This document shows, one piece after another, positions 1 through 64,000 of a stretch of 64,000 bases of DNA; within the stretch, counting starts at the first letter, position 1, and the number at the start of each line of letters is the position of its first letter. The stretch spans positions 2,144-66,143 of the forward strand of contig CAZWYS010000001.1 in the NCBI GenBank assembly GCA_964638295.1. Reading direction: 5' to 3'. Below the pieces are notes generated by a model, which had not been told where the DNA came from, made no database searches, and was given only the letters and a program-made list of their open reading frames with translations. The translations under genes and the position numbers were made by a program. Origin of the DNA: an uncultured Dehalococcoidaceae bacterium. GTDB taxonomy: Bacteria > Chloroflexota > Dehalococcoidia > Dehalococcoidales > RBG-16-60-22.

Positions 1-1
1 G

Positions 2-436
2 GGAGAACCGGTACTTTTTGATTTCGGCGCCAGAGTTGACGGCTACGGCAGCGACCTGAGCCGAACCATCTGCCTGGGTACTCCTGATGATACGTTCAAG
101 AAGGTTTACGATGTCGTTCTTGGCGCCCAGCTAGCGGCACTGGCGATAATTAAAGAGGGGATGACCGGCGAGCAGAGTGACAGCATGGCGAGAACGGTTA
201 TTAAAGAAGCGGGCTACGGGGAAGCCTTCGGGCACGCCCTGGGCCACGGCGTCGGGCTGGCGGCGCACGAGCTACCACGCCTCGGCCCTTACTCAGCCGA
301 AGCGCTTGCCCGAGACATGGTCTTTACCGTTGAGCCGGGGGTCTATCTTCCCGGGTGGGGAGGGGTAAGAATTGAAGACCTGGTGGTGATGGAGGGGGGC
401 CAAGTCAGAGTAATTTCAAAAGCTAGAAAGGTGTAA
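2..436 (+). CDS. M24-family Xaa-Pro aminopeptidase, C-terminal fragment (5' end outside window)
   Basis: Frame is open from the window edge to TAA 434-436. Translation carries M24 metal-ligand motifs HGVGLAAHE, VEPGVY, GGVRIED. Confidence 0.8.
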   Translation, partial: GEPVLFDFGARVDGYGSDLSRTICLGTPDDTFKKVYDVVLGAQLAALAIIKEGMTGEQSDSMARTVIKEAGYGEAFGHALGHGVGLAAHELPRLGPYSAEALARDMVFTVEPGVYLPGWGGVRIEDLVVMEGGQVRVISKARKV

Positions 437-438
437 AC

Positions 439-1002
439 ATGATAAGCGGCGGTGATTTAAGAAAAGGAATCATTATTGAGCTGGACGATAAACTGTACCA
501 GGTTATTGATTACCAGCATGTCAAGATGAAGCGCACGGCACTGGCCAAGGTTAAGCTGCGTGACCTCAGCGCTGGTCACACCACTGAGCGAAGCTTTCAG
601 TCCAATGACAAACTCGTCAGGGCAAGACTGGACTCACGCTCGATGCAGTATCTCTACAACGATAATGACCTATACTACTTTATGGACGAGAAAACTTTTG
701 AGCAGATTTCCGTTACCGGCGGGCAGCTGGGCGATTCCCTCAACTATTTAAAAGAGAGCATGTCAGTAGAGGTGTCAAGCTACAAAGGTGAGGTGGTGGA
801 CATTGAGCTGCCGGTGGCGGTAGAGCTTGAAGTGACGGAGACGGAGCCCGGATTCAAGGGAGATACGGCTACCGCCGGGAACAAACCGGCCAAGCTGGAG
901 ACCGGACTTACCGTCCAGGTTCCCCTGTTCATCAATCAGGGTGATGTTGTCAAAGTTGATACCCGTACCGGTGAGTATCTAGAAAGGAGTAGCCAAGACT
1001 AA
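439..1002 (+). CDS. efp: translation elongation factor P
   Basis: 187 aa. N-terminal GGDLRKG..IELDDKLYQVIDYQHVKMKRTA and the three-domain EF-P pattern. Starts 3 nt after the upstream stop. Confidence 0.95.
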   Translation: MISGGDLRKGIIIELDDKLYQVIDYQHVKMKRTALAKVKLRDLSAGHTTERSFQSNDKLVRARLDSRSMQYLYNDNDLYYFMDEKTFEQISVTGGQLGDSLNYLKESMSVEVSSYKGEVVDIELPVAVELEVTETEPGFKGDTATAGNKPAKLETGLTVQVPLFINQGDVVKVDTRTGEYLERSSQD

Positions 1003-1003
1003 A

Positions 1004-1654
1004 TTGCTAAAAGCTGACCTTCACATTCACACCGAATATTCCATGGACTGTAATACGCCTTTAGAGAAAATTATTGACCGCTGTCTGGAAACAGGCATAA
1101 ACTGCATTGCCATTTCAGACCATGGCACCACTGAGGGAGCCCTGAAGATGCAGCAACTGGCTCCATTCAAGGTAATTGTTGCCGAGGAAATATTAACTCT
1201 GGATGGCGAAATCATGGGTCTGTTTCTCAAGGAGAATATAGCCGGCGGTCTTTCGGTTGAGCAAACGATAGCTCAAATCAGAGCCCAGGGCGGTATAGTG
1301 GGTATTCCCCACCCCTTTGACATATTCAGGCCGTCCGCTCTGGGTGAAAAGATAGTAGCAGAAATCGTGGAACAGATTGATGTTATGGAAGTCTTCAACT
1401 CAAGGTGCCCCCTCCTCCGCAGTTCCAGCAAGGCGCTGGCTTTTGCCGAGAAACATGGCATTAACCAGAGTGCCGGCAGTGATGCGCATACCCCCGGTGA
1501 AATCGGCAATGCCTACGTGGAGATGCCCGAATTTAATGGCAGAGATGATTTCCTTCAGTCTTTAGCCCAGGGCAAAGTTTTCGGGCGCAGGACAAATCCT
1601 CTAACTCACTTCAGCAGCGCCTGGGCGAAACTAACAAGTCGTAGCAGGAAATGA
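1004..1654 (+). CDS. PHP-domain metal-dependent phosphoesterase
   Basis: 216 aa, TTG start. DLHIHTEYSMDC, SDHGT, PHPFD and GSDAHT histidine motifs of the PHP fold. Confidence 0.8.
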   Translation: MLKADLHIHTEYSMDCNTPLEKIIDRCLETGINCIAISDHGTTEGALKMQQLAPFKVIVAEEILTLDGEIMGLFLKENIAGGLSVEQTIAQIRAQGGIVGIPHPFDIFRPSALGEKIVAEIVEQIDVMEVFNSRCPLLRSSSKALAFAEKHGINQSAGSDAHTPGEIGNAYVEMPEFNGRDDFLQSLAQGKVFGRRTNPLTHFSSAWAKLTSRSRK

Positions 1655-1657
1655 GAG

Positions 1658-2482
1658 ATGTATCAGCTTGGCTGGTTTTCCACGGGCAGAGATGAGGCGG
1701 CACAAGACCTCCTGGCTGCCGTGCAAAGCTCGATAACCAGGGGGGAAATTGAGGCTGAAATAGCTTTTGTTTTCTGCAGTCGTGAAGCTGGAGAAACCGA
1801 AGCGAGCGATGAATTTATCAGGATGGTCAAGGGCTATCAAATGCCACTGGTTACCTTTTCCTACCAGAAGTATAAGTCGGAAAGGGGCATAAAAGATGCC
1901 GGGCAGGAGGAAGCGCTACCGGCATGGCGGCTTGATTATGATAGAGAAGTAATGGCACGACTGCGAGGCTTCAGTCCCGACCTGTGCGTGCTGGCGGGCT
2001 ACATGCTGATTGCCGGGCGGGAGATGTGCCAGAAATATGATATGATTAACCTTCACCCGGCAGCCCCGGGGGGGCCGGCGGGAACCTGGCAGGAGGTAAT
2101 CTGGCAGCTAATTGAGAGCGGGGCTGAAGAAACAGGAGCCATGATGCACCTGGTAACCCCGGAACTGGACGGGGGGCCGGTGGTAACCTACGGCACCTTC
2201 TCGATTAAAGGCGAACCGTTTGATGAATACCGGGAAGAAATAAAAAGATATTCCCTGGAAAAGGTCAAGCAGGAGCAGGGTGAAGATAATTCCCTGTTCA
2301 AGCTCATCCGCCAGTACGGGGCAGCCAGAGAACTCCCGTTGCTAACAGCCACCATTAAAGCTTTCAGCCAGGGTAAAATCAAAATCAGCAAAGAGAAAAA
2401 AGTTATTGATGCTGAAGGAAAAGCAATTAAGGGGTATAATTTGACTGACGAGATAAATCAAGTGACAAGTGAGGCTTATTAA
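1658..2482 (+). CDS. formyltransferase-family protein (PurN/Fmt-like core with C-terminal extension)
   Basis: 274 aa. LCVLAGYMLI..INLHPAAPGG..MMHLVTPELDGGPVV resembles the formyl-transferase N-domain core. Confidence 0.6.
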   Translation: MYQLGWFSTGRDEAAQDLLAAVQSSITRGEIEAEIAFVFCSREAGETEASDEFIRMVKGYQMPLVTFSYQKYKSERGIKDAGQEEALPAWRLDYDREVMARLRGFSPDLCVLAGYMLIAGREMCQKYDMINLHPAAPGGPAGTWQEVIWQLIESGAEETGAMMHLVTPELDGGPVVTYGTFSIKGEPFDEYREEIKRYSLEKVKQEQGEDNSLFKLIRQYGAARELPLLTATIKAFSQGKIKISKEKKVIDAEGKAIKGYNLTDEINQVTSEAY

Positions 2483-2484
2483 AA

Positions 2485-3474
2485 ATGAACTTTATCAGTT
2501 TTGACCTTGAAGGGCCGCTAACGCCCAATGACAATGCCTATGAGCTAATGAAGCTCTTCCCCAACGGGGATAAGATTTTTGAGGTTATCAGCCGCTACGA
2601 CGACCTGCTGACGCTGGAGGAACGGGAAAACTATGAACCCGGGGATACACTGGCGCTCATGGTCCCCTTTCTTATACTCCACAATATTCCGGAGCGCAAT
2701 ATAACCGAGCTAGCCGCCAACGCCAGACTGACCGGAGGCGCTGTCGAACTTATCTACTGGCTTGAAGCTAACAGCTGGAAGGTATTTTGTATCACTACCA
2801 CCTACGAGCAATACGCCTTTCATATTACCCAGAAGCTGGGCATTTATGCCCACAACATTGCCGGTACCAAATTCCCGCTAAACGAGATACGCCAAACTTC
2901 AGGTAAAGAAGACTTGAGGCTACTGCAGCAGGTTGAAGAAGATATCCTGACAATGCAGCCAATTACCGATGACAAACGAATTAAGCAGAACCTAGACCGT
3001 TTCTTCCGGGAGCAGCTGCCTGCCACCGGGCTGGGAGAAGCCATAAAACAGGTGAAGCCGGTAGGCGGAAGGCGCAAAGTGACGGCTTTAAATAGATTTG
3101 CCGATAAGTACGACCAGACTTTATCACAATGGGTAGTGGTGGGTGACAGCATCACTGATTTCAGGATGCTTCAGGCAGTAGAGGCAGGAGGAGGGTTGGC
3201 CATTGCCTTCAATGCCAATGAGTATGCCCTGCCCTACGCCACAATGAGCCTGGCATCTATCTCGGTTAGCGACCTGAAGGAGATATTACCTGCCTGGCAA
3301 AAGGGTTATCGCAAGGAAGTGGAAAAAATAGTCAAGGTGAAAGAAAAAATTGGCGGCACGGGAGACAGAGGCTACTTCCACTGGCTGTCAGGCAGGGAAA
3401 ATATAGACGACGTCGTCAAACTTCATAAAAGAATAAGGCACCTGGTCAGGGAGGAAGCCGGCAAGCTGGGTTAA
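2485..3474 (+). CDS. HAD-like fold protein, EhaR-like, function unknown
   Basis: 329 aa. N-terminus FISFDLEGPLTPNDNAYELM resembles, from memory, EhaR-type HAD proteins. VVGDSITDF is a late HAD-like motif. Confidence 0.4.
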   Translation: MNFISFDLEGPLTPNDNAYELMKLFPNGDKIFEVISRYDDLLTLEERENYEPGDTLALMVPFLILHNIPERNITELAANARLTGGAVELIYWLEANSWKVFCITTTYEQYAFHITQKLGIYAHNIAGTKFPLNEIRQTSGKEDLRLLQQVEEDILTMQPITDDKRIKQNLDRFFREQLPATGLGEAIKQVKPVGGRRKVTALNRFADKYDQTLSQWVVVGDSITDFRMLQAVEAGGGLAIAFNANEYALPYATMSLASISVSDLKEILPAWQKGYRKEVEKIVKVKEKIGGTGDRGYFHWLSGRENIDDVVKLHKRIRHLVREEAGKLG

Positions 3475-3506
3475 AGCTAACGCCAAACGAAGGAGCAAGG
3501 ATTCAG

Positions 3507-4472
3507 ATGAGCAAGATTGAAGTAGCTGGTCTGGGAGCACTGAATATAGACCATATCTACCAGGTAGACCGCATCCTCGATGATGGGGAGACGGTCGTAA
3601 ACAAAGTTGACTCCTTCTGCGGCGGTTCGGCAGCCAACACTGTCTACGGCCTGGGCAAGCTGGGAGTGGTCACCGGATATATCGGCGCTGCGGGCAGTGA
3701 TGTGGAAGGTGAAATCTTAGTGAGGGATCTTCAGAAAGCCGGCGTGGATACCAGCCAAATCAAGATAAAGTCCAGAGCAAAAACCGGGGCAACCCTTTGC
3801 CTCAGCGATAAACACAGTTTCCGTTCCATCTACGTTGTACCCAAGGCGAATAGCCTGCTCACCATGAGTGACTTAGATTTTAGTTATATAAACAAGGCAA
3901 AAATCCTCCACGTTTCTTCTTTCGCCGACGAGCTGCAGTTCAAGCTCTTGCGGGATGTTGCGGGCAAACTAGCCCCGTCCGTTAAAATGAGTTTCTCGCC
4001 GGGAACAATATACGCGGTCAAGGGACTAACGACACTCGCCCCGATACTGAAGCGGACTCATATCCTGCTGCTCAATGAGAAGGAACTGAAGCAGATGACC
4101 GGCGAGGAAGTTAACGCCGGGGCGGAAAGCTGCCTCAAGCACGGCTGCCAGATTGTGGTCGTTACCCTGGGCAAGGGAGCCGGCTATAATGCGGTCAGGG
4201 CTACCAGCTACATCAGGGATACCAAAAATGAATACGTAATCAAGTCAAGCCACCAAGACCAGATGCCGGTTTTTGACACTACCGGCGCCGGTGACGCCTT
4301 CGCCACCGGTTTTCTCTACGGGCTGCTTAAAGAGAAAAGCCCTGAGGAATGCGGCCACCTCGGCGACATTGTCGCCCAGTTCGCAATCAGCAAAACAGGC
4401 GCCAGAGAAGGTCTGCCTACTTTCAGTGAGCTATCGCAACGCTATAACCAGCTTTATCTCAAGCAGCTATAG
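3507..4472 (+). CDS. PfkB-family carbohydrate/nucleoside kinase
   Basis: 321 aa. GGSAANT near the N-terminus and the DTTGAGDAFATGFLYGL ATP-site motif. Confidence 0.85.
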   Translation: MSKIEVAGLGALNIDHIYQVDRILDDGETVVNKVDSFCGGSAANTVYGLGKLGVVTGYIGAAGSDVEGEILVRDLQKAGVDTSQIKIKSRAKTGATLCLSDKHSFRSIYVVPKANSLLTMSDLDFSYINKAKILHVSSFADELQFKLLRDVAGKLAPSVKMSFSPGTIYAVKGLTTLAPILKRTHILLLNEKELKQMTGEEVNAGAESCLKHGCQIVVVTLGKGAGYNAVRATSYIRDTKNEYVIKSSHQDQMPVFDTTGAGDAFATGFLYGLLKEKSPEECGHLGDIVAQFAISKTGAREGLPTFSELSQRYNQLYLKQL

Positions 4473-5099
4473 CTATTTCTTAATCTCTTTGGCAGCTTCT
4501 CCTTCCGGCTTCCTCAACACTTCATCCACGATGCCATATTTCACTGCCTGGTCAGGGTTCAAGTAGAAATCACGGTCAGTATCGTGGGTGATTTTATCCA
4601 GTGTCTGACCGGTGTGGCTGGCCAGTATATTGCGGATAATGTCCTGTAGGCGCATGATTTCACGGGCGGCAATCGCAATATCAGCCGCCTGCCCCTGGGC
4701 ACCACCGAAAGCCTGGTGCATATGTATGGTGGAGTTGGGCAAGGCATAGCGTTTACCTTTAGCGCCGGCACAGAGGAGCAGCGTACCCATGCTGGCAGCC
4801 AGTCCAACACAGATAGTGGACACATCACAGCGGATAAGCTGCATGGTATCATAGATGGCAAGCCCGGCACTGATAATGCCGCCGGGACAGTGAATGTAAA
4901 GGCTTATATCCTTGTCCGGGTCTTCCCGCTCCAGGTAGAGAAGCTGAGCGACAACAACATTGGCTTCCCGGTCGTCAATCGGCGTACCCAGCATGACGAT
5001 GCGCTCTCTCAATAACAGCGAGTATATATCGAAAGCCCGCTCTCCCCTGGCACCGCTTTCAATCACCATGGGAATAACATTGGTTGGGTTTACATTCAT
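4473..5099 (-). CDS. clpP: ATP-dependent Clp protease proteolytic subunit
   Basis: 208 aa. [21 protein letters not shown], catalytic GLAASMG and MHQ motifs. Confidence 0.95.
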
Positions 5100-6415
5100 T
5101 TTTGCGCCTCCTTTTTGGCTTTAGTATCAATTTTTGAGCCTCTGGCTATTTCTACGAGACGGTTTACCGTTTTGCGGGTCATTAAAATCTGCTTGATTGA
5201 TTCGCGGGACTGCGGATGACTCAAGGCTTTCCGCAGGTCTTCCTTATTCTCGGTGGCATTTTTCAGCACATCTTCAACCTCGGCGTCAATCTCAGGGTCG
5301 CCCACCTCAATCTTTTCTTCCCCGGCAACCTTGCCCAGGACCAGAGACCGGGTAACCCTGCCGGTTGCCAGCGGATGCAGTTCCTCATGTAATTGCTCTT
5401 CTGTCTTGTTGGCACTTTTCAAATAAGCTTCCAGATTTCCACCCTGCATCTGAAAGCGTCTTGACTGCTCGTCGAGAAGCCGGTGGACTTCCATCTCCAC
5501 CAGAACAGGAGGGAACTCAACCTGAGCCTGAGCGACCACGGCTTCAATTGCCTTTTCCTCAAAATCCATCCTAGCTTTCTCATCAGCCCTGAGCTTCAAG
5601 TTATCGGTGATTTTCTTTTTGAGTTTGGCTACTGTTTCCACCTCAGGGTCAAGCTGCCTGGCAAATTCATCATTCAGTTCAGGCAGTATCTCCTGTTTTA
5701 TTTCGCCGACTTTCACCTTGAAGGAAGGCTCTTTTCCAGCCACCTCGGTTCTGGGGTGGTCGGGGGGAAACTGGAGCTTGAACTCCTTTTCCTCGCCCTT
5801 CTTCATCTCGTGTAGCTGTCCGGCGAAACCCGGCGCCGGGATGGGCGAGTCACGAAATACCTGGTACTGGACTCCCTTTTGATTGATAAAAGGCTTGCCG
5901 TCAATAGTGCTTTCAATATCCAGAACCACCAGGTCGCCGAAATCAACAGCACGGTCCACAGCCTCCCAGGTGGCATTCTGGTGGCGCAATTGCTCTATTA
6001 CCCCGTTAACATCGTCCTTGCCTACTTTCACCGGTTCCGGGGTGACCCGAACCTTGCGATAGTCGCCGAGCTTAACCGACGGGGCCAGCGGCACCGTTGC
6101 CTTAAATATTACCGGGTCAGTCTGGACTACCTCAATCTGCGGTCGAGCGATAGCCTCAATTTGTTCATCCTTTATCGCCTTTTCAAAAGCCTGGGGCAAC
6201 AGATGATTGAGGGCATCGTCGAGGAAACTTTCCTTACCGAGATACCGTTCCAGTATCGGCCGCGGCGCCTTTCCCTTGCGAAAGCCGGGGATATTTGCTT
6301 TCTTGACCAGGCGACGATAAGACTCGGCCAGGGACTTCTCCACTTCAGCCGGTTCCATCTCAATGGTCAAAAATGCCTGGCTATTTTCGGTCTTTTCTCT
6401 AGTTACTTTCACCAA
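5096..6415 (-). CDS. tig: trigger factor
   Basis: 439 aa. N-terminal ribosome-binding GFRKGKAP motif and a central FKBP-like region. Located directly upstream of clpP, the classic arrangement. Confidence 0.95.
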
Positions 6416-7355
6416 TCCTTACCTCGTTCAATTTTGCATCATGCCTGTCCCGGCAATATTTCATATAACCAGCCACAATCAGCGGCGTCATAAACTCGAT
6501 TAAATACTGATACAGCGCTCCCATCTTTCTAACCGGTTCTAACTCTGAATTGACCTGAGCGGTCAGTTTTTCGGCGGCGAGGTCAAAACCTTCCTCCGCT
6601 ATCGCCTTACTTACCACCTCTTCCCAAAACTTAAGTTTCCCCATAGCCAACGACAAAATTTCACTAACTTTGCGGGTGGCGCCGAAGTGTCCGAAGTAAA
6701 GGGCAGTCACCTCCATTGCCGCCAATTTTCGCAGAGTATCAAGGTACAATGATAAATCAAAGCCGGGGGGTGGGGTGACCGGCATTAAAACTTCACTTTC
6801 AGCAAAGTACATGCCCACCGCATCCCCGGTGAATAATCCTCCGCTGCGGCTCTCGTGAATACACAGTTCGTGCGGAGCGTGCCCCGGAGCCTCGATGATT
6901 TTCAAAACCTGATTATCGCCCAGCCCAATCAAATCACCATCAGCTACCGGCTTCAGTCGCCCGGCGGGAACCGCCGCCACGGCACCAAAGGCTGCTACGG
7001 CTTTCTCACCCATAGTGGCGCTGACACTGCGGTTCAGCCTTTCCGGAGATGCCAGATGCCGGGCACCTTTATGGTGGGCTATTACCTGCGCTTGAGGCAT
7101 GCCTTCAAGCAGAACTCCAGCCCCTCCGGCGTGGTCGATATGAATATGAGTGACGACGATATAATCAATCTCCTCAGGGTTAACCCCAATGCTCTTAATC
7201 CCGTCAAGAACAGCACCGGCAGAAGTGGCAGGCCCGGCATCAATCAATGCCTTCTTAGCTTCATTGATGAGATAAACGCTGCCCAGTCCAGGGATGGAGT
7301 ATAAATGGTTATCAATCATATAGATGTTCGGGGCTATTTCCTTTATGTCAACCAT
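6399..7355 (-). CDS. MBL-fold metallo-hydrolase
   Basis: 318 aa. VVTHIHIDHAGG (HxHxDH) motif and a later GHAPHE. Confidence 0.85.
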   Translation of the reverse strand: MVDIKEIAPNIYMIDNHLYSIPGLGSVYLINEAKKALIDAGPATSAGAVLDGIKSIGVNPEEIDYIVVTHIHIDHAGGAGVLLEGMPQAQVIAHHKGARHLASPERLNRSVSATMGEKAVAAFGAVAAVPAGRLKPVADGDLIGLGDNQVLKIIEAPGHAPHELCIHESRSGGLFTGDAVGMYFAESEVLMPVTPPPGFDLSLYLDTLRKLAAMEVTALYFGHFGATRKVSEILSLAMGKLKFWEEVVSKAIAEEGFDLAAEKLTAQVNSELEPVRKMGALYQYLIEFMTPLIVAGYMKYCRDRHDAKLNEVRIGESN

Positions 7356-7358
7356 ACA

Positions 7359-9152
7359 CTACTCATCCCTCAGGCGAATATGCAGTTCCGTTAATTGCTC
7401 CTCGGTGACTGACGAGGGAGCGTCAAAGGTCAAATCAACCGCGCTCTGGGTCTTGGGGAAAGCAATCACTTCCCGGATGGTCTCTCCCCCTGCCAGCAGC
7501 ATGACAATGCGGTCAATGCCGAGGGCGATACCGCCGTGGGGCGGGGCGCCATAGTCAAACGCTTCCAGCATGTGGCCAAAGCGGTCAATAATCTCTTCAT
7601 CACTGTAGCCCAGCAAGCGAAACACTTTTTTCTGAAGCTCGGCGGTGTAAATTCTGAGGCTGCCGCCGCCTATTTCGTAGCCATTGCATACCATATCGTA
7701 GTGCCTGCCCCGCACCTTTCCCGGAGAAGTGTCCAGCAGCGGCACGTCTTCATCCCAGGGTCGGGTGAAGGGATGGTGCTCCGAGTCCCACCGCCCAGCT
7801 TCTGCACTCTTCCTCAATAGCGGGAAGTTCTTGACGAAGGCAAAGGTAAGCAAATCAGGTTCAGCCAGCTTGAGCTGACTTCCTATCTCCTGACGCAGAC
7901 CTCCCAGCACCACGTTGACCGTAACAGGCTCACCGGCACTGATTAACAGGAGGTCGCCCATACCGGCTCCCAGACGTCCGGCAATTTTCTTTATTTCGTC
8001 CAGCGTGAGGAACTTGGCGGCGGCTGACTTCACCATTTCCATGGTCAAGCCGTCCAGACTGCCAGCCGAGGTACCCAACGATATGGTTATCAAGCCACCG
8101 GCACCGAAGCTCCGTGCCAGCTGACCCAGTTCTTCAAGCTGCTTTCGCGTGTAAGCAGCACCGCCGGGCGCGCAGATACCTTTTACCTTACCGCCGCCAG
8201 CGACCGCCGAGCTGAAAATAGAAAAGCCGGACCGGGCGACGATATCAGACAGGTCGGCTATCTCCAAGCCAAAACGCAAATCAGGTTTATCCGTGCCATA
8301 GCGGTCCATGACATCGGCGTAGTCAAGGCGAGGGAAAGGTCTTATCAGCCGCATTTCCGGTTTAACTGCGGTCACCATAGAGGTAAAAAGGTCTTCCATC
8401 AAGCCGAGAATGTCCTCTTCATCAACAAAGCTCATCTCCAGGTCAAGCTGGGTAAATTCGGGCTGACGGTCAGCGCGGGTATCCTCATCACGGAAGCACC
8501 GGGCAATCTGGTAATATTTCTCCATCCCGGCGACCATCAGTAGCTGCTTGAGCTGCTGCGGAGACTGAGGCAGAGCGTAGAATTTGCCAGCGTGAAGCCG
8601 GCTGGGCACCAGATAGTCGCGGGCTCCTTCCGGGGTGCTCTTAATCATGATGGGCGTTTCTATTTCAATAAATTCCCTGGCATCAAGAAAATCCCGGATA
8701 AACTTTACTATTTTATGGCGAAGGAGGAGGTTTTCTTTCATCCGGGGACGCCGCAGGTCAAGATAGCGATACTTCAGGCGAAGGCTTTCTTCTATTTCAA
8801 CGTCTTCGTTGATGTAAAAAGGAGGAGTCAGGGACGGATTGAGTATCTCGGCATCCCGGGCGACGATTTCAACATATCCGGTGGGTAATTCAGGGTTCTC
8901 AGTGCCCGGCGGTCTGAGGGCAACTTCCCCGCCAACGCTGACCACATACTCGCCGCGCATCTTGCTGGCTACCTTGTGGCTTGCTTTTGATGTTTCAGGG
9001 TTAAAAGCCACCTGAACTATGCCCTCTCTATCACGCAGGTCAATAAAGATAAGCCCGCCGTGGTCACGCCGTCGGTCCACCCAACCCGCCAGAGTTACCC
9101 GGCTACCAACATGCTCTTTTCTCAGTTCACCACAGCTATGACTCTTGAGCAA
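7359..9152 (-). CDS. aspS: aspartyl-tRNA synthetase
   Basis: 597 aa, TTG start. N-terminal SHSCGELR..V.LAGWV..RRDHGGLIFIDLRD anticodon-binding OB fold. Class II motifs FRDED and GGGSLRI. Confidence 0.95.
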   Translation of the reverse strand: MLKSHSCGELRKEHVGSRVTLAGWVDRRRDHGGLIFIDLRDREGIVQVAFNPETSKASHKVASKMRGEYVVSVGGEVALRPPGTENPELPTGYVEIVARDAEILNPSLTPPFYINEDVEIEESLRLKYRYLDLRRPRMKENLLLRHKIVKFIRDFLDAREFIEIETPIMIKSTPEGARDYLVPSRLHAGKFYALPQSPQQLKQLLMVAGMEKYYQIARCFRDEDTRADRQPEFTQLDLEMSFVDEEDILGLMEDLFTSMVTAVKPEMRLIRPFPRLDYADVMDRYGTDKPDLRFGLEIADLSDIVARSGFSIFSSAVAGGGKVKGICAPGGAAYTRKQLEELGQLARSFGAGGLITISLGTSAGSLDGLTMEMVKSAAAKFLTLDEIKKIAGRLGAGMGDLLLISAGEPVTVNVVLGGLRQEIGSQLKLAEPDLLTFAFVKNFPLLRKSAEAGRWDSEHHPFTRPWDEDVPLLDTSPGKVRGRHYDMVCNGYEIGGGSLRIYTAELQKKVFRLLGYSDEEIIDRFGHMLEAFDYGAPPHGGIALGIDRIVMLLAGGETIREVIAFPKTQSAVDLTFDAPSSVTEEQLTELHIRLRDE

Positions 9153-9324
9153 AACTACCCCCCTTCGATGGTTACTATAGCTGATTATAGCTTATAGGGA
9201 GCGACTCTTCAAACCGTGCCGGCTTTTGGAACAAATGTCCTGCCTTTAATGAAACGAAAAATCGGCCCGATTCATACTGCTGTCCGCAGATACAACCGAG
9301 CCGATATTCGCCGAGCTACCTCGT

Positions 9325-10302
9325 TTATAAGGTGGACTTTACCGCCTCAATAATCTGCTCTTCCTGAGGAAACACCGCCTTCTCAAGGTAACGGTTTACC
9401 GGGATAATTATATCAGGGGTGGCTACCCGCTTGATGGGAGCGTCCAGATGGTCAAAGGCGCGTTCCTGAACCTGGGCAACGATTTCCGCCCCAACGCCAC
9501 ACCTCTTCATAGCCTGGTGCGCCACCACCAGCCTTCCGGTTTTCTTCACCGAGGCAACAATTGTCTCAATATCAAGCGGATGAAGACTGCGCGGGTCAAC
9601 TATCTCCACCTCAATTCCTTCTTCGGCCAGAGTCTGAGCCGCGTTCAGCGCCTTGAACGCGAGTGTGCCCCAAGCCACAATGGTGGCGTCTTTTCCCTCT
9701 CTCTTTACATCGGCTTTGCCGAGGGGCACCACATAGTCTTCCACCGGCACCGCACCACTCAAGCTGAGCAGGGTTACCGGCTCAATAAATATGACCGGGT
9801 TAGGGTCTCTGATGGCGGCTTTAAGCAGTCCCTTGCCATCATAAGGGCTGGACGGCATAACCACCTTCAAGCCGGGCACGTGGACAACCCAAGACTCAAA
9901 GCTCTGTGAGTGCTGGGCACCGAGGCCCATTCCGCCTTCAGCGTTAGTCTTGATGACCATGGCTACCTCAGGTCTGCCCGCCGATAGATAGCGCATCTTG
10001 GCAACGTGGTTGACGATTTCATCCATGCAAATCGCCATCCAGTCGATACGCATAATTTCAACGATGGGACGCATGCCAACCAAGGCGGAACCCAGTCCAA
10101 AGCCAACAATGGCGGTCTCAGATATGGGCGTGTCTTTAATTCTTTCTTCGTCAAACTCAGCGAGCAATCCCCGAGTAGTACCGAAAGCACCGCCAAAGGC
10201 ACCTATATCCTCCCCCATCAGGAAAACCCTCTCGTCACGTACCATTTCTTCTTTTATCGCTTCGCTAATAGCCTCGCGATAGGTTAGCTGACGTTGAGCC
10301 AC
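9325..10302 (-). CDS. 2-oxoacid dehydrogenase E1 component, beta subunit
   Basis: The ORF track gives 9325..10326. I prefer GTG at 10302: AGGAGG lies 8 nt upstream and it sits 1 nt after the alpha-subunit stop. This gives VAQRQLTYREAI.., colinear with the paralog at 50693. Confidence 0.9.
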   Translation of the reverse strand: MAQRQLTYREAISEAIKEEMVRDERVFLMGEDIGAFGGAFGTTRGLLAEFDEERIKDTPISETAIVGFGLGSALVGMRPIVEIMRIDWMAICMDEIVNHVAKMRYLSAGRPEVAMVIKTNAEGGMGLGAQHSQSFESWVVHVPGLKVVMPSSPYDGKGLLKAAIRDPNPVIFIEPVTLLSLSGAVPVEDYVVPLGKADVKREGKDATIVAWGTLAFKALNAAQTLAEEGIEVEIVDPRSLHPLDIETIVASVKKTGRLVVAHQAMKRCGVGAEIVAQVQERAFDHLDAPIKRVATPDIIIPVNRYLEKAVFPQEEQIIEAVKSTL

Positions 10303-10303
10303 T

Positions 10304-11296
10304 TTATCTGCCTCCTTCCTGGGCATAGATGCCCTTAAAAGCTACTTCCGGAGCCGGTTCGGGGCTTTTTATGGCGAAATCAACCGCTTCATCAAGCTCC
10401 TTCCGGGACTCTTTTTCAATTTTTTCAGCCAGCTCGTCAGTCATGTGGCCCATCCCGGTCAGTTGCTTTTGGAAAATTTTAATCGGGTCACGTTTCTCCC
10501 ACCACTCCTCTACCTCACCCTTCGGTCGGTATGTAGGGCCGCTAACCGAAGCCACACGCAGGCTATGCTCCGGTGACAGGCGATAGGTAACACACTCAAT
10601 TAAACTGGGGCCCTCACCTTTTCTAGCCCTGTCGGCGGCGCTTTTGACGGTTTCATAGACAGCCATAATATCAGTGCCGTCCACCTTTAACCCGGGTATA
10701 TCGTAGGCAACGGCTCTAGCCGAAATGTCAACGTTGGCGCATCCTCTGCGTAGCGGCATTGACATGGCATATTGATTATTGGTGCAGAGGAACACAGTAG
10801 GCACCTTCCACAGCGCCGCCAGGTTCAGTCCCTCGTGAAAGGTACCGCGGGTGCTGGCACCGTCCCCGAAAAAGTCGAGACAGACCTGATTGGTCTTCCG
10901 CATCTTGATACCCAAGCCAACACCACCGGCAATAGTTATGCCACCGCCGACGATAGCACTGGTACCGAGAAAATTGTGGTCAAAGTCGGAAACGTGCATT
11001 GAGCCACCTTTGCCTTCGTTGCAGCCGGTAGCCTTACCGAAGACTTCAGCCAGCACAACGGGCATACTTGCCCCCCTAGCAAGTATGTGTCCATGGGCAC
11101 GGTGGGTAGACATGATATAATCGTCTTTGTCCAAAGCACTACAGGCACCAACGGCTACCGCTTCTTCGCCCATGGAAGCATGCCCGGTGCCGACAATGTA
11201 GCCTTCCTCAAAGTAATGGGGGAGACTCATTTCAAAAAGTCTTATTCTTACCATCCGCCGGTACATGCTTAAGAGTTGTTCTTTAGTTAACTGCAT
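10304..11296 (-). CDS. 2-oxoacid dehydrogenase E1 component, alpha subunit (TPP-dependent)
   Basis: TPP-binding region FFGDGASTRGTFHEGLNLAA..NNQYAMS. ATG at 11296 has GGAGG 6 nt upstream (ORF-track start is GTG 11302). Confidence 0.9.
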   Translation of the reverse strand: MQLTKEQLLSMYRRMVRIRLFEMSLPHYFEEGYIVGTGHASMGEEAVAVGACSALDKDDYIMSTHRAHGHILARGASMPVVLAEVFGKATGCNEGKGGSMHVSDFDHNFLGTSAIVGGGITIAGGVGLGIKMRKTNQVCLDFFGDGASTRGTFHEGLNLAALWKVPTVFLCTNNQYAMSMPLRRGCANVDISARAVAYDIPGLKVDGTDIMAVYETVKSAADRARKGEGPSLIECVTYRLSPEHSLRVASVSGPTYRPKGEVEEWWEKRDPIKIFQKQLTGMGHMTDELAEKIEKESRKELDEAVDFAIKSPEPAPEVAFKGIYAQEGGR

Positions 11297-11537
11297 CTTC
11301 ACCTCCCTTTATTTAAAATCCAACTACCGGGAAGAGTTCAACATGATTAACAACCACACACTGACGAAGCTCCTCTGGAAAGATACCATAATTCATTTGA
11401 CCCGTCAAAATGGCATGGATGACGTAGCTCACTCATAACACGTAGAGTTTGCGTTAGTGTCTCCCAAATACTATGATAGGGTTTAGCGAGCTAAAGCTTT
11501 GGGCAACGGCTGGCCCTAGGCAGAGAGTTGCAATCTA

Positions 11538-12764
11538 TTGTCCAAGACCAGAAACACAAAAACAGCGCTTCAACAGTGGGGTGGAAGCACGGCTACTTTC
11601 TTTACTTATACCCACTTCGGCCAAGACCTGTGTACCGGGCTGCTCGTCGCCATGCTACCACTGATTCGGGAAAGCCTGGGACTAAGCTACCTGCAGTCCG
11701 GGCTGTTACTTTCCGCTTACACCATTACTTCTGGTCTTTCTCAATTTCCGGGGGGATGGATTGGGGACCGGATGAGACGAGATATCGTTATTGCCACCGG
11801 CCTGGGGGGCGTCGCTCTTATGACCCTGGCGGTGGGTCTGAGTTCAGCCTATTATCCCATGCTGGTAATTTTAATCATTATGGGGATTTTCGCCGGCGCC
11901 TATCACCCTGCCGCACTGTCTTTACTTTCCGGCTATTTTGAGGAAGCGAGAAGGGGCAAGGCGATAGCGCTGCACATGGTTGGAGGTAGTATTGGCTTTG
12001 CTATCGGGCCGGCACTCGGGGGGCTCATTGCCGAAATACTGGGGTGGCACTTTGCTTTTATAATCCTGAGCATTCCGGCTCTGGCGGCGGTCCCGATGGT
12101 ACTGAAGAAGTTAAGACCAAAAGAGCCGATAAATAGCAGTGAGTCAGTAAACGACATTCCCGACGATAATGGCTCTGCATCCCAGGCACGGCAACAAAAT
12201 ATTGGCATTGGTCGAGTTCTGCGACCAATCGCCATCATTCTCTGTCTGGCTATTTCAATGCAGCTTATCGGCGGCTCGGCGATGGCGTTTATCCCGATAT
12301 ACCTGGTGGACAAGCATAATATTGCCCCGGCCTATGCCGCCATGATGATGGCGATAGTGAGAGGAGGGGGTATAGCCGGCAGCCTGTTTGGGGGGTGGCT
12401 GTCCGACAAGTGGAGCAGAAAGAAGTCAATTTTCCTGTCCCTGGTGGCTACCGGTCCGATTCTATATCTGCTCACGGTGCTACCCTTTAATGCCGGGCTC
12501 ATAGTAATCTTCGTTCTTTTGGGAGCAATAATGTACATGAGGCAGGCAACAGTCCAGCCGTTTCTCATGGACAGCGTCCCGCCTCAACTCAGGGCAACCA
12601 TGTTTGGCATCTACTTTGGTTTGTCCATGGAGGGAATGAGCCTGGCACAGCCCATCGCCGGGTATTTCATGGACATTCTCGGCATTGCTGAAGTGTTTAC
12701 CTTTATTGCCTTAATCAGTATCGGGTTGTCAGTAGCCTCTCTGATTCTGGCGAAAAAGGCTTAA
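11538..12764 (+). CDS. MFS transporter
   Basis: 408 aa. About 12 hydrophobic segments and a G..GDR.RR-like loop (GGWIGDRMRRD) after TM2. The TTG start is uncertain. Confidence 0.8.
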   Translation: MSKTRNTKTALQQWGGSTATFFTYTHFGQDLCTGLLVAMLPLIRESLGLSYLQSGLLLSAYTITSGLSQFPGGWIGDRMRRDIVIATGLGGVALMTLAVGLSSAYYPMLVILIIMGIFAGAYHPAALSLLSGYFEEARRGKAIALHMVGGSIGFAIGPALGGLIAEILGWHFAFIILSIPALAAVPMVLKKLRPKEPINSSESVNDIPDDNGSASQARQQNIGIGRVLRPIAIILCLAISMQLIGGSAMAFIPIYLVDKHNIAPAYAAMMMAIVRGGGIAGSLFGGWLSDKWSRKKSIFLSLVATGPILYLLTVLPFNAGLIVIFVLLGAIMYMRQATVQPFLMDSVPPQLRATMFGIYFGLSMEGMSLAQPIAGYFMDILGIAEVFTFIALISIGLSVASLILAKKA

Positions 12765-12787
12765 AGATAACCCCGGCTGGTGGAAAA

Positions 12788-13084
12788 CTATCTGCGGATG
12801 GCTATCTTTACCTTCTCTATCTCCCCCACTCCTTTCAGGGGGGAAAGCATACCTGCGATTGTGCTCTTGATGATTTTGCTGGCAAACAGATTGGTCGGAA
12901 CCAGAGCACCGTTCAGGTAGATGGTAACGTTATCGCCTTCAACTGCCACATCCAGGGTATTTACCTCTCCAGCACCCTCCAGCGCAGCCACCATACCACC
13001 GAGGGTATGGTCAATAAAGCCACGAACAAAGTAGTCAAGGGAAATTGGCGCCTCATTAACAAAAAGACTTATTTCTCTGGTCAT
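12788..13084 (-). CDS. hypothetical protein (98 aa)
   Basis: Clean ORF with no competing gene. No motif recognised. Confidence 0.4.
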   Translation of the reverse strand: MTREISLFVNEAPISLDYFVRGFIDHTLGGMVAALEGAGEVNTLDVAVEGDNVTIYLNGALVPTNLFASKIIKSTIAGMLSPLKGVGEIEKVKIAIRR

Positions 13085-13170
13085 TTTGTCATTTCCTTTC
13101 CCTGCTTTCTCCAGGAGAGAGATAACAGAGCATTTTCTGAATTATGTCAAGTCAATCACTTTCTTTTCTG

Positions 13171-13677
13171 TTACCCCAGCTGAGCCCGCAGTTTATGTAA
13201 AAGCTCCTGCTCAATTTCAGCATGCGCTTCAAGCAGTTTTCTGGTGTGGCTGATATGGGCTCGCATATCGTGAGCGCTTGCTTCCCACAGGTGACGGGAT
13301 AAGCCACCGGTAATCAACTCGGCGATATGTTCTTTGGAATGAGCCAGGCGATTTCTCAGGTCTTCATGCTCAAGGAGCAGAGAGCGCAGGGCTGATACCA
13401 GCTCTTTGCTGCCATGTTTTTCAAAAGCGGCCACGAGTCCGGTTTCCTCACGGTCAAAGTGCGCCTGAAGTCCTTTATCTATTGTCTCCAGCATCTCCTG
13501 CAACTTTCGCAGACCCCCTCCCTGCCCGAGCCTCCCTGGCATAAAAGCATCTTTGGCTTTTTCCAAACCCGCTATTGCTTCGGCATCATTGGCGGCCTGC
13601 TCCAGATTCTGAGCCCCCTGTTTAATAATTTTATGTTCTTCAATAATCTTTTCAATCAAAGCCAGCGCTTCTTCCAT
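13171..13677 (-). CDS. hemerythrin-like (HHE cation-binding) domain protein
   Basis: Repeated H....E / HF..EE patterns (EEHK, AHFDREE, LEHEDL, EAHAEIE). ATG at 13677 has AGGAGG 7 nt upstream (ORF-track start is 13713). Confidence 0.5.
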   Translation of the reverse strand: MEEALALIEKIIEEHKIIKQGAQNLEQAANDAEAIAGLEKAKDAFMPGRLGQGGGLRKLQEMLETIDKGLQAHFDREETGLVAAFEKHGSKELVSALRSLLLEHEDLRNRLAHSKEHIAELITGGLSRHLWEASAHDMRAHISHTRKLLEAHAEIEQELLHKLRAQLG

Positions 13678-13787
13678 CGGTTTACCTCCTAAATCGACAC
13701 CACGCTTTACCATCCCGCTTATTTGAGTAGAAAAAGTATAACATATAAGCAGAAGGACAGGCTATTTATCCTTATGGCTAAATATAT

Positions 13788-14249
13788 CTAAGAGACCAAC
13801 CCGCGCATACGATACAGCACTACTCCAGTTCCACCAAGCGCGATCCCAGTGATAACCATAAAGACACCGCTGGCAGCAACCGACTGGGTAAGCCCAAAGG
13901 CAACGACGGCCAGATAAAGGTAGTTCTCCAGATTCAGGGCCTGGGCATAGGTCAATTGTTCTGGATTTGCCGGATTATACCGTTCCCCGCCCAGTAAATC
14001 GCTGTATGTTGGAGCTATTCCCCGGCGGTGCTCTCTAATCGTGTCGCCGGCTTTCTGCGCTTCGGTTAAAGAATCAATAATCTCACCTTCCAGTTCCGAC
14101 TCAATGCCAAGGGTCACGTTTTCAATGCGCATTACCTCTTTTAGCTGATTATCCCTGGCAACACCCAAGCCAACGAAGACACCGCCCATGACTATCGCCA
14201 CCAAACCGGCAAACATTACCATCAATGCCAAATTACGTGTTAGTTTCAT
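13788..14249 (-). CDS. membrane protein, two predicted TM helices, unknown function
   Basis: 153 aa. Hydrophobic N- and C-terminal segments flank a polar domain. Confidence 0.5.
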   Translation of the reverse strand: MKLTRNLALMVMFAGLVAIVMGGVFVGLGVARDNQLKEVMRIENVTLGIESELEGEIIDSLTEAQKAGDTIREHRRGIAPTYSDLLGGERYNPANPEQLTYAQALNLENYLYLAVVAFGLTQSVAASGVFMVITGIALGGTGVVLYRMRGLVS

Positions 14250-14433
14250 TTCCTTACCTCCTTTCCTGCGGTAATTAAATTAATTTTAGGTCATAGTATA
14301 ACGCCTGTATGTGAGATATATCACATACTAGTTATTAGAGCTACTATATGCTAATATCTAATGCACCAAAAATAAGAGAGCTTTTGACGAGAACCCCGAA
14401 GATACAAGCAGCGAAAATAGAGGAGTCCAGCAA

Positions 14434-15342
14434 ATCATAGGCAGACTATTCAGAAACCGTAATTTCATACTCATCCTATCCATGGTGCTGGGGCTGGCTA
14501 TCGGCGAGCGGGTAGCCGTCCGGACAGAGCCGTTGATACTGCCAGCGCTGGCACTGATTATGACGTTATCCGCCACCAACATAACTTCCCGTGATTTCGC
14601 CTCTCTTAAAGCCATGCCGCGCGCGATACTCATTTCATTACTGATGAACTACGTGGTGATGGGGGGCATAATTTTACTGATGGCGTGGTGGCTGATAGAT
14701 GACAGCGAGTTATGGACAGGGTTTGTGGTGCTGGCGGCGGTGCCTCCCGCAGTAGCGGTGGTGCCTTTCAGCTACGTGCTGGGGGGGAACACGCTCTTTT
14801 CCCTGATGGGCATGACGGGGGCTTACCTGGCGGCGCTGGCAATCATGCCGGCGGCGATGGCGTTGTTCCTCGGGATTGATTTCTTTGACCCGGCTAAATT
14901 GCTCTTAATTCTCGGAGAGTTAATCGTCGTTCCCGTGGTCCTTTCCCGGATATTGCTTTTCACCAAGCTAGCCCAGCGTATAGACAGGTGGCGGGGCACG
15001 ATTGTCAACTGGAGCTTTTTCGTAGCTCTGTTCACCATCGTCGGGCTGAACCGGCAGGCTTTCTTCGGTGAGTTTGACGTCCTGATAAGACTGGTCATAA
15101 TTGCGGTGGTCATTTCCTTTGGTCTGGGCTATGCTATCGAACTAATCACCAAGGCGCTGCGGGTAAATCCAGCGACCAGCATCAGCCTGTCGCTCATGGG
15201 GACGCTGAAAAACTACGGTCTGGCGAGTGGCATCCTGCTTACCCTTTTCAGCGAGAGGGCGGCAATTCCGGCATCTGTCTGCACCGTTTTCGGCATTTTG
15301 CGGATGGTGTGGCTGGGGTTTCGCATCAAGAAGGCAGCGTAA
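14434..15342 (+). CDS. bile acid:sodium symporter-like (BASS/AEC-type) membrane transporter
   Basis: Polytopic membrane protein. The first canonical start (ATG 14482) falls inside the first TM helix. The frame is open from 14362, and GAGGAG (14420-14425) lies 8 nt before in-frame ATC 14434 / ATA 14437. Confidence 0.6.
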   Translation: MIGRLFRNRNFILILSMVLGLAIGERVAVRTEPLILPALALIMTLSATNITSRDFASLKAMPRAILISLLMNYVVMGGIILLMAWWLIDDSELWTGFVVLAAVPPAVAVVPFSYVLGGNTLFSLMGMTGAYLAALAIMPAAMALFLGIDFFDPAKLLLILGELIVVPVVLSRILLFTKLAQRIDRWRGTIVNWSFFVALFTIVGLNRQAFFGEFDVLIRLVIIAVVISFGLGYAIELITKALRVNPATSISLSLMGTLKNYGLASGILLTLFSERAAIPASVCTVFGILRMVWLGFRIKKAA

Positions 15343-15371
15343 GTCTGCCCGAAAGCCTCTTTACCAGCAGG

Positions 15372-16286
15372 CTATTTTTCCAATCGCTGCAGATAGCGGT
15401 GGGCTTGAAGCGCCGCTTTGGCACCTTCACCGGCGGCAACAATAATCTGCTTCTCCGGCACATCAGTCACATCGCCGGCGGCATAAAGTCCGGGCATGGT
15501 GGTCTCACAATCACAGCTAATGGGCACCTCTCCCCACTTGTTAAGCTCAATAAGCCCTTTTACGGCATCGGAATTGGGCACCAGTCCGATTTCAATGAAA
15601 ACGCCGGTAACATCCAGAACTTTTTCCTCGCCACTCTTGAGGCTTTTTACCAGTACTCCCGCTACCAAATCTTTGCCTTTAATTTCCAGCGTCTGGTATT
15701 CGGTAAGAATGGTAAGGTCTCGGGCACCGGAGAGCCGGTCAATAAGAACGGGGTCGCCGGTCAGGGGGGTCAGTGAGACCAGGTAAACATGCTCCGCAAT
15801 TTTTATCATGTCCAAAGCCGCCTCAAGCGCCGAGTTGCCACCTCCCACCACCATTACCCTCTGCCCGGCAAAAACAGGACCGTCACAGATGGCGCAGTAC
15901 GTAACGCCCCTCCCGGTAAACTCTTCCTCCCCCGGCACGTTCAACTTTTTAGGCTTTTTCCCGGTGGCAAAGATTACCGCCCTGGCCCGATATTGAGCGC
16001 CAGCTTCAGTTATGGCTTCAAAGCCATCCCTAATCTTCCTCAGCCGGGTTACTTTATCGCCAATTTTCTGGTCAACAGGAAACTGGCCCACCTGAGTCTG
16101 GAATTTATCAATCAGCTCCGGACCTTCAATGAGTTGATAGCCCAGGTAGTTCTCAATATTTATCGTCCAGTTAATCTGACCACCAATGTCAACGGTAACC
16201 AGCAAAGTTTTGAGCTGCTTACGAGCCGCATAGACACTGGCAGCAAGCCCGGCGGGACCGCCACCGACTATCATTAAATCGTACAA
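15372..16286 (-). CDS. trxB: thioredoxin-disulfide reductase family flavoprotein
   Basis: 304 aa, TTG start with AGGAGG upstream. GGGPAG FAD motif, redox CAICDG, second GGGNSA NAD(P)H motif. Confidence 0.85.
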   Translation of the reverse strand: MYDLMIVGGGPAGLAASVYAARKQLKTLLVTVDIGGQINWTINIENYLGYQLIEGPELIDKFQTQVGQFPVDQKIGDKVTRLRKIRDGFEAITEAGAQYRARAVIFATGKKPKKLNVPGEEEFTGRGVTYCAICDGPVFAGQRVMVVGGGNSALEAALDMIKIAEHVYLVSLTPLTGDPVLIDRLSGARDLTILTEYQTLEIKGKDLVAGVLVKSLKSGEEKVLDVTGVFIEIGLVPNSDAVKGLIELNKWGEVPISCDCETTMPGLYAAGDVTDVPEKQIIVAAGEGAKAALQAHRYLQRLEK

Positions 16287-16340
16287 GGCTGCCTCCTAAC
16301 CCAACCCAGTAAGTCGTTCAGCCCCCATATCTACCCGCTA

Positions 16341-16580
16341 TCACGATGCGAGCAGGCTGTCCAACCTGGTCTGGTTAAACCCGATGACAATTTCACCATC
16401 AACAGTGATTACCGGAACGCCCATCTGCTTTGATTTCTGTATCATCTCCCTGGCTTTCTCTCTATCAGTCGCCACGTTGTGCTCAGTATACTTGACACCT
16501 TTGCGCGAAAGATACTCTTTCGCCCGATGACAATAGGGTCAGGTGGGAGTAGTGTAGATAACCACTTTCTTATCCGCCAT
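16341..16580 (-). CDS. glutaredoxin/NrdH-like redoxin with in-frame UGA (putative selenocysteine) in a U-P-Y-C active site
   Basis: My own translation: MADKKVVIYTTPT[TGA]PYCHRAKEYLSRKGVKYTEHNVATDREKAREMIQKSKQMGVPVITVDGEIVIGFNQTRLDSLLAS. The TGA at 16541-16539 replaces the first Cys of CPYC. GAGGT SD precedes the ATG. A hairpin follows the UGA. Confidence 0.65.
16505..16523 (-). promoter_or_regulatory. candidate bacterial SECIS hairpin
   Basis: mRNA GCGAAAG-AGUAU-CUUUCGC: 7-bp stem, 5-nt loop containing GU, beginning 15 nt after the in-frame UGA. Confidence 0.45.
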
Positions 16581-16615
16581 TGCTTACCTCGCTTTATAGA
16601 ATAGCCGTAGAAGTG

Positions 16616-16762
16616 TTAATCTTCCAGGTGAATATGCTCACCCACGACAGGATTGCCACACACCGGGCAACTGGCTACCAGCATTGTCTGGCAGTTCGGG
16701 CATCGACCGGGTGTCTCTGATTCATAGCCACATTCTGGACATACATATTTAACATCCTGCAT
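16616..16762 (-). CDS. small zinc-ribbon protein (48 aa, three CxxC pairs)
   Basis: My own translation: MQDVKYVCPECGYESETPGRCPNCQTMLVASCPVCGNPVVGEHIHLED. GGGGGTGG SD upstream. First gene of the Grx-trxB operon. Too short for the ORF track. Confidence 0.5.
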   Translation of the reverse strand: MQDVKYVCPECGYESETPGRCPNCQTMLVASCPVCGNPVVGEHIHLED

Positions 16763-16774
16763 AAGACCACCCCC

Positions 16775-16795
16775 AATATTTAGTAGCTAAATATT
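16775..16795. promoter_or_regulatory. perfect 9-3-9 palindrome AATATTTAG-tag-CTAAATATT (candidate operator or 5'-UTR hairpin)
   Basis: Read directly. Lies 13 nt upstream of the zinc-ribbon ATG, in the divergent region between the redox operon and the ferritin/suf operon. Confidence 0.3.
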
Positions 16796-16986
16796 ACGTT
16801 CGGAAGAAAAGGATGTCAAATTTCTCATTCCGGGTAAGCTTTCCGATTATTATTTCAGAAAGATTTATTATATCATATATAAGATAGCATAGATTATGGT
16901 CAAAATATGGCATGCGACCAAAGTCACATACAGGGGCAAATTCGCGAGGTAAATTTGGATAGAGTTAGTCCAAATTCAACCAAGTA

Positions 16987-17015
16987 TTGACAAGGGCAAA
17001 AGTTAGGGCTATTAT
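16987..17015 (+). promoter_or_regulatory. sigma-70-type promoter candidate for the rubrerythrin/suf operon
   Basis: TTGACA (16987-16992), 17-nt spacer, TATTAT (17010-17015), 33 nt before ATG 17048. An 8-bp inverted repeat AATTTGGA-N9-TCCAAATT (16952-16976) lies just upstream. Confidence 0.45.
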
Positions 17016-17047
17016 CGGTTACACTCTCATACAGGAGGGAAGCAGCG

Positions 17048-17578
17048 ATGGCAACGGAACAGGATAAAACTCTGGAAGGACTTCAGGCGGCTATCCAAAT
17101 GGAGATTGACGGCAAGGAATTTTATTTAAAAGCGAGCCAGCAAAGCAGCAACGAAGCCGGTAAGAAGCTGCTGGAGTCTCTGGCTAACGAAGAAGACGTT
17201 CACCGGCAGAAATTTGAGGAAATATACGAGGCTATTAAGAATAAAAAAACCTGGCCCAGGTTAGATTTCCAGCCGGACATGGGCAGGGGGCTACGGACAC
17301 TATTTGCCCGGGAGACGGAGAGGCTGGGGGGCACGGTAAAGGCTCCGGCAACCGAGCTTGAGGCGGCCAAAACAGCGACAGATATGGAAAGCAAGACATA
17401 TGATTTTTATAAAGCCCAAAGTAAAGATGCTGTCTATGAAGCCGAGAAAGATTTCTACGAGGCTTTAGCTGCCCAAGAGAGGGAACACCAACTGATTCTG
17501 CTTGATTACCAGGAATATCTCAAAGACCCGGCAGCATGGTTCGTCAGTAAAGAACATCCCTCTCTGGACGGGGGCTAA
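17048..17578 (+). CDS. rubrerythrin/ferritin-like diiron four-helix-bundle protein
   Basis: 176 aa. Paired E...EEDVH and E...EREH ligand motifs. Confidence 0.75.
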   Translation: MATEQDKTLEGLQAAIQMEIDGKEFYLKASQQSSNEAGKKLLESLANEEDVHRQKFEEIYEAIKNKKTWPRLDFQPDMGRGLRTLFARETERLGGTVKAPATELEAAKTATDMESKTYDFYKAQSKDAVYEAEKDFYEALAAQEREHQLILLDYQEYLKDPAAWFVSKEHPSLDGG

Positions 17579-17600
17579 GAAAGAGGTGGGAGGTGTAAAC

Positions 17601-18353
17601 ATGCTGGAAATCAAGCAACTAACCGTGGCGGTAGGGGGGAAAGAGATACTGCATGATGTGAATTTGACCATAAAGACCGGCGAAACGCATGTCCTTTTCG
17701 GGCCTAACGGCGGCGGCAAAACAACCCTGCTGATGGCGATAATGGGCTTTCCGAAGTACAAAATAACCAAGGGCAGTATCTTTTTCAAGGGTAAGGACGT
17801 AACCAGATTGTCGCTGGATAAACGTGCCCGGCTGGGGATAGGCATGTCTTTTCAACGCCCTCCGGTTGTCCGAGGAGTGAAGACCAAAGATATGGTTGCC
17901 GCCTGTCTAAAGAGTAGAAAAAATGAGGAGAAAATAAGGCAGCTCGCTGAAGAGGCTGACCTGGCGGATTTCATGGAGAGAGAGATAAACTACGGGTTCT
18001 CCGGGGGGGAAATAAAGCGGGCTGAGCTAATGCAACTCCTGGCGCAGAAGCCGGAGCTGGTCCTGCTAGACGAGCCAGAGTCCGGAGTTGACCTGGTGAA
18101 TATAGCCCTGATTGGCGGGCTTATAAACCATCTGCTGGAGAAAGATTGCCCGATACTTTATCGCAAATGCATGGGGCTTATCATTACCCACACCGGGCAC
18201 AACCTGGATTATGTTAATGCCCGCACCGGCTATGTCATGTGCGATGGCATGATAGGCTGCGAGGGTGACCCCCACGAGATTTTGAAAACAGTTAAAGAAA
18301 AGGGCTATGACGAGTGCATCAGATGTCTGGTAAGGAGAAAACCGAATGCGTGA
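17601..18353 (+). CDS. sufC: SufC-like Fe-S cluster assembly ATPase
   Basis: Walker A GPNGGGKT, signature FSGGEIKR, Walker B LVLLDEPESGVD, H-loop ITHTGH. ATG 17601 is preceded by GAGGTGGGAGG. The ORF-track start 17502 overlaps the upstream gene. Confidence 0.85.
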   Translation: MLEIKQLTVAVGGKEILHDVNLTIKTGETHVLFGPNGGGKTTLLMAIMGFPKYKITKGSIFFKGKDVTRLSLDKRARLGIGMSFQRPPVVRGVKTKDMVAACLKSRKNEEKIRQLAEEADLADFMEREINYGFSGGEIKRAELMQLLAQKPELVLLDEPESGVDLVNIALIGGLINHLLEKDCPILYRKCMGLIITHTGHNLDYVNARTGYVMCDGMIGCEGDPHEILKTVKEKGYDECIRCLVRRKPNA

Positions 18354-19581
18354 GGTAAAAACTTCCAAAACCTATAAAGATAGAGCTAAAACGGCAGCCA
18401 GTAAACCAGCTGCCCTAGGTGAGGATGTAGATTTAAGCACCTATGCCAAGTCAGCCGAAGAGCAACCGTACCAAGATGACCCATCGCAACTTCCCGCTAA
18501 AACCAAAGCGCAGATGCTGGGGGCGGGAGTAATTCTGGATGACGTCAGCCAGAGGTCGGGAACTTTTATCCAGATGGATAACACCCCGATTCACAGTTCA
18601 ATCAGGCAGGACGGCATAGAAGTAATGGCCATCGGTCAGGCGCTGGAAAAATATGACTGGATGCCAGATTACTGGTGGCAGGCGGTGGCGGTGGATACTG
18701 ATAAATATACCGCCAACGTAGAGTTGAGCCAATACAGCGGCTACTTCATCAGAGCACTGCCGGGACAAAAGACGCTCCTCCCGGTACAAGCCTGCCTTTA
18801 TCTCTCAAAAGCGCGACTAGCCCAGAACGTACATAATATAATTATTGCCGAGGAAGGTTCAGAACTGCATATTATCACCGGCTGCGCCACGGCTTCCAAA
18901 GAAGAGCCGGGACTGCATATGGGAGTTTCTGAATTCTATATAAAAAGAGGAGCTAAAGTTACCTTCACCATGATACACAGCTGGAATCCTGAGGTAGCCG
19001 TCCGTCCCCGCACCGCTGCCATCGTGGAGGAGAACGGCTTGTTTTTGAGCAACTATGTGCTGATGAAGCCAGTCCGCTCGCTGCAAATGTATCCTGCCGC
19101 CAGGTGCATCGGCGAAAACGCAGTGGTCAGATACAACAGCATACTGGTGGCTGCCGAGGGCTCGTCACTGGACGTTGGTTCGCGGGCACTTCTCAATGCT
19201 AAAGGCGCCAAGACGGAAATTGTCTCACGCGCGATAACTACCGGAGGTAACATTACCGCCCGGGGCTACATAGAGGGCAATGCTCCCGAAGTGAAAGGAC
19301 ATCTTGAATGCCGGGGGTTAATCCTGCAAGGAAAAGGGACCATCCACGCCATCCCCGAACTTAGAGGCACTCTAGCCGGCATTGACCTATCGCATGAAGC
19401 GGCAGTCGGTAAAATTGCCGAGGAAGAAGTGGAATATCTGATGGCACGAGGACTGACCAGAGATGAAGCCACCGCTACCATCGTCAGGGGATTTCTGAGA
19501 GTAGATATTGAAGGACTCCCATCACTGCTCAGCACTGAACTGCAGCGGGCGGTGGAAGCCAGCGAAAAGGACGTGATGTAA
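18346..19581 (+). CDS. SufB/SufD-family Fe-S cluster scaffold protein
   Basis: 411 aa. Beta-helix region IIAEEGSELHIITGCAT..VSEFYIKRGAKVTFTMIHSW. Overlaps the sufC stop by 8 nt. Confidence 0.8.
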   Translation: MREVKTSKTYKDRAKTAASKPAALGEDVDLSTYAKSAEEQPYQDDPSQLPAKTKAQMLGAGVILDDVSQRSGTFIQMDNTPIHSSIRQDGIEVMAIGQALEKYDWMPDYWWQAVAVDTDKYTANVELSQYSGYFIRALPGQKTLLPVQACLYLSKARLAQNVHNIIIAEEGSELHIITGCATASKEEPGLHMGVSEFYIKRGAKVTFTMIHSWNPEVAVRPRTAAIVEENGLFLSNYVLMKPVRSLQMYPAARCIGENAVVRYNSILVAAEGSSLDVGSRALLNAKGAKTEIVSRAITTGGNITARGYIEGNAPEVKGHLECRGLILQGKGTIHAIPELRGTLAGIDLSHEAAVGKIAEEEVEYLMARGLTRDEATATIVRGFLRVDIEGLPSLLSTELQRAVEASEKDVM

Positions 19582-19616
19582 AGCACTTTAGCCAATAATA
19601 ATTCAGGAGGTGAAAA

Positions 19617-20459
19617 ATGGACACAGAGAAAACCATTACTTTGCTCAACAAAGACCTGCAGGATGAACATGGAGCCATTATCCAGTATCTGAACCATGCC
19701 TACGGCATGGGGGAAGGTGAGATGTCCTGCGAGATTGAGGCAGCCGCCCGGGATGAAATGCGACACCTTGACTGGCTGGCAGAGACCATAGTTGAGCTTG
19801 GCGGCACTCCCAGCCTGGAGAGAGGCACCATGCGCATGGGCGGTACGTCAGTAACCGACTGGATGAAAAACGATGTGCTATTAGAGGAAGGTGCCATAAG
19901 TCAGTATAAGGAGCACATCAAGCTTGTTGACGACCCGAAGATAAAACGACTGCTGCAGCGCATTCTTTCTGACGAGGAAGCGCATCTCGGCGATTTCGTG
20001 CACTTTGTCGAGAAGGCACAGAAAGAAGGCGCCAAAGATATAAGGGGCAGTCGTCAGGATAAGACCACACAGACACTTAACTGGGGCATTGAGCATGAGT
20101 ATACGGTCATCCTGCAGTACATGTTACATTCCTACCTAGCACGGAATGAAGAGGCCAAAGAGCAACTGGCAGACCAGGCAATCAATGAGATGCAGCATCT
20201 AGGCTGGCTTGCCGAGGAGCTGGCTGGTAGCGGCGGCAACCCCAAAATAGAGCACAGCGAGGTTGACCAGTCAACCAAACCGGCTGACCGGCTGCGAGCC
20301 GACATCAGCATTGAGAAGAAAGTAGCCAATGCTTACGACAAAGCGGCCAAGGAAACCGAAGACACAGACCTGAAGAAGCTTCTGCTCCGCATCAGGGATA
20401 ACGAACTCTATCACATTGATGTTTTCAATGACCTCCTGAAGGAAGAAGAGGAGAAATAG
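19617..20459 (+). CDS. tandem (fused) double ferritin/bacterioferritin-like domain protein
   Basis: 280 aa. Two complete E..ExxH + E..ExxH sets: LQDEHGAIIQYL..DEMRHLDW..EEAHLGDF and IEHEYTVILQYM..NEMQHLGW..NELYHIDVF. Confidence 0.7.
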   Translation: MDTEKTITLLNKDLQDEHGAIIQYLNHAYGMGEGEMSCEIEAAARDEMRHLDWLAETIVELGGTPSLERGTMRMGGTSVTDWMKNDVLLEEGAISQYKEHIKLVDDPKIKRLLQRILSDEEAHLGDFVHFVEKAQKEGAKDIRGSRQDKTTQTLNWGIEHEYTVILQYMLHSYLARNEEAKEQLADQAINEMQHLGWLAEELAGSGGNPKIEHSEVDQSTKPADRLRADISIEKKVANAYDKAAKETEDTDLKKLLLRIRDNELYHIDVFNDLLKEEEEK

Positions 20460-20493
20460 GCAAACCTGGCAGGCATAAAAGTCAGGTTTTCAA

Positions 20494-20853
20494 ATGGGTA
20501 CTATGGCTGGTTTCGTTGCAGCAGGTAAGGTTGATGAATTGCCAGATGGCGCCATGAAAAAGGTCACGGCTCAGGGGTATGAAATCCTTCTGGCCAGGGC
20601 TGGAGCTAAATACTATGCGGCCGACAATCGTTGTCCTCACCTGGGAGCAGATTTATCGCAGGGCAAACTGGAAGGAACTGTAGTTACCTGCCCCCGGCAC
20701 GGCTCCCAGTTTGACCTGACTGACGGGCGAGTGATTCGCTGGACCAACTGGTCAGGGCTGGTTTCAAAGCTGGGCAGAGTACTCAAACCACCCCGGCAAC
20801 TCACCGTTTATAAGACCAAGGTTGAAGCTGGCAGAGTCCTGATAGAAATCTAG
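20494..20853 (+). CDS. Rieske [2Fe-2S] domain protein
   Basis: 119 aa. CPHLG ... CPRHGSQF ligand boxes. Confidence 0.85.
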   Translation: MGTMAGFVAAGKVDELPDGAMKKVTAQGYEILLARAGAKYYAADNRCPHLGADLSQGKLEGTVVTCPRHGSQFDLTDGRVIRWTNWSGLVSKLGRVLKPPRQLTVYKTKVEAGRVLIEI

Positions 20854-20938
20854 TCCCGGGCAGTATTGAACAATATGGAGCCTCTGGATTTCCAGCCGCC
20901 GTTGCTTGCCAATTTATTACCGCCAAGGAGGTTATACG

Positions 20939-21400
20939 ATGCCGGACGAATTAAACGAACTACTGGACAGTGCGATATACAAAGAAATTGTTTCGCAGGC
21001 AATTTACGAAGCAGCCCAAGAGAAGACCGAAGACCCGGGCGCCAAAGCGTTACTGAAAGAACTGGCCAAGGAAGAGCTCGGGCATTCCCAGAAGCTAAAG
21101 AAGCTCAAGGAGAAAGGTTTATCAACGCAAAACTGGCACGAAGAAAAAGTGCCAGACTTAAAGGTCAGTGACTATCTAACCGGCGGCGACACAGTAGAGG
21201 GCGCCGGTCTGCAGGAAACGCTTATTTTTGCCATGAAGCGCGAGCAACAAGCAATTGAATTTTACTCCAAAATGATAAGCCTAATGAGGGATGAGTCCGC
21301 CAAACGCCTCTGCGAGAGGCTGGTCAATGAGGAACTCAAGCATAAGCTGAGATTGGAAATACTCTACGACGATATGTTTTACAGAGGACCCCGATACTAG
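20939..21400 (+). CDS. rubrerythrin/ferritin-like diiron protein
   Basis: E..EELGH and E..EELKH motifs. ATG 20939 has AAGGAGG 7 nt upstream (ORF-track start is 20906). Confidence 0.7.
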   Translation: MPDELNELLDSAIYKEIVSQAIYEAAQEKTEDPGAKALLKELAKEELGHSQKLKKLKEKGLSTQNWHEEKVPDLKVSDYLTGGDTVEGAGLQETLIFAMKREQQAIEFYSKMISLMRDESAKRLCERLVNEELKHKLRLEILYDDMFYRGPRY

Positions 21401-21469
21401 ACGTGCGGTCAATTCCTTAACCGGAGATAAAAAGTTAACCAGCAGACGCAGAGGGAGGAGACGGGTTAA

Positions 21470-22744
21470 ATGTTCAATAAAGTAATCGCCATTGTACTGA
21501 TTTTTCTAGTTATTCTCAGCGGCGGCCTCGGCTACTATTCTTACACACTAAGCCAACAGATTAACTCTCTAAACGAGCAACTGATATATTTTCACGAGAG
21601 GCAAGCAGCACAAATTGATGTCTTGAGTGATAAGATTACCACCCTGAGCGGCGAGACCATGACCAGGATTAGCAACGTGGATAGCAAAGTAGTTAAAAAC
21701 CTGACCGAGATTGATAACCTGGGAAGCAAGATAGAGGGAAATTCAGTCAAAATTGACACCCTGGGTGATGATGTAAGCAGCACCCTAGTCAAAATAGACA
21801 GCCTAGAAAATGAGATAAAAGATGTGGCCGTAATTTCCCAATCAGTAATGGACGCCCAAAAAGTTTACCAGAGAGTTAGCCAGGCTACGGTTAGAATCAG
21901 CAATGGAGTTAGAACAATCGGTTCGGGGTTTATATACGATGAAGTCCACGTAGTAACCGCCCATCACGTCGTGGATGACCTCTCCGAGATATACATAGTC
22001 TTGCCTGATGGGAGAACTTCAGCGGCAGAGGTTATCGGTAGCTGTCCTTATAGCGACGTGGCTGTCCTTAAACCCGATGATGAACTAACTATCGAGCCAT
22101 TGAAACTGGCAGACTCTGCCGTTGTAAAAATCGGAGAGCCAGTGGCTACCATTGGCAACCCAATGGAGCTTACCGAAACAATGACGACCGGCATTGTCAG
22201 CCAAAGCGACAGATACGCCGAGATAAAGCACGATTCACGAACTCGCTGGGTAGCTAACTTAATCCAGTTTGACGCGGCGGTGAATTTTGGCAATTCCGGC
22301 TGTCCTTTAGTAAACGCGGAGAGCGAGGTTATCGGAATGGTCATTGCCCGGATTGACCCGGACGAGGGGGAGGGCATCTATTATGCTGTCTCCTCAAACA
22401 AAGTTAAGCGAGTGGCCGACTCGCTTATTGCGCAAGGCTCTTTTGACTATCCCTGGGTCGGGGTTAGTATAGCCAACCTGACTCCAGAAATGGTGCAAGA
22501 AAGAGAATTAGCTACCACCAATGGGATATCGGTTGAAGGGGTTCTGGCCGATAGCCCGGCCAAGATGGCTGGAATCAAAGTTGATGATATCATAACGGCT
22601 ATTGATGGCGTGGCGATTAGAGATGTTGCTACCTTTACCTCTTACCTGGGAGAATATAAAAGCCCGGGCGAAACAGCCACCGTTACCTTAATCAGAGATG
22701 CCGCCAAACTGGAGCTAGCTATAGAGATAGGCAAGCGACCATAG
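21470..22744 (+). CDS. membrane-anchored HtrA/DegP-type trypsin-like serine protease with C-terminal PDZ domain
   Basis: 424 aa. N-terminal TM and coiled coil, catalytic HVVTAHHVV, D, and GNSGCPL serine motif. PDZ-like GVLADSPAKMAGIKVDDIITAIDG. Confidence 0.85.
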   Translation: MFNKVIAIVLIFLVILSGGLGYYSYTLSQQINSLNEQLIYFHERQAAQIDVLSDKITTLSGETMTRISNVDSKVVKNLTEIDNLGSKIEGNSVKIDTLGDDVSSTLVKIDSLENEIKDVAVISQSVMDAQKVYQRVSQATVRISNGVRTIGSGFIYDEVHVVTAHHVVDDLSEIYIVLPDGRTSAAEVIGSCPYSDVAVLKPDDELTIEPLKLADSAVVKIGEPVATIGNPMELTETMTTGIVSQSDRYAEIKHDSRTRWVANLIQFDAAVNFGNSGCPLVNAESEVIGMVIARIDPDEGEGIYYAVSSNKVKRVADSLIAQGSFDYPWVGVSIANLTPEMVQERELATTNGISVEGVLADSPAKMAGIKVDDIITAIDGVAIRDVATFTSYLGEYKSPGETATVTLIRDAAKLELAIEIGKRP

Positions 22745-22814
22745 CGAGATAGTTAACTTATTTTGCTCAAGGAAGCAAAGCGCCAATCCAGACCAGCGTT
22801 ACCGAAGGTCTATC

Positions 22815-22843
22815 TTTACAAAGTTGAGCTTTGGGTTTAAAAT
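22815..22843 (+). promoter_or_regulatory. promoter candidate for tRNA-Val
   Basis: TTTACA, 17-nt spacer, TAAAAT, ending 12 nt before the tRNA 5' end. Confidence 0.4.
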
Positions 22844-22855
22844 TAATATTACTTT

Positions 22856-22931
22856 GGGCGGTTAGCTCAGTGGTTAGAGCACCTGCTTTACACGCAGGGG
22901 GTCACTGGTTCAAGTCCAGTATCGCCCACCA
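22856..22931 (+). tRNA. tRNA-Val (anticodon TAC), CCA encoded
   Basis: Hand-folded cloverleaf: acceptor GGGCGGT/ATCGCCC, D arm GCTC/GAGC, anticodon stem CCTGC/GCAGG with loop TTTACAC, T arm ACTGG-TTCAAGT-CCAGT. Confidence 0.9.
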
Positions 22932-23012
22932 TGTGTATTCCCGTTGCTATAAAGTCTACTGAAGTTGTCAGAAATTTAGTTCTTATAGTTTCTCTTGAAT
23001 ATTTCATACAGC

Positions 23013-23354
23013 TTAGTATTCGTTTGATGCATCGAGCTTCCCGCGCCATATTTCCTCAAGTATTTTCAGGTCATCTATGAATTCATCTTGGCTTTGGCCT
23101 TCTTTTATCTCGATTGATTCAAGTATCTCAAAGGTAAACACCTTACCTCCGAATTCCTTCCAATCTTCTTGCAACTTGGGCTGAATACAAGAGCCAGTAG
23201 AGACCGAGAAATTAAAGCGGTTTTGCATCGCCTTAAGGTCCTGGGCACGGCCTAGGAGATACATCTCATTTAGACTATTGGTTATCTTATATATACCACC
23301 ACTGAATTTGCGCTGCTTGTATTCATTAACGAGTTTTTTCCTTCTGTCCATCAA
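23013..23354 (-). CDS. GIY-YIG nuclease-domain protein (small, stand-alone)
   Basis: 113 aa. GGIYKITN..NEMYLLGRAQDL fits the GIY-(10-11)-YIG spacing. Sits immediately after the tRNA in an AT-richer stretch. Confidence 0.55.
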   Translation of the reverse strand: MMDRRKKLVNEYKQRKFSGGIYKITNSLNEMYLLGRAQDLKAMQNRFNFSVSTGSCIQPKLQEDWKEFGGKVFTFEILESIEIKEGQSQDEFIDDLKILEEIWRGKLDASNEY

Positions 23355-23501
23355 AATATTCCCCTATACACTGACTACACCTAAAATAATTGGTGCCCTT
23401 CAATGCGTATGCTTGTAGAAATGTAGAACTCATGGTATGAAGAGGAATTAGAGTTCAAGACACTTTATTACATAATAACCCTTAATTAGCTATGTTATCT
23501 C

Positions 23502-23633
23502 CTACTTCTTTGGTGGTGGGTTGTTTCCTCTATCTCCACCCGACGGGTTGCCAGTTCTACTTGGCCAGTTAGGATTGCCACCTTTTCCACTTCCTTTGCC
23601 ACCACCCTTGCCTCCGCTACTACCTTTACTCAT
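23502..23633 (-). CDS. possible small Gly/Lys/Pro-rich protein (43 aa)
   Basis: My own translation: MSKGSSGGKGGGKGSGKGGNPNWPSRTGNPSGGDRGNNPPPKK. AGGAGGG SD 5 nt upstream. The low-complexity sequence could be spurious. Confidence 0.25.
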   Translation of the reverse strand: MSKGSSGGKGGGKGSGKGGNPNWPSRTGNPSGGDRGNNPPPKK

Positions 23634-23982
23634 TGTTCCCTCCTTCATATGAAGAGTAGGTGGATTCTACTTCTTGATAGGAGAATTTGTCAATAGTCAT
23701 TCAGTAAGTGCTAGAATACGTTAAGATATGGAGCAGAAAAAACATCTGGTAAGGAATGTAGCTAAACCTTCTTGGTTCGGAGATTCAATACATTATTGGC
23801 CTCCTGATGCTTTGGCATTGGCATCTATAGCCTCATCATGCTTGTGACACACTGGAGGGAGAAGCCTGCGCTCAGTAATTGACCTACCCTTCAACTCTTA
23901 ACTCAACTACAACTCTTGGTCAACATCGTGGAAGAGGTATCCTGTTTTTCATAATCTCCATTTCAAACCAGGTCTGAAATAC

Positions 23983-24024
23983 GTTACAAAAGCGTTAAAA
24001 AAGAGTTACAAAACGATTACAAAT
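23983..24024 (+). repeat. four direct GTTACAAAA-like units at an exact 11-nt period
   Basis: GTTACAAAA (23983), GTTAAAAAA (23994), GTTACAAAA (24005), GATTACAAA (24015). Lies 44-85 nt upstream of the -35 box at 24068. Confidence 0.4.
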
Positions 24025-24067
24025 TCCAGTGCAGTCGCCAGACATGGCACCAGAGGGCTACTACGAT

Positions 24068-24096
24068 TTGACAAGCCAGGCAGCGCTACTTATAAT
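24068..24096 (+). promoter_or_regulatory. consensus sigma-70-type promoter for the pilin-like cluster
   Basis: Perfect TTGACA (24068-24073), 17-nt spacer, perfect TATAAT (24091-24096), about 65 nt upstream of the first ORF. Confidence 0.55.
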
Positions 24097-24161
24097 TCGA
24101 GGCGTGTCCTATATGACATCTATACTGATGTCTAATAAGATTACTCCCCAGTAAGCAATGC

Positions 24162-24596
24162 ATGCCGGCGGGGTTGGGAGGTAGTGACACCGTGACATCG
24201 GTGGTAAGAGGAAGACGTAATTCCCTTAGAGAACAAAGCGGCATAGGTCTTATGGAAACGCTGGTGGCGCTGGCGATTCTAGGCGTCATCACCGTTACCT
24301 TTCTTAGTGGCTTGAATACGGCTTCCAAAGCGGCCTTCACCGCCGATGAGCAGACCACCGCCGAAAGTCTGGCGCAAAGTCAGATGGAATGGGCCAAACG
24401 GGCTACCTATGTAGAAGAGGCCAGCCAATATTCCCCGGCATCAATTCCCGATGGTGGTGATTATGTCAATTACTCCGTGGCAATTACCGCTGAGCCTTTA
24501 CGTGACCCGGATGATGGTATCCAGAAGATAACCGTAACGGTTAGCCATGCTGATGGAACAGTAATTGAACTGGAGAACTACAAGAGACAGCGATGA
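24162..24596 (+). CDS. type IV pilin-like / pseudopilin protein (prepilin-type N-terminal motif)
   Basis: Q-S-G|IGLMETLVALAILGVITV: Gly at -1, Glu at +5, then a hydrophobic helix. The true start may be GTG 24192 or 24201. The stop overlaps the next start (ATGA). Confidence 0.7.
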   Translation: MPAGLGGSDTVTSVVRGRRNSLREQSGIGLMETLVALAILGVITVTFLSGLNTASKAAFTADEQTTAESLAQSQMEWAKRATYVEEASQYSPASIPDGGDYVNYSVAITAEPLRDPDDGIQKITVTVSHADGTVIELENYKRQR

Positions 24597-27500
24597 AGCA
24601 AAGGGAAAGAGGTTTTACCATTCTTGAGCTTTTGGCGGTTACAGCCATCATAGCTCTGGTAGCGAATGCGGCGCTGCTGACCACATTTCATGTGCTCAGG
24701 AACAGTGATCGCAATGCGAACCAGATGACCGCCACAAGTCAGGTGCAGAACGCCGGCTACTGGATTAGCCTTGATGCCCAGAAAGCCCAGAGCGTGGAAG
24801 CGGCGTCAGCCAACGAAACAGTCGTTACCGTCTCCTGGGACCACAGCGAAGGCGGCACTCTGGAACCAGACGACAAGCTCTACTTTTCCTTCTCGGACGA
24901 CAGCGGTAGCACCTGGAGCAGCAATTTTATCGCTTTCAGTGACGACATCGGCGCTACGCCAGAACCTTTCAGCTACGTTATCCCCAATAAATATCTGACC
25001 ACGGACTTCAAGATGCGGTTCTTCGTAGCCTTTGATGCGAGTGAACGCGCCTACATTGATAATATCACGGTCGCCAATGTCACCGAGGAACTATTTTGCG
25101 ATGACTGTGGCGATATGGACAACTGGGTTAACGGCGCCAACTGGTACCCTTACTATACCTCGGAATGGGGATGGGAATTTAGAGGCGATGGTGCCGGGGG
25201 AGGACTCTGGTATAACGAAGACTGGCAATGCCGGAGGGAGATAACCATTGACCACACCAAGGTTGAGGATGTCGCCAGCCCAGAGACCACCTACGCCGAC
25301 TTCCCGGTCCTGGTGTACGCCACCGGGCTTTCGGGGGCCAAAGCCGATGGCGCCGATATCCGCTTCACGGAATCGGACGGCATCACCGAGTTGCCGAGAG
25401 AAATAGAGAGCTATTCCAGCGGCACCCTGTATGCCTGGGTAAAGGTCAATTTAACCAAAGACAGCGGTGATTCTGAAGACGATGTCATCTATATGTATTA
25501 CGGCAACGACGCGGCTACCGAGCCAGACCTGGATTCCCCCTACGGCGCCCAGAATGTCTGGGAGACTAATTACAAGGGAGTCTGGCATTTGAGCGAAGAC
25601 CCATCAGGGACAGTCCCACCAGCCGACTGGTATGATGGAGAGTGGGAATGCCGGAGGGAGATAACCATTGACCACACCAAGGTTGAGGATGTCGCCGACC
25701 CAGAGGCTACCTACGACGAATTCCCGGTCCTGGTGTGCGCCACCGGGCTTTCGGGGGTCAAAGCCGATGGCGCCGATATCCGCTTCACGGAATCGGACGG
25801 CATCACCGAGCTGTCGAGAGAAATAGAGAGCTATGCCGACGGCACCCTGTATGCCTGGGTAAAGGTCACTCTAACCAAAGACAGCAGTGATTCTGAAGAC
25901 GATTTATTTTACATGTACTACAGCAACGACGCGGCTACCGAGCCAGCCCCGGATTCCACCTACGGCGCCCAGAATGTCTGGGAGGCTAATTACAAGGGAG
26001 TCTGGCATTTGAGCGAAGACCCTACCGGCCCGCATGGCTGGTATAACCAGGACTGGCAGTACTGCAAGAAGATAACCATTGACCATGACAAAGTTGAAGC
26101 TGATTTGACTGATTTCCCGGTCTTGGTTTCCATTACCGATAGCGATTTAAGAGACCAGGCTAAATCTGACGGTTCTGATATCGTATTTACTTCTTCTGAC
26201 GGCACTACGAAATTAAAAAGAGAAATAGAAAGCTATGATGATTCAACCGGAACCCTAGTTGCCTGGGTTAAGACAGGTTTATCAGGCAGTTCTGACACGG
26301 AGCTCTACATTTATTACGGAAATTCCGGAGCTTCAGAGACAAATGATACCGATACCTGGGATACCAGCTTCAAGGGAGTCTGGCATTTACAAGAGACAAC
26401 CGGCGGTGCCAACGCCATAGAAGATTCAACATCCAACAGCAACCATGGAACCGACCAAGGAAGCCCTACTCTCGGAGCAACTGGAAAGGTTGACGGGAGC
26501 GTAGGTTTCGATGGGACTAACGACTTCATTGATGCGGGGGACCCTGCCAGCGGAAGCCTGGATTTCGGAACAGGCGCATTCACTGCATCTGCATGGATAA
26601 AAACAACGGCCACAACAGGAACGGGCGGTTCCAGAGATGATATTATTGCAAAAGGTGACCCTACATCTAGTGGTTATGCCATGAACTCACAAAATAATAA
26701 GGCAACATTCATGGTCGGAAACAATCTTGAACTTGCAGGAACAACAAGCATAAACAATGGAGCCTGGCATTACATTGTTGGAACAAGGCTTGCAGGCGGC
26801 ACAGTCTATGTCTATGTTGATGGCGTGAGTGAGAATACTGGGTCTAATACAGAAAGTGTATCTACAGCAACCAACTTCATTTTTGGAAAGCACGGCACAA
26901 AGAGCGAATCTTATTTCCCCGGCACCATAGACGAGGTCCGCGTCTCCAACACCGCAAGAAGTGCGGAATGGATTAAGACTTCTCACAATAATCAGAATGC
27001 CCCTTCTAATTTCTATAGCCTGGGAACCGAGCAGACGACAGCCGCGGAAGAAGGGATAAAAGACAGCACGTCAAATAATAATGACGGCGCCACTGGTGGC
27101 GCGATGACTTCTGGTGACCAGGTAGCGGGGCAAATTAACGGTTCCCTGGATTTTGACGGCACCGATGACTACATAAATATCCCCCGGGACAGTACCCTTG
27201 AGCCCACCACTGCGGTCACGGCCAGCACCTGGTTCTACTGGCATGACAATAATGCCAGTTACTATGGAAAAATCCTAGCCAAAACCACTAGCTCGGACAC
27301 AGCTCCCTGGATTTCCTATGTTCTTGAGCAGAATGCCGGCAACCAGCAAATCGTGGCCGCTATTAACGTCAATGGTACCGGGCATTCCACATCGGCTCAG
27401 TCTTTAACCGAAAACGAATGGCATCACCTGGTGCTGACCTGGAGTTCCGGGGACAATATCCGTTTCTACATTGACGGAACACAGGCAACAAGCACCAGTT

Positions 27501-29356
27501 CTACATATTCAGGCAGTATTAACTACTATGATGTGCCGTTCCGAATTGGCTTTTCCAGCTGGGGTGAATCCGACACCCAGATTGACGGCGTCATTGACGA
27601 GGTCCGTGTCTCCAATACCGCAAGAAGTGCGGAATGGATTAAGACTTCTCACACTAATCAGAGTGTCCCTTCTAATTTCTACAGCCTGGGAACCGAGGAG
27701 ACGGCAGCCGCGGAAGAAGGGATAAAAGACAGCACGTCAAATAATAATGACGGCGCCGCTTGCGGCGACATGAGCTCCGGCGACCAGGTAGCGGGTAAAA
27801 TTAACGGCTCTCTGAATTTTGACGGGGTTGATGAATATATTGACTGTGATAATGATGCGAGTTTGCAGATAACGGGCACCATGACTATTGAAGCCTGGTG
27901 TAAGCCAGACGTAACCGGAACATACGCTGGTATAGCCGGGAAATTGCGCTACGCTTCTGGGGATTATGCCGGTTACGCCTTAGCCAAACACGATACCAAT
28001 AAATTCCGCTTCGTGGTAGCCAGTAGTGACACTAGCGAAGTTATTGACAGCGACTCTACTTATGCAGAGACTGACTGGCATCACATCGTTGGCGTGCACC
28101 GGGGCACCACATTCTATCTGTATGTTGATGGAACCGAGCAGACCGCCACCGGAACAAGGGCAATAGAGGAAAGCAACCAGTATTTTCACATCGGAAGGCA
28201 ATATGCGGACTATGATGACAGATGGTGGTATGGCAAAATAGATGAAGTCCGTATCTCAAACACAGATAGAAGCGCCAAATGGATTAAAACCGAATACAAC
28301 AACCACAATGACCCTGCCAACTTCTGCAACCTGGGAACCGAGGAGACGACATCCGTGGAAGGGGGCATAAAAGACAGCACGTCAAATAATAATGACGGCA
28401 CCGCTGGTGGCGCAATGACTTCCGGTGACCAGGTAGCGGGGCAAATTAACGGTTCCCTGGATTTTGACGGCACCGATGACAGGATTACCATACCAAACTC
28501 AAGCAGCCTGGATGTGGGCAGTACCCTTACGGCTGAAGCGTGGGTTAAATGGGAGAGCGGTGGTACCCCGGGATGCTACGCCAGAATACTGGAACGAAAA
28601 ACCAACTGGCAGGCTAACAACGGCTGGACAATTAATATAGAATCGGGTGATGACAACGACCTCGAAATCCTGGGGAGCAGCAGTATAGTCGTCCAGACAC
28701 ACAGCATTGTGCCTTCCTGGTCAGCCGGAGGCTGGCACCATATCGTGGTAGCTTTTGATGGCAATACGGTCTACCCGTATGCCGATGGCGTAGCATTTAG
28801 CAGTGGTGGGATTACCACTGTCGTTGATAATGACAATAACCTGTTAATAGGGGAATACGGGGGAGGGGGTGACAACTGGAACGGCAAAATAGATGAAGTC
28901 CGCATCTCAGATATAACCAGAAGCGACGTCTGGATTAAGACCAGCTATAACAACCAGAGCGACCCGGCCAGTTTTAGTAATCTGGGAACTGAGGAGGCAG
29001 TGGAGGGCTGGGACCCGAGCGATAGATACCTCACCATGAAGGATAGCCTGGACTTGAGCTCCTACCTGACCGCCGGAGGGTTCCCCCTCATCCTCACCTG
29101 GACAAGCTGGGACAGTTCCGGCGGCACCGAACACGAGGCTATTTACAACATAGTCGGAGGAGTGCTGAGGCGAAGCTACTCGGTTGATGGCGGCGCCCCG
29201 ACGATAACCTTGATAGCCAAGCACATAGACGCCTATAACACCATTTGCCAGTTTGCCAGCGGCAGGCTTACCTTGACGGTAGCGGCAACCGTGGGGAGTG
29301 GCCCAACCGCCAGCAACGAAACGAGAGAATTCCAAGTGCTCACCATGCCGGACTAG
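24593..29356 (+). CDS. giant prepilin-type protein (1587 aa) with 3 DUF2341-like and 4 LamG/concanavalin-like modules
   Basis: N-terminus MKQRERG|FTILELLAVTAIIALV is a canonical prepilin cleavage/methylation motif. Three W(Q/E)CRREITIDH..FPVLV..DGADIRF..LPREIESY..LYAWVKV units. Four modules each ending IDEVR(V/I)S..RS..WIKT..NNQ. Confidence 0.85.
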   Translation: MKQRERGFTILELLAVTAIIALVANAALLTTFHVLRNSDRNANQMTATSQVQNAGYWISLDAQKAQSVEAASANETVVTVSWDHSEGGTLEPDDKLYFSFSDDSGSTWSSNFIAFSDDIGATPEPFSYVIPNKYLTTDFKMRFFVAFDASERAYIDNITVANVTEELFCDDCGDMDNWVNGANWYPYYTSEWGWEFRGDGAGGGLWYNEDWQCRREITIDHTKVEDVASPETTYADFPVLVYATGLSGAKADGADIRFTESDGITELPREIESYSSGTLYAWVKVNLTKDSGDSEDDVIYMYYGNDAATEPDLDSPYGAQNVWETNYKGVWHLSEDPSGTVPPADWYDGEWECRREITIDHTKVEDVADPEATYDEFPVLVCATGLSGVKADGADIRFTESDGITELSREIESYADGTLYAWVKVTLTKDSSDSEDDLFYMYYSNDAATEPAPDSTYGAQNVWEANYKGVWHLSEDPTGPHGWYNQDWQYCKKITIDHDKVEADLTDFPVLVSITDSDLRDQAKSDGSDIVFTSSDGTTKLKREIESYDDSTGTLVAWVKTGLSGSSDTELYIYYGNSGASETNDTDTWDTSFKGVWHLQETTGGANAIEDSTSNSNHGTDQGSPTLGATGKVDGSVGFDGTNDFIDAGDPASGSLDFGTGAFTASAWIKTTATTGTGGSRDDIIAKGDPTSSGYAMNSQNNKATFMVGNNLELAGTTSINNGAWHYIVGTRLAGGTVYVYVDGVSENTGSNTESVSTATNFIFGKHGTKSESYFPGTIDEVRVSNTARSAEWIKTSHNNQNAPSNFYSLGTEQTTAAEEGIKDSTSNNNDGATGGAMTSGDQVAGQINGSLDFDGTDDYINIPRDSTLEPTTAVTASTWFYWHDNNASYYGKILAKTTSSDTAPWISYVLEQNAGNQQIVAAINVNGTGHSTSAQSLTENEWHHLVLTWSSGDNIRFYIDGTQATSTSSTYSGSINYYDVPFRIGFSSWGESDTQIDGVIDEVRVSNTARSAEWIKTSHTNQSVPSNFYSLGTEETAAAEEGIKDSTSNNNDGAACGDMSSGDQVAGKINGSLNFDGVDEYIDCDNDASLQITGTMTIEAWCKPDVTGTYAGIAGKLRYASGDYAGYALAKHDTNKFRFVVASSDTSEVIDSDSTYAETDWHHIVGVHRGTTFYLYVDGTEQTATGTRAIEESNQYFHIGRQYADYDDRWWYGKIDEVRISNTDRSAKWIKTEYNNHNDPANFCNLGTEETTSVEGGIKDSTSNNNDGTAGGAMTSGDQVAGQINGSLDFDGTDDRITIPNSSSLDVGSTLTAEAWVKWESGGTPGCYARILERKTNWQANNGWTINIESGDDNDLEILGSSSIVVQTHSIVPSWSAGGWHHIVVAFDGNTVYPYADGVAFSSGGITTVVDNDNNLLIGEYGGGGDNWNGKIDEVRISDITRSDVWIKTSYNNQSDPASFSNLGTEEAVEGWDPSDRYLTMKDSLDLSSYLTAGGFPLILTWTSWDSSGGTEHEAIYNIVGGVLRRSYSVDGGAPTITLIAKHIDAYNTICQFASGRLTLTVAATVGSGPTASNETREFQVLTMPD
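25223..26023 (+). repeat. intragenic tandem duplication, two ~380-nt copies at a 420-nt (140-codon) period
   Basis: 25223-25603 versus 25643-26023 align without gaps. By manual count about 29 mismatches in about 380 nt. Confidence 0.85.
26930..28480 (+). repeat. three 240-nt near-identical LamG-junction repeats (26930-27169, 27596-27835, 28241-28480)
   Basis: Each spans ..IDEVRVSNTARSAEWIKT..GTEE..GIKDSTSNNNDG..GQINGSLDFDG. The core ataaaagacagcacgtcaaataataatgacggc is identical in all three, while the sequence between the copies is far more divergent. Confidence 0.8.
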
Positions 29357-29389
29357 CCGTCATTAAAGTTGTCAAGCGGGTAAGAGCTA

Positions 29390-32300
29390 ATGAAAAGGAT
29401 GTTAGATAAATTACTCAGAAAGGAAAAAGGGCAGGGGCTGGTGATAGTCCTCTGTCTTGTGGCGATAGGCGGGTTGATGATAGTCCCACTTTTGAACCAC
29501 ATGCACACCGGGCTCAGCTCCGGTCAAATCTATCGGGAGAGGATGGCACTTAAATATGCCGCTGAAGCCGGATTGCAGGACGGCATGTGGAAAACAGACA
29601 ACGATGCAGTACCGCTAGAACCTTACGACTACGCGACGGAGTACAACTATTCCCTGACTGAAGAGATTAATGACAAGTCGGTAAATGTTACCATAAAGCA
29701 AATCTGGCCCCTGAACGGCCTGGAGAGCGATGCGAATGGCACAACTCCAGCCAACGCGCTTTTGATAACAGGGGGCATCATCAGTGACTCGGGAGAATAC
29801 GAAGTCTGCCTCAGCTATGCTGACCCCGAGGTGGAATTACCAATAGACAAAGTAGCGGTGTGGCTACCCCCTGGCTTTGCATATGTCCCCAGTTCCAGTT
29901 CCGGTATTACCACCGACGACCCAACCGAGACCGAGTGGAACGGGGGTAAGACTCTAGAGTGGGATTTTGACCCGGCGATAAACTTCCTCGACCTACCAGA
30001 GCAGGAGCCACCAGAGCCCCTTCCCGGGGGCATGGAACCGGCAGTTGAGCACCCGGTAGAGCGAAGTTTGAATTTCAACGTAACGCCGGCAGGAGAGCTG
30101 GCTACCGGCAGCTACTCGTGGGTAAGAACAACCAACAGCGCCCGTTACCTGTCCTGGGAAAGCGGCATCACCATTTACCAGATTAACGCCACCGCCAGCG
30201 ATGACACTACGGGTAAGCACACCACGACTGAAAGTTATACTTACGTTAGCACGGGGGTGGTCGAGGGATGGCTGGACACCGGTGGCAGCCTCATGACGGG
30301 AGACTATCGAGCCGACGGCAATACCCTGATGAAAGACTACAATCAGGACCGGAGACGAGAAACGCTTCTCACGGATAGCAGCGCCACCATCAACGACATC
30401 CCATCGGATGCCGAGGTGGTCTTTGCTTACCTTTACTGGTCAGCCTGGAAAGACTACAGCGGTTCAATGGAGGCGGACAAGGTCTGCACATTCAGTATTG
30501 CGCCCCCTGACGAAGACTTAATCTTACGACCGAATGCTGTCGGCACATATTCCCAGTGCGACCCGTATTACGATTACCCTAACTACCGCTGCGTGGATGA
30601 GGAGACGTCCGATGGTAACTCTACCTATGTCAGGACAAGCAGTGGCGCCACAGAGATAGATACCTATAATATTGATAACCACGGTTCAGTCAGCGATACC
30701 GTAAACAGTATCACCATACATATAAGGTCCAGAGGCGACGGAGATTACCAATACCAGCATTCCGCTGAGACTGTCATCAGAACCCATGACACTGACTATT
30801 TTGACAGCTACATGTTACTGCCGTATTCTTACACCGGTATCTCAACAACCTACACGGTCAATCCCTATACCGGTTCAGCCTGGACCTGGGATGAAATTGA
30901 TGCCCTGGAAATCGGCGTAAGGCAAATTGATGGAGGCAATGGTCGTGCTTACACCACCCAGGTCTACGCTGGGGTTAACCACGGAGAGACCGAATATATG
31001 ACCACAATCTTGAGACCAAATGCCACCGGTGATGAGACCAGTATATCGGGGCAGTACCCGGACGAGGGAGCACACTGGGATAAGGTAAGCGAGGAAACGG
31101 CTGACGACTTTACCAGCTACGTGATAGCCCAAGGAGCAGCACCCGCCAACTGGTATGACCAAAACTGGGAATCCCGGGTACCGATAAACATCAACCACAC
31201 CAATGTTGCCGATGTCGCCGACCCAGCGACTGCCTACGCCAACCTCCCGGTCCTGGTGTACGCTACAGGGCTGTCCGGCATCAAAGCCGATGGCGCCGAT
31301 ATCCGCTTTACGGCATCGGACGGCACCACCGAGCTGCCGAGAGAAATAGAGCGCTATGCCGACGGCACCCTGTATGCCTGGGTAAAGGTCAATTTAACCA
31401 AAGACAGCGGTGATTCCAGCGACGATTTATTCTACATGTACTACGGCAATGACGCGGCTACCGAACCAGCCCCGGATTCCACCTACGGTGCCGAGAATGT
31501 CTGGAACAGCGGCTTCAAGATGGTGCAACACCTGAAAGACGAAACCATATCCAGCACCGCCGACAGCACCTCAAATGACAACGATGGGGCAAAAACAGCC
31601 GCTGCCTCACCGACAGAAACGGACGGGAAGATAAGCAAAGCGCAGGACTTTGACGGAAGCGATGATTTGATAAACGTTGCGGACAATGCCAGCCTGGATA
31701 TTACCAGCGCAATTACGGTTGAAGCGTGGGTAAAAGACGATATTTACACCTGGTCCGGGGAGCTACTCACCAACCCGGGGTTTGAGGATGGAAATTTCAA
31801 TGGCTGGACTACCCACGGGTGGCAATGGGAAGTCGGCCCTGAGGGTCCGTATGGGTCAGCCGGTACCCATACCGGCAGTTACTGTGCTTTCCGAGACAAT
31901 AATAGTGATCAAGGTGATTATATTCAACAGGATGCGGATGTAAGTGCCTACACGACTCAGATAGATGCAGGCACGGCACTATGCAAGGCTGGCGGGTGGA
32001 CAGTATCAGAACGCTACCAGGAGAACCCGACGGATGACCGATGCAAGATAATAATTCAGTATCTGAATTCAGCAAAGGAATTAATATCAACCCCCCTTGA
32101 CACGGGATGGCTGAATGAACCAAGCTGGACGGAACACAAGATAGTGGACGACGTGATTCCGGTGGGTACCAGATATGTTCGCATATGGACAACTACCGAA
32201 GAGGAAGATTGGGAGGACCCTTCTGGCAGCTTGGATGATTTTTCGGTACAAGTCGGGCTGCCAAGGAGCTACGTTGATAAAGGGACAGATGCTTATTCCT

Positions 32301-33661
32301 TGCAACCAGCGGCAAGTGGCACAACACTTAAGGGATATATCAGTGGCAATGTCATAACCGCTTCGGTTACCAACCCCACCGACTGGCACCATTGCGTCAT
32401 GACCTTTGATGGCACAGACCAGAAACTGTTTATTGACGGTGCCCTAGAGAATACCCTAAGCCCCGGTGGCGCAATTGTCACGAATGCACAGGACGTAGAG
32501 CTCGGGAGCAGTTTTGACGGCAAACTGGATGAAGCCCGCATCTCAGACACCGCCAGAAGCGCCGAGTGGATTGAAACCGAGTACAACAATCAGAGTGCCC
32601 CGTCCAATTTCTGCGTCCTGGGAGATGAGGAGTCAGCGACAACACCGCTCTACGAAAGGGATTTGTACGGGATTGAGAACCACACGATAAGCCCGGAACC
32701 CATACTCAAGGTTGCCGTTTACTTTCGTTTTTCCGGTGACACACAAGAGCCGGATGACTATACCGCTTACGCCAAAGCCGCTCTCAAGACTCACGGAGTG
32801 GTTTACCTGGGAAGCGAAGAAACCCAAGTGGGCCAGGGGTTCATCACCAACTCATACGAATGGCCAGTAAATCCCTACACCGGCGAAACCTGGACCTGGG
32901 ATGAAGTTGATGACCTGCAAGCGGGGCTTGAACTTAAAGGTGAACTTGGCGCCGAAGGTTACTGCACCCAGGTATATATTGAAGTCTCTTATTACCCGTT
33001 CCTACAAGAAGAGATAACTGCCGACAAATGGTGGCTTATTGAGAATCAAGCCCCCGACTATGCCTACTCCTGCTTCAAAGACGTGACCTACCTGGTGAAG
33101 CCAGTGGCGCCTCAGGGCAACGCAACCTACAATGTGGGTGAGGTGGAGGGAAGTACCGGGTCTGAGCTCTCTTACGCCGGCTGGTCCCTGATTATCATTT
33201 ATTCCAGCATCTCCGAACAGGGCCACCAGTTCTTCCTCTATGACCAGCTAATGTTCGCCGGCACCAACGCCTCGGGCAGCTTTACCATTGAAGGCTTCCA
33301 AGCCCCACCGAATGCCAGCGCCGAGCTAACCTGCTTCGTCGGTGAGGGAGATGACTGGTATAACGGTGATTACCTGCGGTTCAACGATACTTATCTGTCT
33401 GACGCCACCAATCCTGAGGATGACGTCTGGAACAGTAAAAGCAGTGGTCTTGAGGGACAGCTCATTGAAGGGGTGGATATTGATACCTTTGACGTCTCGA
33501 GCCCGATAATCAGTCAGGGAGATACTTCGGCTGAGTTAACGTTTACCACCGCCCAGGACAACTGGAACCTTATATATCTCATTTTAGCCTTTCGCAGCGA
33601 CCTCCCCGTGCTGACGCCGAGCGGCACCGGCATCTTTTCCTGGGGTATAGGTGGGGGGTAA
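29390..33661 (+). CDS. giant PilX-N-like membrane-anchored pilus-associated protein (1423 aa) with nested DUF2341 / LamG / CBM-like insertions
   Basis: N-terminus EKGQGLVIVLCLVAIGGLMIVPLL..(about 25 aa)..ALKYAAEAGLQDG fits the PilX N-terminal pattern (G..L-hydrophobic helix ... A..AAEAGl). Internal DUF2341-like, LamG-like (..LDEARISDTARSAEWIETEYNNQ) and NPGFEDGNFNGW carbohydrate-binding-like segments. Confidence 0.8.
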   Translation: MKRMLDKLLRKEKGQGLVIVLCLVAIGGLMIVPLLNHMHTGLSSGQIYRERMALKYAAEAGLQDGMWKTDNDAVPLEPYDYATEYNYSLTEEINDKSVNVTIKQIWPLNGLESDANGTTPANALLITGGIISDSGEYEVCLSYADPEVELPIDKVAVWLPPGFAYVPSSSSGITTDDPTETEWNGGKTLEWDFDPAINFLDLPEQEPPEPLPGGMEPAVEHPVERSLNFNVTPAGELATGSYSWVRTTNSARYLSWESGITIYQINATASDDTTGKHTTTESYTYVSTGVVEGWLDTGGSLMTGDYRADGNTLMKDYNQDRRRETLLTDSSATINDIPSDAEVVFAYLYWSAWKDYSGSMEADKVCTFSIAPPDEDLILRPNAVGTYSQCDPYYDYPNYRCVDEETSDGNSTYVRTSSGATEIDTYNIDNHGSVSDTVNSITIHIRSRGDGDYQYQHSAETVIRTHDTDYFDSYMLLPYSYTGISTTYTVNPYTGSAWTWDEIDALEIGVRQIDGGNGRAYTTQVYAGVNHGETEYMTTILRPNATGDETSISGQYPDEGAHWDKVSEETADDFTSYVIAQGAAPANWYDQNWESRVPININHTNVADVADPATAYANLPVLVYATGLSGIKADGADIRFTASDGTTELPREIERYADGTLYAWVKVNLTKDSGDSSDDLFYMYYGNDAATEPAPDSTYGAENVWNSGFKMVQHLKDETISSTADSTSNDNDGAKTAAASPTETDGKISKAQDFDGSDDLINVADNASLDITSAITVEAWVKDDIYTWSGELLTNPGFEDGNFNGWTTHGWQWEVGPEGPYGSAGTHTGSYCAFRDNNSDQGDYIQQDADVSAYTTQIDAGTALCKAGGWTVSERYQENPTDDRCKIIIQYLNSAKELISTPLDTGWLNEPSWTEHKIVDDVIPVGTRYVRIWTTTEEEDWEDPSGSLDDFSVQVGLPRSYVDKGTDAYSLQPAASGTTLKGYISGNVITASVTNPTDWHHCVMTFDGTDQKLFIDGALENTLSPGGAIVTNAQDVELGSSFDGKLDEARISDTARSAEWIETEYNNQSAPSNFCVLGDEESATTPLYERDLYGIENHTISPEPILKVAVYFRFSGDTQEPDDYTAYAKAALKTHGVVYLGSEETQVGQGFITNSYEWPVNPYTGETWTWDEVDDLQAGLELKGELGAEGYCTQVYIEVSYYPFLQEEITADKWWLIENQAPDYAYSCFKDVTYLVKPVAPQGNATYNVGEVEGSTGSELSYAGWSLIIIYSSISEQGHQFFLYDQLMFAGTNASGSFTIEGFQAPPNASAELTCFVGEGDDWYNGDYLRFNDTYLSDATNPEDDVWNSKSSGLEGQLIEGVDIDTFDVSSPIISQGDTSAELTFTTAQDNWNLIYLILAFRSDLPVLTPSGTGIFSWGIGGG
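31166..31505 (+). repeat. third copy of the DUF2341-encoding DNA repeat, in the neighbouring gene
   Basis: Shares long exact runs with the copies at 25223 and 25643. For example, ggcaccctgtatgcctgggtaaaggtcaatttaaccaaagacagcggtgattc is identical to copy 1, and ccagccccggattccacctacgg is identical to copy 2. Confidence 0.8.
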
Positions 33662-33868
33662 TCGCTAAGGGGCGACAGCTTCAAGCGACAAGAGCCAGCC
33701 AGTTATCTTAAAACTATCGTGAGTGATAGGATAGACAGCAAAGTTATCAAGTGTATAGTGATAGCTTTCAATACTCCTAGAGCTTGCCCCTTGTGGACGG
33801 GATATGATAAACTTCTCCAGTAACCCAGTTGTGAACTTTGGTGAACTTTTTCCCTCTGTTTGACTTGC

Positions 33869-33945
33869 GGCGCATTCGTCTAGGGGTTTAGGACACCTCC
33901 CTCTCAAGGAGGAGATCACCGGTTCGAATCCGGTATGCGCTACCA
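33869..33945 (+). tRNA. tRNA-Glu (anticodon CTC), CCA encoded
   Basis: Hand-folded: acceptor GGCGCAT/ATGCGCT (G1-U72 wobble), TC-GTC-TAGGGGTTTAG-GAC D arm typical of tRNA-Glu, anticodon stem CCTCC/GGAGG with loop CTCTCAA, T arm ACCGG-TTCGAAT-CCGGT. Confidence 0.85.
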
Positions 33946-33946
33946 A
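33925..33946 (+). repeat. 22-nt direct repeat, copy 1 (3' end of tRNA-Glu)
   Basis: cgaatccggtatgcgctaccaa, identical to 42177-42198. Confidence 0.9.
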
Positions 33947-34325
33947 AGCCCAAATAACCCCCTGTTTTGAAGCTAATTTAGGTAATTCTTTGTCCGTTAT
34001 GGTTCTGGCGTTATGCTTAGTATTTAGAGATATATCCATGGAGGACTGTAGAAAGGGGTATCCTTGTTACGGCTGACATAGACAAGTTAGCCGTAACGTT
34101 TGTTACAAGGCTACTGAGGCTAACAAGTTGTTATCCTCCGCTCGCATTCATATCTAACGGTTGTTATGAATCCGATGTTTTCAAGCGTAACGAATTGTCT
34201 CGCGTGATAGGCATAACAGCAGTTATCAAGCGTGACATGCCTAACGACCTAGAAGCTGCACTCGTGGTTATGCCTAGTAGTCGTAGCAATGTCCGTTATA
34301 GTGGCTAAATATTGAGTCTATCGAC

Positions 34326-34481
34326 TTATCGAGCACGATAGGCTCGATGACTTTTACCAAGCTCGAGATGCTTAATGCAGAAAATAACGTCTCTTATCTT
34401 TTGATGTATCGAAGGTAACGAGAAGATGAAAAGTTCGGCCAACTCTTTCAAATACTCCTCTAGCTTGGATAGGTCTGGCAT
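34326..34481 (-). CDS. possible small ORF (51 aa), unknown
   Basis: My own translation: MPDLSKLEEYLKELAELFIFSLPSIHQKIRDVIFCIKHLELGKSHRAYRAR. GGAGG lies 5 nt upstream. It is the only SD-led ORF in an otherwise empty 0.86 kb. Confidence 0.2.
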   Translation of the reverse strand: MPDLSKLEEYLKELAELFIFSLPSIHQKIRDVIFCIKHLELGKSHRAYRAR

Positions 34482-34810
34482 ATAGCCTCCTCGCCGAGTT
34501 TATGGCAAAGAAGATTGTACGCTTAGAAAAAGGGGTAGTCAAGCCCTAGAGGATGTCGCTTGAAAGAGTGATTTTGGTGTAAGTGACAGGGGGCAGATGA
34601 AGTCAGCCGTACAAAGGAATGCAGCGTGAAAAGAGCTGACGTGAAGTGTTATACCTGCAAAGCTTGCCGTTGGGGTACGAAAGCAAAAGCCGAGGTGACG
34701 GGAGGTGGAATCTAGCTTATGTAACTTCTTGACGTTTTGTGCAATCCCTTGACTCTATTATCTTATAGAGCAAAATAGCGAAAATAATACTCAGAAAGAG
34801 GAGGTAAATA

Positions 34811-35752
34811 TTATTTCTTACGAGCGAACTTCTGCACAGTCCTGGGACCGCGGTCTACTGCCGCCCCTGCCCAGGAGACCTCTCCAACATAGATGTCTCC
34901 GTGCGAGTCAATGGCCACTGTGTGGGGGGCGATGAACAAGGCTTTATCCCGGTCTTTTCCTCTCTGGTTACCAAACCGGGTCAGCACCTGGCCTTCAAGG
35001 TTCAGGATGGTCACTCTCTGGCACAACTCGGTGACGTAAACGATGCCATTACGGTCAATCTGAACATCAGTTGGACGAATAAAATCTTCCCACTGGTCCA
35101 GGAATCTGCCCTGAGAATCGAAAATCTGGATGCGGCTATTCTCCCTGTCTGAGATCCATACCCTTTCCTGCTTGTCCACGCAGATGAAGTGGGGAAGTCT
35201 AAACTGGCCTGGCTTAAATCCCGGCTCGCCCCAGGAGAAAAGTAACGTACCGTCCGGGGAAAACTTGTGTACGCGGGCATTACCGTAGCCGTCAGAGACA
35301 TATAGTTCTCCCGAAGGAGTAACGGCCACCCCGGTCGGACGGTTGAACGGCGGGCCGCCATGCGTGATGGTGGTCAGGCTCCAGAATATGCTATGCCATT
35401 CCGGGACGTAACCTGTATCCGACGGCTGTCCTTTATTGCCAATTGTCTGCAATAGCTCCCCTTCGGGAGTGAATTTATATATGACGTGCAGCTCGTCATC
35501 GGTGCAGTAGATAGAGCCGTCAGGGCTGATGCCGGCACCGTGAGCACGTTTAAAAAGTCCGTCTCCCCAGTGAGTTAAATAATTACCTTCACGGTCAAAA
35601 ACCAGGACCGGATGGGTGCCCCGGTTCAAAACGTAAACCCTGTCCCGCGCATCAATGGCCAGGCCAGCGACATCCAGAAGCGACCAACCGGCAGGGTATT
35701 TCGCCCACCCGTCTACCAGTTCATAAGTGTATTTGCCTGATCCGTATAACAT
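34811..35752 (-). CDS. NHL-repeat six-bladed beta-propeller protein (peptidyl-alpha-hydroxyglycine lyase-like family)
   Basis: 313 aa. Repeated ..G.(I/V)YV.D..N.R(I/V)..F.. blades (YVSDGYGNARVHKF, WISDRENSRIQIF). Paralog at 57933. Confidence 0.8.
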   Translation of the reverse strand: MLYGSGKYTYELVDGWAKYPAGWSLLDVAGLAIDARDRVYVLNRGTHPVLVFDREGNYLTHWGDGLFKRAHGAGISPDGSIYCTDDELHVIYKFTPEGELLQTIGNKGQPSDTGYVPEWHSIFWSLTTITHGGPPFNRPTGVAVTPSGELYVSDGYGNARVHKFSPDGTLLFSWGEPGFKPGQFRLPHFICVDKQERVWISDRENSRIQIFDSQGRFLDQWEDFIRPTDVQIDRNGIVYVTELCQRVTILNLEGQVLTRFGNQRGKDRDKALFIAPHTVAIDSHGDIYVGEVSWAGAAVDRGPRTVQKFARKK

Positions 35753-35936
35753 ACCTTTTCCCTCCTAATAATATGTTGATGTGCTTTTAACAGGGACTTA
35801 CTTTCTCCTTATCCTCTGCAACAATCCTATCTTGCGTTACTAAGAAATTTCCCCGCGGCTGTTTGTTGCCTATCTACCACTTACCTTAGCGATAAGCAGT
35901 GCTCTGCCATCGCCCGGAACACGACATGGTCTCCAG

Positions 35937-37046
35937 TTACAGATTGCACGGCAAAGCGACCCCAAACCTGTCGGCAACACTTCTTAAGTTAGCGATAGTC
36001 CCCTCGGGAAGAGGAATACCATTCTGAAAACGGTCGTCATAAATCCTCCATTCGGGTTCACCGGGAACGAATATCTCGTCGACCCCGTCAGCCTTGGGGA
36101 GAGCCTTCAGGACATCAATGAGATTGTCAATATGCTCTTTATATTCATCAACATCGGTAAATTTGCTTATATCGATAGCGGCCACGACACTATTTTGAAC
36201 ATTACGTTGAACGTACTGCGGCCGGACACCTATGACTTCCGTCTTTTTCTCCTCTTTTACCGGTACTATCTCTTTACCCTGTAACGCCGGCTCCAGAAGC
36301 GGGTTCCCCAACATTACGCTGGCCAGGCATTCGCACATGAGGGCCAGTCCGGAGCCTTTAGGCCCACCTAGGGGCAACAAAGCGGTGGTGTGACGGGGGT
36401 CGGTAGTAGGCTTGCCGTTCTCGCCCAATGCCCAGCCCTCCGGTATAGGAACACCTTTATCAATAGCGAGGAAGAGTTTGCCACCGGCGACAACACTGGT
36501 GGCCATGTCCAAAAGCAGAGGACGATGGCGCTTCGAGGGCACAGATATTGCCAGGGGATTATTGGCTACTCCCGCGACTCTGGCTCCATGTGGCGCCATG
36601 TTCGGGGGACTGCAGACAAAGATAGCTCCTGCCATATTATTATTTACGGCTATCTGCGGATAGTAACCCAGAGCTCCCTGGTGCGTCGTATTGCGGATTA
36701 ATACCCAACCGATGCCCACGTTCTTTGCTTTCTCTACCGCCCGGTTCATCGCTAAGACGGTAACTACCGGCCCCAGGGCATGGTCAGCACTAATAACCGC
36801 GGTTGCGGGAGTTTCCATTTCAACCTGGATGTCGGGGTTAGGGTTCATTATGCCCTTGTCAATATTTTCAACATACCAGGGGATCCGCAGTATACCATGA
36901 GAGTCCACCCCTCTCAGATTAGCCCATACCAGCGCATCGGCCTCAAGCTCGGCATCTTCCGGAGGCAAACCCGCCTTTTCAAATACTTTCCGCGTAAATT
37001 CCTTTAGCGGCTCCCAATTGGCCTTTTTTTCACTGTGTGATGTCAA
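35937..37046 (-). CDS. Ldh2-family (malate/L-lactate/sulfolactate dehydrogenase type 2) oxidoreductase
   Basis: 369 aa. ANLRGVDSHGILRIP and THQGALGYY motifs. Paralog at 62265. Confidence 0.85.
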   Translation of the reverse strand: MTSHSEKKANWEPLKEFTRKVFEKAGLPPEDAELEADALVWANLRGVDSHGILRIPWYVENIDKGIMNPNPDIQVEMETPATAVISADHALGPVVTVLAMNRAVEKAKNVGIGWVLIRNTTHQGALGYYPQIAVNNNMAGAIFVCSPPNMAPHGARVAGVANNPLAISVPSKRHRPLLLDMATSVVAGGKLFLAIDKGVPIPEGWALGENGKPTTDPRHTTALLPLGGPKGSGLALMCECLASVMLGNPLLEPALQGKEIVPVKEEKKTEVIGVRPQYVQRNVQNSVVAAIDISKFTDVDEYKEHIDNLIDVLKALPKADGVDEIFVPGEPEWRIYDDRFQNGIPLPEGTIANLRSVADRFGVALPCNL

Positions 37047-37211
37047 GTTATACCCTCCCTTGTCATATATAACTACATTCTTGTCTTGGTTTAGTAATAA
37101 GAACTCGAACGTATGAATCTGTTATCCAGAGTCTCCACGCCACAGCTCATGAGTAAAGGAAATTTCCATCAGTAAAGCTGTCAATATGCTCTTTACGTGC
37201 TTATATTGATA

Positions 37212-37241
37212 GCTCCCACAAAATCATTCTGAAGTGGGAGC
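37212..37241 (-). terminator. hairpin downstream of the TRAP permease gene (weak terminator candidate)
   Basis: GCTCCCAC-N14-GTGGGAGC. 8-bp stem but a large loop and no clear U-tract. Confidence 0.25.
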
Positions 37242-37334
37242 CTGCAAATACTCCTCGGGGCACTCCTGCGATGGTTCCCAAGCTACTTGCAACTTCGTTC
37301 TGTATCCTATAGTTCTTCCTTATATAACACCATC

Positions 37335-38669
37335 CTACTTGATCATCATGCTGGGTAACCACAGGATTATCTGAGGGAAAGCCACACACGCCCCAAGTCC
37401 AACCATTATGAGTATAATAAATGGAATTACTCCCTTAATTATATGAGCCATCGTCACTCCGTACTTGGGGTCAGTCGTACCCCGGAATATGAATATCCCC
37501 GTAGCGAATGGAGGCGACATGAAGCCCATCTGAAGGTTAACGCATACCATTATCGCGAACCAGACGGGGTCAAATCCCAGAGCCGGCACGATAGGCGACA
37601 CTATAGGAATGACAATGAAAACAATTCCCATCCAGTCCATAAACATTCCCAAGATGAAGACCATGATCATGACAGCAACAAAGGCGCCCCAGCGCCCGCC
37701 AGGGGCAGCCAGAACGACAGATTCCACCACCTTTCCACACCCGGAACCAATAAATACACCAACAAAGGCGACAGAAAATCCGGCGACGACGGCTATCATT
37801 CCGGTGAGTCTTACTGTCTCTAATAAAGTATCTTTCAGGACGTTCCAGCTAAATCTGCGGTAGATAATGACCAAGATTATTGACGCAAAGGCGCCGGCGC
37901 CGGCGGCTTCAGTAGGCGGGGCTATCCCCAGGAAAATGACACCCAATACTGAAAGGATAAGGAGTAAGACTGGAAGAAGCGACGTTACAAGCATAGCCGT
38001 CTTCTTTTTGAAGGAGACGTTTCTGTCTTTAGCAGGTACTGATGGTGCAATTTCTGGCTGGAAAAAAGAACGCAGGGCGATGTAGCTAATATATAAGCCG
38101 GATAGGATTAGTCCGGGGCCAAAGGCCCCCATAAACAGCTTCCCCACCGAGATCATAGCCATAGGTCCATACATAACCAGCATGATACTGGGTGGAATAA
38201 GAATACCCAGACAGCCCCCGGCAATAATTGATCCGCTGACCAAGGTTTTACTATAGCCTCGCTTTAGCATGGATGGCAGAGCGATAAGAGCCAGCATGGT
38301 GATAGAGGCGGCAATTATGCCCACGCATGTAGCCATAATGGTGCCGATTAACACGGTAACTATCGCCAGTCCGCCTCTAAACCCCCCGAGCCACAGGTAT
38401 AATGCCTCATACATTTTGTCGGCTATTCCTGAACGCTCCAGCATTAGCCCCATGAAGATAAACATGGGAACCGCAACGAGGACATAGTGGTTTGTCAGAT
38501 CAAACAATCGAGAGTATAGTATGTCAAATACAGCGGTCCCAAATACTAATAATCCAACGATTAACCCCAGAGCGCCTATTACGACACCCAGGTGAAAGCC
38601 CGTCACGACCCCCACCAGAATCCCGACTATCATTATTACCGTAAGAGTTTCTACGCTTATATTAATCAT
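37335..38669 (-). CDS. dctM: TRAP transporter large permease subunit
   Basis: 444 aa polytopic membrane protein. Overlaps the small-subunit gene by 8 nt. Confidence 0.9.
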   Translation of the reverse strand: MINISVETLTVIMIVGILVGVVTGFHLGVVIGALGLIVGLLVFGTAVFDILYSRLFDLTNHYVLVAVPMFIFMGLMLERSGIADKMYEALYLWLGGFRGGLAIVTVLIGTIMATCVGIIAASITMLALIALPSMLKRGYSKTLVSGSIIAGGCLGILIPPSIMLVMYGPMAMISVGKLFMGAFGPGLILSGLYISYIALRSFFQPEIAPSVPAKDRNVSFKKKTAMLVTSLLPVLLLILSVLGVIFLGIAPPTEAAGAGAFASIILVIIYRRFSWNVLKDTLLETVRLTGMIAVVAGFSVAFVGVFIGSGCGKVVESVVLAAPGGRWGAFVAVMIMVFILGMFMDWMGIVFIVIPIVSPIVPALGFDPVWFAIMVCVNLQMGFMSPPFATGIFIFRGTTDPKYGVTMAHIIKGVIPFIILIMVGLGACVAFPQIILWLPSMMIK

Positions 38670-39171
38670 AGGATCTATTCCTTATCAGCAAGTATAAATC
38701 ACGAGTGAATTGAGCCACACCTTGAAGAGTAAAGAGGAACACTCCTAAAAGCATTACTATTCTGACCGGATAGACCGGGGGATACCAGAAACCTGAAACC
38801 GATCTCTCCCCCATTGAGTAGGAATACCACGCCCCTTCAGCCGAAGCGTATACAAGCATTATGAGAAATGGGAAGAAAAATAATAAATAACCACCGACAT
38901 CAATGATTGCCCTGCCTCTAGGCGAAAGGCGTTCATAAATAAGGTCGATTCTGACATGCCCGTGACGCAGATGGGTATATACCCAGCCCAGAGTACAGAC
39001 GGCGCAAAGAAGGAACCGTACTGAGTCATATGCCCATATGGTTGGCGCATTGAAAACGTATCGTTCGGTGACTTCAAAGGCAATCAGTACGAGCATTAAT
39101 AAGACAACCCACCGTACTGTTTTCCCTGTCCACTCACTAATGGAATCAATAACCCGAATTACACCTCTCAT
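38662..39171 (-). CDS. dctQ: TRAP transporter small permease subunit
   Basis: 169 aa, four hydrophobic segments. Positioned between the SBP and large permease genes. Confidence 0.85.
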   Translation of the reverse strand: MRGVIRVIDSISEWTGKTVRWVVLLMLVLIAFEVTERYVFNAPTIWAYDSVRFLLCAVCTLGWVYTHLRHGHVRIDLIYERLSPRGRAIIDVGGYLLFFFPFLIMLVYASAEGAWYSYSMGERSVSGFWYPPVYPVRIVMLLGVFLFTLQGVAQFTRDLYLLIRNRSYD

Positions 39172-39181
39172 AATTCTCCAG

Positions 39182-39209
39182 CCCCACCCCGAAACACTTC
39201 GGGGTGGGG
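39182..39209 (-). promoter_or_regulatory. 12-bp GC-rich intercistronic stem-loop between dctP and dctQ
   Basis: CCCCACCCCGAA-acac-TTCGGGGTGGGG, perfect stem. Lies 10 nt before the dctQ start region. Confidence 0.55.
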
Positions 39210-39254
39210 GTAAACTTAGTATCTATTTGACCGGGCCCGTTATCTAGCAAAACT

Positions 39255-40412
39255 CTACTTTATGCCTGATGCCCAGCAAATATCCCGCCAACTGAGTTTA
39301 GACTGATATACCTCGCCATACAGCGGGTCACTGGCGCACTTTTCTGAGTAGAATTTCTTGGCTGCCGTGTAAAGTGCCTCGTCAATTTCCGGATTAAGCA
39401 ATGAAACTTCGTTGCCGTACTCTTTAAACTTTTCAATTGCCTCGGCATCTTCAGCTAGCGCGTTACCAAGTCGCTTGAGTACCTGGTCCCATTCCGCCTT
39501 CTGTACTATCGCTTGAAGATCAGCGGGAAGCTCATTCCAGGATTCTTCGCTTACTATAAGGTAATAACTCTCACTGGGGCTGCGGCTTGCGGAGATATAC
39601 ATATAGTCGGTAACTTCCTGCAGGCCTGTAATCCAGTTCGTACCTGGCGAGCTATATTCACAAGCATCTATGACCCCACGTTGTATAGATTCATAGATTT
39701 CACTGCCAGACATAGTAACAGCCGACACGCCCATTTTGCTGATGATTTCACCAGCTTCACCGGCGAGCCGTATCTTCAACCCCTGAAGATCATCCAGAGA
39801 ATTTATAGGTACAGTGGAGTGACACCATACCTCTGCCGGCTGAAGTATGTGCGGACCGATGAATTGTATGCCGTCTACCTGGTCATATACTTTTTGTGCG
39901 AGCTCAATCCCACCGCCTGACTTAAGCCAGAGCATCAGCTGTATTACCGTCAGTCCACCAACAGTGTCATCGACGGCAGCAGCCTGCTCGACGTACCGTA
40001 TAGTAAAGCCAGGGCCTACATGGATAGCGTCTACCGACCCTTTAGCTAATCCCGCGAGCTCCTCTTCCTTTGGTATGATACCACCAGAGGCATAGTTTTC
40101 AATGACTAAGCGCCCGCCACTCATGATCTTAATCTGCTCAATAACCTCATTTCCTGCCAAATAACAAGGATCTCCAGCTGCAGTCTGATTTTGCAACTTC
40201 CAGGTAATTACCTCTGCTGGCTGTGCTGGGGCTGGGACAGGGGCTGGAGCTGGGGCTGGAGCTGGGGCTGGAGCCGGGGCTGGAGCTGGGGCTGGAGCCG
40301 GGGCTGGGACAGGGGCTGGAGCCGGTGCAGGCGCTGGTGCAGGTGCTGCACAGGCAACCAAGCTCGCGATTAACAACAATGCCAATGGGATTAATAATAT
40401 TTTCTTTTTCAT
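39255..40412 (-). CDS. dctP: TRAP transporter substrate-binding lipoprotein with long Pro-Ala linker
   Basis: Signal peptide with lipobox LVAC, then an (AP)n tether, then a DctP-type SBP body. The second ATG (40412) is preferred because AAGGAG lies 9 nt upstream (ORF-track start is 40430). Confidence 0.85.
   Translation of the reverse strand: MKKKILLIPLALLLIASLVACAAPAPAPAPAPAPVPAPAPAPAPAPAPAPAPAPAPAPVPAPAQPAEVITWKLQNQTAAGDPCYLAGNEVIEQIKIMSGGRLVIENYASGGIIPKEEELAGLAKGSVDAIHVGPGFTIRYVEQAAAVDDTVGGLTVIQLMLWLKSGGGIELAQKVYDQVDGIQFIGPHILQPAEVWCHSTVPINSLDDLQGLKIRLAGEAGEIISKMGVSAVTMSGSEIYESIQRGVIDACEYSSPGTNWITGLQEVTDYMYISASRSPSESYYLIVSEESWNELPADLQAIVQKAEWDQVLKRLGNALAEDAEAIEKFKEYGNEVSLLNPEIDEALYTAAKKFYSEKCASDPLYGEVYQSKLSWRDICWASGIK
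40215..40348 (-). repeat. hexanucleotide (GCTGGR)n microsatellite-like tract encoding the (Ala-Pro)n linker
   Basis: About 130 nt of near-perfect 6-nt / 12-nt periodicity read directly. Spawns spurious ORFs in the other frames. Confidence 0.85.
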
Positions 40413-40519
40413 TGATAAAAACTCCTTCATTTAGATTTTTGTCGGCTAAAAATACTCTACTACTGAAAGCTATCACCCCCTTCTCCTAGATTTAGGTATC
40501 CCCAGTATATCCTACTGGG

Positions 40520-40851
40520 TCACGCTGAGTCAATGCCTCAACTGTCGATAACTGCTTTTGGCATACGGACTGTAGTTGTGATTTTAAGAGGTAACGTAAC
40601 ATTCCGTCATGTATTATCTTCAGGTAGACCCGCAGGCTAGGTTAGAATGAAGCCTAACGGGTTCCGGTGAGGTGAACAATCCGTTGGGGAGTTTGAGCTG
40701 CCCCGTCAATTTGATTGCCTGCCGGCTCTGTAGTGGCCCGATTTAGGAAATTGGGGAGTCTCTGTGACTAGCCCCGCATCAAGCGCATGAATGGGCAAAG
40801 GGCCCGGCTAAGGTTCAACCGAACCCGAATTTACTCAAGGAGGGAACAAAA
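40520..40851 (+). ncRNA. candidate IS110 bridge-RNA-type non-coding leader
   Basis: Several hand-found helices: CCCC-gt-CAATTT (40701-40712) with AAATTG-GGG (40748-40756); GGGGAGTC-tctgt-GACTaGCCCC (40753-40775); GTTAG-N8-CTAAC (about 40648-40665). No ORF present. Confidence 0.3.
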
Positions 40852-42018
40852 GTGATCTGCAGCGTAGGCATTGACTTACATCAGGGGCGACACAGAGCGC
40901 GGTGTCTGGATGAGAGAGCGCAACCCTGTGATAGCTTCAGCTTCCAGACCACATCGGAAGGACTGGCTACACTGGAAGAGCGTGTTTTCCGGGATGACTC
41001 TAATCCTACTATAGTACTCGAACCTGCAGGCTTGCCCTGGCTGATGGTGGCTGTCTATTTGCAAGCTCGCCATCCTGATTGCCTTGTGGTGAAAGCCAAG
41101 ACGCAGAAAGTAGCTGCCCTGAGGAGGTACCTTCGAGGACCGGTCAAGAGTGACCGCCTCGATGCCCTGACCCTGGCCAAAATGCCGTTCGTTGACCCTG
41201 AGCAACTGGATAAGATTTACTTAGCTCCTGCTGAAATCCATGCTCTTCAGCGGCTTACTCGCCAGCGTAAGCGGATAGAACAGGATGTTACAGGCCGCAA
41301 GGTCAGGATATCGGCCATTGTCGATGGATACCTCCCCGGTGTACGCCAAGCTTTCAATGACACATGGTCTTCTCCACTCAGGGCTTTCTTAAGGTCCCGG
41401 CTTAACCCGTTTGCCGTAGTCCGAGATGGGGAGGAGACGCTTCACGTTTTTCTGAGTAAAGCCAATTCCCGAAATAAATGGAGTAAGGAGCAGACCAGAG
41501 TGGTTTTTCTTGCCTGTCACAACATAGCTACTATATGTGAGATAGCTGAGCCGGTTGGAACAGTTAACGAGGAATTCTTTATTAATCTCCAGGATGAGAT
41601 AGCTCGGGAATTAAGGATGCTCGAAGCGGATGAGACTGAATCTGAAGCCTTGGCGAGCCGCATTGCGGAGCTATATAGGAAACTTCACCCTTCGAACAAT
41701 CTGAGTACCATACCGGGCGTTGGAGAGCATACAGCACCGGTCTTTCTGGCGACGGTAGGCGACCCGGCACGTTTCCACAATCAATCCGCTTTTGCCAATT
41801 GGGAAGGAGTAGTGCCGGGAGCCAGACAATCCTCAGATGTGCAAGCCAAAGGGCTGAGGATGACCAAAGCCGGGCCATCCATCATGAGGATGGCTCTTTA
41901 CCAAGCAGGAGATATCAGCCGCCGTTGGGACCCGCAGCTCGCTGCCGTTTACCATCGCGAGATGGTCTACCACGGCAAGAACCACAGGCAAGCGATGGGA
42001 GCTGTGAGATCTAACTAA
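40852..42018 (+). CDS. IS110-family transposase (DEDD N-terminal domain plus Transposase_20-type C-terminal domain)
   Basis: 388 aa, GTG start after AAGGAGGG. N-terminal VGIDLHQGRH.., C-terminal LSTIPGVGEHTAPVFLATVGDPARF..SAFANWEGVVPGARQS. The protein ends only 5 aa after ..HRQAMGAV, so it may be C-terminally shortened. Confidence 0.9.
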   Translation: MICSVGIDLHQGRHRARCLDERAQPCDSFSFQTTSEGLATLEERVFRDDSNPTIVLEPAGLPWLMVAVYLQARHPDCLVVKAKTQKVAALRRYLRGPVKSDRLDALTLAKMPFVDPEQLDKIYLAPAEIHALQRLTRQRKRIEQDVTGRKVRISAIVDGYLPGVRQAFNDTWSSPLRAFLRSRLNPFAVVRDGEETLHVFLSKANSRNKWSKEQTRVVFLACHNIATICEIAEPVGTVNEEFFINLQDEIARELRMLEADETESEALASRIAELYRKLHPSNNLSTIPGVGEHTAPVFLATVGDPARFHNQSAFANWEGVVPGARQSSDVQAKGLRMTKAGPSIMRMALYQAGDISRRWDPQLAAVYHREMVYHGKNHRQAMGAVRSN

Positions 42019-42162
42019 TCAAGCTAAACCGAGGCTGAATTTTTGCTAATAATTTGCTAATAGACTAAATAAAACTCAATGTTACCAGATGGTTTTCTAC
42101 GCTCAATACAGGTTTTGGGCAAGTAACGCCAAAGTACTATTTTGTATCTAAAACTACCATTT

Positions 42163-42198
42163 GGGACACCTGATAGCGAATCCGGTATGCGCTACCAA
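42163..42198 (+). pseudogene. tRNA-Glu 3' remnant (22-nt exact repeat, copy 2, plus an upstream GGACACCT match)
   Basis: gggacacct-gatag-cgaatccggtatgcgctaccaa. It matches tRNA-Glu positions ..GGACACCT and the T-arm/acceptor 3' half. The anticodon arm is missing. Confidence 0.55.
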
Positions 42199-42325
42199 CA
42201 ACAAATTCAAAATCAATAACGCCGATTTGATGGCGAGGCTGGCCAAAATCAAAAATATCATTGCCCTTAAAGACAACACCACCAACGCCGCTGACTACAA
42301 CTTCAGTAGCACAATTCTGACCTAA
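42197..42325 (+). pseudogene. fragment of a DapA/N-acetylneuraminate-lyase-family (class I aldolase) gene
   Basis: Startless frame reads NNKFKINNADLMARLAKIKNIIALKDNTTNAADYNFSSTILT*. ..NI(I/V)(A/G)(L/I)KD(S/N)(S/T).. resembles the Schiff-base Lys region of DHDPS-family enzymes. No upstream or downstream remainder. Confidence 0.35.
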
Positions 42326-43116
42326 CGGTATCCCATCATCCGGGCTATCTTCTCGTAACTCTCCGGCATGGGGTACTCGGGGCGAAACCGGTATCCCCGG
42401 GGCAGTTTGGAGCCGCTATTTTCCACAAATTTAAGTCCCGCTATCAATTCCTCTAATTTTACTTTGGGAACAGTTAATATCATTTCATCATCTCCGGCAA
42501 AGGCGCTGTAGCGGTCGCCCCGGCAAGGTACCGCAACCTGGCATTCCCCGGTCAATAAGGCAGGCACTACTCCATAAACACAAGCCGCATGACTGGACAG
42601 GGTGCACTTAAGGTTATATCCGTCTTTACATTCCCTCGCCAGAAGGAGCAGGCTCAATTGGGCGGAATCGCCATAAATCATGACCACATCAGGTTCAAAA
42701 TTGGCCGCTTTTAGCGGTGACGACACCACCCCAACATACTTGCCGACTTCCAGCCTGGGAAGCTCCTCGGCATAATGTCGGCCTGCCTCCAGAGTCGCCA
42801 CATCCCAGGGATAAGGAGTGTAACGGTTATGTCCCTGAAGGAAATACTCCGGGGGCTCCATCAGCCCGTAACCCACTACAGGCTCAAAACACCACATGTC
42901 CTGCGCCAGCATAGCCACCACTATCCCATCCCGGCGCGAGAGCTGGAAACTCTGGCAAAGCGAGAGGTGATAACCAAAATCTCGCAAAGGACGCTGTGCT
43001 CCCTCAGGGATATCGCTCTCTTTCTCCAACAACTTCAGTGCCAAAGGATGAGTTTTCAGCCTTACTCGCCGCTCAAGCTCCTCCCCATATTCACGGTAAG
43101 CTTCTAAATCCGCCAT
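42322..43116 (-). CDS. DUF169-domain protein
   Basis: 264 aa from ATG 43116 (AGGAG upstream; ORF-track start is 43194). VRLKTHPLALKLL..PEGA.RP..D.G..L..CQ pattern recalled for DUF169/COG2043. Confidence 0.7.
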   Translation of the reverse strand: MADLEAYREYGEELERRVRLKTHPLALKLLEKESDIPEGAQRPLRDFGYHLSLCQSFQLSRRDGIVVAMLAQDMWCFEPVVGYGLMEPPEYFLQGHNRYTPYPWDVATLEAGRHYAEELPRLEVGKYVGVVSSPLKAANFEPDVVMIYGDSAQLSLLLLARECKDGYNLKCTLSSHAACVYGVVPALLTGECQVAVPCRGDRYSAFAGDDEMILTVPKVKLEELIAGLKFVENSGSKLPRGYRFRPEYPMPESYEKIARMMGYR

Positions 43117-43357
43117 ATTATCTTTCTCCTTTCTAATCAAAATCAGGCAAGCAAACACCGGATTGCTTGAGGCTGAATTATAGCACATAGCCATACACTC
43201 GGCAACGCACCTGTATTCTTTAATGGCAGGGGTTTATTTTGAATCAATGAATATGGACTAACCAAGGGGGCTGGTTTCGGGCTTGTTTCAGCAGCATTGA
43301 CAGCCAGTGAGCATTAGTCCAGAATAGCACCGTAGTTGTAATGGAGGTGGCAGTAAA

Positions 43358-43735
43358 ATGAAAGTAATTTCAACCGACAATGCGCCCCACCCCTCCGGAC
43401 ATTACTCGCAGGCAATAATCCACAATAATACCGTTTATGTTTCCGGACAGCTACCGATAGACCCAAAAACCGGGGAGAAACGCCCTGGCTCAATTGAAGA
43501 CCAAACAGAGCAAGTATTGCAAAATATATCCGGGATACTTAAAGCGGCGGGCTCTGACCTGAATCAGGTTATCAAAACTACCGTCTACATCTCAGACATT
43601 GAATTATGGCCACAGGTGAACGCCGTCTATGCCAAATTCTTTGGCCAGCATCGCCCGACACGAGCGGTAGTGCCAACCAGAAATCTGCACTTTGGCTTTC
43701 AAATCGAGATTGAAGCCGTCGCCGCACTCAGATAA
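43358..43735 (+). CDS. RidA/YjgF-family reactive-intermediate deaminase
   Basis: 125 aa. AP.P.G.YSQAI..N.VYVSGQLP.DP.TGE and C-terminal ARSAV/IEIEAVA-like pattern. Confidence 0.9.
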   Translation: MKVISTDNAPHPSGHYSQAIIHNNTVYVSGQLPIDPKTGEKRPGSIEDQTEQVLQNISGILKAAGSDLNQVIKTTVYISDIELWPQVNAVYAKFFGQHRPTRAVVPTRNLHFGFQIEIEAVAALR

Positions 43736-43757
43736 TAATTTTGGACGTGAGAAGCAA

Positions 43758-44876
43758 ATGAACCAGCTTATCTGCCCAAAATGCAAAGCAACTTATTCCC
43801 TTGATGAGCCGAGGTGGAAGTGCGACTGCGGCTCTATTCTGGATATTGAATTTACCCCGACTTTTGACTCGGGCAAAATCAGCCAGAGAAAGCCAACCAT
43901 GTGGCGGTACCGGGAAGCGATTCCGCTACGAGATGACTCCAATATCGTTTCTCTGGCTGAGGGCTTCACTCCGCTAGCTGAAGTAAATTTTAATGGTAAG
44001 CCTGTTTTAATCAAGCAAGACCAGTTATTCCCGACCGGGTCTTACAAGGACAGAGGCGCTTCAGTTCTTATCAGCAAGGTAAAAGAGTTAGGAATCAAGG
44101 AAGTCGTTGAAGATTCTTCGGGAAATGCCGGCTCGGCAATTTCGGCTTACTGTGCCAGAGCTGGTATTGATTGCCATATTTTCGTTCCCGGAGATACCGC
44201 CGCCGGGAAACTGGCACAGATACAGCTTTACGGAGCAAAATTAAATAAAATCCCCGGCACCAGAGAAGACACCGCCCGGGCTGCCTTGAAAGCGGCGGAA
44301 AAAATCTATTACGCCAGCCACTCCTGGAACCCCTTCTTTTTTCACGGAACCAAAACCTTCGCCTTTGAAGTTTGTGAACAGCTCGGCTGGAAATCTCCTG
44401 ATGCGGTTATCTTACCGGTCGGCAACGGGACACTTCTATTAGGCGCCTGTATTGGCTTCAACGAACTTCTGCAGGCTGGAATCATTGGCAAAATGCCAGA
44501 AATTATTGCCGTGCAGTCGGAAAATTGCGCCCCTTTATATCGGGCTTTCCAGGAAAACTTGGTAGAAATTCCCGCGATAGACAAAAAGGAAACAATCGCT
44601 GAAGGAATTGCCATCGCTGAGCCAATCAGGGGTAAGCAAATCATTGACGCCGTCAGCCAAAGTAAGGGGAGTTTCATCATCGTAAGTGATAGCGAAATCA
44701 AAGCATCACTGCAAGAAATGTGCCGCAAGGGATACTACATTGAGCCTACCGCAGCGGTAACCATCGCCGGACTTAAAAAATATTTACCGGAATCAGACCC
44801 TGACGAAGCCATCGTCTCGGTATTTACCGGACACGGACTAAAGGCAACCGAAAAAATGCTGAAACTATTAAGTTGA
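43758..44876 (+). CDS. threonine synthase-like PLP-dependent enzyme with N-terminal zinc ribbon
   Basis: 372 aa from ATG 43758. CPKC..(12 aa)..CDCGS ribbon. FPTGSYKDRGA PLP-lysine motif. Confidence 0.8.
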   Translation: MNQLICPKCKATYSLDEPRWKCDCGSILDIEFTPTFDSGKISQRKPTMWRYREAIPLRDDSNIVSLAEGFTPLAEVNFNGKPVLIKQDQLFPTGSYKDRGASVLISKVKELGIKEVVEDSSGNAGSAISAYCARAGIDCHIFVPGDTAAGKLAQIQLYGAKLNKIPGTREDTARAALKAAEKIYYASHSWNPFFFHGTKTFAFEVCEQLGWKSPDAVILPVGNGTLLLGACIGFNELLQAGIIGKMPEIIAVQSENCAPLYRAFQENLVEIPAIDKKETIAEGIAIAEPIRGKQIIDAVSQSKGSFIIVSDSEIKASLQEMCRKGYYIEPTAAVTIAGLKKYLPESDPDEAIVSVFTGHGLKATEKMLKLLS

Positions 44877-45060
44877 CTAAGTATTCCTAAAATAGCCACA
44901 AGGTAGAGGAATGCTTCCTGTCTCCATCTTAATTGTTATACCAGAGTCACTTGAAAGCAGCGTCAGAATAAGAAGCATTGACAAATTGGGAAAACTTTAT
45001 ATACTTGGAAATAGTTACCAAGCAGCAACGAAGCAGGAATTAAAGGAGGGGCTTGAGCCG

Positions 45061-45357
45061 ATGAAAAGAGCGATGAGGATAGACCCCAAAGATAATACTG
45101 CCACCGCCTTAAACGACATCGCTGCCGGAGATACGGTGAGTCTGGTTTCAAAATCGGGGCCGGTCGGCGAGATAACCGTCAATCAGGATATCCCCCTGGG
45201 ACATAAACTAGCCTCAACCACTATTAATAAAGGAGAAAAAGTGCTCAAATACGGGGAGGTTATCGGTCTGGCCACCCGGCCCATCAATAAGGGGGACTAT
45301 GTCCACATCCATAATGTAGAAAGCGCCCTTGTCCCTCCCCCGAAGGAGGTAAAGTAA
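45061..45357 (+). CDS. UxaA/GarD-family dehydratase, small SAF-domain subunit (copy 1)
   Basis: 98 aa from ATG 45061 (AAGGAGG upstream). DNTATAL.DI.AGD...GHK.A...I.KGE.V.KYGEVIG.AT..I..GDYVH.HN. Confidence 0.8.
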   Translation: MKRAMRIDPKDNTATALNDIAAGDTVSLVSKSGPVGEITVNQDIPLGHKLASTTINKGEKVLKYGEVIGLATRPINKGDYVHIHNVESALVPPPKEVK

Positions 45358-46556
45358 TGGAATTTCTAGGCTACGAGAGACCCGACGGCTCGGTAGGGGT
45401 GCGTAACCATGTGGCCGTCATCTCCAGCGGCCGGTGTGCCAACGAGATGGCAGCTACCATCGCCGACGCCGTTAAAGGCGCCGTGCCCATTCTTCACACC
45501 CATCCCTGCGTCCGCGTCAAGGAAGACAACGAATGGGCGCTAAGAGTGCTTTCCGGGATGGGCAGTAATGCTAATGTCGCTGCCGCCCTGGTGGTGGGTA
45601 TTGGTTGTGAGAACCCTTCTCCCGCCACGATTGGCAAGGAGATTGCCAAATCGAAAAAACCGGTTGAAGTCCTCACCGTCATCGGGAGTAACGGGTTCTC
45701 CGAGGTAATGGATAAAGGACTGGCGACAGCCCGCAGTATGGTCGCTGAAGCCTCCAGATTGCAGCGCAAGCCTTTCCCTCTGAGCCAACTCAAAATCGGA
45801 GTAAAGTGTGGCGGTTCCGGCGCTCTTTCCGGCATCGCCGGCAATTCCGTTACCGGGCGAGTCCTTGACCGGCTCATTGCCGAAGGCGGCACCGCTATCT
45901 TCACAGAGACAACCGAAGTCATCGGGGCTACCCACCTGCTCGCCAAGAGAGCCGTTAATCCGAAAGTAGCCAGACGACTTGAAGAAATGGTAGACCGTAT
46001 GGAAGCGCGAATTAAAGCCACCGGGGTGGATATCCGGGGTTCACAGCCGACTCGCGGCAACATCCACGAAGGCCTGGTCACTATTGAAGAAAAATCTCTG
46101 GGTGCCCAAGCTAAAACGGGGACAAGTCCTCTGCAGGGCGCACTTGAGTATGCGGAAAAACCCAGAGGAAAAGGACTGTTCTTCATGGACGGCTCCGCCA
46201 TGACCAGCGAGGTGATTTCCGGGGAAGCCGCCGCTGGAATACACATTCACATTTACAATGTCGGCGGCGGGTTCTCTTCCAGCTTTCGCTGTCCACCGGG
46301 CTGGGGCGGGGAAATTCCGACTCTCCCTCAGATAGCCGTGGTCACCAGTCAAAGCCGGCCGCACGATAGCCAGGAAAAAGAATTTTTTGATATTTATGCC
46401 GACACCATAGTTGAGGGCAAAGAGTCCGTTGACCAGGTGGCAGACCGGCTCTTTCAGGAGGTCATCGCCGTTGCCTCCGGCAAGCTGACCAAGCGAGAGA
46501 TGCGCTCCGGCTATCGGGAGCCAATCGTAATGTATACTATCGGGCCTATACTATAA
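45357..46556 (+). CDS. UxaA/GarD-family dehydratase, large subunit (copy 1)
   Basis: 399 aa. FLGYERPDGSVGVRNHV.., VGIGCE, GVKCGGS. Start overlaps the small-subunit stop (TAATG). Confidence 0.85.
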   Translation: MEFLGYERPDGSVGVRNHVAVISSGRCANEMAATIADAVKGAVPILHTHPCVRVKEDNEWALRVLSGMGSNANVAAALVVGIGCENPSPATIGKEIAKSKKPVEVLTVIGSNGFSEVMDKGLATARSMVAEASRLQRKPFPLSQLKIGVKCGGSGALSGIAGNSVTGRVLDRLIAEGGTAIFTETTEVIGATHLLAKRAVNPKVARRLEEMVDRMEARIKATGVDIRGSQPTRGNIHEGLVTIEEKSLGAQAKTGTSPLQGALEYAEKPRGKGLFFMDGSAMTSEVISGEAAAGIHIHIYNVGGGFSSSFRCPPGWGGEIPTLPQIAVVTSQSRPHDSQEKEFFDIYADTIVEGKESVDQVADRLFQEVIAVASGKLTKREMRSGYREPIVMYTIGPIL

Positions 46557-46681
46557 TGGAAGCAAAAGCTGGCATAAATTTCTTCCGTTGACGAAGCCAG
46601 TGCCGACGTTTCCTTGACAAAGTGAAGGACTCTGCTGGAAAATAAGCTATCATATATGAACAAACCTGAGGAGGTAAATCC

Positions 46682-47959
46682 ATGATTGTTAAGGTGCCGC
46701 AGTTTCCGTGGTATGGTGATACTGAACTGGAGCTTGATTTTCCTGACTCCTGGAAAGTGGCCGCTCCCAAAATGGCGGGGCATGACGCTCCCAAACTGAC
46801 TGACCAGCAGATACGAGACGCATTTCTTCACCCGATTGGCACACCCCGCATCGCCGAGTTAGCCCGCGGCAAGAAAGAGGTGTGCATTGTCTTTGACGAC
46901 CTTACTCGCCCGACCAAAGTAGATGGACTGGTACCCTACGTGCTGGAAGAGCTGAGAGAAGGCGGCATCAAGGACGAGAACATCAGGTTTATCGCCGCCC
47001 TCGGCGCCCATGGTGCCATGAAGCTCATGGACTTTCAGAAGAAATTGGGGCCCGAGATTCCACAAAAATTCCTCGTTTACAACCATAATCCTTACGAGAA
47101 CTGTACTTACCTGGGTAAGACTTCACGCGATACGCCGGTCTCAATAAACAGCGAATTCATGGCTTGCGACTTGAAGATTACCATCGGGTCAATAGTACCC
47201 CACCCCACTTCCGGCTTTGGCGGTGGAGGTAAGATGATACTTCCCGGGGTTGCCCATATTGATACCATTGCGATTAATCACACCAAACTGTGCGAATTAA
47301 CCGAGGCAGGTTCGCCACTGCTTGACTTCTGGGGTGAGGTGGACAAAAACGTGATGCGGCTGGACCTGGAAGAGGCAGCCAGAATGGCCGGTCTTGACAT
47401 CTCGGTCAACGCCCTGATTAATATGCACCGGGATACCATTGGACTGTTTGTCGGTGACCTAGTCGAGGCCCATCGCGAAGGGGTAAAAATGGGGAGGAAG
47501 GTTTACGCTACCGAGGCGCCAGGTGAGGCTGACATAGTTGTTTCCAATGCCTACATCAAGGCAAACGAAGCCGCACTGGTGGTAACTCTAGGCAGCAAGA
47601 TGCTCAAGGAAGCCGGCGGCGACCTGGTGGTTATGGGCAATATCCCCGAGGGGCAGATATGCCACTATCTGGCACGTAGTTTCGGCAAAGAAATGGGCGG
47701 TCGGCTCTGGGGTCCGATAAAAGAGATGCCTCCTAGAATCAACAGGCTGTTCGCACTGGGTCCCTATCTGGACAAGGCTGGACTTGACTGGGTAGGCCCC
47801 GTAGATAAGATTACCATCCTTAATAGCTGGGCTGAGATTTTAGGCGCGCTGAAAAAGAACTATGGTGATAAAGCAAAGGTAGTGGTTATTGAGGATGCCA
47901 CGCTACAGTATTTCCCGCACAGTGGACTTCCCAAAGGCCCGGCTCAAATAGTTGATTGA
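46682..47959 (+). CDS. LarA-like (DUF2088) nickel-pincer-cofactor-dependent 2-hydroxyacid racemase/epimerase family protein
   Basis: 425 aa. CIVFDDLTRPT and IVPHPTSGFGGGGKMILPG (conserved His and cofactor-tethering Lys region). Confidence 0.7.
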   Translation: MIVKVPQFPWYGDTELELDFPDSWKVAAPKMAGHDAPKLTDQQIRDAFLHPIGTPRIAELARGKKEVCIVFDDLTRPTKVDGLVPYVLEELREGGIKDENIRFIAALGAHGAMKLMDFQKKLGPEIPQKFLVYNHNPYENCTYLGKTSRDTPVSINSEFMACDLKITIGSIVPHPTSGFGGGGKMILPGVAHIDTIAINHTKLCELTEAGSPLLDFWGEVDKNVMRLDLEEAARMAGLDISVNALINMHRDTIGLFVGDLVEAHREGVKMGRKVYATEAPGEADIVVSNAYIKANEAALVVTLGSKMLKEAGGDLVVMGNIPEGQICHYLARSFGKEMGGRLWGPIKEMPPRINRLFALGPYLDKAGLDWVGPVDKITILNSWAEILGALKKNYGDKAKVVVIEDATLQYFPHSGLPKGPAQIVD

Positions 47960-49470
47960 TTCTCTATCCTCTCTTTGACCGCATTTTCCGCAGCAATGCG
48001 ACCAAAGGCAATACACTCGGCGAGGTTACCTCCCCCCGCCGGGTACAGCATACCAAACACCGACCCGCATTCCCCCGCTGCATAAAGACCGGGAACGGGC
48101 TCGCCGAACGGGTTTACCACCTGGGCGCGACTGTTCCGCCTCGGTCCGCCCTGAGTATTCGACCCACCGGGGAATAGCCTGATAGCGTAAAACGGCGGAC
48201 TATCCAGGGGAACCAGCTCCAGCGCCTCCCGCCCAAAATCGCCATCTCTACCCTCCTGACAGTACCGGCTCCAGCGCTCTACCGTACTCTCCAGATTGGC
48301 CGGGGGCACCTGGATTTTACGGGCAAGCTCGGCAACCGTCTCGCCACTGACAATCCACCCCTTTTGCAACTCAACCAGATTATCGTGACTCCACTTGTAG
48401 AGCTGCTCGGGGCCTGAGGGACCGCTGGTAAGCTGGCCCAGAGAGCCACACTCCATCCTCCTCTGGTCAAAGATATGATAGCTGGGCACTCGGGGATACT
48501 CCAGCTTGTGGGAGTCAAACGCACCAAGCTCGTAGTAGGCACCATGAGGCTTCAGGTCCTCACTCATATAGCGCCGCCCATATTTATCAACGATAATAAA
48601 GCCAGCCGGTGCCTTTTTCTTCGTCTCCCGCATTGAGCTTTGACTCCACTCCCCGCCACTGAAGTCAATAAAGAAGGCGACGGGAAAATCCGGGAACTTG
48701 GCACACAGGCGCGCCGAGACGCAGTTCATATGCCATAGGTCGGCACCAACCTCTTGAGCCATCTTGATGCCATCGCCGGTGTTTCCCGTGCCACCGGCAA
48801 AATAGGCGGGATAGACTCTCAGGTATTGCAACTTCATTTCCTCATTCTCTTCAAAACCCCCGGTGCACAATATCACTGCCCTGGAAGCCCTGATGTTCAC
48901 TTCCTTCGGCTGCCCGCTCCCGGTATCAATCGCTTTCATCCCGATTACCCGCCCCCTCTCATCAGTGAGCAGCCTTTGCGCTGATGTCTGATATACTACC
49001 TCAATCTTCCTGGAAGCTACCTGGTCATACATAAATTGCATCAGGCGGCGGCCGCAACCCTGATACTTCCACAACTCAATGCCGTCCGCCCCGGGAAGCT
49101 GGGGATACTCAGCCGCTTTGGAAAAAAAGGTAATGTTGCCACCCAGTTTCTTCAGCCAATCTTTATTCTGTGCCGTGTACTTCACCCAGGCTCGTATGGT
49201 ATCAGGGTCTGTCCACTGCGTTTCCTGCCCATCCGCCCGGCTTAAAGCCAGCATGTACTCGGTGGCTCGCTCGACGTCAGACAGACACAGAATTATGCCC
49301 ATGGATATGCTGCTGCAGGTGCAATGCGAACCAGGGCTCTGCTTCTCTAACACCAGGACACTGGCTCCCAGGTCGTGGGCAGTTATTGCCGCCACTGCCC
49401 CGGACAGCCCGTAGCCAATGATAACTACTTCTGCCGTTTTATCCCACTGCTTACTTTTTACCGATAGCAT
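47944..49470 (-). CDS. FAD-dependent oxidoreductase (fumarate reductase / KstD-like flavoprotein family)
   Basis: 508 aa. N-terminal VVIIGYGLSGAVAA..VLVLEK dinucleotide fold. C-terminal GLYAAGE motif. Confidence 0.8.
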   Translation of the reverse strand: MLSVKSKQWDKTAEVVIIGYGLSGAVAAITAHDLGASVLVLEKQSPGSHCTCSSISMGIILCLSDVERATEYMLALSRADGQETQWTDPDTIRAWVKYTAQNKDWLKKLGGNITFFSKAAEYPQLPGADGIELWKYQGCGRRLMQFMYDQVASRKIEVVYQTSAQRLLTDERGRVIGMKAIDTGSGQPKEVNIRASRAVILCTGGFEENEEMKLQYLRVYPAYFAGGTGNTGDGIKMAQEVGADLWHMNCVSARLCAKFPDFPVAFFIDFSGGEWSQSSMRETKKKAPAGFIIVDKYGRRYMSEDLKPHGAYYELGAFDSHKLEYPRVPSYHIFDQRRMECGSLGQLTSGPSGPEQLYKWSHDNLVELQKGWIVSGETVAELARKIQVPPANLESTVERWSRYCQEGRDGDFGREALELVPLDSPPFYAIRLFPGGSNTQGGPRRNSRAQVVNPFGEPVPGLYAAGECGSVFGMLYPAGGGNLAECIAFGRIAAENAVKERIENQSTI

Positions 49471-49706
49471 TGCAATTTCCTTTCCCGATCAGAACTTCTG
49501 AGCCAGTTCCCCGGCTAATCAAATCACGGTTGATTGTAGCAGTAAAATATCCAGCCTGCAAACGGCAAGCGGTAACAGGACGAAATTCTTGACCAATAAT
49601 CAATGCTGTGGTAGTCTTACTTGGAAAGTTAAGGTTTGTCGGTTTTTCTCAGTGGTAACGGGCTGCGGCGGGGAGTAAATTCATATGCAAGATGAGGAGG
49701 AAGTCT

Positions 49707-50678
49707 ATGCCAGAAATAGACAAGGCAAAAATTAAGCAAATCTATACCACGATGGTGAAGATTCGTTATTTTGAGGAGAGGGCTATCTCCGAGTACCGCA
49801 AGGGCTTGCCTGGTTTTGTCCATCCCTCTATCGGTCAGGAAGCAATTCCGGCCGGCGTTTGCGCCTTTCTCAGGGACGATGACTATGTCATCTCCACTCA
49901 CCGGGGGCACGGCGATATTATCGCCAAGGGCGCCAGACTCGACCGGATGATGGCTGAGCTCTTCGCCAAAGAAACCGGGTATTGCAGAGGCAAGGGCGGT
50001 TCCATGCACATTGCCGCCGTTGACCGCAATATCCTCGGTGCCACCGGGATTGTTGGCGACGGCATACCCATCGCCGCCGGCGTTGGCACAGCTATCAAGA
50101 TGCAGAAGCTTGACCGCGTGGTGGTTGCTTTCTTTGGCGACGGTGCCACCAACTCGGGCGCTTTCCATGAGGGTATTGGCCTGGCTTCAATCTGGAATCT
50201 ACCCGTACTCTTCGTCTGCCAGAACAACCAGTTCCAGCAGAGCACACCGAGCAGGGACTACACCAGGCTCAAGGACATCGCCGACCGCGCCAAGGCCTAC
50301 GGGATTCCCGGGATAACCGTTGATGGCAACGACGCCATCGCCGTTGCCGAGGTAGCCATTGAAGCCATCCAGACGGTCAGGAAAGGTGGCGGCCCGATTC
50401 TCATCGTTGGCAACACTTACCGGACCGTAGGCCACCATATGGGTGACCCCGGGACAAGCTACCGAACTAAAGAAGAAGTCGAAGAATGGAAGAAAAAAGA
50501 CCCGATTGACCGGCTGAGCAAACAGATGATAGAGAACAAAATAGCGACTAAAGCCGAGGTTGAAGAGATTAACAATTCCGTCTTGCGGGAACTCGACGAG
50601 GCGGTCAAATTCGCCCAGGAAAGTCCCGAACCCGAAGTCGAAGAAGCTCTTGAGGATATTTACTACACGGCAGGATAA
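49707..50678 (+). CDS. 2-oxoacid dehydrogenase E1 alpha subunit (copy 2)
   Basis: ATG 49707 is preceded by GAGGAGG. GDGATNSGAFHEGIGLA..QNNQF TPP motif. Paralog of 10304..11296. Confidence 0.9.
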   Translation: MPEIDKAKIKQIYTTMVKIRYFEERAISEYRKGLPGFVHPSIGQEAIPAGVCAFLRDDDYVISTHRGHGDIIAKGARLDRMMAELFAKETGYCRGKGGSMHIAAVDRNILGATGIVGDGIPIAAGVGTAIKMQKLDRVVVAFFGDGATNSGAFHEGIGLASIWNLPVLFVCQNNQFQQSTPSRDYTRLKDIADRAKAYGIPGITVDGNDAIAVAEVAIEAIQTVRKGGGPILIVGNTYRTVGHHMGDPGTSYRTKEEVEEWKKKDPIDRLSKQMIENKIATKAEVEEINNSVLRELDEAVKFAQESPEPEVEEALEDIYYTAG

Positions 50679-50692
50679 GTAAGGGGGTTAGA

Positions 50693-51670
50693 ATGCGAGA
50701 GTTAACCTATAGAGAGGCAATACGGGAAGCGCTCAGGGAAGAAATGAGGCACGACCCCAAGGTCTTTTTAATGGGAGAGGAAATAGCCGAGTACGGCGGC
50801 TCCTATAAAGTAACCCAGGGATTATTAGAGGAATTTGGTCACGAAAGAGTGAGAAATACGCCCTTAGCTGAGGCAGCTATCGCTGGTGCGGCGCTGGGAG
50901 CTTCCCTGGTCGGGATGCGGCCGGTAGCCGAGATTATGTATATTGATTTCACTTTCATTGCCGCCGACCAGATTATAAATCAAATCGCCAAGCTCAGGTA
51001 TATGACCGGCGGCATGGTAAAGGTACCGCTGGTGATACGGACCCAGGGTGGCAGCGGTGTCGCTGCCGGACCCCACCACTCCCAGTCCCTGGAAGCAATA
51101 TACGCTCATATACCCGGGCTATTGGTCGTCATGCCGTCCAACGCCTACGACGCCAAAGGCCTGCTCAAGTCAAGCATCAGAGAAGATAACCCGGTGATAT
51201 TCATCGAACACAAGAAACTGTATGGTGAAGCCTGCGAAGTCCCCGAAGAGGATTACGTGATACCACTGGGGAAAGCCGATATCAAACGGCCGGGCAAGGA
51301 TATAACCGTCATCAGCTACTCGCGATTTGTCAATCATGTTTTAACCGCGGCTGAGGAACTGGCTAAAGACGGGATAGATCTGGAGGTGGTTGACCTGCGG
51401 ACGTTAAAGCCTCTAGATGAAGCCGCCATACTGAATTCGGTGAAAAAGACGGGTAAAGCGATGGTAGTTTATGAGGCCTGCCGGACGGGAGGCTTTGGTG
51501 CCGAGATAGCGGCTATCATCGGCGAGAAGGCTTTTGACTATCTGGATGCGCCGATTAAGCGGGTAGCCGCTCTTGATGCACCCGTCCCCTTTAATCCCAG
51601 ATTAGAGGACTATGTCATCCCCGATAAAGAAGACATTAAGGCTGCCGCCCTGGAAATGATGGGCAAGTAA
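50693..51670 (+). CDS. 2-oxoacid dehydrogenase E1 beta subunit (copy 2)
   Basis: 325 aa, colinear with 9325..10302. Confidence 0.9.
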   Translation: MRELTYREAIREALREEMRHDPKVFLMGEEIAEYGGSYKVTQGLLEEFGHERVRNTPLAEAAIAGAALGASLVGMRPVAEIMYIDFTFIAADQIINQIAKLRYMTGGMVKVPLVIRTQGGSGVAAGPHHSQSLEAIYAHIPGLLVVMPSNAYDAKGLLKSSIREDNPVIFIEHKKLYGEACEVPEEDYVIPLGKADIKRPGKDITVISYSRFVNHVLTAAEELAKDGIDLEVVDLRTLKPLDEAAILNSVKKTGKAMVVYEACRTGGFGAEIAAIIGEKAFDYLDAPIKRVAALDAPVPFNPRLEDYVIPDKEDIKAAALEMMGK

Positions 51671-51730
51671 GCGCGCTTGTCCGCATTAGCGACAAAAGCA
51701 AAGCGAGATAAGACCGCTGGAGGTACTGAT

Positions 51731-52939
51731 ATGGCGGTTACCATTATAATGCCCAAACTTGATGAAGCAATGCATACCGGAAGAGTCTTGAGGTGGCTGA
51801 AGAAGGAAGGAGACAGGGTAGAAAAAGGGGAGGTTGTCCTTGAGATTGAAACCGAGAAGGTAACCTTTGAGATTGAAGCCGAGGCATCAGGTATCCTGAG
51901 CAAGTTAATGGCAGACGCCGGGGCCGATGTGCCGGTGGGAGCCACCATTGCTTTTATTCTTCAGCCAGGCGAAAAGGCGCCGGAAGTCCCTGCGCCAGTT
52001 ATCGTTAAAGCCAGGGAAGAAAAGCAGGCGGAAGCACCCAAGAGAGCCAAAGAGCCTGAGGCGGCAGAAGAGACTAAAACGATAAAGTCTTCTCCACTGG
52101 CGAGGAATATTGCCAGAGAGCATAACATTGACCTATCGCTGGTGACCGGAACGGGGCCCGGAGGAAGAATCACCAAAGAGGATGTCCTGCAGTTTTTAGA
52201 AGAGAGCCAGACAGCACCAGCTCCGTCTGCCGGAGAAGCACCCGAATCGGCTGAAGAAGAAATCGTACCCTTAACCTCAATGCGAGAGACCATCGCCAGA
52301 CGCATGACGGAGAGCTTCCAGGCCCCCCACTTCTACCTCACGGTGGAGGTTGACACCCAGGAATTGAACAAGATGCGCCAGCAATTGCTACCGGTCATAG
52401 AGAGCAAAACCGGCGTACGACTGACCCTTACTGACCTGATTATCAACATGGTAGCAAAAGCTCTGGAGCGCAACCCCTCAATGAACTGTACTTATGCCGA
52501 TGGCGCCGTCAAGCTCCTCAAGCGAATAGACATCGGGCTGGTTACCGCCGTTGAAGGTGGGCTGGTTGTCCCGGTTATCCAGCAAGCAAACAAAAAGTCT
52601 CTAACGGAGATTGCTCAAACCAGAGCGGAGCTGGTTACAAAGGCAAAGGAGCGCACTCTCAGCAAGGAAGAGATGAAGGGCAGCACTTTCACTATCTCCA
52701 ATCTGGGCATGTTCGGGATAGACCAGTTCAGCGCCATTATACAACCACCTGAGGCAGCCATTCTGGCGGTGGGGCGCATCGCCGACAAGCCGGTGGTAAA
52801 GGACGGCGAGATACGAATCAGACCGATGATGACGATGACTTTATCCATTGACCACCGCGTTCTGGACGGCGGTATCGGGGCAGAGTTCCTCCAGACCCTG
52901 AGAGACTACCTGGAAAAACCTTTCAATCCAATCCTGTAA
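51731..52939 (+). CDS. dihydrolipoamide acyltransferase (E2) with lipoyl, E1/E3-binding and catalytic domains
   Basis: ATG 51731 after GGAGG. Lipoyl motif EIETEKVTFEIEA, SPLARNIA binding domain, catalytic DHRVLDG. Confidence 0.9.
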   Translation: MAVTIIMPKLDEAMHTGRVLRWLKKEGDRVEKGEVVLEIETEKVTFEIEAEASGILSKLMADAGADVPVGATIAFILQPGEKAPEVPAPVIVKAREEKQAEAPKRAKEPEAAEETKTIKSSPLARNIAREHNIDLSLVTGTGPGGRITKEDVLQFLEESQTAPAPSAGEAPESAEEEIVPLTSMRETIARRMTESFQAPHFYLTVEVDTQELNKMRQQLLPVIESKTGVRLTLTDLIINMVAKALERNPSMNCTYADGAVKLLKRIDIGLVTAVEGGLVVPVIQQANKKSLTEIAQTRAELVTKAKERTLSKEEMKGSTFTISNLGMFGIDQFSAIIQPPEAAILAVGRIADKPVVKDGEIRIRPMMTMTLSIDHRVLDGGIGAEFLQTLRDYLEKPFNPIL

Positions 52940-53004
52940 AATAAATAGCTTCTTCGTGCACAACCCTTCTTGATGATAAGTTCGGAATACAAGGAGGTGT
53001 ACCG

Positions 53005-54159
53005 ATGCGAATCACTGATTTACGCGTCTTCCCAACCCAGGGCGGACATGCCAACTGGACCTTCGTCAAAATCTACACTGATAGCGGACTTACCGGTGTT
53101 GGCGAAGCCAGCCTCGAGCGCTTCAACGATGTGGTCATCAAAGCTCTGGAGTCATTCAAGGACTTTCTGGTCGGCAAAGACCCCTTCCAGATTGAATACA
53201 TCTGGAACGCCCTCTATAAGTCGACATTCTGGCACGGTCAACTCATTATACTAACTGCCCTGAGCGCCGTGGAACAGGCGCTGTGGGATATCAAAGGCAA
53301 AGCGCTGGGTGTGCCCATCTACGAACTGCTGGGTGGTAAACTGCGGGACAAAGTAAGGGCTTACGCCAATGCCTGGGCTTTCCAGCACGTGGTTACCGAA
53401 CTGACGGCTGAAGATACCCCGGAATCCATAGCACAGAACGCCCAGAAGATGGTAGCCAAGGGCTTTACCGCCATGAAGTGGGACCCCTTTCGCAGTGGTG
53501 GTCAAGTCATACCCAGGAGCGAGGAGGAGTTCGCCATCGCCTGTGTCAGGACGGTACGGGAGGCAGTAGGCCCCTCGGTTGACCTGCTCATTGAATGCCA
53601 CGGACGCTTCAATATGCTGAGCGCCATCCGTATGGCCCAGAAACTGGAACCTTTTGACCCCTTCTTCTATGAAGAGCCCGTCCCGCCCGATAATATTGAC
53701 GCCATGGCTGAAGTACAGCGAGCCATTAACCTGCCCATCGCCACCGGGGAACGCCTCTACACCCGCTGGGACTTTCGTCCCCTTTTTGAGAAGCAGGCAG
53801 CGCGCATCATCCAGCCTGACATCTGCCATACTGGTGGCATACTGGAACTGAAAAAGATTGCGGCGATGGCTGAGACCTACTACGTTACCGTCCAACCCCA
53901 CAACTCCAATGGCCCCATCTCCACGGTTGCCAGCCTGCAGCTGGATGCCTGCATCCCCAACTTCATCTTTCAAGAGTTCTTCTTTCCCTACCTTGAACTC
54001 TACAACAATATGCTCACCGAGCCGATTAAGTACCAGGATGGCTATCTGGAAATTCCCACCGGCCCCGGCCTGGGCACCGACATACGAGAAGAGTTTATCC
54101 TCAAGCGACCTCCAGTACCCCAGCCCCACCTGGCCACCTGGATTGGCTCCTACTGGTAG
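53005..54159 (+). CDS. enolase-superfamily enzyme (mandelate racemase / galactonate dehydratase-like)
   Basis: 384 aa. MRITDL..F......W.FVKI.TD.GLTG.GE, ALWDIKGKALGVP.YELLGG. Confidence 0.85.
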   Translation: MRITDLRVFPTQGGHANWTFVKIYTDSGLTGVGEASLERFNDVVIKALESFKDFLVGKDPFQIEYIWNALYKSTFWHGQLIILTALSAVEQALWDIKGKALGVPIYELLGGKLRDKVRAYANAWAFQHVVTELTAEDTPESIAQNAQKMVAKGFTAMKWDPFRSGGQVIPRSEEEFAIACVRTVREAVGPSVDLLIECHGRFNMLSAIRMAQKLEPFDPFFYEEPVPPDNIDAMAEVQRAINLPIATGERLYTRWDFRPLFEKQAARIIQPDICHTGGILELKKIAAMAETYYVTVQPHNSNGPISTVASLQLDACIPNFIFQEFFFPYLELYNNMLTEPIKYQDGYLEIPTGPGLGTDIREEFILKRPPVPQPHLATWIGSYW

Positions 54160-54200
54160 CGGCAAATAAAGCGCCAGCAGGAGCAGAAGGAGGTTAAACG

Positions 54201-54959
54201 ATGGCATACGAAAATTTAATCTACAAAAAGGAAAACGGTATCGCCCGGATAACCATCAACCGGCCTGAAGCAATGAACGCCATCAGCCCGGCGCTTCTCT
54301 TCGAACTCAAAGCCGCTCTGGAAGAGGCGGGAAAAGATAACGATGTAAGGGTAATAGTGCTTACCGGAGAAGGCCGCGCCTTTTCCGCCGGGGTAGACCT
54401 GAAATCTCTGGGCGACCGCAAACTGGAAGGAGGGCGCGTCGGCCCGATACTTGATGACCCCGCCAAGGATGTTATTGACACCATTCAGACTGTTCCCAAA
54501 GTTGTCATCGCTATGGTCAACGGCTACTGCTTCACCGGCGCACTGGAAATTGTCCTCGGTTGCGACCTGATTATCGCCTCAGAAGAAGCCAGGTTCGGTG
54601 ATACCCATACCCGCTGGGGCCTCCGACCCAGCTGGGGCATGAGCCAGCGCTTGCCGTGGCTTGTCGGAGTACTGAAAGCCAAAGAATTATCCCTCACTGC
54701 CGAAATAATTACCGCCCGGGAGGCGGAACGCATCGGTTTGGTCAATATGGCAGTCCCCGCCGAAAAACTGCGGGAGACAGTGCAGGAGCTGGCCGGGAAA
54801 ATAATGGCTAACAGCCCAGAAGCCGTTGCCGCCGTTAAGTACCTATATAACCGCAGCCTGAAAGACATACTGGCCAAGGGCCTGGAACTGGAAGCCAAGA
54901 GCGAGTTTACCATTGGAGACACCGAGGAAAGACTGGGCCAGTTCCGAAAGAAGGACTGA
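54201..54959 (+). CDS. enoyl-CoA hydratase/isomerase (crotonase) family protein
   Basis: 252 aa. ITINRPEAMNA, LTGEGRAFSAGVDL, NGYCFTGALE. Confidence 0.9.
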   Translation: MAYENLIYKKENGIARITINRPEAMNAISPALLFELKAALEEAGKDNDVRVIVLTGEGRAFSAGVDLKSLGDRKLEGGRVGPILDDPAKDVIDTIQTVPKVVIAMVNGYCFTGALEIVLGCDLIIASEEARFGDTHTRWGLRPSWGMSQRLPWLVGVLKAKELSLTAEIITAREAERIGLVNMAVPAEKLRETVQELAGKIMANSPEAVAAVKYLYNRSLKDILAKGLELEAKSEFTIGDTEERLGQFRKKD

Positions 54960-55033
54960 AAAAGAAAATAATTAAATGATACCTGGAAATCTGGTAGTCG
55001 CCGCGTATCAATTAAATAGGAAGGAGGGGGACA

Positions 55034-56161
55034 ATGGACTTTAACCTGACGGAAGAGCAGCTAATGCTGCAGGCAACGGTCAGAGAATTTACCGGGCGAG
55101 AAATCGAACCGATAGCCGCCCAAATCGACCGCGAAGGCAGGCTCCCCGACGACCTGATTAAGAAGATGGCGCAAATTGGACTATTCGGAATGACAATCCC
55201 GAAGCAGTACGGTGGCACCGAAGCGGGGAATCTGAGCTGTGTCCTGGCTTGCGAACAGCTTGCCTATCCCGGGACCGGGGCCTGGTGGCTGGTTGGCTTT
55301 AACAACAGCATACCTGAGTGTATTGCCCACTTCGGCTCGGAGGAAATGAAAAGAAAATATATCCCGCCACTCTGCGATGGCACGGCTTATTCCAGCATCC
55401 AGTTCACTGAAGAAGAGACCGGCTCGGACCCCGAGGCACTCATCACCACCGCCACTCCTGACGGAGATAGCTACGTAATAAATGGTATGAAGCGTTTCAG
55501 CAGCTTCGGCGCGCGGAATGGTTACGCCGTGCTCTACACCAAAGACGACAACGGAGAGTGCACTACCTTTGTCGTCGAAAAAAATACCAAAGGCTATACC
55601 GCCCCGAAGGTCTGGGAGCTGATGGGGGGAGGTGGCATGGAAGCTGCCGATGTCTATTTCGACAATATGCAGGTGCCCAGAGAAAATCTGCTCGGCGAAA
55701 AAGGCAAAGGTTTTGAGGTATTGCTGTACTGGATTGCCTCGGAAAAGATAGAGCAGTGCGCCGCCTGTGTGGGAATCGCCCAGGCTGCCCTGGATGAAGC
55801 CATAAAATACGCCAGGTCAAGAATGGCGAGAGGAAAACCAATCTCAGCTATGCAGGGCGTCCGCTGGATGCTGGCTGAAATGCAGGCCAGAATAGAGGCA
55901 GCCAGATGGCTCACCTACCGGGTTGCCTTTCTCCAGGACCAGGAATCACCGGACTGGATGACCGAGGCAGCGGCGGTTAAATTATTTGTCGTGCCCGCCA
56001 CACTTGAGGTGACCGAGATGGCCAGGCGAGTCCACGGAGCCTATGGCTATACTAAAGAATTCAAAATAGAAAGACTGTATCGAGCCATAGCTGGAGCTTC
56101 CGGGGTTGCCACCACGCTTGAGATAAACCGGTCAATAGTCGGTGCTTCACTGGTAAGGTAA
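55034..56161 (+). CDS. acyl-CoA dehydrogenase family protein
   Basis: 375 aa. Typical N/M/C-domain ACAD pattern with FTEEETGSD and YRVAFL..AAA.KLF. Confidence 0.9.
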   Translation: MDFNLTEEQLMLQATVREFTGREIEPIAAQIDREGRLPDDLIKKMAQIGLFGMTIPKQYGGTEAGNLSCVLACEQLAYPGTGAWWLVGFNNSIPECIAHFGSEEMKRKYIPPLCDGTAYSSIQFTEEETGSDPEALITTATPDGDSYVINGMKRFSSFGARNGYAVLYTKDDNGECTTFVVEKNTKGYTAPKVWELMGGGGMEAADVYFDNMQVPRENLLGEKGKGFEVLLYWIASEKIEQCAACVGIAQAALDEAIKYARSRMARGKPISAMQGVRWMLAEMQARIEAARWLTYRVAFLQDQESPDWMTEAAAVKLFVVPATLEVTEMARRVHGAYGYTKEFKIERLYRAIAGASGVATTLEINRSIVGASLVR

Positions 56162-56260
56162 ATAAACAGGGTAGGTTAAGCAAAGAAACCACCTATTTCA
56201 ACCATTGTGCTATTTTAATTTATCTGTTAGAATAAAACCCGAATTCAAGGTTGTGCTTAG

Positions 56261-56569
56261 ATGAAACCGAAAGAAAAGGCAATCATCCTCAATGCCAGGG
56301 ATAACGTAGCCACCGCTTTGACTGATTTGAAAGCAGGAACCAGCCTTGAGCTGGACACTGGCGACAAACTGCTAACCGTAAAACTAACCTCGGCGGTGCC
56401 CTTCGGCCACAAGTTCAGCCTGGCTCACCTGGAGTCCGGAGCCCCGGTCATCAAATACGGCGAGGTAATTGGCACAGCCACCAGTGCCATCAATAAAGGG
56501 GATTATGTGCACGTTCACGATGTCGCCAGCACCCGGGGACAAAGCAAACCAGCAGGAGGTGCCAAATAA
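56261..56569 (+). CDS. UxaA/GarD-family dehydratase, small SAF-domain subunit (copy 2)
   Basis: 102 aa. DNVATALTDLKAG..GHKFSL..L..GAPVIKYGEVIG.AT..INKGDYVHVH. Confidence 0.8.
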   Translation: MKPKEKAIILNARDNVATALTDLKAGTSLELDTGDKLLTVKLTSAVPFGHKFSLAHLESGAPVIKYGEVIGTATSAINKGDYVHVHDVASTRGQSKPAGGAK

Positions 56570-57723
56570 GCTTTCTCGGTTATCACCGCCCGGATGGTTC
56601 AATAGGTGTCCGTAACTACGTTGGTGTAATCTCCACGGTTAGCTGCGCCAACGATGTAGCTTACTGGATAGCTCAGCAAATCAAGGGGACAGCCCCTTTC
56701 CTCCACCCCGCCGGCTGCGGCCAGTTGCAACCCGACCTGGAGATAGTGACTCGCACGCTCACTTCTCTGGGGCAGAACCCCAATTTAGCCGGTGTTCTGC
56801 TGGTAAGCCTGGGATGCGAAGGCGTACCGGCCGACCAAATCGCCGAGGATATTGCCCGGACGGGTAAACGGGTGGAAAAAATAGTTATTCAGAAAGCCGG
56901 GGCGACCGTTGCCCTGAATGAAGGCATCCTGTTAGCCCAGGCCATGGTCGGTGAGGCATCTAAATTAAGGAAAGAAGAATTTGACGACTCACACCTGGTG
57001 ATAGGGGTCAAATGCGGCGGCTCTGATACCACCTCGGGGCTGGCTTCAAATCCAGCGGTGGGTGCCGTCTGCGACCTAGTGATTGAGAAGGGAGGCACCT
57101 GTATCTTTGGCGAAACCACCGAGTTTTTGGGTGCCGAACATATACTGGTCCGCCGCGCCGTCAACCAGCGGGTAGCGGACAAAATTCTGGACATCGTGGA
57201 CCGTATGGAGAAGCGAGCTATCGCCAGGGGTGGAGACATGAGGGGTGGGCAGCCGAGCGCCGGCAACATTGCCGGAGGCCTGACCACTATTGAGGAGAAA
57301 TCGCTGGGCGCCATCGCCAAAGGTGGCACCAAAACCATTCAGGACGTCTATGAATATGGAGACCGGGTCCAGGGCAAAGGCCTGTTCATCGTTGACTCTC
57401 CAGGCAGAGAACCTGAGTTTCTCACCGCTCTGGGAGCAGCCGGCGCCCAGGTTGCCCTCTTCTCCACGGGACTGGGCGTCCCTCAGGGTTTCCCCTTTAT
57501 GCCGGTAATCAAGGTAACCGGCAACCCGGTTACCTTCAAGAGACTGCCAGACCACATTGACATTCTTGTCGAGCTAACCCGGGGCAAAGGCTCCGGCCTG
57601 CCGGAGCTCGGGCAAAGAATATATCGTGAAGTGCTGGAAGTAGCCTCAGGCAAGCAAACCAAAGCCGAAATCCTCGGCTACGGTAACTTCCCCGGCCTCT
57701 ATACCATCGGCCCCATAGTATAG
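56566..57723 (+). CDS. UxaA/GarD-family dehydratase, large subunit (copy 2), apparently starting at a non-canonical ATA
   Basis: The frame is open from 56497. Residues (I)SFLGYHRPDGSIGVRNYVGVIS.. align with the copy-1 N-terminus MEFLGYERPDGSVGVRNHVAVIS... There is no ATG/GTG/TTG before TTG 56725. AGGAGG (56554-56559) lies 6 nt before ATA 56566. Confidence 0.75.
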   Translation: MSFLGYHRPDGSIGVRNYVGVISTVSCANDVAYWIAQQIKGTAPFLHPAGCGQLQPDLEIVTRTLTSLGQNPNLAGVLLVSLGCEGVPADQIAEDIARTGKRVEKIVIQKAGATVALNEGILLAQAMVGEASKLRKEEFDDSHLVIGVKCGGSDTTSGLASNPAVGAVCDLVIEKGGTCIFGETTEFLGAEHILVRRAVNQRVADKILDIVDRMEKRAIARGGDMRGGQPSAGNIAGGLTTIEEKSLGAIAKGGTKTIQDVYEYGDRVQGKGLFIVDSPGREPEFLTALGAAGAQVALFSTGLGVPQGFPFMPVIKVTGNPVTFKRLPDHIDILVELTRGKGSGLPELGQRIYREVLEVASGKQTKAEILGYGNFPGLYTIGPIV

Positions 57724-57836
57724 AAATTAACTTAATTTTTATTGATAAAAACCTTCTATTATAGTGGAACAATTGTCCGGAAGAACTGGTAATACCCACT
57801 GTGATATTTATTATGCGTATTTTATTGTTGTCAAGG

Positions 57837-57865
57837 TAGACATATAGGTTCATTTTGGTTAGAAT
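57837..57865 (+). promoter_or_regulatory. promoter candidate upstream of the second NHL gene
   Basis: TAGACA, 17-nt spacer, TAGAAT. Confidence 0.3.
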
Positions 57866-57932
57866 AGTTCTAGCCCGGATGAAAATATCTGGGAAAATAG
57901 AAATCTATGAGCAAAAGGAGAAAAATAGGAGT

Positions 57933-58916
57933 ATGACTTTAGGTTCTGGTAAATTCAGGTACGAAATAGCTGAGGGCTGGGGACAACTGCCCGAGGGTTG
58001 GGGCATGGTGGATGGCTGCGCCGTAGCCGTGGACTCACAAGATAGGGTTTACGTCATTAATAGAGGCGAGCATCCGGTTATTATTTTCGACCGGGACGGC
58101 AAATTTCTGACTTCATGGGGAGAAGGATTATTCAAGACGACCCACGGGATTCGTATCGATGCTGATGGTTTGGTATACTGCACGGACATGGGAGACCATA
58201 CCGTAAGGAAGTTCACTGCCGAAGGCAAACTTCTAATGACGCTGGGAAACGAAAATAAGCCGTCGGATACCGGTACTATTGAAGAAGATTACAGAAAAGT
58301 GAAACGGGGCGGCCCTCCTTTCAATATGCCTACGGATACCGCATTTGCACCCTCGGGTGAATTCTATGTTTCTGATGGGTATGCTAATGCACGGGTGCAT
58401 AAGTTTTCGCCAGACGGTAAACTATTATTCTCATGGGGAGAACCGGGCGATGGGCCTGGACAGTTCAATCTCCCCCACAACATATGCGTGGACAAGCGCG
58501 GTACCGTCTACGTAGCTGACCGCGAGAATAGCCGCATCCAGCTCTTCACCCCAAACGGGGAATTTATCACTCAATGGACCGACGTTACTCGTCCTGACGG
58601 GATATACCTGGGCGCCGATGATAACTTCTATGTTGCTGAACTTGGCTACCGTTATGGTCTCTACCCATGGTTTCCAGCTCCTACTCCGGAATCACCTTTG
58701 CCATGTGTGAGCGTGTGGAACCTTAATAAAGAACTGCTGGTGCGCTGGGGAGGGGCGGATAGTTGCTCACCCGGCAATTTTGCCTCCCCACACGGTATAT
58801 GCGTGGATTCCCGAGGTGACCTGTATGTAAGCGAAGTGAACTTTTCAGCGGGCGGTAATGAAGGTCTTATACCTCCCGGCTGTCACCTGCTGCAGAAGTT
58901 TATCAGAATAACTTAG
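57933..58916 (+). CDS. NHL-repeat beta-propeller protein (copy 2)
   Basis: 327 aa from ATG 57933 (TAGGAG upstream; ORF-track start is 57855). Colinear with 34811..35752 (e.g. YVSDGYANARVHKFSPDGKLLFSWGEPG). Confidence 0.8.
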   Translation: MTLGSGKFRYEIAEGWGQLPEGWGMVDGCAVAVDSQDRVYVINRGEHPVIIFDRDGKFLTSWGEGLFKTTHGIRIDADGLVYCTDMGDHTVRKFTAEGKLLMTLGNENKPSDTGTIEEDYRKVKRGGPPFNMPTDTAFAPSGEFYVSDGYANARVHKFSPDGKLLFSWGEPGDGPGQFNLPHNICVDKRGTVYVADRENSRIQLFTPNGEFITQWTDVTRPDGIYLGADDNFYVAELGYRYGLYPWFPAPTPESPLPCVSVWNLNKELLVRWGGADSCSPGNFASPHGICVDSRGDLYVSEVNFSAGGNEGLIPPGCHLLQKFIRIT

Positions 58917-58944
58917 TGGTAATACCTTCCGTTGGCATTAATTA

Positions 58945-58980
58945 CCCCCTCCCATTTGGGAGGGGGATCCTATTGTGTTG
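58945..58980 (+). terminator. rho-independent terminator candidate
   Basis: CCCCCTCCC-attt-GGGAGGGGG (58945-58966, perfect 9-bp GC stem) followed by a T-containing tail. Lies 29 nt after the NHL stop. Confidence 0.6.
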
Positions 58981-59156
58981 AGACATCCAAATATTTAGGA
59001 CATGCTTGGTGTTCTCCAACAAGATCATTCTCTTTTTCCTCGTCATTTAAAGGAAGCCTGCACTTGCCACCGTTTTTAGGGGAGCAAATCAGAGGTAACA
59101 ATCGCTTGGATTGTTAGATAACGATTGCTTGATGTCTTTCTTACAAGAAAAAAACC

Positions 59157-59184
59157 TTGCAAAATAATTGCATTGTGCTATTAT
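59157..59184 (+). promoter_or_regulatory. promoter candidate abutting the oxidoreductase operon start
   Basis: TTGCAA, 16-nt spacer, TATTAT. The -10 box ends only 9 nt before ATG 59194. Confidence 0.35.
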
Positions 59185-59193
59185 GGAGAAGCA

Positions 59194-59757
59194 ATGAGCC
59201 GTAATGTGCCTGTCGAAGAGGTGCGTTGGCACGGCAGGGGTGGACAGGGGGCTGTCCTGGGAGCCAGTATCCTGGGTGCCGCCGCCGCCCTTTACGAAGG
59301 TAAATATGCCGTATCATTCCCTAGTTTCGGTGCCGAACGGCGCGGCGCTCCGGTTCAGGCTTTTACCCGCATTGCCGACCATGTTATCCGCAGTCGCAGT
59401 CAGATCTATCACCCGACGAAAATCATCGTCCTGGATGACACTTTGCTTGATGTCGTCAACGTTACCGATGGAGCCCAGGCCGGAAGCGCTATCTTCATCA
59501 ATACCCGTAAGTCCACCTCAGAACTAGCTCTCCCCGGTTCCCTCAACGTTGTTAATCTGGATGCTTCGGCTATCGCCAGGGACATTATCGGCGTCGCCAT
59601 CGTTAACACCACCATGCTGGGTGCCCTGGCGGGAGCTACTGCCCTCGTTAGCCTGGATGCAATCAAGAAGGCAATTACCAATGCTTTACCGGAGAAAATA
59701 GCCAGACCTAACATCGCTGCCGCCGAGGCAGCTTACCAGAAAGTTAAAGGTAAATGA
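59194..59757 (+). CDS. 2-oxoacid:ferredoxin oxidoreductase gamma subunit
   Basis: 187 aa from ATG 59194. EVRWHGRGGQGAV motif. Confidence 0.85.
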   Translation: MSRNVPVEEVRWHGRGGQGAVLGASILGAAAALYEGKYAVSFPSFGAERRGAPVQAFTRIADHVIRSRSQIYHPTKIIVLDDTLLDVVNVTDGAQAGSAIFINTRKSTSELALPGSLNVVNLDASAIARDIIGVAIVNTTMLGALAGATALVSLDAIKKAITNALPEKIARPNIAAAEAAYQKVKGK

Positions 59758-60032
59758 AAAAAGAGAGGTCAATCCCGGGCCCGGTATCGAAAGCCGGAAC
59801 CATACCCACCAAAATGGGTAGCTGGAGCACGGTCAAACCAGTGCTCAAAGGCAAGTGCACTTTCTGTCTCTTTTGCTGGATTTTCTGCCCCGAGGGTGCC
59901 ATCATCCAGGATGAGGCAAACAGAAAAGTGCTCTTTAACTATGAAGAATGCAAGGGCTGCGGCATCTGCGCCAGGGAATGTCCGACCAGAGCAATAGAAA
60001 TGGCTGAACCTGAGTTGGGAGGAGACAAGTAA
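59754..60032 (+). CDS. 2-oxoacid:ferredoxin oxidoreductase delta subunit (2x[4Fe-4S] ferredoxin)
   Basis: 92 aa. CxxCxxCxxxCP-type boxes CTFCLFCWIFCP and CKGCGICARECP. Confidence 0.85.
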   Translation: MKKERSIPGPVSKAGTIPTKMGSWSTVKPVLKGKCTFCLFCWIFCPEGAIIQDEANRKVLFNYEECKGCGICARECPTRAIEMAEPELGGDK

Positions 60033-61210
60033 TGTCCGCCAGAACGCCGGTAAAGAAATATATCACCGCCAATGAAGCGGTAGCCCACGCCGCCAGACTG
60101 GCTCGCGTCGAGGTGGTCGCCGCCTATCCGGTGACGCCGCAGACCACCATTGTCGAAAAAATCGCCAGCTTAATTGCCAACGGAGAAATGGATGCCGATT
60201 TTCTCAAGGTTGAATCGGAGCATTCATCCCTGACTGCCTGCATGGGAGCCCGTATGGCTGGAGCACGCGCCTTCACTTCCACATCGTCACAGGGGTTAGA
60301 GTACATGCATGAAATGCTCGCCTACGTCAGCGGCGGCCGCTATCCATTAGTCCTGGTCAATGTGTGCCGCTCGGTTGCCTTGCCCTGGAGCATCTGGGGA
60401 GACCAGCAGGATGCCATCCAGCAGCGGGATACCGGCTGGATTCAAATCTTCACCGAGACCGGACAGGAAGCTCTGGATATGGTTCTCCAGGCTTACCGCA
60501 TTGCTGAAGACCACCGCATACTGCTGCCGGTGATGATATGCCTTGATGGCTTCATCCAGTCCCACACGGAGGAGCTGGTGGAAATCCCGGACCAGGCTGT
60601 GGTTGATTCATTCCTGCCCCCCTATGACCCGGTCGTTACCCTGGATGTGGACAACCCCTACTCCATATCCGTCGGTGGCTTCGGCAAGCACTATGCCCGC
60701 TGGCGTAAGGAGCAACAAGACGCTGCGGAGAAAGCCAGCGAGGTCATCGCCGAGATAGGCGATGAGTTTGCCCGTATCTTCGGTCGTCACTACGGAGGTC
60801 TGATAGAACCGTACCGCTGCGAGGGTGCAGAAGCTGTTATACTGATGCTCGGCGCTTTGACCGGGACAGCCCGCGAGGTCGTGGACGGGATGCGTGCCGA
60901 CGGCAAAGCCGTTGGCTTAATCAAGGTAAGGGCTTATCGCCCCTTCCCCGTCCAGCAGTTACGACAGGCACTCTCTCAGGTTAGGTCAGCAGCCATACTG
61001 GATAGAGATTGCTCATGGGGATATGAAGGAGCGCTGGCAACCGACCTGAAGGCGGCTATTTATGCTCTGCCCAACCCGCCAACCATATTAAATTTCATCG
61101 GTGGACTGGGTGGCTCCGATGTACCGCCTGAGCAAATGAAATATATGCTGGACAAGGCTCTGGCAACGAAAAGGGGAGCTCCGTCAAGCATGGAGTTTAT
61201 CGGCTTATGA
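60032..61210 (+). CDS. 2-oxoacid:ferredoxin oxidoreductase alpha subunit
   Basis: 392 aa. GNEAVAHAA....V.AAYP.TPQT pattern. Confidence 0.9.
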   Translation: MSARTPVKKYITANEAVAHAARLARVEVVAAYPVTPQTTIVEKIASLIANGEMDADFLKVESEHSSLTACMGARMAGARAFTSTSSQGLEYMHEMLAYVSGGRYPLVLVNVCRSVALPWSIWGDQQDAIQQRDTGWIQIFTETGQEALDMVLQAYRIAEDHRILLPVMICLDGFIQSHTEELVEIPDQAVVDSFLPPYDPVVTLDVDNPYSISVGGFGKHYARWRKEQQDAAEKASEVIAEIGDEFARIFGRHYGGLIEPYRCEGAEAVILMLGALTGTAREVVDGMRADGKAVGLIKVRAYRPFPVQQLRQALSQVRSAAILDRDCSWGYEGALATDLKAAIYALPNPPTILNFIGGLGGSDVPPEQMKYMLDKALATKRGAPSSMEFIGL

Positions 61211-62064
61211 AACTGAAAGAAGTCCCTAAAGAAGAATTATTTCGCTGCTCCTACGGCTGTGCCGGTTGTGCCTCGGTTCTTGCCGTGCGCCTCACTCTAA
61301 AGGTGCTGGGGAAAAACAGCGTTTTTATCCTGCCCGCAAGCTGCATCAGCACCGTGTCCTGTTACTATCCTCAGGCACCGTTTTTCGTGCCGATGACCGT
61401 TATGGCTTTCGCCGCCACCGCGGCGGCCTGTTCCGGCGTCAGCGCCGGTTTCAAGCGGCGGGGACGAGAAGACATCCATGTTGTCGGCTTCGCCGGAGAC
61501 GGTGGAACGGCAGACATCGGGATTCAGTCCCTCTCCGGTGCTATTGACTGCGGCAACAAGTTTATCTACATCTGCTACGATAACGAGGCTTACATGAATA
61601 CCGGCATCCAGAGAAGCGGCCTGACTCCCTACGGCGCTACCACCACCACTACCCCCGCCCCCTGCTTTGAAAACAGGCCTAAAAAAGACATGCTGCGCAT
61701 CGTGGCTGCCCACGATATTCCCTATGCCGCCACCGCCTGTATATCCTACCCGCTGGACTATATGCAGAAGGTGGCAAAGGCGAGCAAGGTGAACGGCCCC
61801 ACCTACATTCATATCCTGGTGCCGTGCCCCACCGGATGGGGTTTTCCACCCGACCGCTCCATTGAGATTGGCCGCATGGCGGTTGAGAGTGGTATGTGGA
61901 AGCTGATGGAATTTGAAAACGGTGAATTTCACACCACCTATCAGCCAAGCCGTAAGCGACCAGTTGCCGAGTACTTTGCAACTCAGACTCGTTTCCGCCA
62001 CCTCAGCCCGGAGCAGATTGAAACCATCCAGCATGAAATTGACCGTAAACAAGAAGTTGAATAG
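61207..62064 (+). CDS. 2-oxoacid:ferredoxin oxidoreductase beta subunit (TPP-binding)
   Basis: 285 aa. CAGCG Cys cluster and GFAGDGGTADIG..YDNEAYMNTG TPP motif. Confidence 0.9.
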   Translation: MKLKEVPKEELFRCSYGCAGCASVLAVRLTLKVLGKNSVFILPASCISTVSCYYPQAPFFVPMTVMAFAATAAACSGVSAGFKRRGREDIHVVGFAGDGGTADIGIQSLSGAIDCGNKFIYICYDNEAYMNTGIQRSGLTPYGATTTTTPAPCFENRPKKDMLRIVAAHDIPYAATACISYPLDYMQKVAKASKVNGPTYIHILVPCPTGWGFPPDRSIEIGRMAVESGMWKLMEFENGEFHTTYQPSRKRPVAEYFATQTRFRHLSPEQIETIQHEIDRKQEVE

Positions 62065-62264
62065 GCCATAAACTATCTAAAAGGCGCTTAGGTTATCTTC
62101 CAGCGCTGTTACGGCTAATTTCACGTTTTCATTGAAAAAGAGATATAATACATAGTCTGAGTCCTTGACAAATCTAGATTGGCTATCAAAATTATATACT
62201 GCTCACCCGGGCTAATCTGGCTAATGAGCAGAGATTCTGATAATTTGACAGGGAAGGAGAAATC

Positions 62265-63371
62265 ATGGCACAGGATGAAGTTAAAGTAACCTGGCAACCA
62301 TTGCACCAGTTCACTAAAGAAGTATTTACACAAGCTGGCATGCCCCCGAAAGACGCGGAGACCGAGGCCGATGCGCTGATATGGGCCAACCTGAGAGGCG
62401 TGGACTCCCACGGTGTTTTGCGCATTCCATGGTATCTGGAAAACATAGATAAAGGCGTAATGAACCCGAAGCCCAATATCAAGGTGGAGAAGGAAACACC
62501 GGCAACCCTGCTCATTGAGGCCGACCGTGCCCTTGGCCCGGTGGTTACCACCTTTACCATGAATCTGGCAATAGAGAAGGCAAAGAAGATAGGTATTGGC
62601 TGGTGTATCATCCGCAATCTTACCCACCAGGGAGCCCTGGGCTTCTATTCGCTGATGGCGGCGAAGAACGACATGGCTGGAATCGCCTTCGTCTGCAGTC
62701 CGCCCAACATGGCACCTTTTGGTGCCAAGGCACCCGGCGTGCACAATAGCCCGATAGCCATCTCAGTACCGGCAAAACGCCACCGACCGCTAAATCTGGA
62801 TATGGCTACCAGTGTTGTCGCCGGTGGTAAACTCTGGCTCGCCGTTGACAAAGGCACTTCCATACCGCTGGGCTGGGCACTAGACAAGGAAGGCAAACCA
62901 ACCACTGACCCCAAGCAGGTCAGCGCCCTGCTGCCCTTTGGTGGTCCAAAAGGTTCCGGACTGGCCATGATGTTTGAGTGTCTCTCCAGCGTCATGGCAG
63001 GTAATCCAATGCTGGAGCCAGCACTTCTCGGTAAAGAAATAGGCCCTCCGGTAAAGGCTAAGGAGACCAAAGCCATCGGCGAACGCCTGAGCTATGTTCC
63101 CCGCCATATCCAGAACAGCGTGGTAGCCGCTATTGACATTGGCACCTTCACTGACGTTGAGGCTTATAAGAACCACATTGATAATACTATTGACGGTATA
63201 AAAGCCCTGCCCAAAGCCGAGGGTTTCAGTGAGATTTTCGTTCCCGGTGAGCCTGAGTGGAGAACCTACGACGACCGCTCCCAGAACGGCATTCCCCTTC
63301 CCGAGGGTACGGTCCGTAACCTGCGGAGCATTGCCGAGAGATTTAAAATTAAGCTACCCTCCGGTCTCTAA
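62265..63371 (+). CDS. Ldh2-family oxidoreductase (copy 2)
   Basis: 368 aa, colinear and highly similar to 35937..37046. Confidence 0.85.
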   Translation: MAQDEVKVTWQPLHQFTKEVFTQAGMPPKDAETEADALIWANLRGVDSHGVLRIPWYLENIDKGVMNPKPNIKVEKETPATLLIEADRALGPVVTTFTMNLAIEKAKKIGIGWCIIRNLTHQGALGFYSLMAAKNDMAGIAFVCSPPNMAPFGAKAPGVHNSPIAISVPAKRHRPLNLDMATSVVAGGKLWLAVDKGTSIPLGWALDKEGKPTTDPKQVSALLPFGGPKGSGLAMMFECLSSVMAGNPMLEPALLGKEIGPPVKAKETKAIGERLSYVPRHIQNSVVAAIDIGTFTDVEAYKNHIDNTIDGIKALPKAEGFSEIFVPGEPEWRTYDDRSQNGIPLPEGTVRNLRSIAERFKIKLPSGL

Positions 63372-63460
63372 AGCTGTGGCCGGTAAGGGGCAATTTTCAC
63401 CATGCTCGGGAAGCGAGCTCAAGCTAAGCGAATGTACCAAACAAATTAAAGGAGGTTAAG

Positions 63461-64000
63461 ATGACACTGAACGTAACCCATAACTTCAAAAAGAGACTGG
63501 CGGCGGGTGAGATAGTCTTCGGGCAGACTATCGGACCGGGCAATGACCCGGAAAAGACGGTGCAGGCGTTAAAAGATTTCGGCTTTGATTTCATCATGAT
63601 GGAAAACGAACATAGCCTGGTGAATAAGGAGACCATTTTTGAATATATTCGGGTCTCCCGGAAGCTGGATGTCCCCATTCTACTCAGACCGGAAGAAAAA
63701 AACGCCAACTTCAGGTGCTACCTTGATGCCGGTGTCAATGGATTGATGCTGCCCCAGGTTAACACCGTGGAAGAAGCGCTCTTTGCCGTTAATCAGTCCT
63801 ATTTCCCACCCATCGGGCATAGAGGGACAGGAATCGGGATGAGCCCCTACTTGCTTGACTTCCAGAATCTGGCCGAGATGCCTTTGCTTGATATAACCGA
63901 ATACGTTAATAACAACGTGGTGCTCTTCCCGCAAACAGAAACCGTGGAGTGCATCAACAACTTGCATCGCATTCTGAAACTGGACGGTATCACCGGGACA
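63461..64000 (+). CDS. HpcH/HpaI-family aldolase (3' end outside window)
   Basis: AGGAGG 5 nt upstream of ATG 63461. The frame is open to the window end (180 codons). ..GFDFIMMENEHS.., ..LRPEE.., ..GVNGLMLPQVNT.EEA.. fit the class II aldolase/citrate-lyase-beta fold. Not in the ORF track because no stop is seen. Confidence 0.75.
   Translation, partial: MTLNVTHNFKKRLAAGEIVFGQTIGPGNDPEKTVQALKDFGFDFIMMENEHSLVNKETIFEYIRVSRKLDVPILLRPEEKNANFRCYLDAGVNGLMLPQVNTVEEALFAVNQSYFPPIGHRGTGIGMSPYLLDFQNLAEMPLLDITEYVNNNVVLFPQTETVECINNLHRILKLDGITGT

Follow-up and report, generated by a model that had tools for sequence, protein, structure and literature searches.

Glutaredoxins with a UxxC motif (Grx, PF00462) are counted in PMC13188914 among the experimentally verified selenoprotein families, and the closest solved structure to the protein described here, PDB 7c10, is that of such a protein, Grx1 of Clostridium oremlandii OhILAs, which carries a U/C-P-x-C motif (PDB 7C10, 7C12 and 7C13; Kim et al. 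2011, as cited in PMC13188914 and PMC7642778). Grx1 is described as a native selenoprotein in PMC7642778. It is said to be re-reduced by glutathione and to be the reductant of Sec-MsrA. The Cp34/Cp9/Cp20 system of C. pasteurianum consists of an NADH-dependent TrxR-like protein, the Grx-like redoxin Cp9 and a peroxiredoxin (Reynolds, Meyer and Poole 2002, as summarised in PMC3720550). For Dehalococcoidia MAGs, selenoprotein counts of 49 and 46 are reported in PMC13326102.

In the window, which is the whole 64-kb stretch of DNA analysed here, a small redox-protein gene is interrupted by an apparent stop codon; the gene is almost certainly genuine, with this UGA decoded as selenocysteine. With a probability of about 0.92, it is predicted to be a functional selenoprotein gene, the Sec-redoxin gene of a three-gene minus-strand operon whose other products are a zinc-ribbon protein and a TrxR-like flavoprotein. 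The features of the redoxin gene are as follows.

16341 to 16580, minus strand: predicted CDS of a Sec-containing glutaredoxin-like (Cp9/YruB-type) redoxin, 79 residues, from translation, Pfam, NCBIfam and codon-position divergence
16586 to 16590, minus strand: Shine-Dalgarno-like GAGGT, 5 nt 5' of the Grx ATG, read off the sequence
16539 to 16541, minus strand: in-frame UGA at codon 14, predicted selenocysteine and first residue of the U-P-Y-C redox motif, from the sequence and the homologue column
16505 to 16523, minus strand: predicted SECIS hairpin GCGAAAGA-GUA-UCUUUCGC, from folding, presence in TGA loci and synonymous-site constraint

The first-pass annotation had proposed a 79-codon minus-strand frame with a single in-frame TGA, lying in a gap without ORFs (16287-16615) and preceded by a GAGGT Shine-Dalgarno sequence, and all of these proposals were borne out. 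Translation of the minus strand from 16580 to 16341 gave MADKKVVIYTTPT and PYCHRAKEYLSRKGVKYTEHNVATDREKAREMIQKSKQMGVPVITVDGEIVIGFNQTRLDSLLAS, separated by the sole internal stop, TGA at 16541-16539, with the ATG at 16580-16578 and the terminator TGA at 16343-16341 followed directly by TAG. Standard ORF calling across 16287-16615 returned only fragments, all of 48 aa or less, and GAGGT was seen at 16590-16586, 5 nt from the ATG. Among 35 homologous loci with TGA at this codon (Sec loci, the window included), pairwise divergence at codon positions 1/2/3 was 0.26/0.14/0.58 in codons 2-13, 5' of the UGA, and 0.20/0.13/0.53 in codons 27-70, 3' of it; purifying selection at the protein level is thus evident before as well as after the UGA.

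The family assignment was made with Cys placed at the TGA. The protein matched Pfam Glutaredoxin (PF00462) with the whole model covered (positions 1-60 of 60) and E=6.5e-22 (77.9 bits against a gathering threshold of 22.9), so that the glutaredoxin-type fold claimed earlier is upheld, and the U/C-P-Y-C motif falls at residues 14-17, at the start of helix 1. With Cys substituted for Sec, it also passed TIGR02196 GlrX_YruB (97.3 bits, cut-off 88.55, with model positions 1-73 of 74 covered) and the subfamily model NF041212, 'Uxx-star family glutaredoxin-like (seleno)protein' (72.6 bits against 66). Many intact orthologues are 75-83% identical to the window protein, and one Dehalococcoidales orthologue of 78% identity (P0040) bears NCBI's NF041212 name. 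That Sec-containing redoxins are a known class also stands, since a curated (seleno)protein cut-off is passed and the protein is homologous to a native selenoprotein glutaredoxin of known structure. Knowledge of selenoproteins is unchanged by this gene, as Sec-glutaredoxins are experimentally established and a curated NCBI (seleno)protein model already matches; because the family is already catalogued, the result is an annotation fix and not a discovery. It adds one more Sec/Cys-polymorphic redoxin for the Dehalococcoidales, a class with known selenoprotein-rich members.

Compared with C. oremlandii Grx1, the window protein likewise has a small Grx fold of about 80 residues with a predicted catalytic Sec in an N-terminal-side U-P-x-C motif, and the two align over residues 4-77 (E=1.4e-18). 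The motif is UPHC there and UPYC here, and the identity is about 45%, as read off the alignment. The conserved partner also differs, since a TrxR/AhpF-like flavoprotein is encoded next to the redoxin here, and the window yielded no MsrA. The Cp34/Cp9/Cp20 system shares with this locus a C-P-[YW]-C-type motif, an N-terminal [IV]-x-[ILV]-[YF]-[ST] motif (VVIYTT in the window protein) and a redoxin gene that adjoins a TrxR-like flavoprotein gene, and the name of the family passed above, GlrX_YruB, points to C. pasteurianum YruB. The window redoxin is unlike Cp9 in its predicted Sec in place of the first Cys. The window operon contains no peroxiredoxin gene, a zinc-ribbon gene lies 5' of the redoxin gene, and a rubrerythrin gene is placed divergently; the gene order differs as well.

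Two other families were considered and rejected. NrdH-redoxins, which thioredoxin reductase reduces, are small proteins with a Grx fold too, and NrdH structures were matched at E=3e-8; however, TIGR02194 scored only 42.2 bits against 85.75, the C-[VMI]-Q-C motif is lacking, and no ribonucleotide-reductase genes (nrdIEF) were present among the window ORFs scanned. UXX-star families 1-3, in whose name we take 'star' to mean a stop codon, also failed at their models (NF041114, 50.8 against 72 bits; NF041211, 44 against 100; NF047338, 38.6 against 97). Unlike those families, the window protein has one predicted Sec instead of two, and none at the C-terminus: a conserved C-terminal TGA was not present, and in 29 of 34 Sec loci the gene ends in TAA or TAG.

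The first-pass annotation placed the UGA at the first Cys of a CPYC motif and proposed an alignment with Cys homologues. In that alignment, the TGA column coincided with Cys: codon 14 is TGA in 35 loci, including the window, and TGT or TGC in 83 (Cys loci). The other 34 TGA loci are mostly from Dehalococcoidales MAGs and from sediment or groundwater metagenomes, and they differ at more than half of third codon positions. TGA and TGT/TGC forms are interleaved on the NJ tree, with at least 13 switches among 64 close loci, and an intact SECIS is still present in two Cys loci. A sequencing or assembly error, in which the real codon would be TGT or TGC and the gene an ordinary Cys type, might be considered here, since TGA is one base away from either codon and Cys forms are common in close relatives. 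We regard such an error as improbable, since the window carries the complete Sec-type codon signature described below, with a hairpin typical of Sec loci, and the error would have had to strike by chance a gene that already has a SECIS.

A scan of the window for a second selenoprotein, as an in-frame TGA with an open frame on both sides, returned 131 candidates, none of them convincing; going by position, almost all of them fall within real genes that use a different frame.

In the protein database, the only products seen for the TGA forms have an active-site Trp, in agreement with the earlier remark that gene callers miss the locus. The database protein P0067 is the translation of one TGA locus (L083) with TGA read as W, and an exact look-up of the window's truncated 44-aa product in the protein database returned no record. 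Standard gene callers thus leave either a gap at this locus or a Trp-at-active-site product. About a quarter of the best 120 database proteins (30-33) have W at this position, as would be expected if TGA encoded Trp or Gly throughout the genome. That alternative code is refuted by stop-codon usage in the window, where TGA is the ordinary stop of 9 of 45 Pfam-supported genes, including the Grx gene itself, and it is given hardly any weight. Long ORFs are intact under table 11, most of the W-containing entries are on short contigs (about 2 kb at most), one of these entries being the TGA locus just mentioned, and Trp or Gly at the CxxC nucleophile would inactivate the fold.

A SECIS element had been claimed 15 nt after the UGA, with GU in its apical loop, and on refolding this element was recovered and was found in all TGA loci. 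The hairpin GCGAAAGAGUAUCUUUCGC begins 15 nt 3' of the UGA (16523-16505), with arms at 16523-16516 and 16512-16505 and a loop at 16515-16513, and it encodes A-K-E-Y-L-S-(R). In ViennaRNA, it folds as 8 bp with a GUA triloop, which is equivalent to 7 bp with an AGUAU loop. The spacing of 15 nt from UGA to hairpin fits the accepted range of bacterial SECIS elements. A 66-nt fold gave -19.2 kcal/mol (z=-2.3) and was equalled by 2 of 200 shuffles, so that the single-sequence fold statistic alone is weak. The case goes beyond chance because 34 other loci share both the UGA and the hairpin and show a local collapse of synonymous variation. When the locus was searched against Rfam at E<=10, nothing SECIS-like was matched; to our knowledge Rfam holds no general model for bacterial SECIS elements.

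The hairpin was present at the 15-nt spacing in 35 of 35 TGA loci. At least 7 of 8 pairs were formed in 34 of 35 Sec loci, compared with 4 of 30 close Cys loci (Fisher p=6.7e-13, Sec against close Cys loci) and with 8 in the full set of 83 Cys loci, and the full 8-bp hairpin was found in 27 of 35 Sec loci compared with 2 of 83 Cys loci. Even where Cys loci encode the identical AKEYLS peptide, the hairpin was lost by synonymous changes in 3 of 6 (e.g., L001). Third-position divergence in the hairpin codons was 0.084 in Sec loci and 0.612 in close Cys loci; outside these codons it was 0.53-0.58 in Sec loci, the drop being limited to the hairpin stretch. Synonymous entropy in Sec loci was 0 for GCG, GAG, TAT and CTT and 0.37 bits for TCG, compared with 0.99-2.06 bits for the same residues in Cys loci, and the hairpin codons of the window, GCG-AAA-GAG-TAT-CTT-TCG-C, show the complete Sec-type signature of synonymous codons. 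The hairpin is thus under selection specifically where the UGA is present, and the locus is a very clean example of a SECIS inside a coding sequence, with 19 nt of synonymous sites that are frozen only in combination with UGA.

In the alignment of Sec-locus hairpins, 96.7% of cells are paired, and pairing is kept by G-U wobbles and one double change from C-G to U-A. Classical covariation is weak, with this one double change and a shuffle control that is barely exceeded, because the hairpin is too conserved to leave much covariation signal; what carries the RNA argument is therefore the constraint on synonymous sites, together with the contrast between Sec and Cys loci. These data also bear on an ordinary pseudogene, that is, a nonsense mutation in a Cys-type gene with a coincidental hairpin. 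Under the standard code the codon is a stop, and the fold z-score of the single sequence is just -2.3, both of which would fit a pseudogene; the identical codon, however, is TGA in 34 other loci that have diverged at more than half of third positions, the sequence before and after the stop is under purifying selection, and the hairpin tracks the stop. An ordinary pseudogene is effectively refuted by the comparative data, and its remaining probability is negligible.

The machinery for Sec insertion was searched for by profile searches, ARAGORN and Rfam, and none of selA, selB, selD or tRNA-Sec was found within the 64-kb window. At the gathering threshold, the Rfam scan of the window returned two tRNAs only, and ARAGORN detected no tRNA-Sec in the window or in 49 related loci. 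In a related Dehalococcoidales MAG locus (L008), selA (546 bits; cut-off 268) and a selD with an in-frame TGA of its own lie about 3-4 kb from the Grx gene, which there is of the Cys form. This locus was the only one hit by tblastn with an E. coli SelD query, and the hit was then verified with NCBIfam; when all related loci were searched with its SelA and SelD, no further selA or selD copies were found.

The lack of Sec machinery within the window would fit a relic, in which the organism has lost Sec decoding, translation halts at codon 14 and the gene is non-functional. Switching between Sec and Cys is also frequent in the Grx family, and the Sec trait is therefore labile. The window copy nevertheless shows no sign of decay, having an intact start, a Shine-Dalgarno sequence, a full frame and a perfect consensus hairpin, and it is 75-83% identical to many intact orthologues; a relic is therefore considered very unlikely, though less so than a sequencing error. 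A functional selenoprotein gene remains the preferred reading.

The operon of this gene contains two further coding sequences, with a candidate promoter at its 5' end.

15372 to 16286, minus strand: AhpF-C-terminal-like / low-Mr thioredoxin-reductase-like flavoprotein, 304 aa, CAIC motif, TTG start, from Pfam, NCBIfam and PDB
16616 to 16762, minus strand: zinc-ribbon / rubredoxin-like ORF, 48 aa, with CPEC, CPNC and CPVC, first gene of the operon, from weak Pfam zinc-ribbon matches
16791 to 16819, minus strand: candidate sigma-70-like promoter TTGACA-17-TAATAT, 5' of the zinc-ribbon gene, from a consensus match only

On the minus strand, the order is zinc-ribbon ORF (16762-16616), Grx gene and TrxR-like gene (16286-15372), and this order is conserved in relatives, so that the three-gene operon described in the first-pass annotation stands; the identification of the third gene as trxB needs qualifying, since the protein is closer to the C-terminal module of AhpF than to canonical TrxB. 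About 20 loci keep the zinc-ribbon ORF 5' of the Grx gene, at 58-79% identity. Some 50 nt separate the Grx gene from the TrxR-like gene 3' of it, whose TTG start is preceded by AGGAGG at 16297-16292; its place directly after Grx is shared by most close loci and by several distant loci.

The flavoprotein matched Pfam Pyr_redox_2 at E=5.8e-38 and has GGGNSA and CAIC motifs; by eye, it has no HRR motif. It matched positions 213-512 of TIGR03140 AhpF at 328 bits and TIGR01292 at 296 bits, both under the equivalog cut-offs for AhpF and TrxB, and its best PDB match was 1fl2, the AhpF catalytic core, at 261 bits. AhpF residues 213-512 are therefore its best match, and the free Grx-like redoxin would act as the N-terminal redox domain of AhpF does. 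Unlike AhpF, the flavoprotein lacks the N-terminal double thioredoxin-fold domain, and there is no neighbouring AhpC gene; none of the window ORFs scanned matched the AhpC/peroxiredoxin family, and the operon contains neither a peroxiredoxin gene nor MsrA. We infer that the AhpF-like flavoprotein is the reductase of the Sec-redoxin.

The following sequence of events is proposed by analogy with described systems. At UGA codon 14, SelB-GTP-Sec-tRNA(Sec) would be tethered by the 19-nt hairpin 15 nt downstream, as in the standard bacterial mechanism; Sec would be inserted, and the ribosome would continue through the hairpin, which doubles as the coding sequence for AKEYLSR. The predicted product is a 79-residue Cp9/YruB-type redoxin with the active site U14-P-Y-C17, which would alternate between selenol/thiol and selenenylsulfide states. 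Its re-reduction with NAD(P)H would fall to the adjacent AhpF-like flavoprotein, which has CAIC and is without the AhpF N-terminal domain, and the redoxin may hand electrons on to peroxide- or oxidant-repair enzymes, by a route likened to that from Cp34/Cp9 to peroxiredoxin in C. pasteurianum or from Sec-Grx1 to MsrA in C. oremlandii. SelB dependence, the reductase as electron donor, the nucleotide that it uses and the downstream acceptors are all presumed.

More tentatively, in the anaerobic Dehalococcoidales the Sec-redoxin and its dedicated AhpF-like reductase could form a selenium-dependent module of an oxidant-defence island (rubredoxin-like zinc-ribbon, rubrerythrins, hemerythrin-like, ferritin-like, SUF), with the unusually frequent Sec/Cys switching tracking local selenium or oxygen availability. 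If this somewhat doubtful proposal were true, the gene would be a natural marker and a test-bed for the cost and benefit of Sec and Cys.

A perfect 9+9 palindrome at 16775-16795 overlaps the candidate promoter and is not clearly conserved in relatives. Other neighbours in the window are the divergently placed rubrerythrin gene, a hemerythrin-like gene and SUF genes.

On the minus strand, positions 16580 to 16341 read as ATG, 12 codons, TGA (16541-16539), 65 codons and TGA-TAG, giving the translation MADKKVVIYTTPT*PYCHRAKEYLSRKG...LDSLLAS*, with GAGGT (16590-16586) located 5 nt 5' of the ATG. With Cys in place of the internal TGA, the product matched the entire Pfam Glutaredoxin model (E=6.5e-22). 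The first-pass annotation had placed a lone TGA in this frame at the first Cys of a CPYC motif and a GAGGT Shine-Dalgarno sequence before the ATG; both were recovered here, and all of its sequence observations proved correct. It had also reported no ORF in 16287-16615 and expected standard gene callers to miss the locus, and standard ORF calling indeed returned only fragments of at most 48 aa in this interval. The locus is predicted with high confidence (probability about 0.92) to be a bona fide selenocysteine (Sec)-encoding gene in its lineage, a real selenoprotein gene which was overlooked by standard calling and whose kind is already known; the remaining doubt lies with the Sec machinery of its own genome. 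The terminator TGA (16341-16343) is directly followed by TAG (16338-16340), forming a tandem stop, and 29 of 34 Sec-type orthologues terminate with TAA or TAG, a pattern that would fit avoidance of ambiguous UGA termination under Sec decoding.

A protein database search returned 820 relatives, and among the best 120 (73-83% identical) the catalytic position was C in 87 and W in 30-33, the W count varying with the pattern used. These W forms (TWPYC, including proteins P0005, P0006 and P0008) make up about a quarter of the closest 120. Reading the TGA of DNA locus L083 as W gives exactly the W form P0067. The W entries therefore very probably reflect TGA codons to which a wrong code was applied, most probably genetic code 4 on short metagenome contigs. 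General reassignment of TGA is excluded, since TGA ends 9 of 45 Pfam-supported window genes as well as the glutaredoxin gene itself.

Scanning the DNA of GTDB species representatives and of JGI metagenomes yielded 160 loci, the closest of which were Dehalococcoidales/Dehalococcoidia MAGs. Alignment with the Cys homologues, a check proposed along with the gene, showed that the codon corresponding to window codon 14 is TGA in 35 distinct loci (window included) and TGT/TGC in 83. A pseudogene is excluded as well, since decay would not put the stop at one and the same codon across 35 loci that have diverged at over half of their third positions. When a neighbour-joining tree was computed with the Sec codon and the hairpin codons removed, Sec and Cys forms were interleaved, and parsimony required 13 or more changes of state. 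Short and noisy though it is, this tree shows a labile Sec/Cys pair.

Downstream of the UGA, GCGAAAGAGUAUCUUUCGC is present at 16523-16505, 15 nt 3' of the UGA, and was folded by ViennaRNA into an 8-bp stem with a GUA triloop, the same structure as the 7-bp stem originally described there plus one extra A-U pair. The 66-nt fold (-19.2 kcal/mol, z=-2.3) is only mildly unusual as a single-sequence statistic alone. The hairpin was found at the identical 15-nt spacing in 35/35 TGA loci, with 8/8 positions paired in 27, 7/8 in 7 and 6/8 in 1, while only 4/30 Cys loci sharing 60% or more identity with the window reached 7/8 pairs (Fisher p=6.7e-13). In Cys loci with the identical AKEYLS peptide the hairpin was often missing via synonymous changes; L001, a Cys-type locus encoding AKEYLS, reads GCG AAG GAA TAT CTT TCC. 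Stem variation among the Sec loci is structure-neutral, comprising AAA/AAG (A-U or G-U, 9 loci), CTT to TTT and AAA to AGA (both G-U), and in L132 a C-G to U-A double change (GCG to GTG with TCG to TCA). Hairpin cells were paired in 96.7% overall vs 33-63% with partner columns slid. Classical covariation is thin because the hairpin is so conserved, and the argument rests mainly on the local loss of synonymous change, which was seen only together with the UGA.

Among the Sec loci (n=35), codon 20 was GCG in 33/33, codon 22 GAG in 34/34, codon 23 TAT in 34/34, codon 24 CTT in 33/33 and codon 25 TCG in 33/35, whereas adjoining four-fold sites were near saturation (e.g. Arg19, 1.83 bits; Gly28, 1.96 bits). 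For the same hairpin residues, every synonymous codon was in use in the close Cys loci, with codon entropies of 1.91 (Ala), 0.99 (Tyr), 2.06 (Leu) and 1.61 bits (Ser).

Mean pairwise third-position divergence per region, Sec loci vs close Cys loci
Codons 2-13: Sec loci 0.58; close Cys loci 0.55
Codons 15-19: Sec loci 0.56; close Cys loci 0.52
Codons 20-25 (hairpin): Sec loci 0.084; close Cys loci 0.61
Codons 27-70: Sec loci 0.53; close Cys loci 0.54

Divergence at positions 1/2 in the Sec loci was 0.26/0.14 upstream and 0.20/0.13 downstream of the UGA, far below third positions, indicating purifying selection on both peptides in one frame and therefore that ribosomes read through the UGA. It is unlikely that base-calling turned a Cys-type gene into this one, given that the window carries the full Sec-type codon signature, and a perfect 8-bp hairpin occurred in only 2/83 Cys loci. 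These two, L092 (glutaredoxin codon 14 at 450) and L102, have TGT and yet the full 8-bp SECIS with Sec-type synonymous codons, and they look like recent Sec-to-Cys conversions.

The only tRNAs in the window are tRNA-Val and tRNA-Glu, and a domain scan of about 55 window ORFs gave no SelA, SelB or SelD, which is the main gap in the case. L008, a Dehalococcoidales MAG locus (GTDB species representative), has selD and selA in divergent orientation, both roughly 3-4 kb away from its Cys-type glutaredoxin gene:

3368-4420, minus strand, selD of L008 (TIGR00476, 356 bits)
4528-5907, plus strand, selA of L008 (TIGR00474, 546.5 bits vs cut-off 267.9)

In its N-terminal region this selD reads ...VRGAG*ASKIG..., an in-frame TGA taking the place of the active-site Cys of E. 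coli SelD, which makes SelD itself a second selenoprotein of that lineage. The pair adjoins a CopA-type P-type ATPase gene. L008 gives indirect support for the Sec machinery, and the literature supports Sec use in the class Dehalococcoidia, with MAGs of 49 and 46 selenoproteins in BSepDB (PMC13326102) and reported Sec-containing dehydrogenases (PMC4959059, PMC5736913).

The protein passed TIGR02196 (GlrX_YruB; 97.3 vs 88.55 bits) and NF041212 (Uxx-star family glutaredoxin-like (seleno)protein; 72.6 vs 66 bits), and failed the cut-offs for Grx3, NrdH, mycoredoxin and three specific UXX-star families; a second, C-terminal Sec was not found in it. It belongs to a known kind because Sec glutaredoxin (PF00462, UxxC) is listed as a prokaryotic selenoprotein family with experimental verification (PMC13188914), the curated NCBI (seleno)protein model was passed, and a 78%-identical Dehalococcoidales orthologue already bears the name of that model. 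The closest structure was PDB 7C10 (E=1.4e-18), C. oremlandii Grx1, a native selenoprotein (PMC7642778) whose U/C-P-x-C motif resembles the UPYC of the window redoxin and which was proposed as reductant of Sec-MsrA. The C-P-[YW]-C and N-terminal [IV]-x-[ILV]-[YF]-[ST] motifs of Cp9-type redoxins also agree; those of C. pasteurianum pass electrons from an NADH-dependent TrxR-like protein to peroxiredoxin (PMC3720550).

The gene following the redoxin gene is

16286-15372, minus strand, flavoprotein of 304 aa with a CAIC motif, TTG start and AGGAGG ribosome-binding site

A trxB had been assigned here, and a TrxR-like gene is present, but it is nearer to the AhpF C-terminal TrxR-like module (328 bits; PDB 1fl2, 261 bits) than to canonical TrxR, which gave a weaker match. 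In most close loci, of Sec or Cys type, it comes immediately after the redoxin gene, and the adjacency extends to distant lineages (e.g. Armatimonadota, Omnitrophota and a nanoarchaeal MAG), so that the two very probably form a dedicated reductase-redoxin pair. The free redoxin would take over the job of the AhpF N-terminal domain; the electron acceptor and nucleotide specificity of the pair are inferred. The locus is of mild interest for a SECIS signature within the coding region that is clean and can be quantified, for frequent switching between Sec and Cys, with two Cys loci keeping the SECIS, and for the conserved pairing with an AhpF-like reductase without N-terminal domain.

The upstream zinc-ribbon ORF of the operon, noted previously, was confirmed as a 48-aa zinc-ribbon/rubredoxin-like ORF, which about 20 loci share; many related loci have a divergently placed rubrerythrin gene. 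A perfect 9+9 palindrome (16775-16795, AATATTTAG-TAG-CTAAATATT) overlaps the -10 hexamer of a candidate sigma-70-like promoter (16819-16791, minus strand) that would serve the zinc-ribbon/redoxin/reductase operon. One copy is present in the window (0.04 expected), and it might act as the operator of a redox or metal regulator; among relatives, the corresponding position showed only a half-similar site, in locus L002. The operon lies within a gene cluster with links to oxygen, iron and ROS (13171-22744), a neighbourhood that points to oxidant defence in an anaerobe:

13171-13713, hemerythrin-like gene
17048-17578, rubrerythrin gene 1
17502-19581, SufC and SufB/D genes
19617-20459, double ferritin-like protein gene
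20494-20853, Rieske protein gene
20906-21400, rubrerythrin gene 2
21470-22744, HtrA protease gene

Elsewhere in the window, two adjoining very large ORFs (24593-33661; 1587 and 1423 aa) with repeated Laminin_G_3 (concanavalin-like) and DUF2341 domains probably encode cell-surface proteins, and an IS110-family transposase (DEDD_Tnp_IS110 and Transposase_20; 40852-42018) lies between TRAP-transporter genes and a DUF169 gene. Several gene sets occur in two copies, which suggests paralogous catabolic modules:

9325-11302 and 49692-52939, 2-oxoacid dehydrogenase E1 alpha/beta
35937-37046 and 62265-63371, Ldh_2-family dehydrogenase
34811-35752 and 57855-58916, NHL-repeat protein
44911-46556 and 56261-57723, SAF and UxaA-like dehydratase pair

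In the second UxaA-like (altronate/galactarate dehydratase) pair (56553-56725), the reading frame of the large subunit stays open from 56560 or earlier and aligns with the N-terminus of its paralogue (I-SFLGY vs MEFLGY), with no ATG, GTG or TTG at its N-terminus. Seven nucleotides after AGGAGG (56553-56558) comes ATA (56566-56568), overlapping the stop codon (TAA) of the preceding SAF-domain ORF, and this suggests a rare ATA start codon.

What the first reader, a model, noticed from the sequence alone, without database searches (positions are those of the whole stretch)
31166..31505. DUF2341-encoding cassette in the neighbouring gene is a mosaic of the two upstream copies, suggesting gene conversion between adjacent genes
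- The single DUF2341-like module of the 1423-aa gene shares long exact nucleotide runs with the tandem copies 5.5-6 kb upstream, but alternately with one or the other.
- ggcaccctgtatgcctgggtaaaggtcaatttaaccaaagacagcggtgattc is identical to copy 1 (copy 2 differs there).
- The following gatttatt.tacatgtactac and ccagccccggattccacctacgg match copy 2 (copy 1 differs there).
- Flanking protein sequence in the two genes is otherwise unrelated.
- This patchwork is what inter-gene conversion or cassette exchange leaves behind. It implies ongoing concerted evolution or shuffling of adhesin modules within the cluster.
Basis: seen in the sequence. Interest (0 to 1): 0.6.

Follow-up and report, generated by a model that had tools for sequence, protein, structure and literature searches.

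The report
Copied pilus adhesin module, not mosaic
The three similar DNA stretches are real, but the "patchwork" is what an ordinary family tree of three copies produces: one module of a pilus-associated gene was copied into the neighbouring gene and then duplicated there, which is ordinary module shuffling in a surface-adhesin gene pair.

Summary
The mosaic inference fails. In the 356-nt core, gene 2's module (G) has 37 private sites, copy 1 has 18 and copy 2 has 13. The copy-1-private and copy-2-private sites interleave at random (15 runs against 16.1 expected, P=0.41). 3SEQ-like, PHI and GENECONV-like tests are not significant. Outgroup modules from other Dehalococcoidales give a clean tree: (c1,c2) 99% and (G,c1,c2) 91% bootstrap. 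Synonymous divergence is clock-like: 0.10, then 0.22-0.25, then 0.64-0.75 to orthologues.

G lies in its native orthologous context. Gene 1 is a type IV minor pilin with a ~1,270-aa insert of three DUF2341 and four LamG modules, absent from four relatives' orthologues. The best reading is a one-off ~365-nt copy from gene 2 into gene 1, followed by a 420-nt tandem duplication and independent divergence.

Module flux is real at other levels. Copy 3 is a different module type, closest to other lineages' gene 2. A 99.3%-identical strain contig carries an extra module. A relative has a single unit at the same insertion site. This is a modular pilin/adhesin locus of a known kind, of modest interest.

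The parts
24162..24596 (+). Small minor-pilin-like gene (144 aa), first gene of the three-gene cluster
   Evidence: N_methyl and ComGE hits in Pfam, and ComGE/GspI/PilV hits in NCBIfam, all below cut-off. 75% aa identical to the 133-aa pilin gene in the L002 pilus cluster.
24593..29356 (+). Gene 1: modular type IV minor pilin (1587 aa). Class III signal peptide MKQRERG|FTILE, three DUF2341 modules and four LamG modules.
   Evidence: TIGR02532 IV_pilin_GFxxxE scores 20.8 against a cut-off of 16.3. Pfam gives DUF2341 x3 and Laminin_G_3 x4. The N-terminal ~204 aa and C-terminal ~113 aa align with the 311-459-aa orthologues.
25205..29014 (+). Insert of about 3.8 kb (about 1,270 aa) inside gene 1, between ...EFRGDGAGGG and DRYLTM...
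   Evidence: Absent from the gene 1 orthologues of L001, L005, L006 and L002. L030 has a single DUF2341-LamG unit at the same site.
25207..25626 (+). Copy 1 (c1): type-A DUF2341 unit. Core is 25207-25561; the tail plus linker runs to 25626.
   Evidence: 84.8% identical to 31150-31504 and 91% to copy 2. A tandem repeat of period 420 was detected.
25627..26037 (+). Copy 2 (c2): type-A DUF2341 unit. Its homology to gene 2 starts 10 nt upstream, at 25617.
   Evidence: 86.0% over 365 nt to 31140-31504. Carries 8 of the 16 SNPs against strain contig L027.
26038..26398 (+). Copy 3 (c3): type-B DUF2341 module, of different origin
   Evidence: 57-62% nt identity to G, c1 and c2, but 85.5-87% to the gene 2 module of L002/L010. 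dS is 0.37 to L002 and saturated against type A.
26915..29000 (+). Array of LamG (Laminin_G_3) repeats in gene 1, period 645-666 nt
   Evidence: Repeat families D2 and D3 at 83-88% identity. Pfam finds four stretches.
29390..33661 (+). Gene 2: 1423-aa pilus-cluster protein with one DUF2341 and one LamG
   Evidence: Pfam hits. Full-length orthologues at 54-59% aa identity lie inside T2SSE/T2SSF/PilM/prepilin-peptidase clusters.
31140..31504 (+). G: gene 2's DUF2341 module (type A), the segment shared with c1 and c2. This is the finding itself.
   Evidence: blastn extents. Gene 2 31000-31530 is colinear with orthologues L001, L005 and L013 at 77%. Predicted as a beta-sandwich with pLDDT 78.
31178..31267 (+). 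Cluster of G-lineage-specific, mostly amino-acid-changing substitutions (RREITIDHTKVE to RVPININHTNVA)
   Evidence: 13 of the 15 sites polarised as G-derived fall here. This cluster accounts for the 5'/3' heterogeneity of G-c1/c2 distances.
31505..31549 (+). Tail after the module, where similarity to c1 and c2 stops abruptly
   Evidence: 16/33 nt identical between G and c1 here, against 27/33 between c1 and c3. G's 'MVQH' tail resembles L001.
32513..32636 (+). Conserved C-terminal LamG strand, similar to gene 1's LamG repeats
   Evidence: 75-77% nt identity to 28226-28345 and 28881-29000. Comparably conserved in orthologues: gene 1's LamG repeats match L005/L013 at 76-77% over 105 nt, while gene 2's own segment has only a broader 70-72% alignment to orthologues.

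Best explanation
The locus is a three-gene minor-pilin cluster of a Dehalococcoidales genome. It holds a small GspI/ComGE-like pilin, a modular minor pilin (gene 1) and a large DUF2341-LamG protein (gene 2).

Gene 2's DUF2341 module (31140-31504) is the vertically inherited, orthologous copy. After this lineage separated from the sampled relatives, a segment of about 365 nt was copied non-reciprocally into an existing DUF2341/LamG insert in the adjacent gene 1. The tail behind the copy stayed gene-1-like. The new unit was then duplicated in tandem (420 nt), giving copies 1 and 2.

Since then the three copies have diverged independently, with many amino-acid changes. That includes a burst in gene 2's first 40 codons. 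Each place where gene 2 'matches copy 1 but not copy 2' is a private substitution in copy 2, and the reverse holds for copy 1. There is no mosaic.

By analogy with modular pilins, the DUF2341 beta-sandwich and LamG lectin-like modules are displayed on a type IV pilus for adhesion. Changes in module number and type alter what the pilus binds.

- **Shown:** the tree, the borders, the absence of breakpoints, the insert and the strain-level copy-number difference.
- **Inferred:** the direction of copying, the recombination mechanism and the adhesive function.
For: **No mosaic signal**
- Site patterns are 37 G-private, 18 c1-private and 13 c2-private, with no three-way sites. The runs test gives P=0.41.
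- 3SEQ-like tests give P=0.80, 0.57 and 0.22 for the three possible recombinant children. PHI gives P=0.2-0.6. No GENECONV-like fragment survives correction.
- Outgroups show G ancestral at 18 of the 31 c1-versus-c2 sites. Only 5 sites are apparent shared-derived states, and they are scattered.

**Tree-like history**
- NJ bootstrap is 98.8% for (c1,c2) and 90.8% for (G,c1,c2).
- dS is 0.10 for c1-c2, 0.22-0.25 for G to c1/c2 and 0.64-0.75 to orthologues. 4-fold-site identity is 1.00, 0.82-0.84 and 0.61-0.64 respectively.

**Direction and context**
- Gene 2 is colinear with its orthologues through the module.
- Four gene 1 orthologues lack any DUF2341.
- The borders at 31140 and 31504 are sharp, and the c1/c2 tail resembles c3 rather than G.
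- G-derived changes cluster at 31178-31267 and raise G's distance to L005 as well.

**Independent assembly**
- L027 reproduces the c1-c2-c3 order at 99.3% identity.

**Function by context**
- TIGR02532 passes its cut-off in gene 1.
- Gene 2 orthologues lie in type IV pilus clusters.
- Modular pilins with lectin modules are documented (PMC9934059). DUF2341 proteins in archaeal type IV pilus loci were proposed as tip adhesins (PMC4858521).
Against: - The direction of copying cannot be proven from three copies. L030 shows that some gene 1 alleles carry a DUF2341-LamG unit at the same site, so gene 1's insert may be old.
- A few multi-nucleotide homoplasies remain: 31358-31362 (SS/SG/AG/AD) and 31427-31435 (VI/LF/EI/EF). 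In addition, 3 of the 5 c2 SNPs against L027 where L027 carries copy 1's base have the window allele equal to G. These could be micro-conversion tracts of 40 nt or less.
- The G-c1 run of 18 concordant polymorphic sites is nominally unusual (P=0.022).
- The alignment is short (357 nt), so all tests have limited power.
- No expression, pilus or binding data exist.
- The pilus machinery is not within the 64-kb window.
Confidence: 0.72

Rival explanations
1. Gene 2's module is a patchwork assembled by gene conversion, alternately from copy 1 and copy 2, and reflects ongoing concerted evolution between the adjacent genes.
For: - Exact shared runs with copy 1 (53 nt) and with copy 2 (21-23 nt) exist.
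- The G-c1 concordant run has nominal P=0.022.
- One site (31392) has a derived state shared by G and c1, and four sites (31169, 31220, 31362, 31427) have one shared by G and c2.
Against: - The runs test gives P=0.41 and the longest run is 3 sites. The 3SEQ-like test gives P=0.80 and PHI is not significant.
- 37 sites separate G from both copies and are spread over the whole core.
- The 53-nt run encodes GTLYAWVKV.LTKDS, the most conserved stretch in all type-A modules. G differs from the orthologue L005 at only 3 positions within that run.
- dS of 0.22-0.25 between G and either copy means no recent homogenisation.
Confidence: 0.04
2. Reverse or reciprocal direction. A type-A module that already sat in gene 1 overwrote gene 2's module (gene 1 to gene 2 conversion), or both were homogenised once, so the G/c1c2 split dates a conversion event rather than a duplication.
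For: - Sharp borders at 31140 and 31504 are what a conversion tract leaves.
- Gene 1 alleles with a DUF2341-LamG unit exist in relatives (L030), so gene 1 could have held a module early.
- Three copies alone cannot give the direction.
Against: - G is of the same type as the modules of orthologues L001, L005 and L013, and is colinear with them across the 5' border.
- The only other module in gene 1 (c3), and L030's unit, are type-B-like.
- A type-A donor in gene 1 would itself have had to come from gene 2.
Confidence: 0.14
3. A tree-like history overall, with a few very short conversion tracts (40 nt or less) among G, c1 and c2 at hypervariable loops.
For: - Adjacent multi-nucleotide homoplasies occur at 31358-31362 and 31427-31435.
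- Between strains 99.3% identical, c2 carries 8 of the 16 SNPs (P=0.0035). At 25646, 25835 and 25839 the window allele equals G while L027's allele equals c1.
Against: - The intervening diagnostic sites (25638, 25642, 25838) are not co-converted, so contiguous tracts do not fit well.
- The same dipeptides vary among all orthologues (SS, SG, AG, AD), so recurrent mutation under diversifying selection is an adequate explanation.
- PHI is not significant.
Confidence: 0.2
4. The similarity reflects only strong purifying selection on an old domain, with no recent DNA exchange, or it is an assembly artefact of a metagenome-assembled genome.
For: - The module is the best-conserved part of gene 2 between orthologues (74-82% aa, against 54-63% in the N-terminus).
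- 4-fold-site identity to orthologues is somewhat higher inside the module than outside it (0.63 against 0.48, P about 0.05).
Against: - Synonymous sites are far from saturated between the window copies (dS 0.10-0.25), and clearly lower than to orthologues (0.64-0.75).
- Type A against type B is saturated, so there is no general synonymous constraint.
- An independent metagenome contig reproduces c1-c2-c3 at 99.3% identity.
Confidence: 0.03

Closest known systems
Modular type IV pilins (Streptococcus sanguinis PilB and PilC; PMC8179133, PMC9934059)
   Same: A pilin moiety with a class III signal peptide carries extra functional modules. [quoted passage not shown] Gene 1 here has the GFxxxE pilin motif plus DUF2341 beta-sandwich and LamG (ConA-like superfamily) modules.
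   Different: The modules here sit inside the pilin, between conserved N- and C-terminal parts, rather than being grafted at the C-terminus. There are seven modules rather than one or two. The host is a Dehalococcoidales genome. No structure or binding data exist. No sequence relationship to PilC was tested.
DUF2341-containing large proteins of type IV pilus loci (archaeal loci, arCOG03508; PMC4858521)
   Same: These are large DUF2341 proteins encoded within type IV pilus gene clusters and proposed as tip adhesins by analogy with PilY1. Gene 2's orthologues lie between T2SSF/minor pilins and PilM in such clusters.
   Different: These are bacterial (Dehalococcoidales). Gene 2's N- and C-terminal regions have no Pfam or NCBIfam family. 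The role at the tip is inferred, not tested.
Tandem-repeat surface adhesins with copy-number variation by unequal recombination (for example Rib/alpha-C-type repeat proteins; from general knowledge, not checked in the literature here)
   Same: Domain-sized tandem repeats sit in a surface protein. A 99.3%-identical strain carries one more module, joined at a conserved repeat tail.
   Different: The repeats here are diverged (91% for c1-c2, 83-88% for the LamG repeats) rather than near-identical, and they are of mixed origin (types A and B).
Pilin antigenic variation by gene conversion from silent cassettes (Neisseria pilE/pilS; from general knowledge)
   Different: There are no silent, promoterless cassettes. 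All copies lie in intact long ORFs. No mosaic tracts were found. Divergence between copies is 8-16%, not recent.

Membership tests
Type IV pilin (prepilin-type N-terminal cleavage/methylation domain) | Class III signal peptide: short basic leader, G|F cleavage site, Glu at +5, hydrophobic helix | tested here: met
   Gene 1 reads MKQRERG|FTILELLAVTAIIALVA. TIGR02532 scores 20.8 bits against a cut-off of 16.3. Pfam N_methyl scores 19.9 against 21.2, just below cut-off.
Type IV pilin (prepilin-type N-terminal cleavage/methylation domain) | The same motif in the 144-aa gene and in gene 2 | tested here: inconclusive
   The 144-aa gene has N_methyl, ComGE, GspI and PilV hits, all below cut-off. Gene 2 has a hydrophobic N-terminus (KGQG|LVIVL) but no Glu5 and no family hit.
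Type IV pilus gene cluster | Co-location with the assembly ATPase, platform protein, PilM and prepilin peptidase | tested here: inconclusive
   Met for orthologues L002 and L006/L007 (T2SSE, T2SSF, PilM, N_methyl pilins), with Peptidase_A24 seen only in L002. Not met in the window: tblastn with L002's machinery proteins finds only the small pilin. L001 and L005 share the window's machinery-less three-gene arrangement.
DUF2341 (PF10102) | Pfam gathering score reached | tested here: met
   Gene 2 scores 31.5 bits against 23.4. Gene 1 scores 85.3 bits in three stretches.
Laminin_G_3 / ConA-like lectin superfamily (PF13385) | Pfam gathering score reached | tested here: met
   Gene 1 scores 289.6 bits in four stretches. 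Gene 2 scores 50.4 bits. The cut-off is 27.6.
Gene-conversion mosaic (recombinant of two parental copies) | Informative sites supporting each parent are clustered into tracts, giving breakpoints | tested here: not met
   Runs test P=0.41. 3SEQ-like max-descent test P=0.80. PHI P=0.2-0.6, and the GENECONV-like test is not significant after correction.
Gene-conversion mosaic (recombinant of two parental copies) | The recombinant shares derived states with each parent in its tract | tested here: not met
   With outgroups L001 and L005, G is ancestral at 18 of 31 sites. There are only 4 G+c2 and 1 G+c1 apparent shared-derived sites, scattered and interleaved with 11 c1+c2 shared-derived sites.
Concerted evolution of paralogous modules | Paralogues within a genome are more alike than orthologues, although the duplication predates speciation | tested here: not met
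   The within-genome copies are more alike (dS 0.1-0.25 against 0.64-0.75). However, four gene 1 orthologues lack the modules, so a recent duplication explains the pattern without homogenisation.
Cassette-type pilin variation system (pilE/pilS-like) | Silent partial cassettes that donate to one expressed locus | tested here: not met
   All four DUF2341 copies lie in two intact ORFs. No further copies were found in the 10-kb region searched, 24000-34000.

The most novel reading that the evidence does not exclude
In Dehalococcoidales, the DUF2341-LamG units of two adjacent pilus genes behave as exchangeable cassettes.
- They exist in two deeply diverged types (A and B) that do not track the rest of the gene.
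- They move between the minor pilin (gene 1) and the large tip-like protein (gene 2), and between lineages. c3 is 87% nt identical to another lineage's gene 2 module. L030's gene 1 LamG is 80% nt identical to L006's gene 2 LamG.
- They change copy number between strains 99.3% identical.

This would be a previously undescribed modular diversification system for pilus adhesins in an uncultured, environmentally important group.
Probability: 0.35. Interest if true: 0.5.

Novelty: new member of a known kind. Interest (0 to 1): 0.27.

Why it matters
The specific claim, a conversion mosaic in gene 2, does not hold. Three-sequence 'alternating match' patterns should not be flagged as recombination without an outgroup or a clustering test.

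What remains is a clear example of how a type IV minor pilin grows into a 1,587-aa multi-module protein. It captures a module from its neighbour, captures another type from elsewhere, and amplifies both in tandem, with copy number still varying among near-identical strains.

That is useful for annotating DUF2341/LamG giants in Dehalococcoidales pilus loci, and for thinking about adhesion in these uncultured organisms. It follows known principles of modular pilins and repeat-adhesin evolution.

Tried and rejected
1. **Conversion tract in the 3' 225 nt.** G-c1/c2 distances are heterogeneous (23% in the 5' part against 9-12% in the 3' part, P=0.0065 for c1 and 0.00025 for c2). I rejected a tract because G-L005 is heterogeneous in the same way (P=0.028) while c1-L005 is uniform. 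In addition, 13 of the 15 G-derived changes sit in 31178-31267. A G-lineage burst is enough to explain the pattern.
2. **Reduced synonymous divergence of the module between species, as a sign of cross-species cassette exchange.** The Nei-Gojobori profile suggested it. At 4-fold sites of conserved codons the excess is marginal (0.63 against 0.48, P about 0.05), so I did not pursue it.
3. **Chimeric c1/c2 (type-A core plus c3-like tail).** The tail is closest to c3 (27/33 nt), but L008 and L006 score 24/33. I kept this as an inference only.
4. **Whole-protein scan of genome contigs.** It found nothing. The alignment-based scan did work.
5. **Exact look-ups of the window's own proteins.** All failed, so the source record is unnamed.
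6. **Fold search of the module against the PDB.** No hit below E=0.1, only weak filamin/Ig-like beta-sandwiches.
7. **Rfam scan and ORF listing on both strands.** Rfam found nothing but two tRNAs across 22-35 kb, and only short chance ORFs overlap the module on the minus strand.
Full report
**1. What is at the coordinates**

The finding lies in a 1423-aa ORF (29390-33661, +), called gene 2 here. Immediately upstream is a 1587-aa ORF (24593-29356, +), gene 1.
- Pfam finds one DUF2341 and one Laminin_G_3 domain in gene 2.
- In gene 1 it finds three DUF2341 stretches, four Laminin_G_3 stretches and a prepilin N-terminal methylation motif.
- The repeat search finds a 300-nt family at 25207 (copy 1, c1), 25627 (copy 2, c2; 91%) and 31150 (G; 84%). 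A more distant third upstream copy starts at 26038 (c3).
- blastn puts the shared segment at 31140-31504 against c2 (86.0% over 365 nt) and 31150-31504 against c1 (84.8% over 355 nt).

Two side statements are wrong. There are three upstream modules, not two. The rest of the two proteins is related through the LamG domains, at 39-51% aa identity.

**2. Is G a mosaic of c1 and c2?**

The core 31150-31505 aligns without gaps.
- 288 sites are invariant, 37 are private to G, 18 are private to c1 and 13 are private to c2. None differs three ways.
- With three sequences, any site where c1 and c2 differ must show G agreeing with one of them. Alternation as such carries no information; only clustering would.
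- Reading 1 for a c1-private site and 2 for a c2-private site, the order along the core is 1222111212221121112221112112111. That is 15 runs against 16.1 +/- 2.6 expected (P=0.41), and the longest run is 3 sites.
- A 3SEQ-style maximum-descent permutation test gives P=0.80 for G as child of c1 and c2, and P=0.57 and 0.22 for the other two triplets.
- On six type-A modules, PHI gives P=0.20-0.59. A GENECONV-like longest-concordant-run test gives P=0.022 for G-c1 and 0.21 for G-c2, before correction for 15 pairs. Several unrelated pairs, such as G-L005 at 0.010, score similarly, which points to rate heterogeneity rather than pair-specific exchange.
- The 53-nt exact run encodes GTLYAWVKV.LTKDS, the most conserved part of every type-A module. 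G differs from the orthologue L005 at only 3 positions within it.

**3. Outgroups**

Gene 2 has full-length orthologues at 54-59% aa identity in other Dehalococcoidales metagenome contigs and MAGs: P0002 to P0005, on loci L001 to L007 and L010. Their DUF2341 modules fall into two sharply distinct types.
- Type A comprises window G, c1, c2, L001, L005 (identical to L013) and L008.
- Type B comprises window c3, L002/L010, L009 and L006.

With L001 and L005 as outgroups, G carries the ancestral base at 18 of the 31 c1-versus-c2 sites. Eight sites are ambiguous. Only five look like derived states shared with one copy (four with c2, one with c1), and these are scattered.

Neighbour-joining gives (c1,c2) 98.8% and (G,c1,c2) 90.8% bootstrap. 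Synonymous distances are clock-like:

| Comparison | dS |
|---|---|
| c1 to c2 | 0.10 |
| G to c1 / c2 | 0.25 / 0.22 |
| window copies to L001 / L005 | 0.64-0.75 |
| L001 to L005 | 0.50 |
| type A to type B | saturated |

Identity at 4-fold sites of conserved codons is 42/42 for c1-c2, 37/45 for G-c1 and 38/45 for G-c2, against 0.61-0.64 to orthologues.

There are no breakpoints. But synonymous sites are not saturated, so the copies do share recent DNA ancestry.

**4. Heterogeneity along the module**

G differs from c1/c2 at 30-31 of 132 sites in the 5' part and at 20-26 of 225 sites in the 3' part (P=0.0065 for c1 and 0.00025 for c2). I considered a conversion tract confined to the 3' part and rejected it.
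- Of the 15 sites polarised as G-derived, 13 lie in 31178-31267, and they are mostly non-synonymous (RREITIDHTKVE becomes RVPININHTNVA).
- The 11 c1c2-derived sites are spread over the whole core.
- G-L005 shows the same 5' excess, whereas c1-L005 is uniform.
- A burst on the G branch is sufficient.

dN/dS is about 0.6-0.9 among the window copies, against roughly 0.2 to orthologues. That fits relaxed or diversifying selection after duplication.

**5. Which copy is the original?**

- Gene 2 from 31000 to about 31530 is colinear with the orthologues (77% over 520-530 nt), running across the 5' border of the c1/c2 similarity. G is of the same type as its orthologous modules.
- Gene 1 is the orthologue of a 311-459-aa pilin-like protein. 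Its first ~204 and last ~113 residues align with the orthologues.
- Residues ~205-1474 (about nt 25205-29014; three DUF2341 and four LamG modules) are an insert absent from L001, L005, L006 and L002.
- The similarity to G stops abruptly at the Trp codon 31503-31505. Beyond it, the c1/c2 tail (NYKGVWHL) is closest to c3's tail (27/33 nt) and farthest from G's (16/33). G's tail (KMVQHL) resembles L001's.
- c2's 5' linker keeps about 10 nt of homology to G's upstream flank.

The most economical history has three steps. A ~365-nt segment of gene 2 was copied into gene 1's existing module array. The unit was then duplicated in tandem, with period 420. The copies then diverged. The direction is inferred, not proven.

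**6. Module flux at other levels**

- c3 is type B. It is 57-62% nt identical to G, c1 and c2, but 85.5-87% identical to the gene 2 module of L002/L010 (dS 0.37). Similarity to L006 extends 477 nt, into the start of LamG. c3 therefore has a different source from c1 and c2.
- A metagenome contig, L027, is 99.3% identical to window 24099-26389. It confirms the c1-c2-c3 order in an independent assembly.
- After c3, L027 continues into a further type-B module. This extra module has a novel linker, and its core differs from L027's own c3 at 3 of about 290 nt. This is copy-number variation between near-identical strains. L027 ends inside the repeat, so the junction needs read-level confirmation.
- Eight of the 16 SNPs between L027 and the window fall in c2 (P=0.0035). 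Three of them make the window's c2 equal to G. The intervening diagnostic sites are not co-converted, and the affected dipeptide (SS/SG/AG/AD) is hypervariable in all orthologues. Micro-conversion is therefore possible but not shown.
- L030 carries a 654-aa gene 1 orthologue with exactly one DUF2341-LamG unit at the same insertion site. Its LamG is 80% nt identical over 695 nt to the gene 2 LamG of L006/L007, but only 42% aa identical to its own gene 2.
- L029's gene 2 orthologue has two type-B modules.
- Across gene 2 orthologues the N-terminus is about equally distant between lineages (54-63% aa). The module is 74-82% identical within a type and 47-57% between types. The LamG region is hypervariable at 28-39%.

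**7. What the genes are**

- Gene 1 passes the TIGR02532 pilin-motif cut-off (MKQRERG|FTILE).
- The preceding 144-aa gene is ComGE/GspI/PilV-like, but below cut-offs.
- Gene 2 has no family hit outside DUF2341 and LamG.
- In L002 and L006/L007 the orthologous trio lies between T2SSE/T2SSF and PilM, pilins and a PilS/R-like two-component system, with a prepilin peptidase also present in L002.
- In the window, as in L001 and L005, the trio stands alone. Here it is bracketed by tRNA-Val and tRNA-Glu.
- AlphaFold predicts the module as a beta-sandwich (pLDDT 78). It has no PDB match below E=0.1.

By analogy with the modular pilins PilB and PilC of S. sanguinis (PilC is a pilin plus an Ig-like module plus a ConA-like lectin; PMC9934059), and with the DUF2341 proteins of archaeal pilus loci (PMC4858521), the modules are most likely pilus-displayed adhesive domains. 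That is inference.

**8. Verdict**

The strings are real, but the mosaic reading is a three-taxon artefact. What is there is a modular minor-pilin/adhesin gene pair in which one module was copied from gene 2 into gene 1 and then amplified. Independent evidence shows module gain, loss and exchange across strains and lineages. This is a new member of known kinds (modular pilins, repeat adhesins). Interest is modest.

Noticed in passing
L027:2258-2605 (compare window 25978-26389): A metagenome contig 99.3% identical to the window carries a fourth DUF2341 module, a second type-B copy, after c3. It is joined through a novel linker (KEDPTELHG). Its core differs from the contig's own c3 at only 3 of about 290 nt. 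The contig ends inside the repeat.
   Followed up: partly
L030:905-2869: A relative's gene 1 orthologue (654 aa) has exactly one DUF2341-LamG unit at the same insertion site as the window's array. Its LamG is 80% nt identical over 695 nt to the gene 2 LamG of a different lineage (L006/L007), but only 42% aa identical to its own gene 2.
   Followed up: partly
window 26038-26398; L002:11910-12271: Across Dehalococcoidales gene 2 orthologues the DUF2341 module is dimorphic, with types A and B at 47-57% aa identity and saturated dS. The N-termini of the same proteins are about equally distant between lineages. The window's gene 1 carries both types.
   Followed up: partly
window 31740-32320 (approx.): Gene 2 has an insertion of about 190 aa inside its LamG region (NPGFEDGNFNGWTTHGWQWEVG...) that is absent from four orthologues. 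It also lacks a third 'NPxTGxxWTWxE' domain of about 117 aa, and a segment of about 20-25 aa, that the orthologues have.
   Followed up: no
window 22856-22931 and 33869-33945: tRNA-Val and tRNA-Glu genes bracket the three-gene pilin cluster. The flanking genes differ from those around the orthologous trios in L001 and L005.
   Followed up: no
window 23013-23354 (-): A 113-aa ORF next to tRNA-Val has a weak GIY-YIG / group I intron endonuclease hit (TIGR01453, 31 bits against a cut-off of 56). It may be a remnant homing-endonuclease-like gene.
   Followed up: no
window 25207-25981: c1 and c2 show no difference at 42 four-fold sites of conserved codons, yet have about 23 non-synonymous differences (dN/dS about 0.9). 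Half of the SNPs against strain contig L027 fall in c2. This suggests diversifying or relaxed selection on the newest copies.
   Followed up: partly
window 30857-30910 and 32867-32920: There is an internal repeat within gene 2 (83% over 54 nt), encoding VNPYTG..WTWDE(I/V)D.L. It marks a repeated domain of unknown function that varies in number among orthologues.
   Followed up: no
L029:75-4763: A gene 2 orthologue in another contig has two type-B DUF2341 modules. It also has a duplicated domain of roughly 190 aa of unknown function (VQNNNRVLYVFVTMNN...). Internal module duplication is therefore not unique to the window.
   Followed up: no
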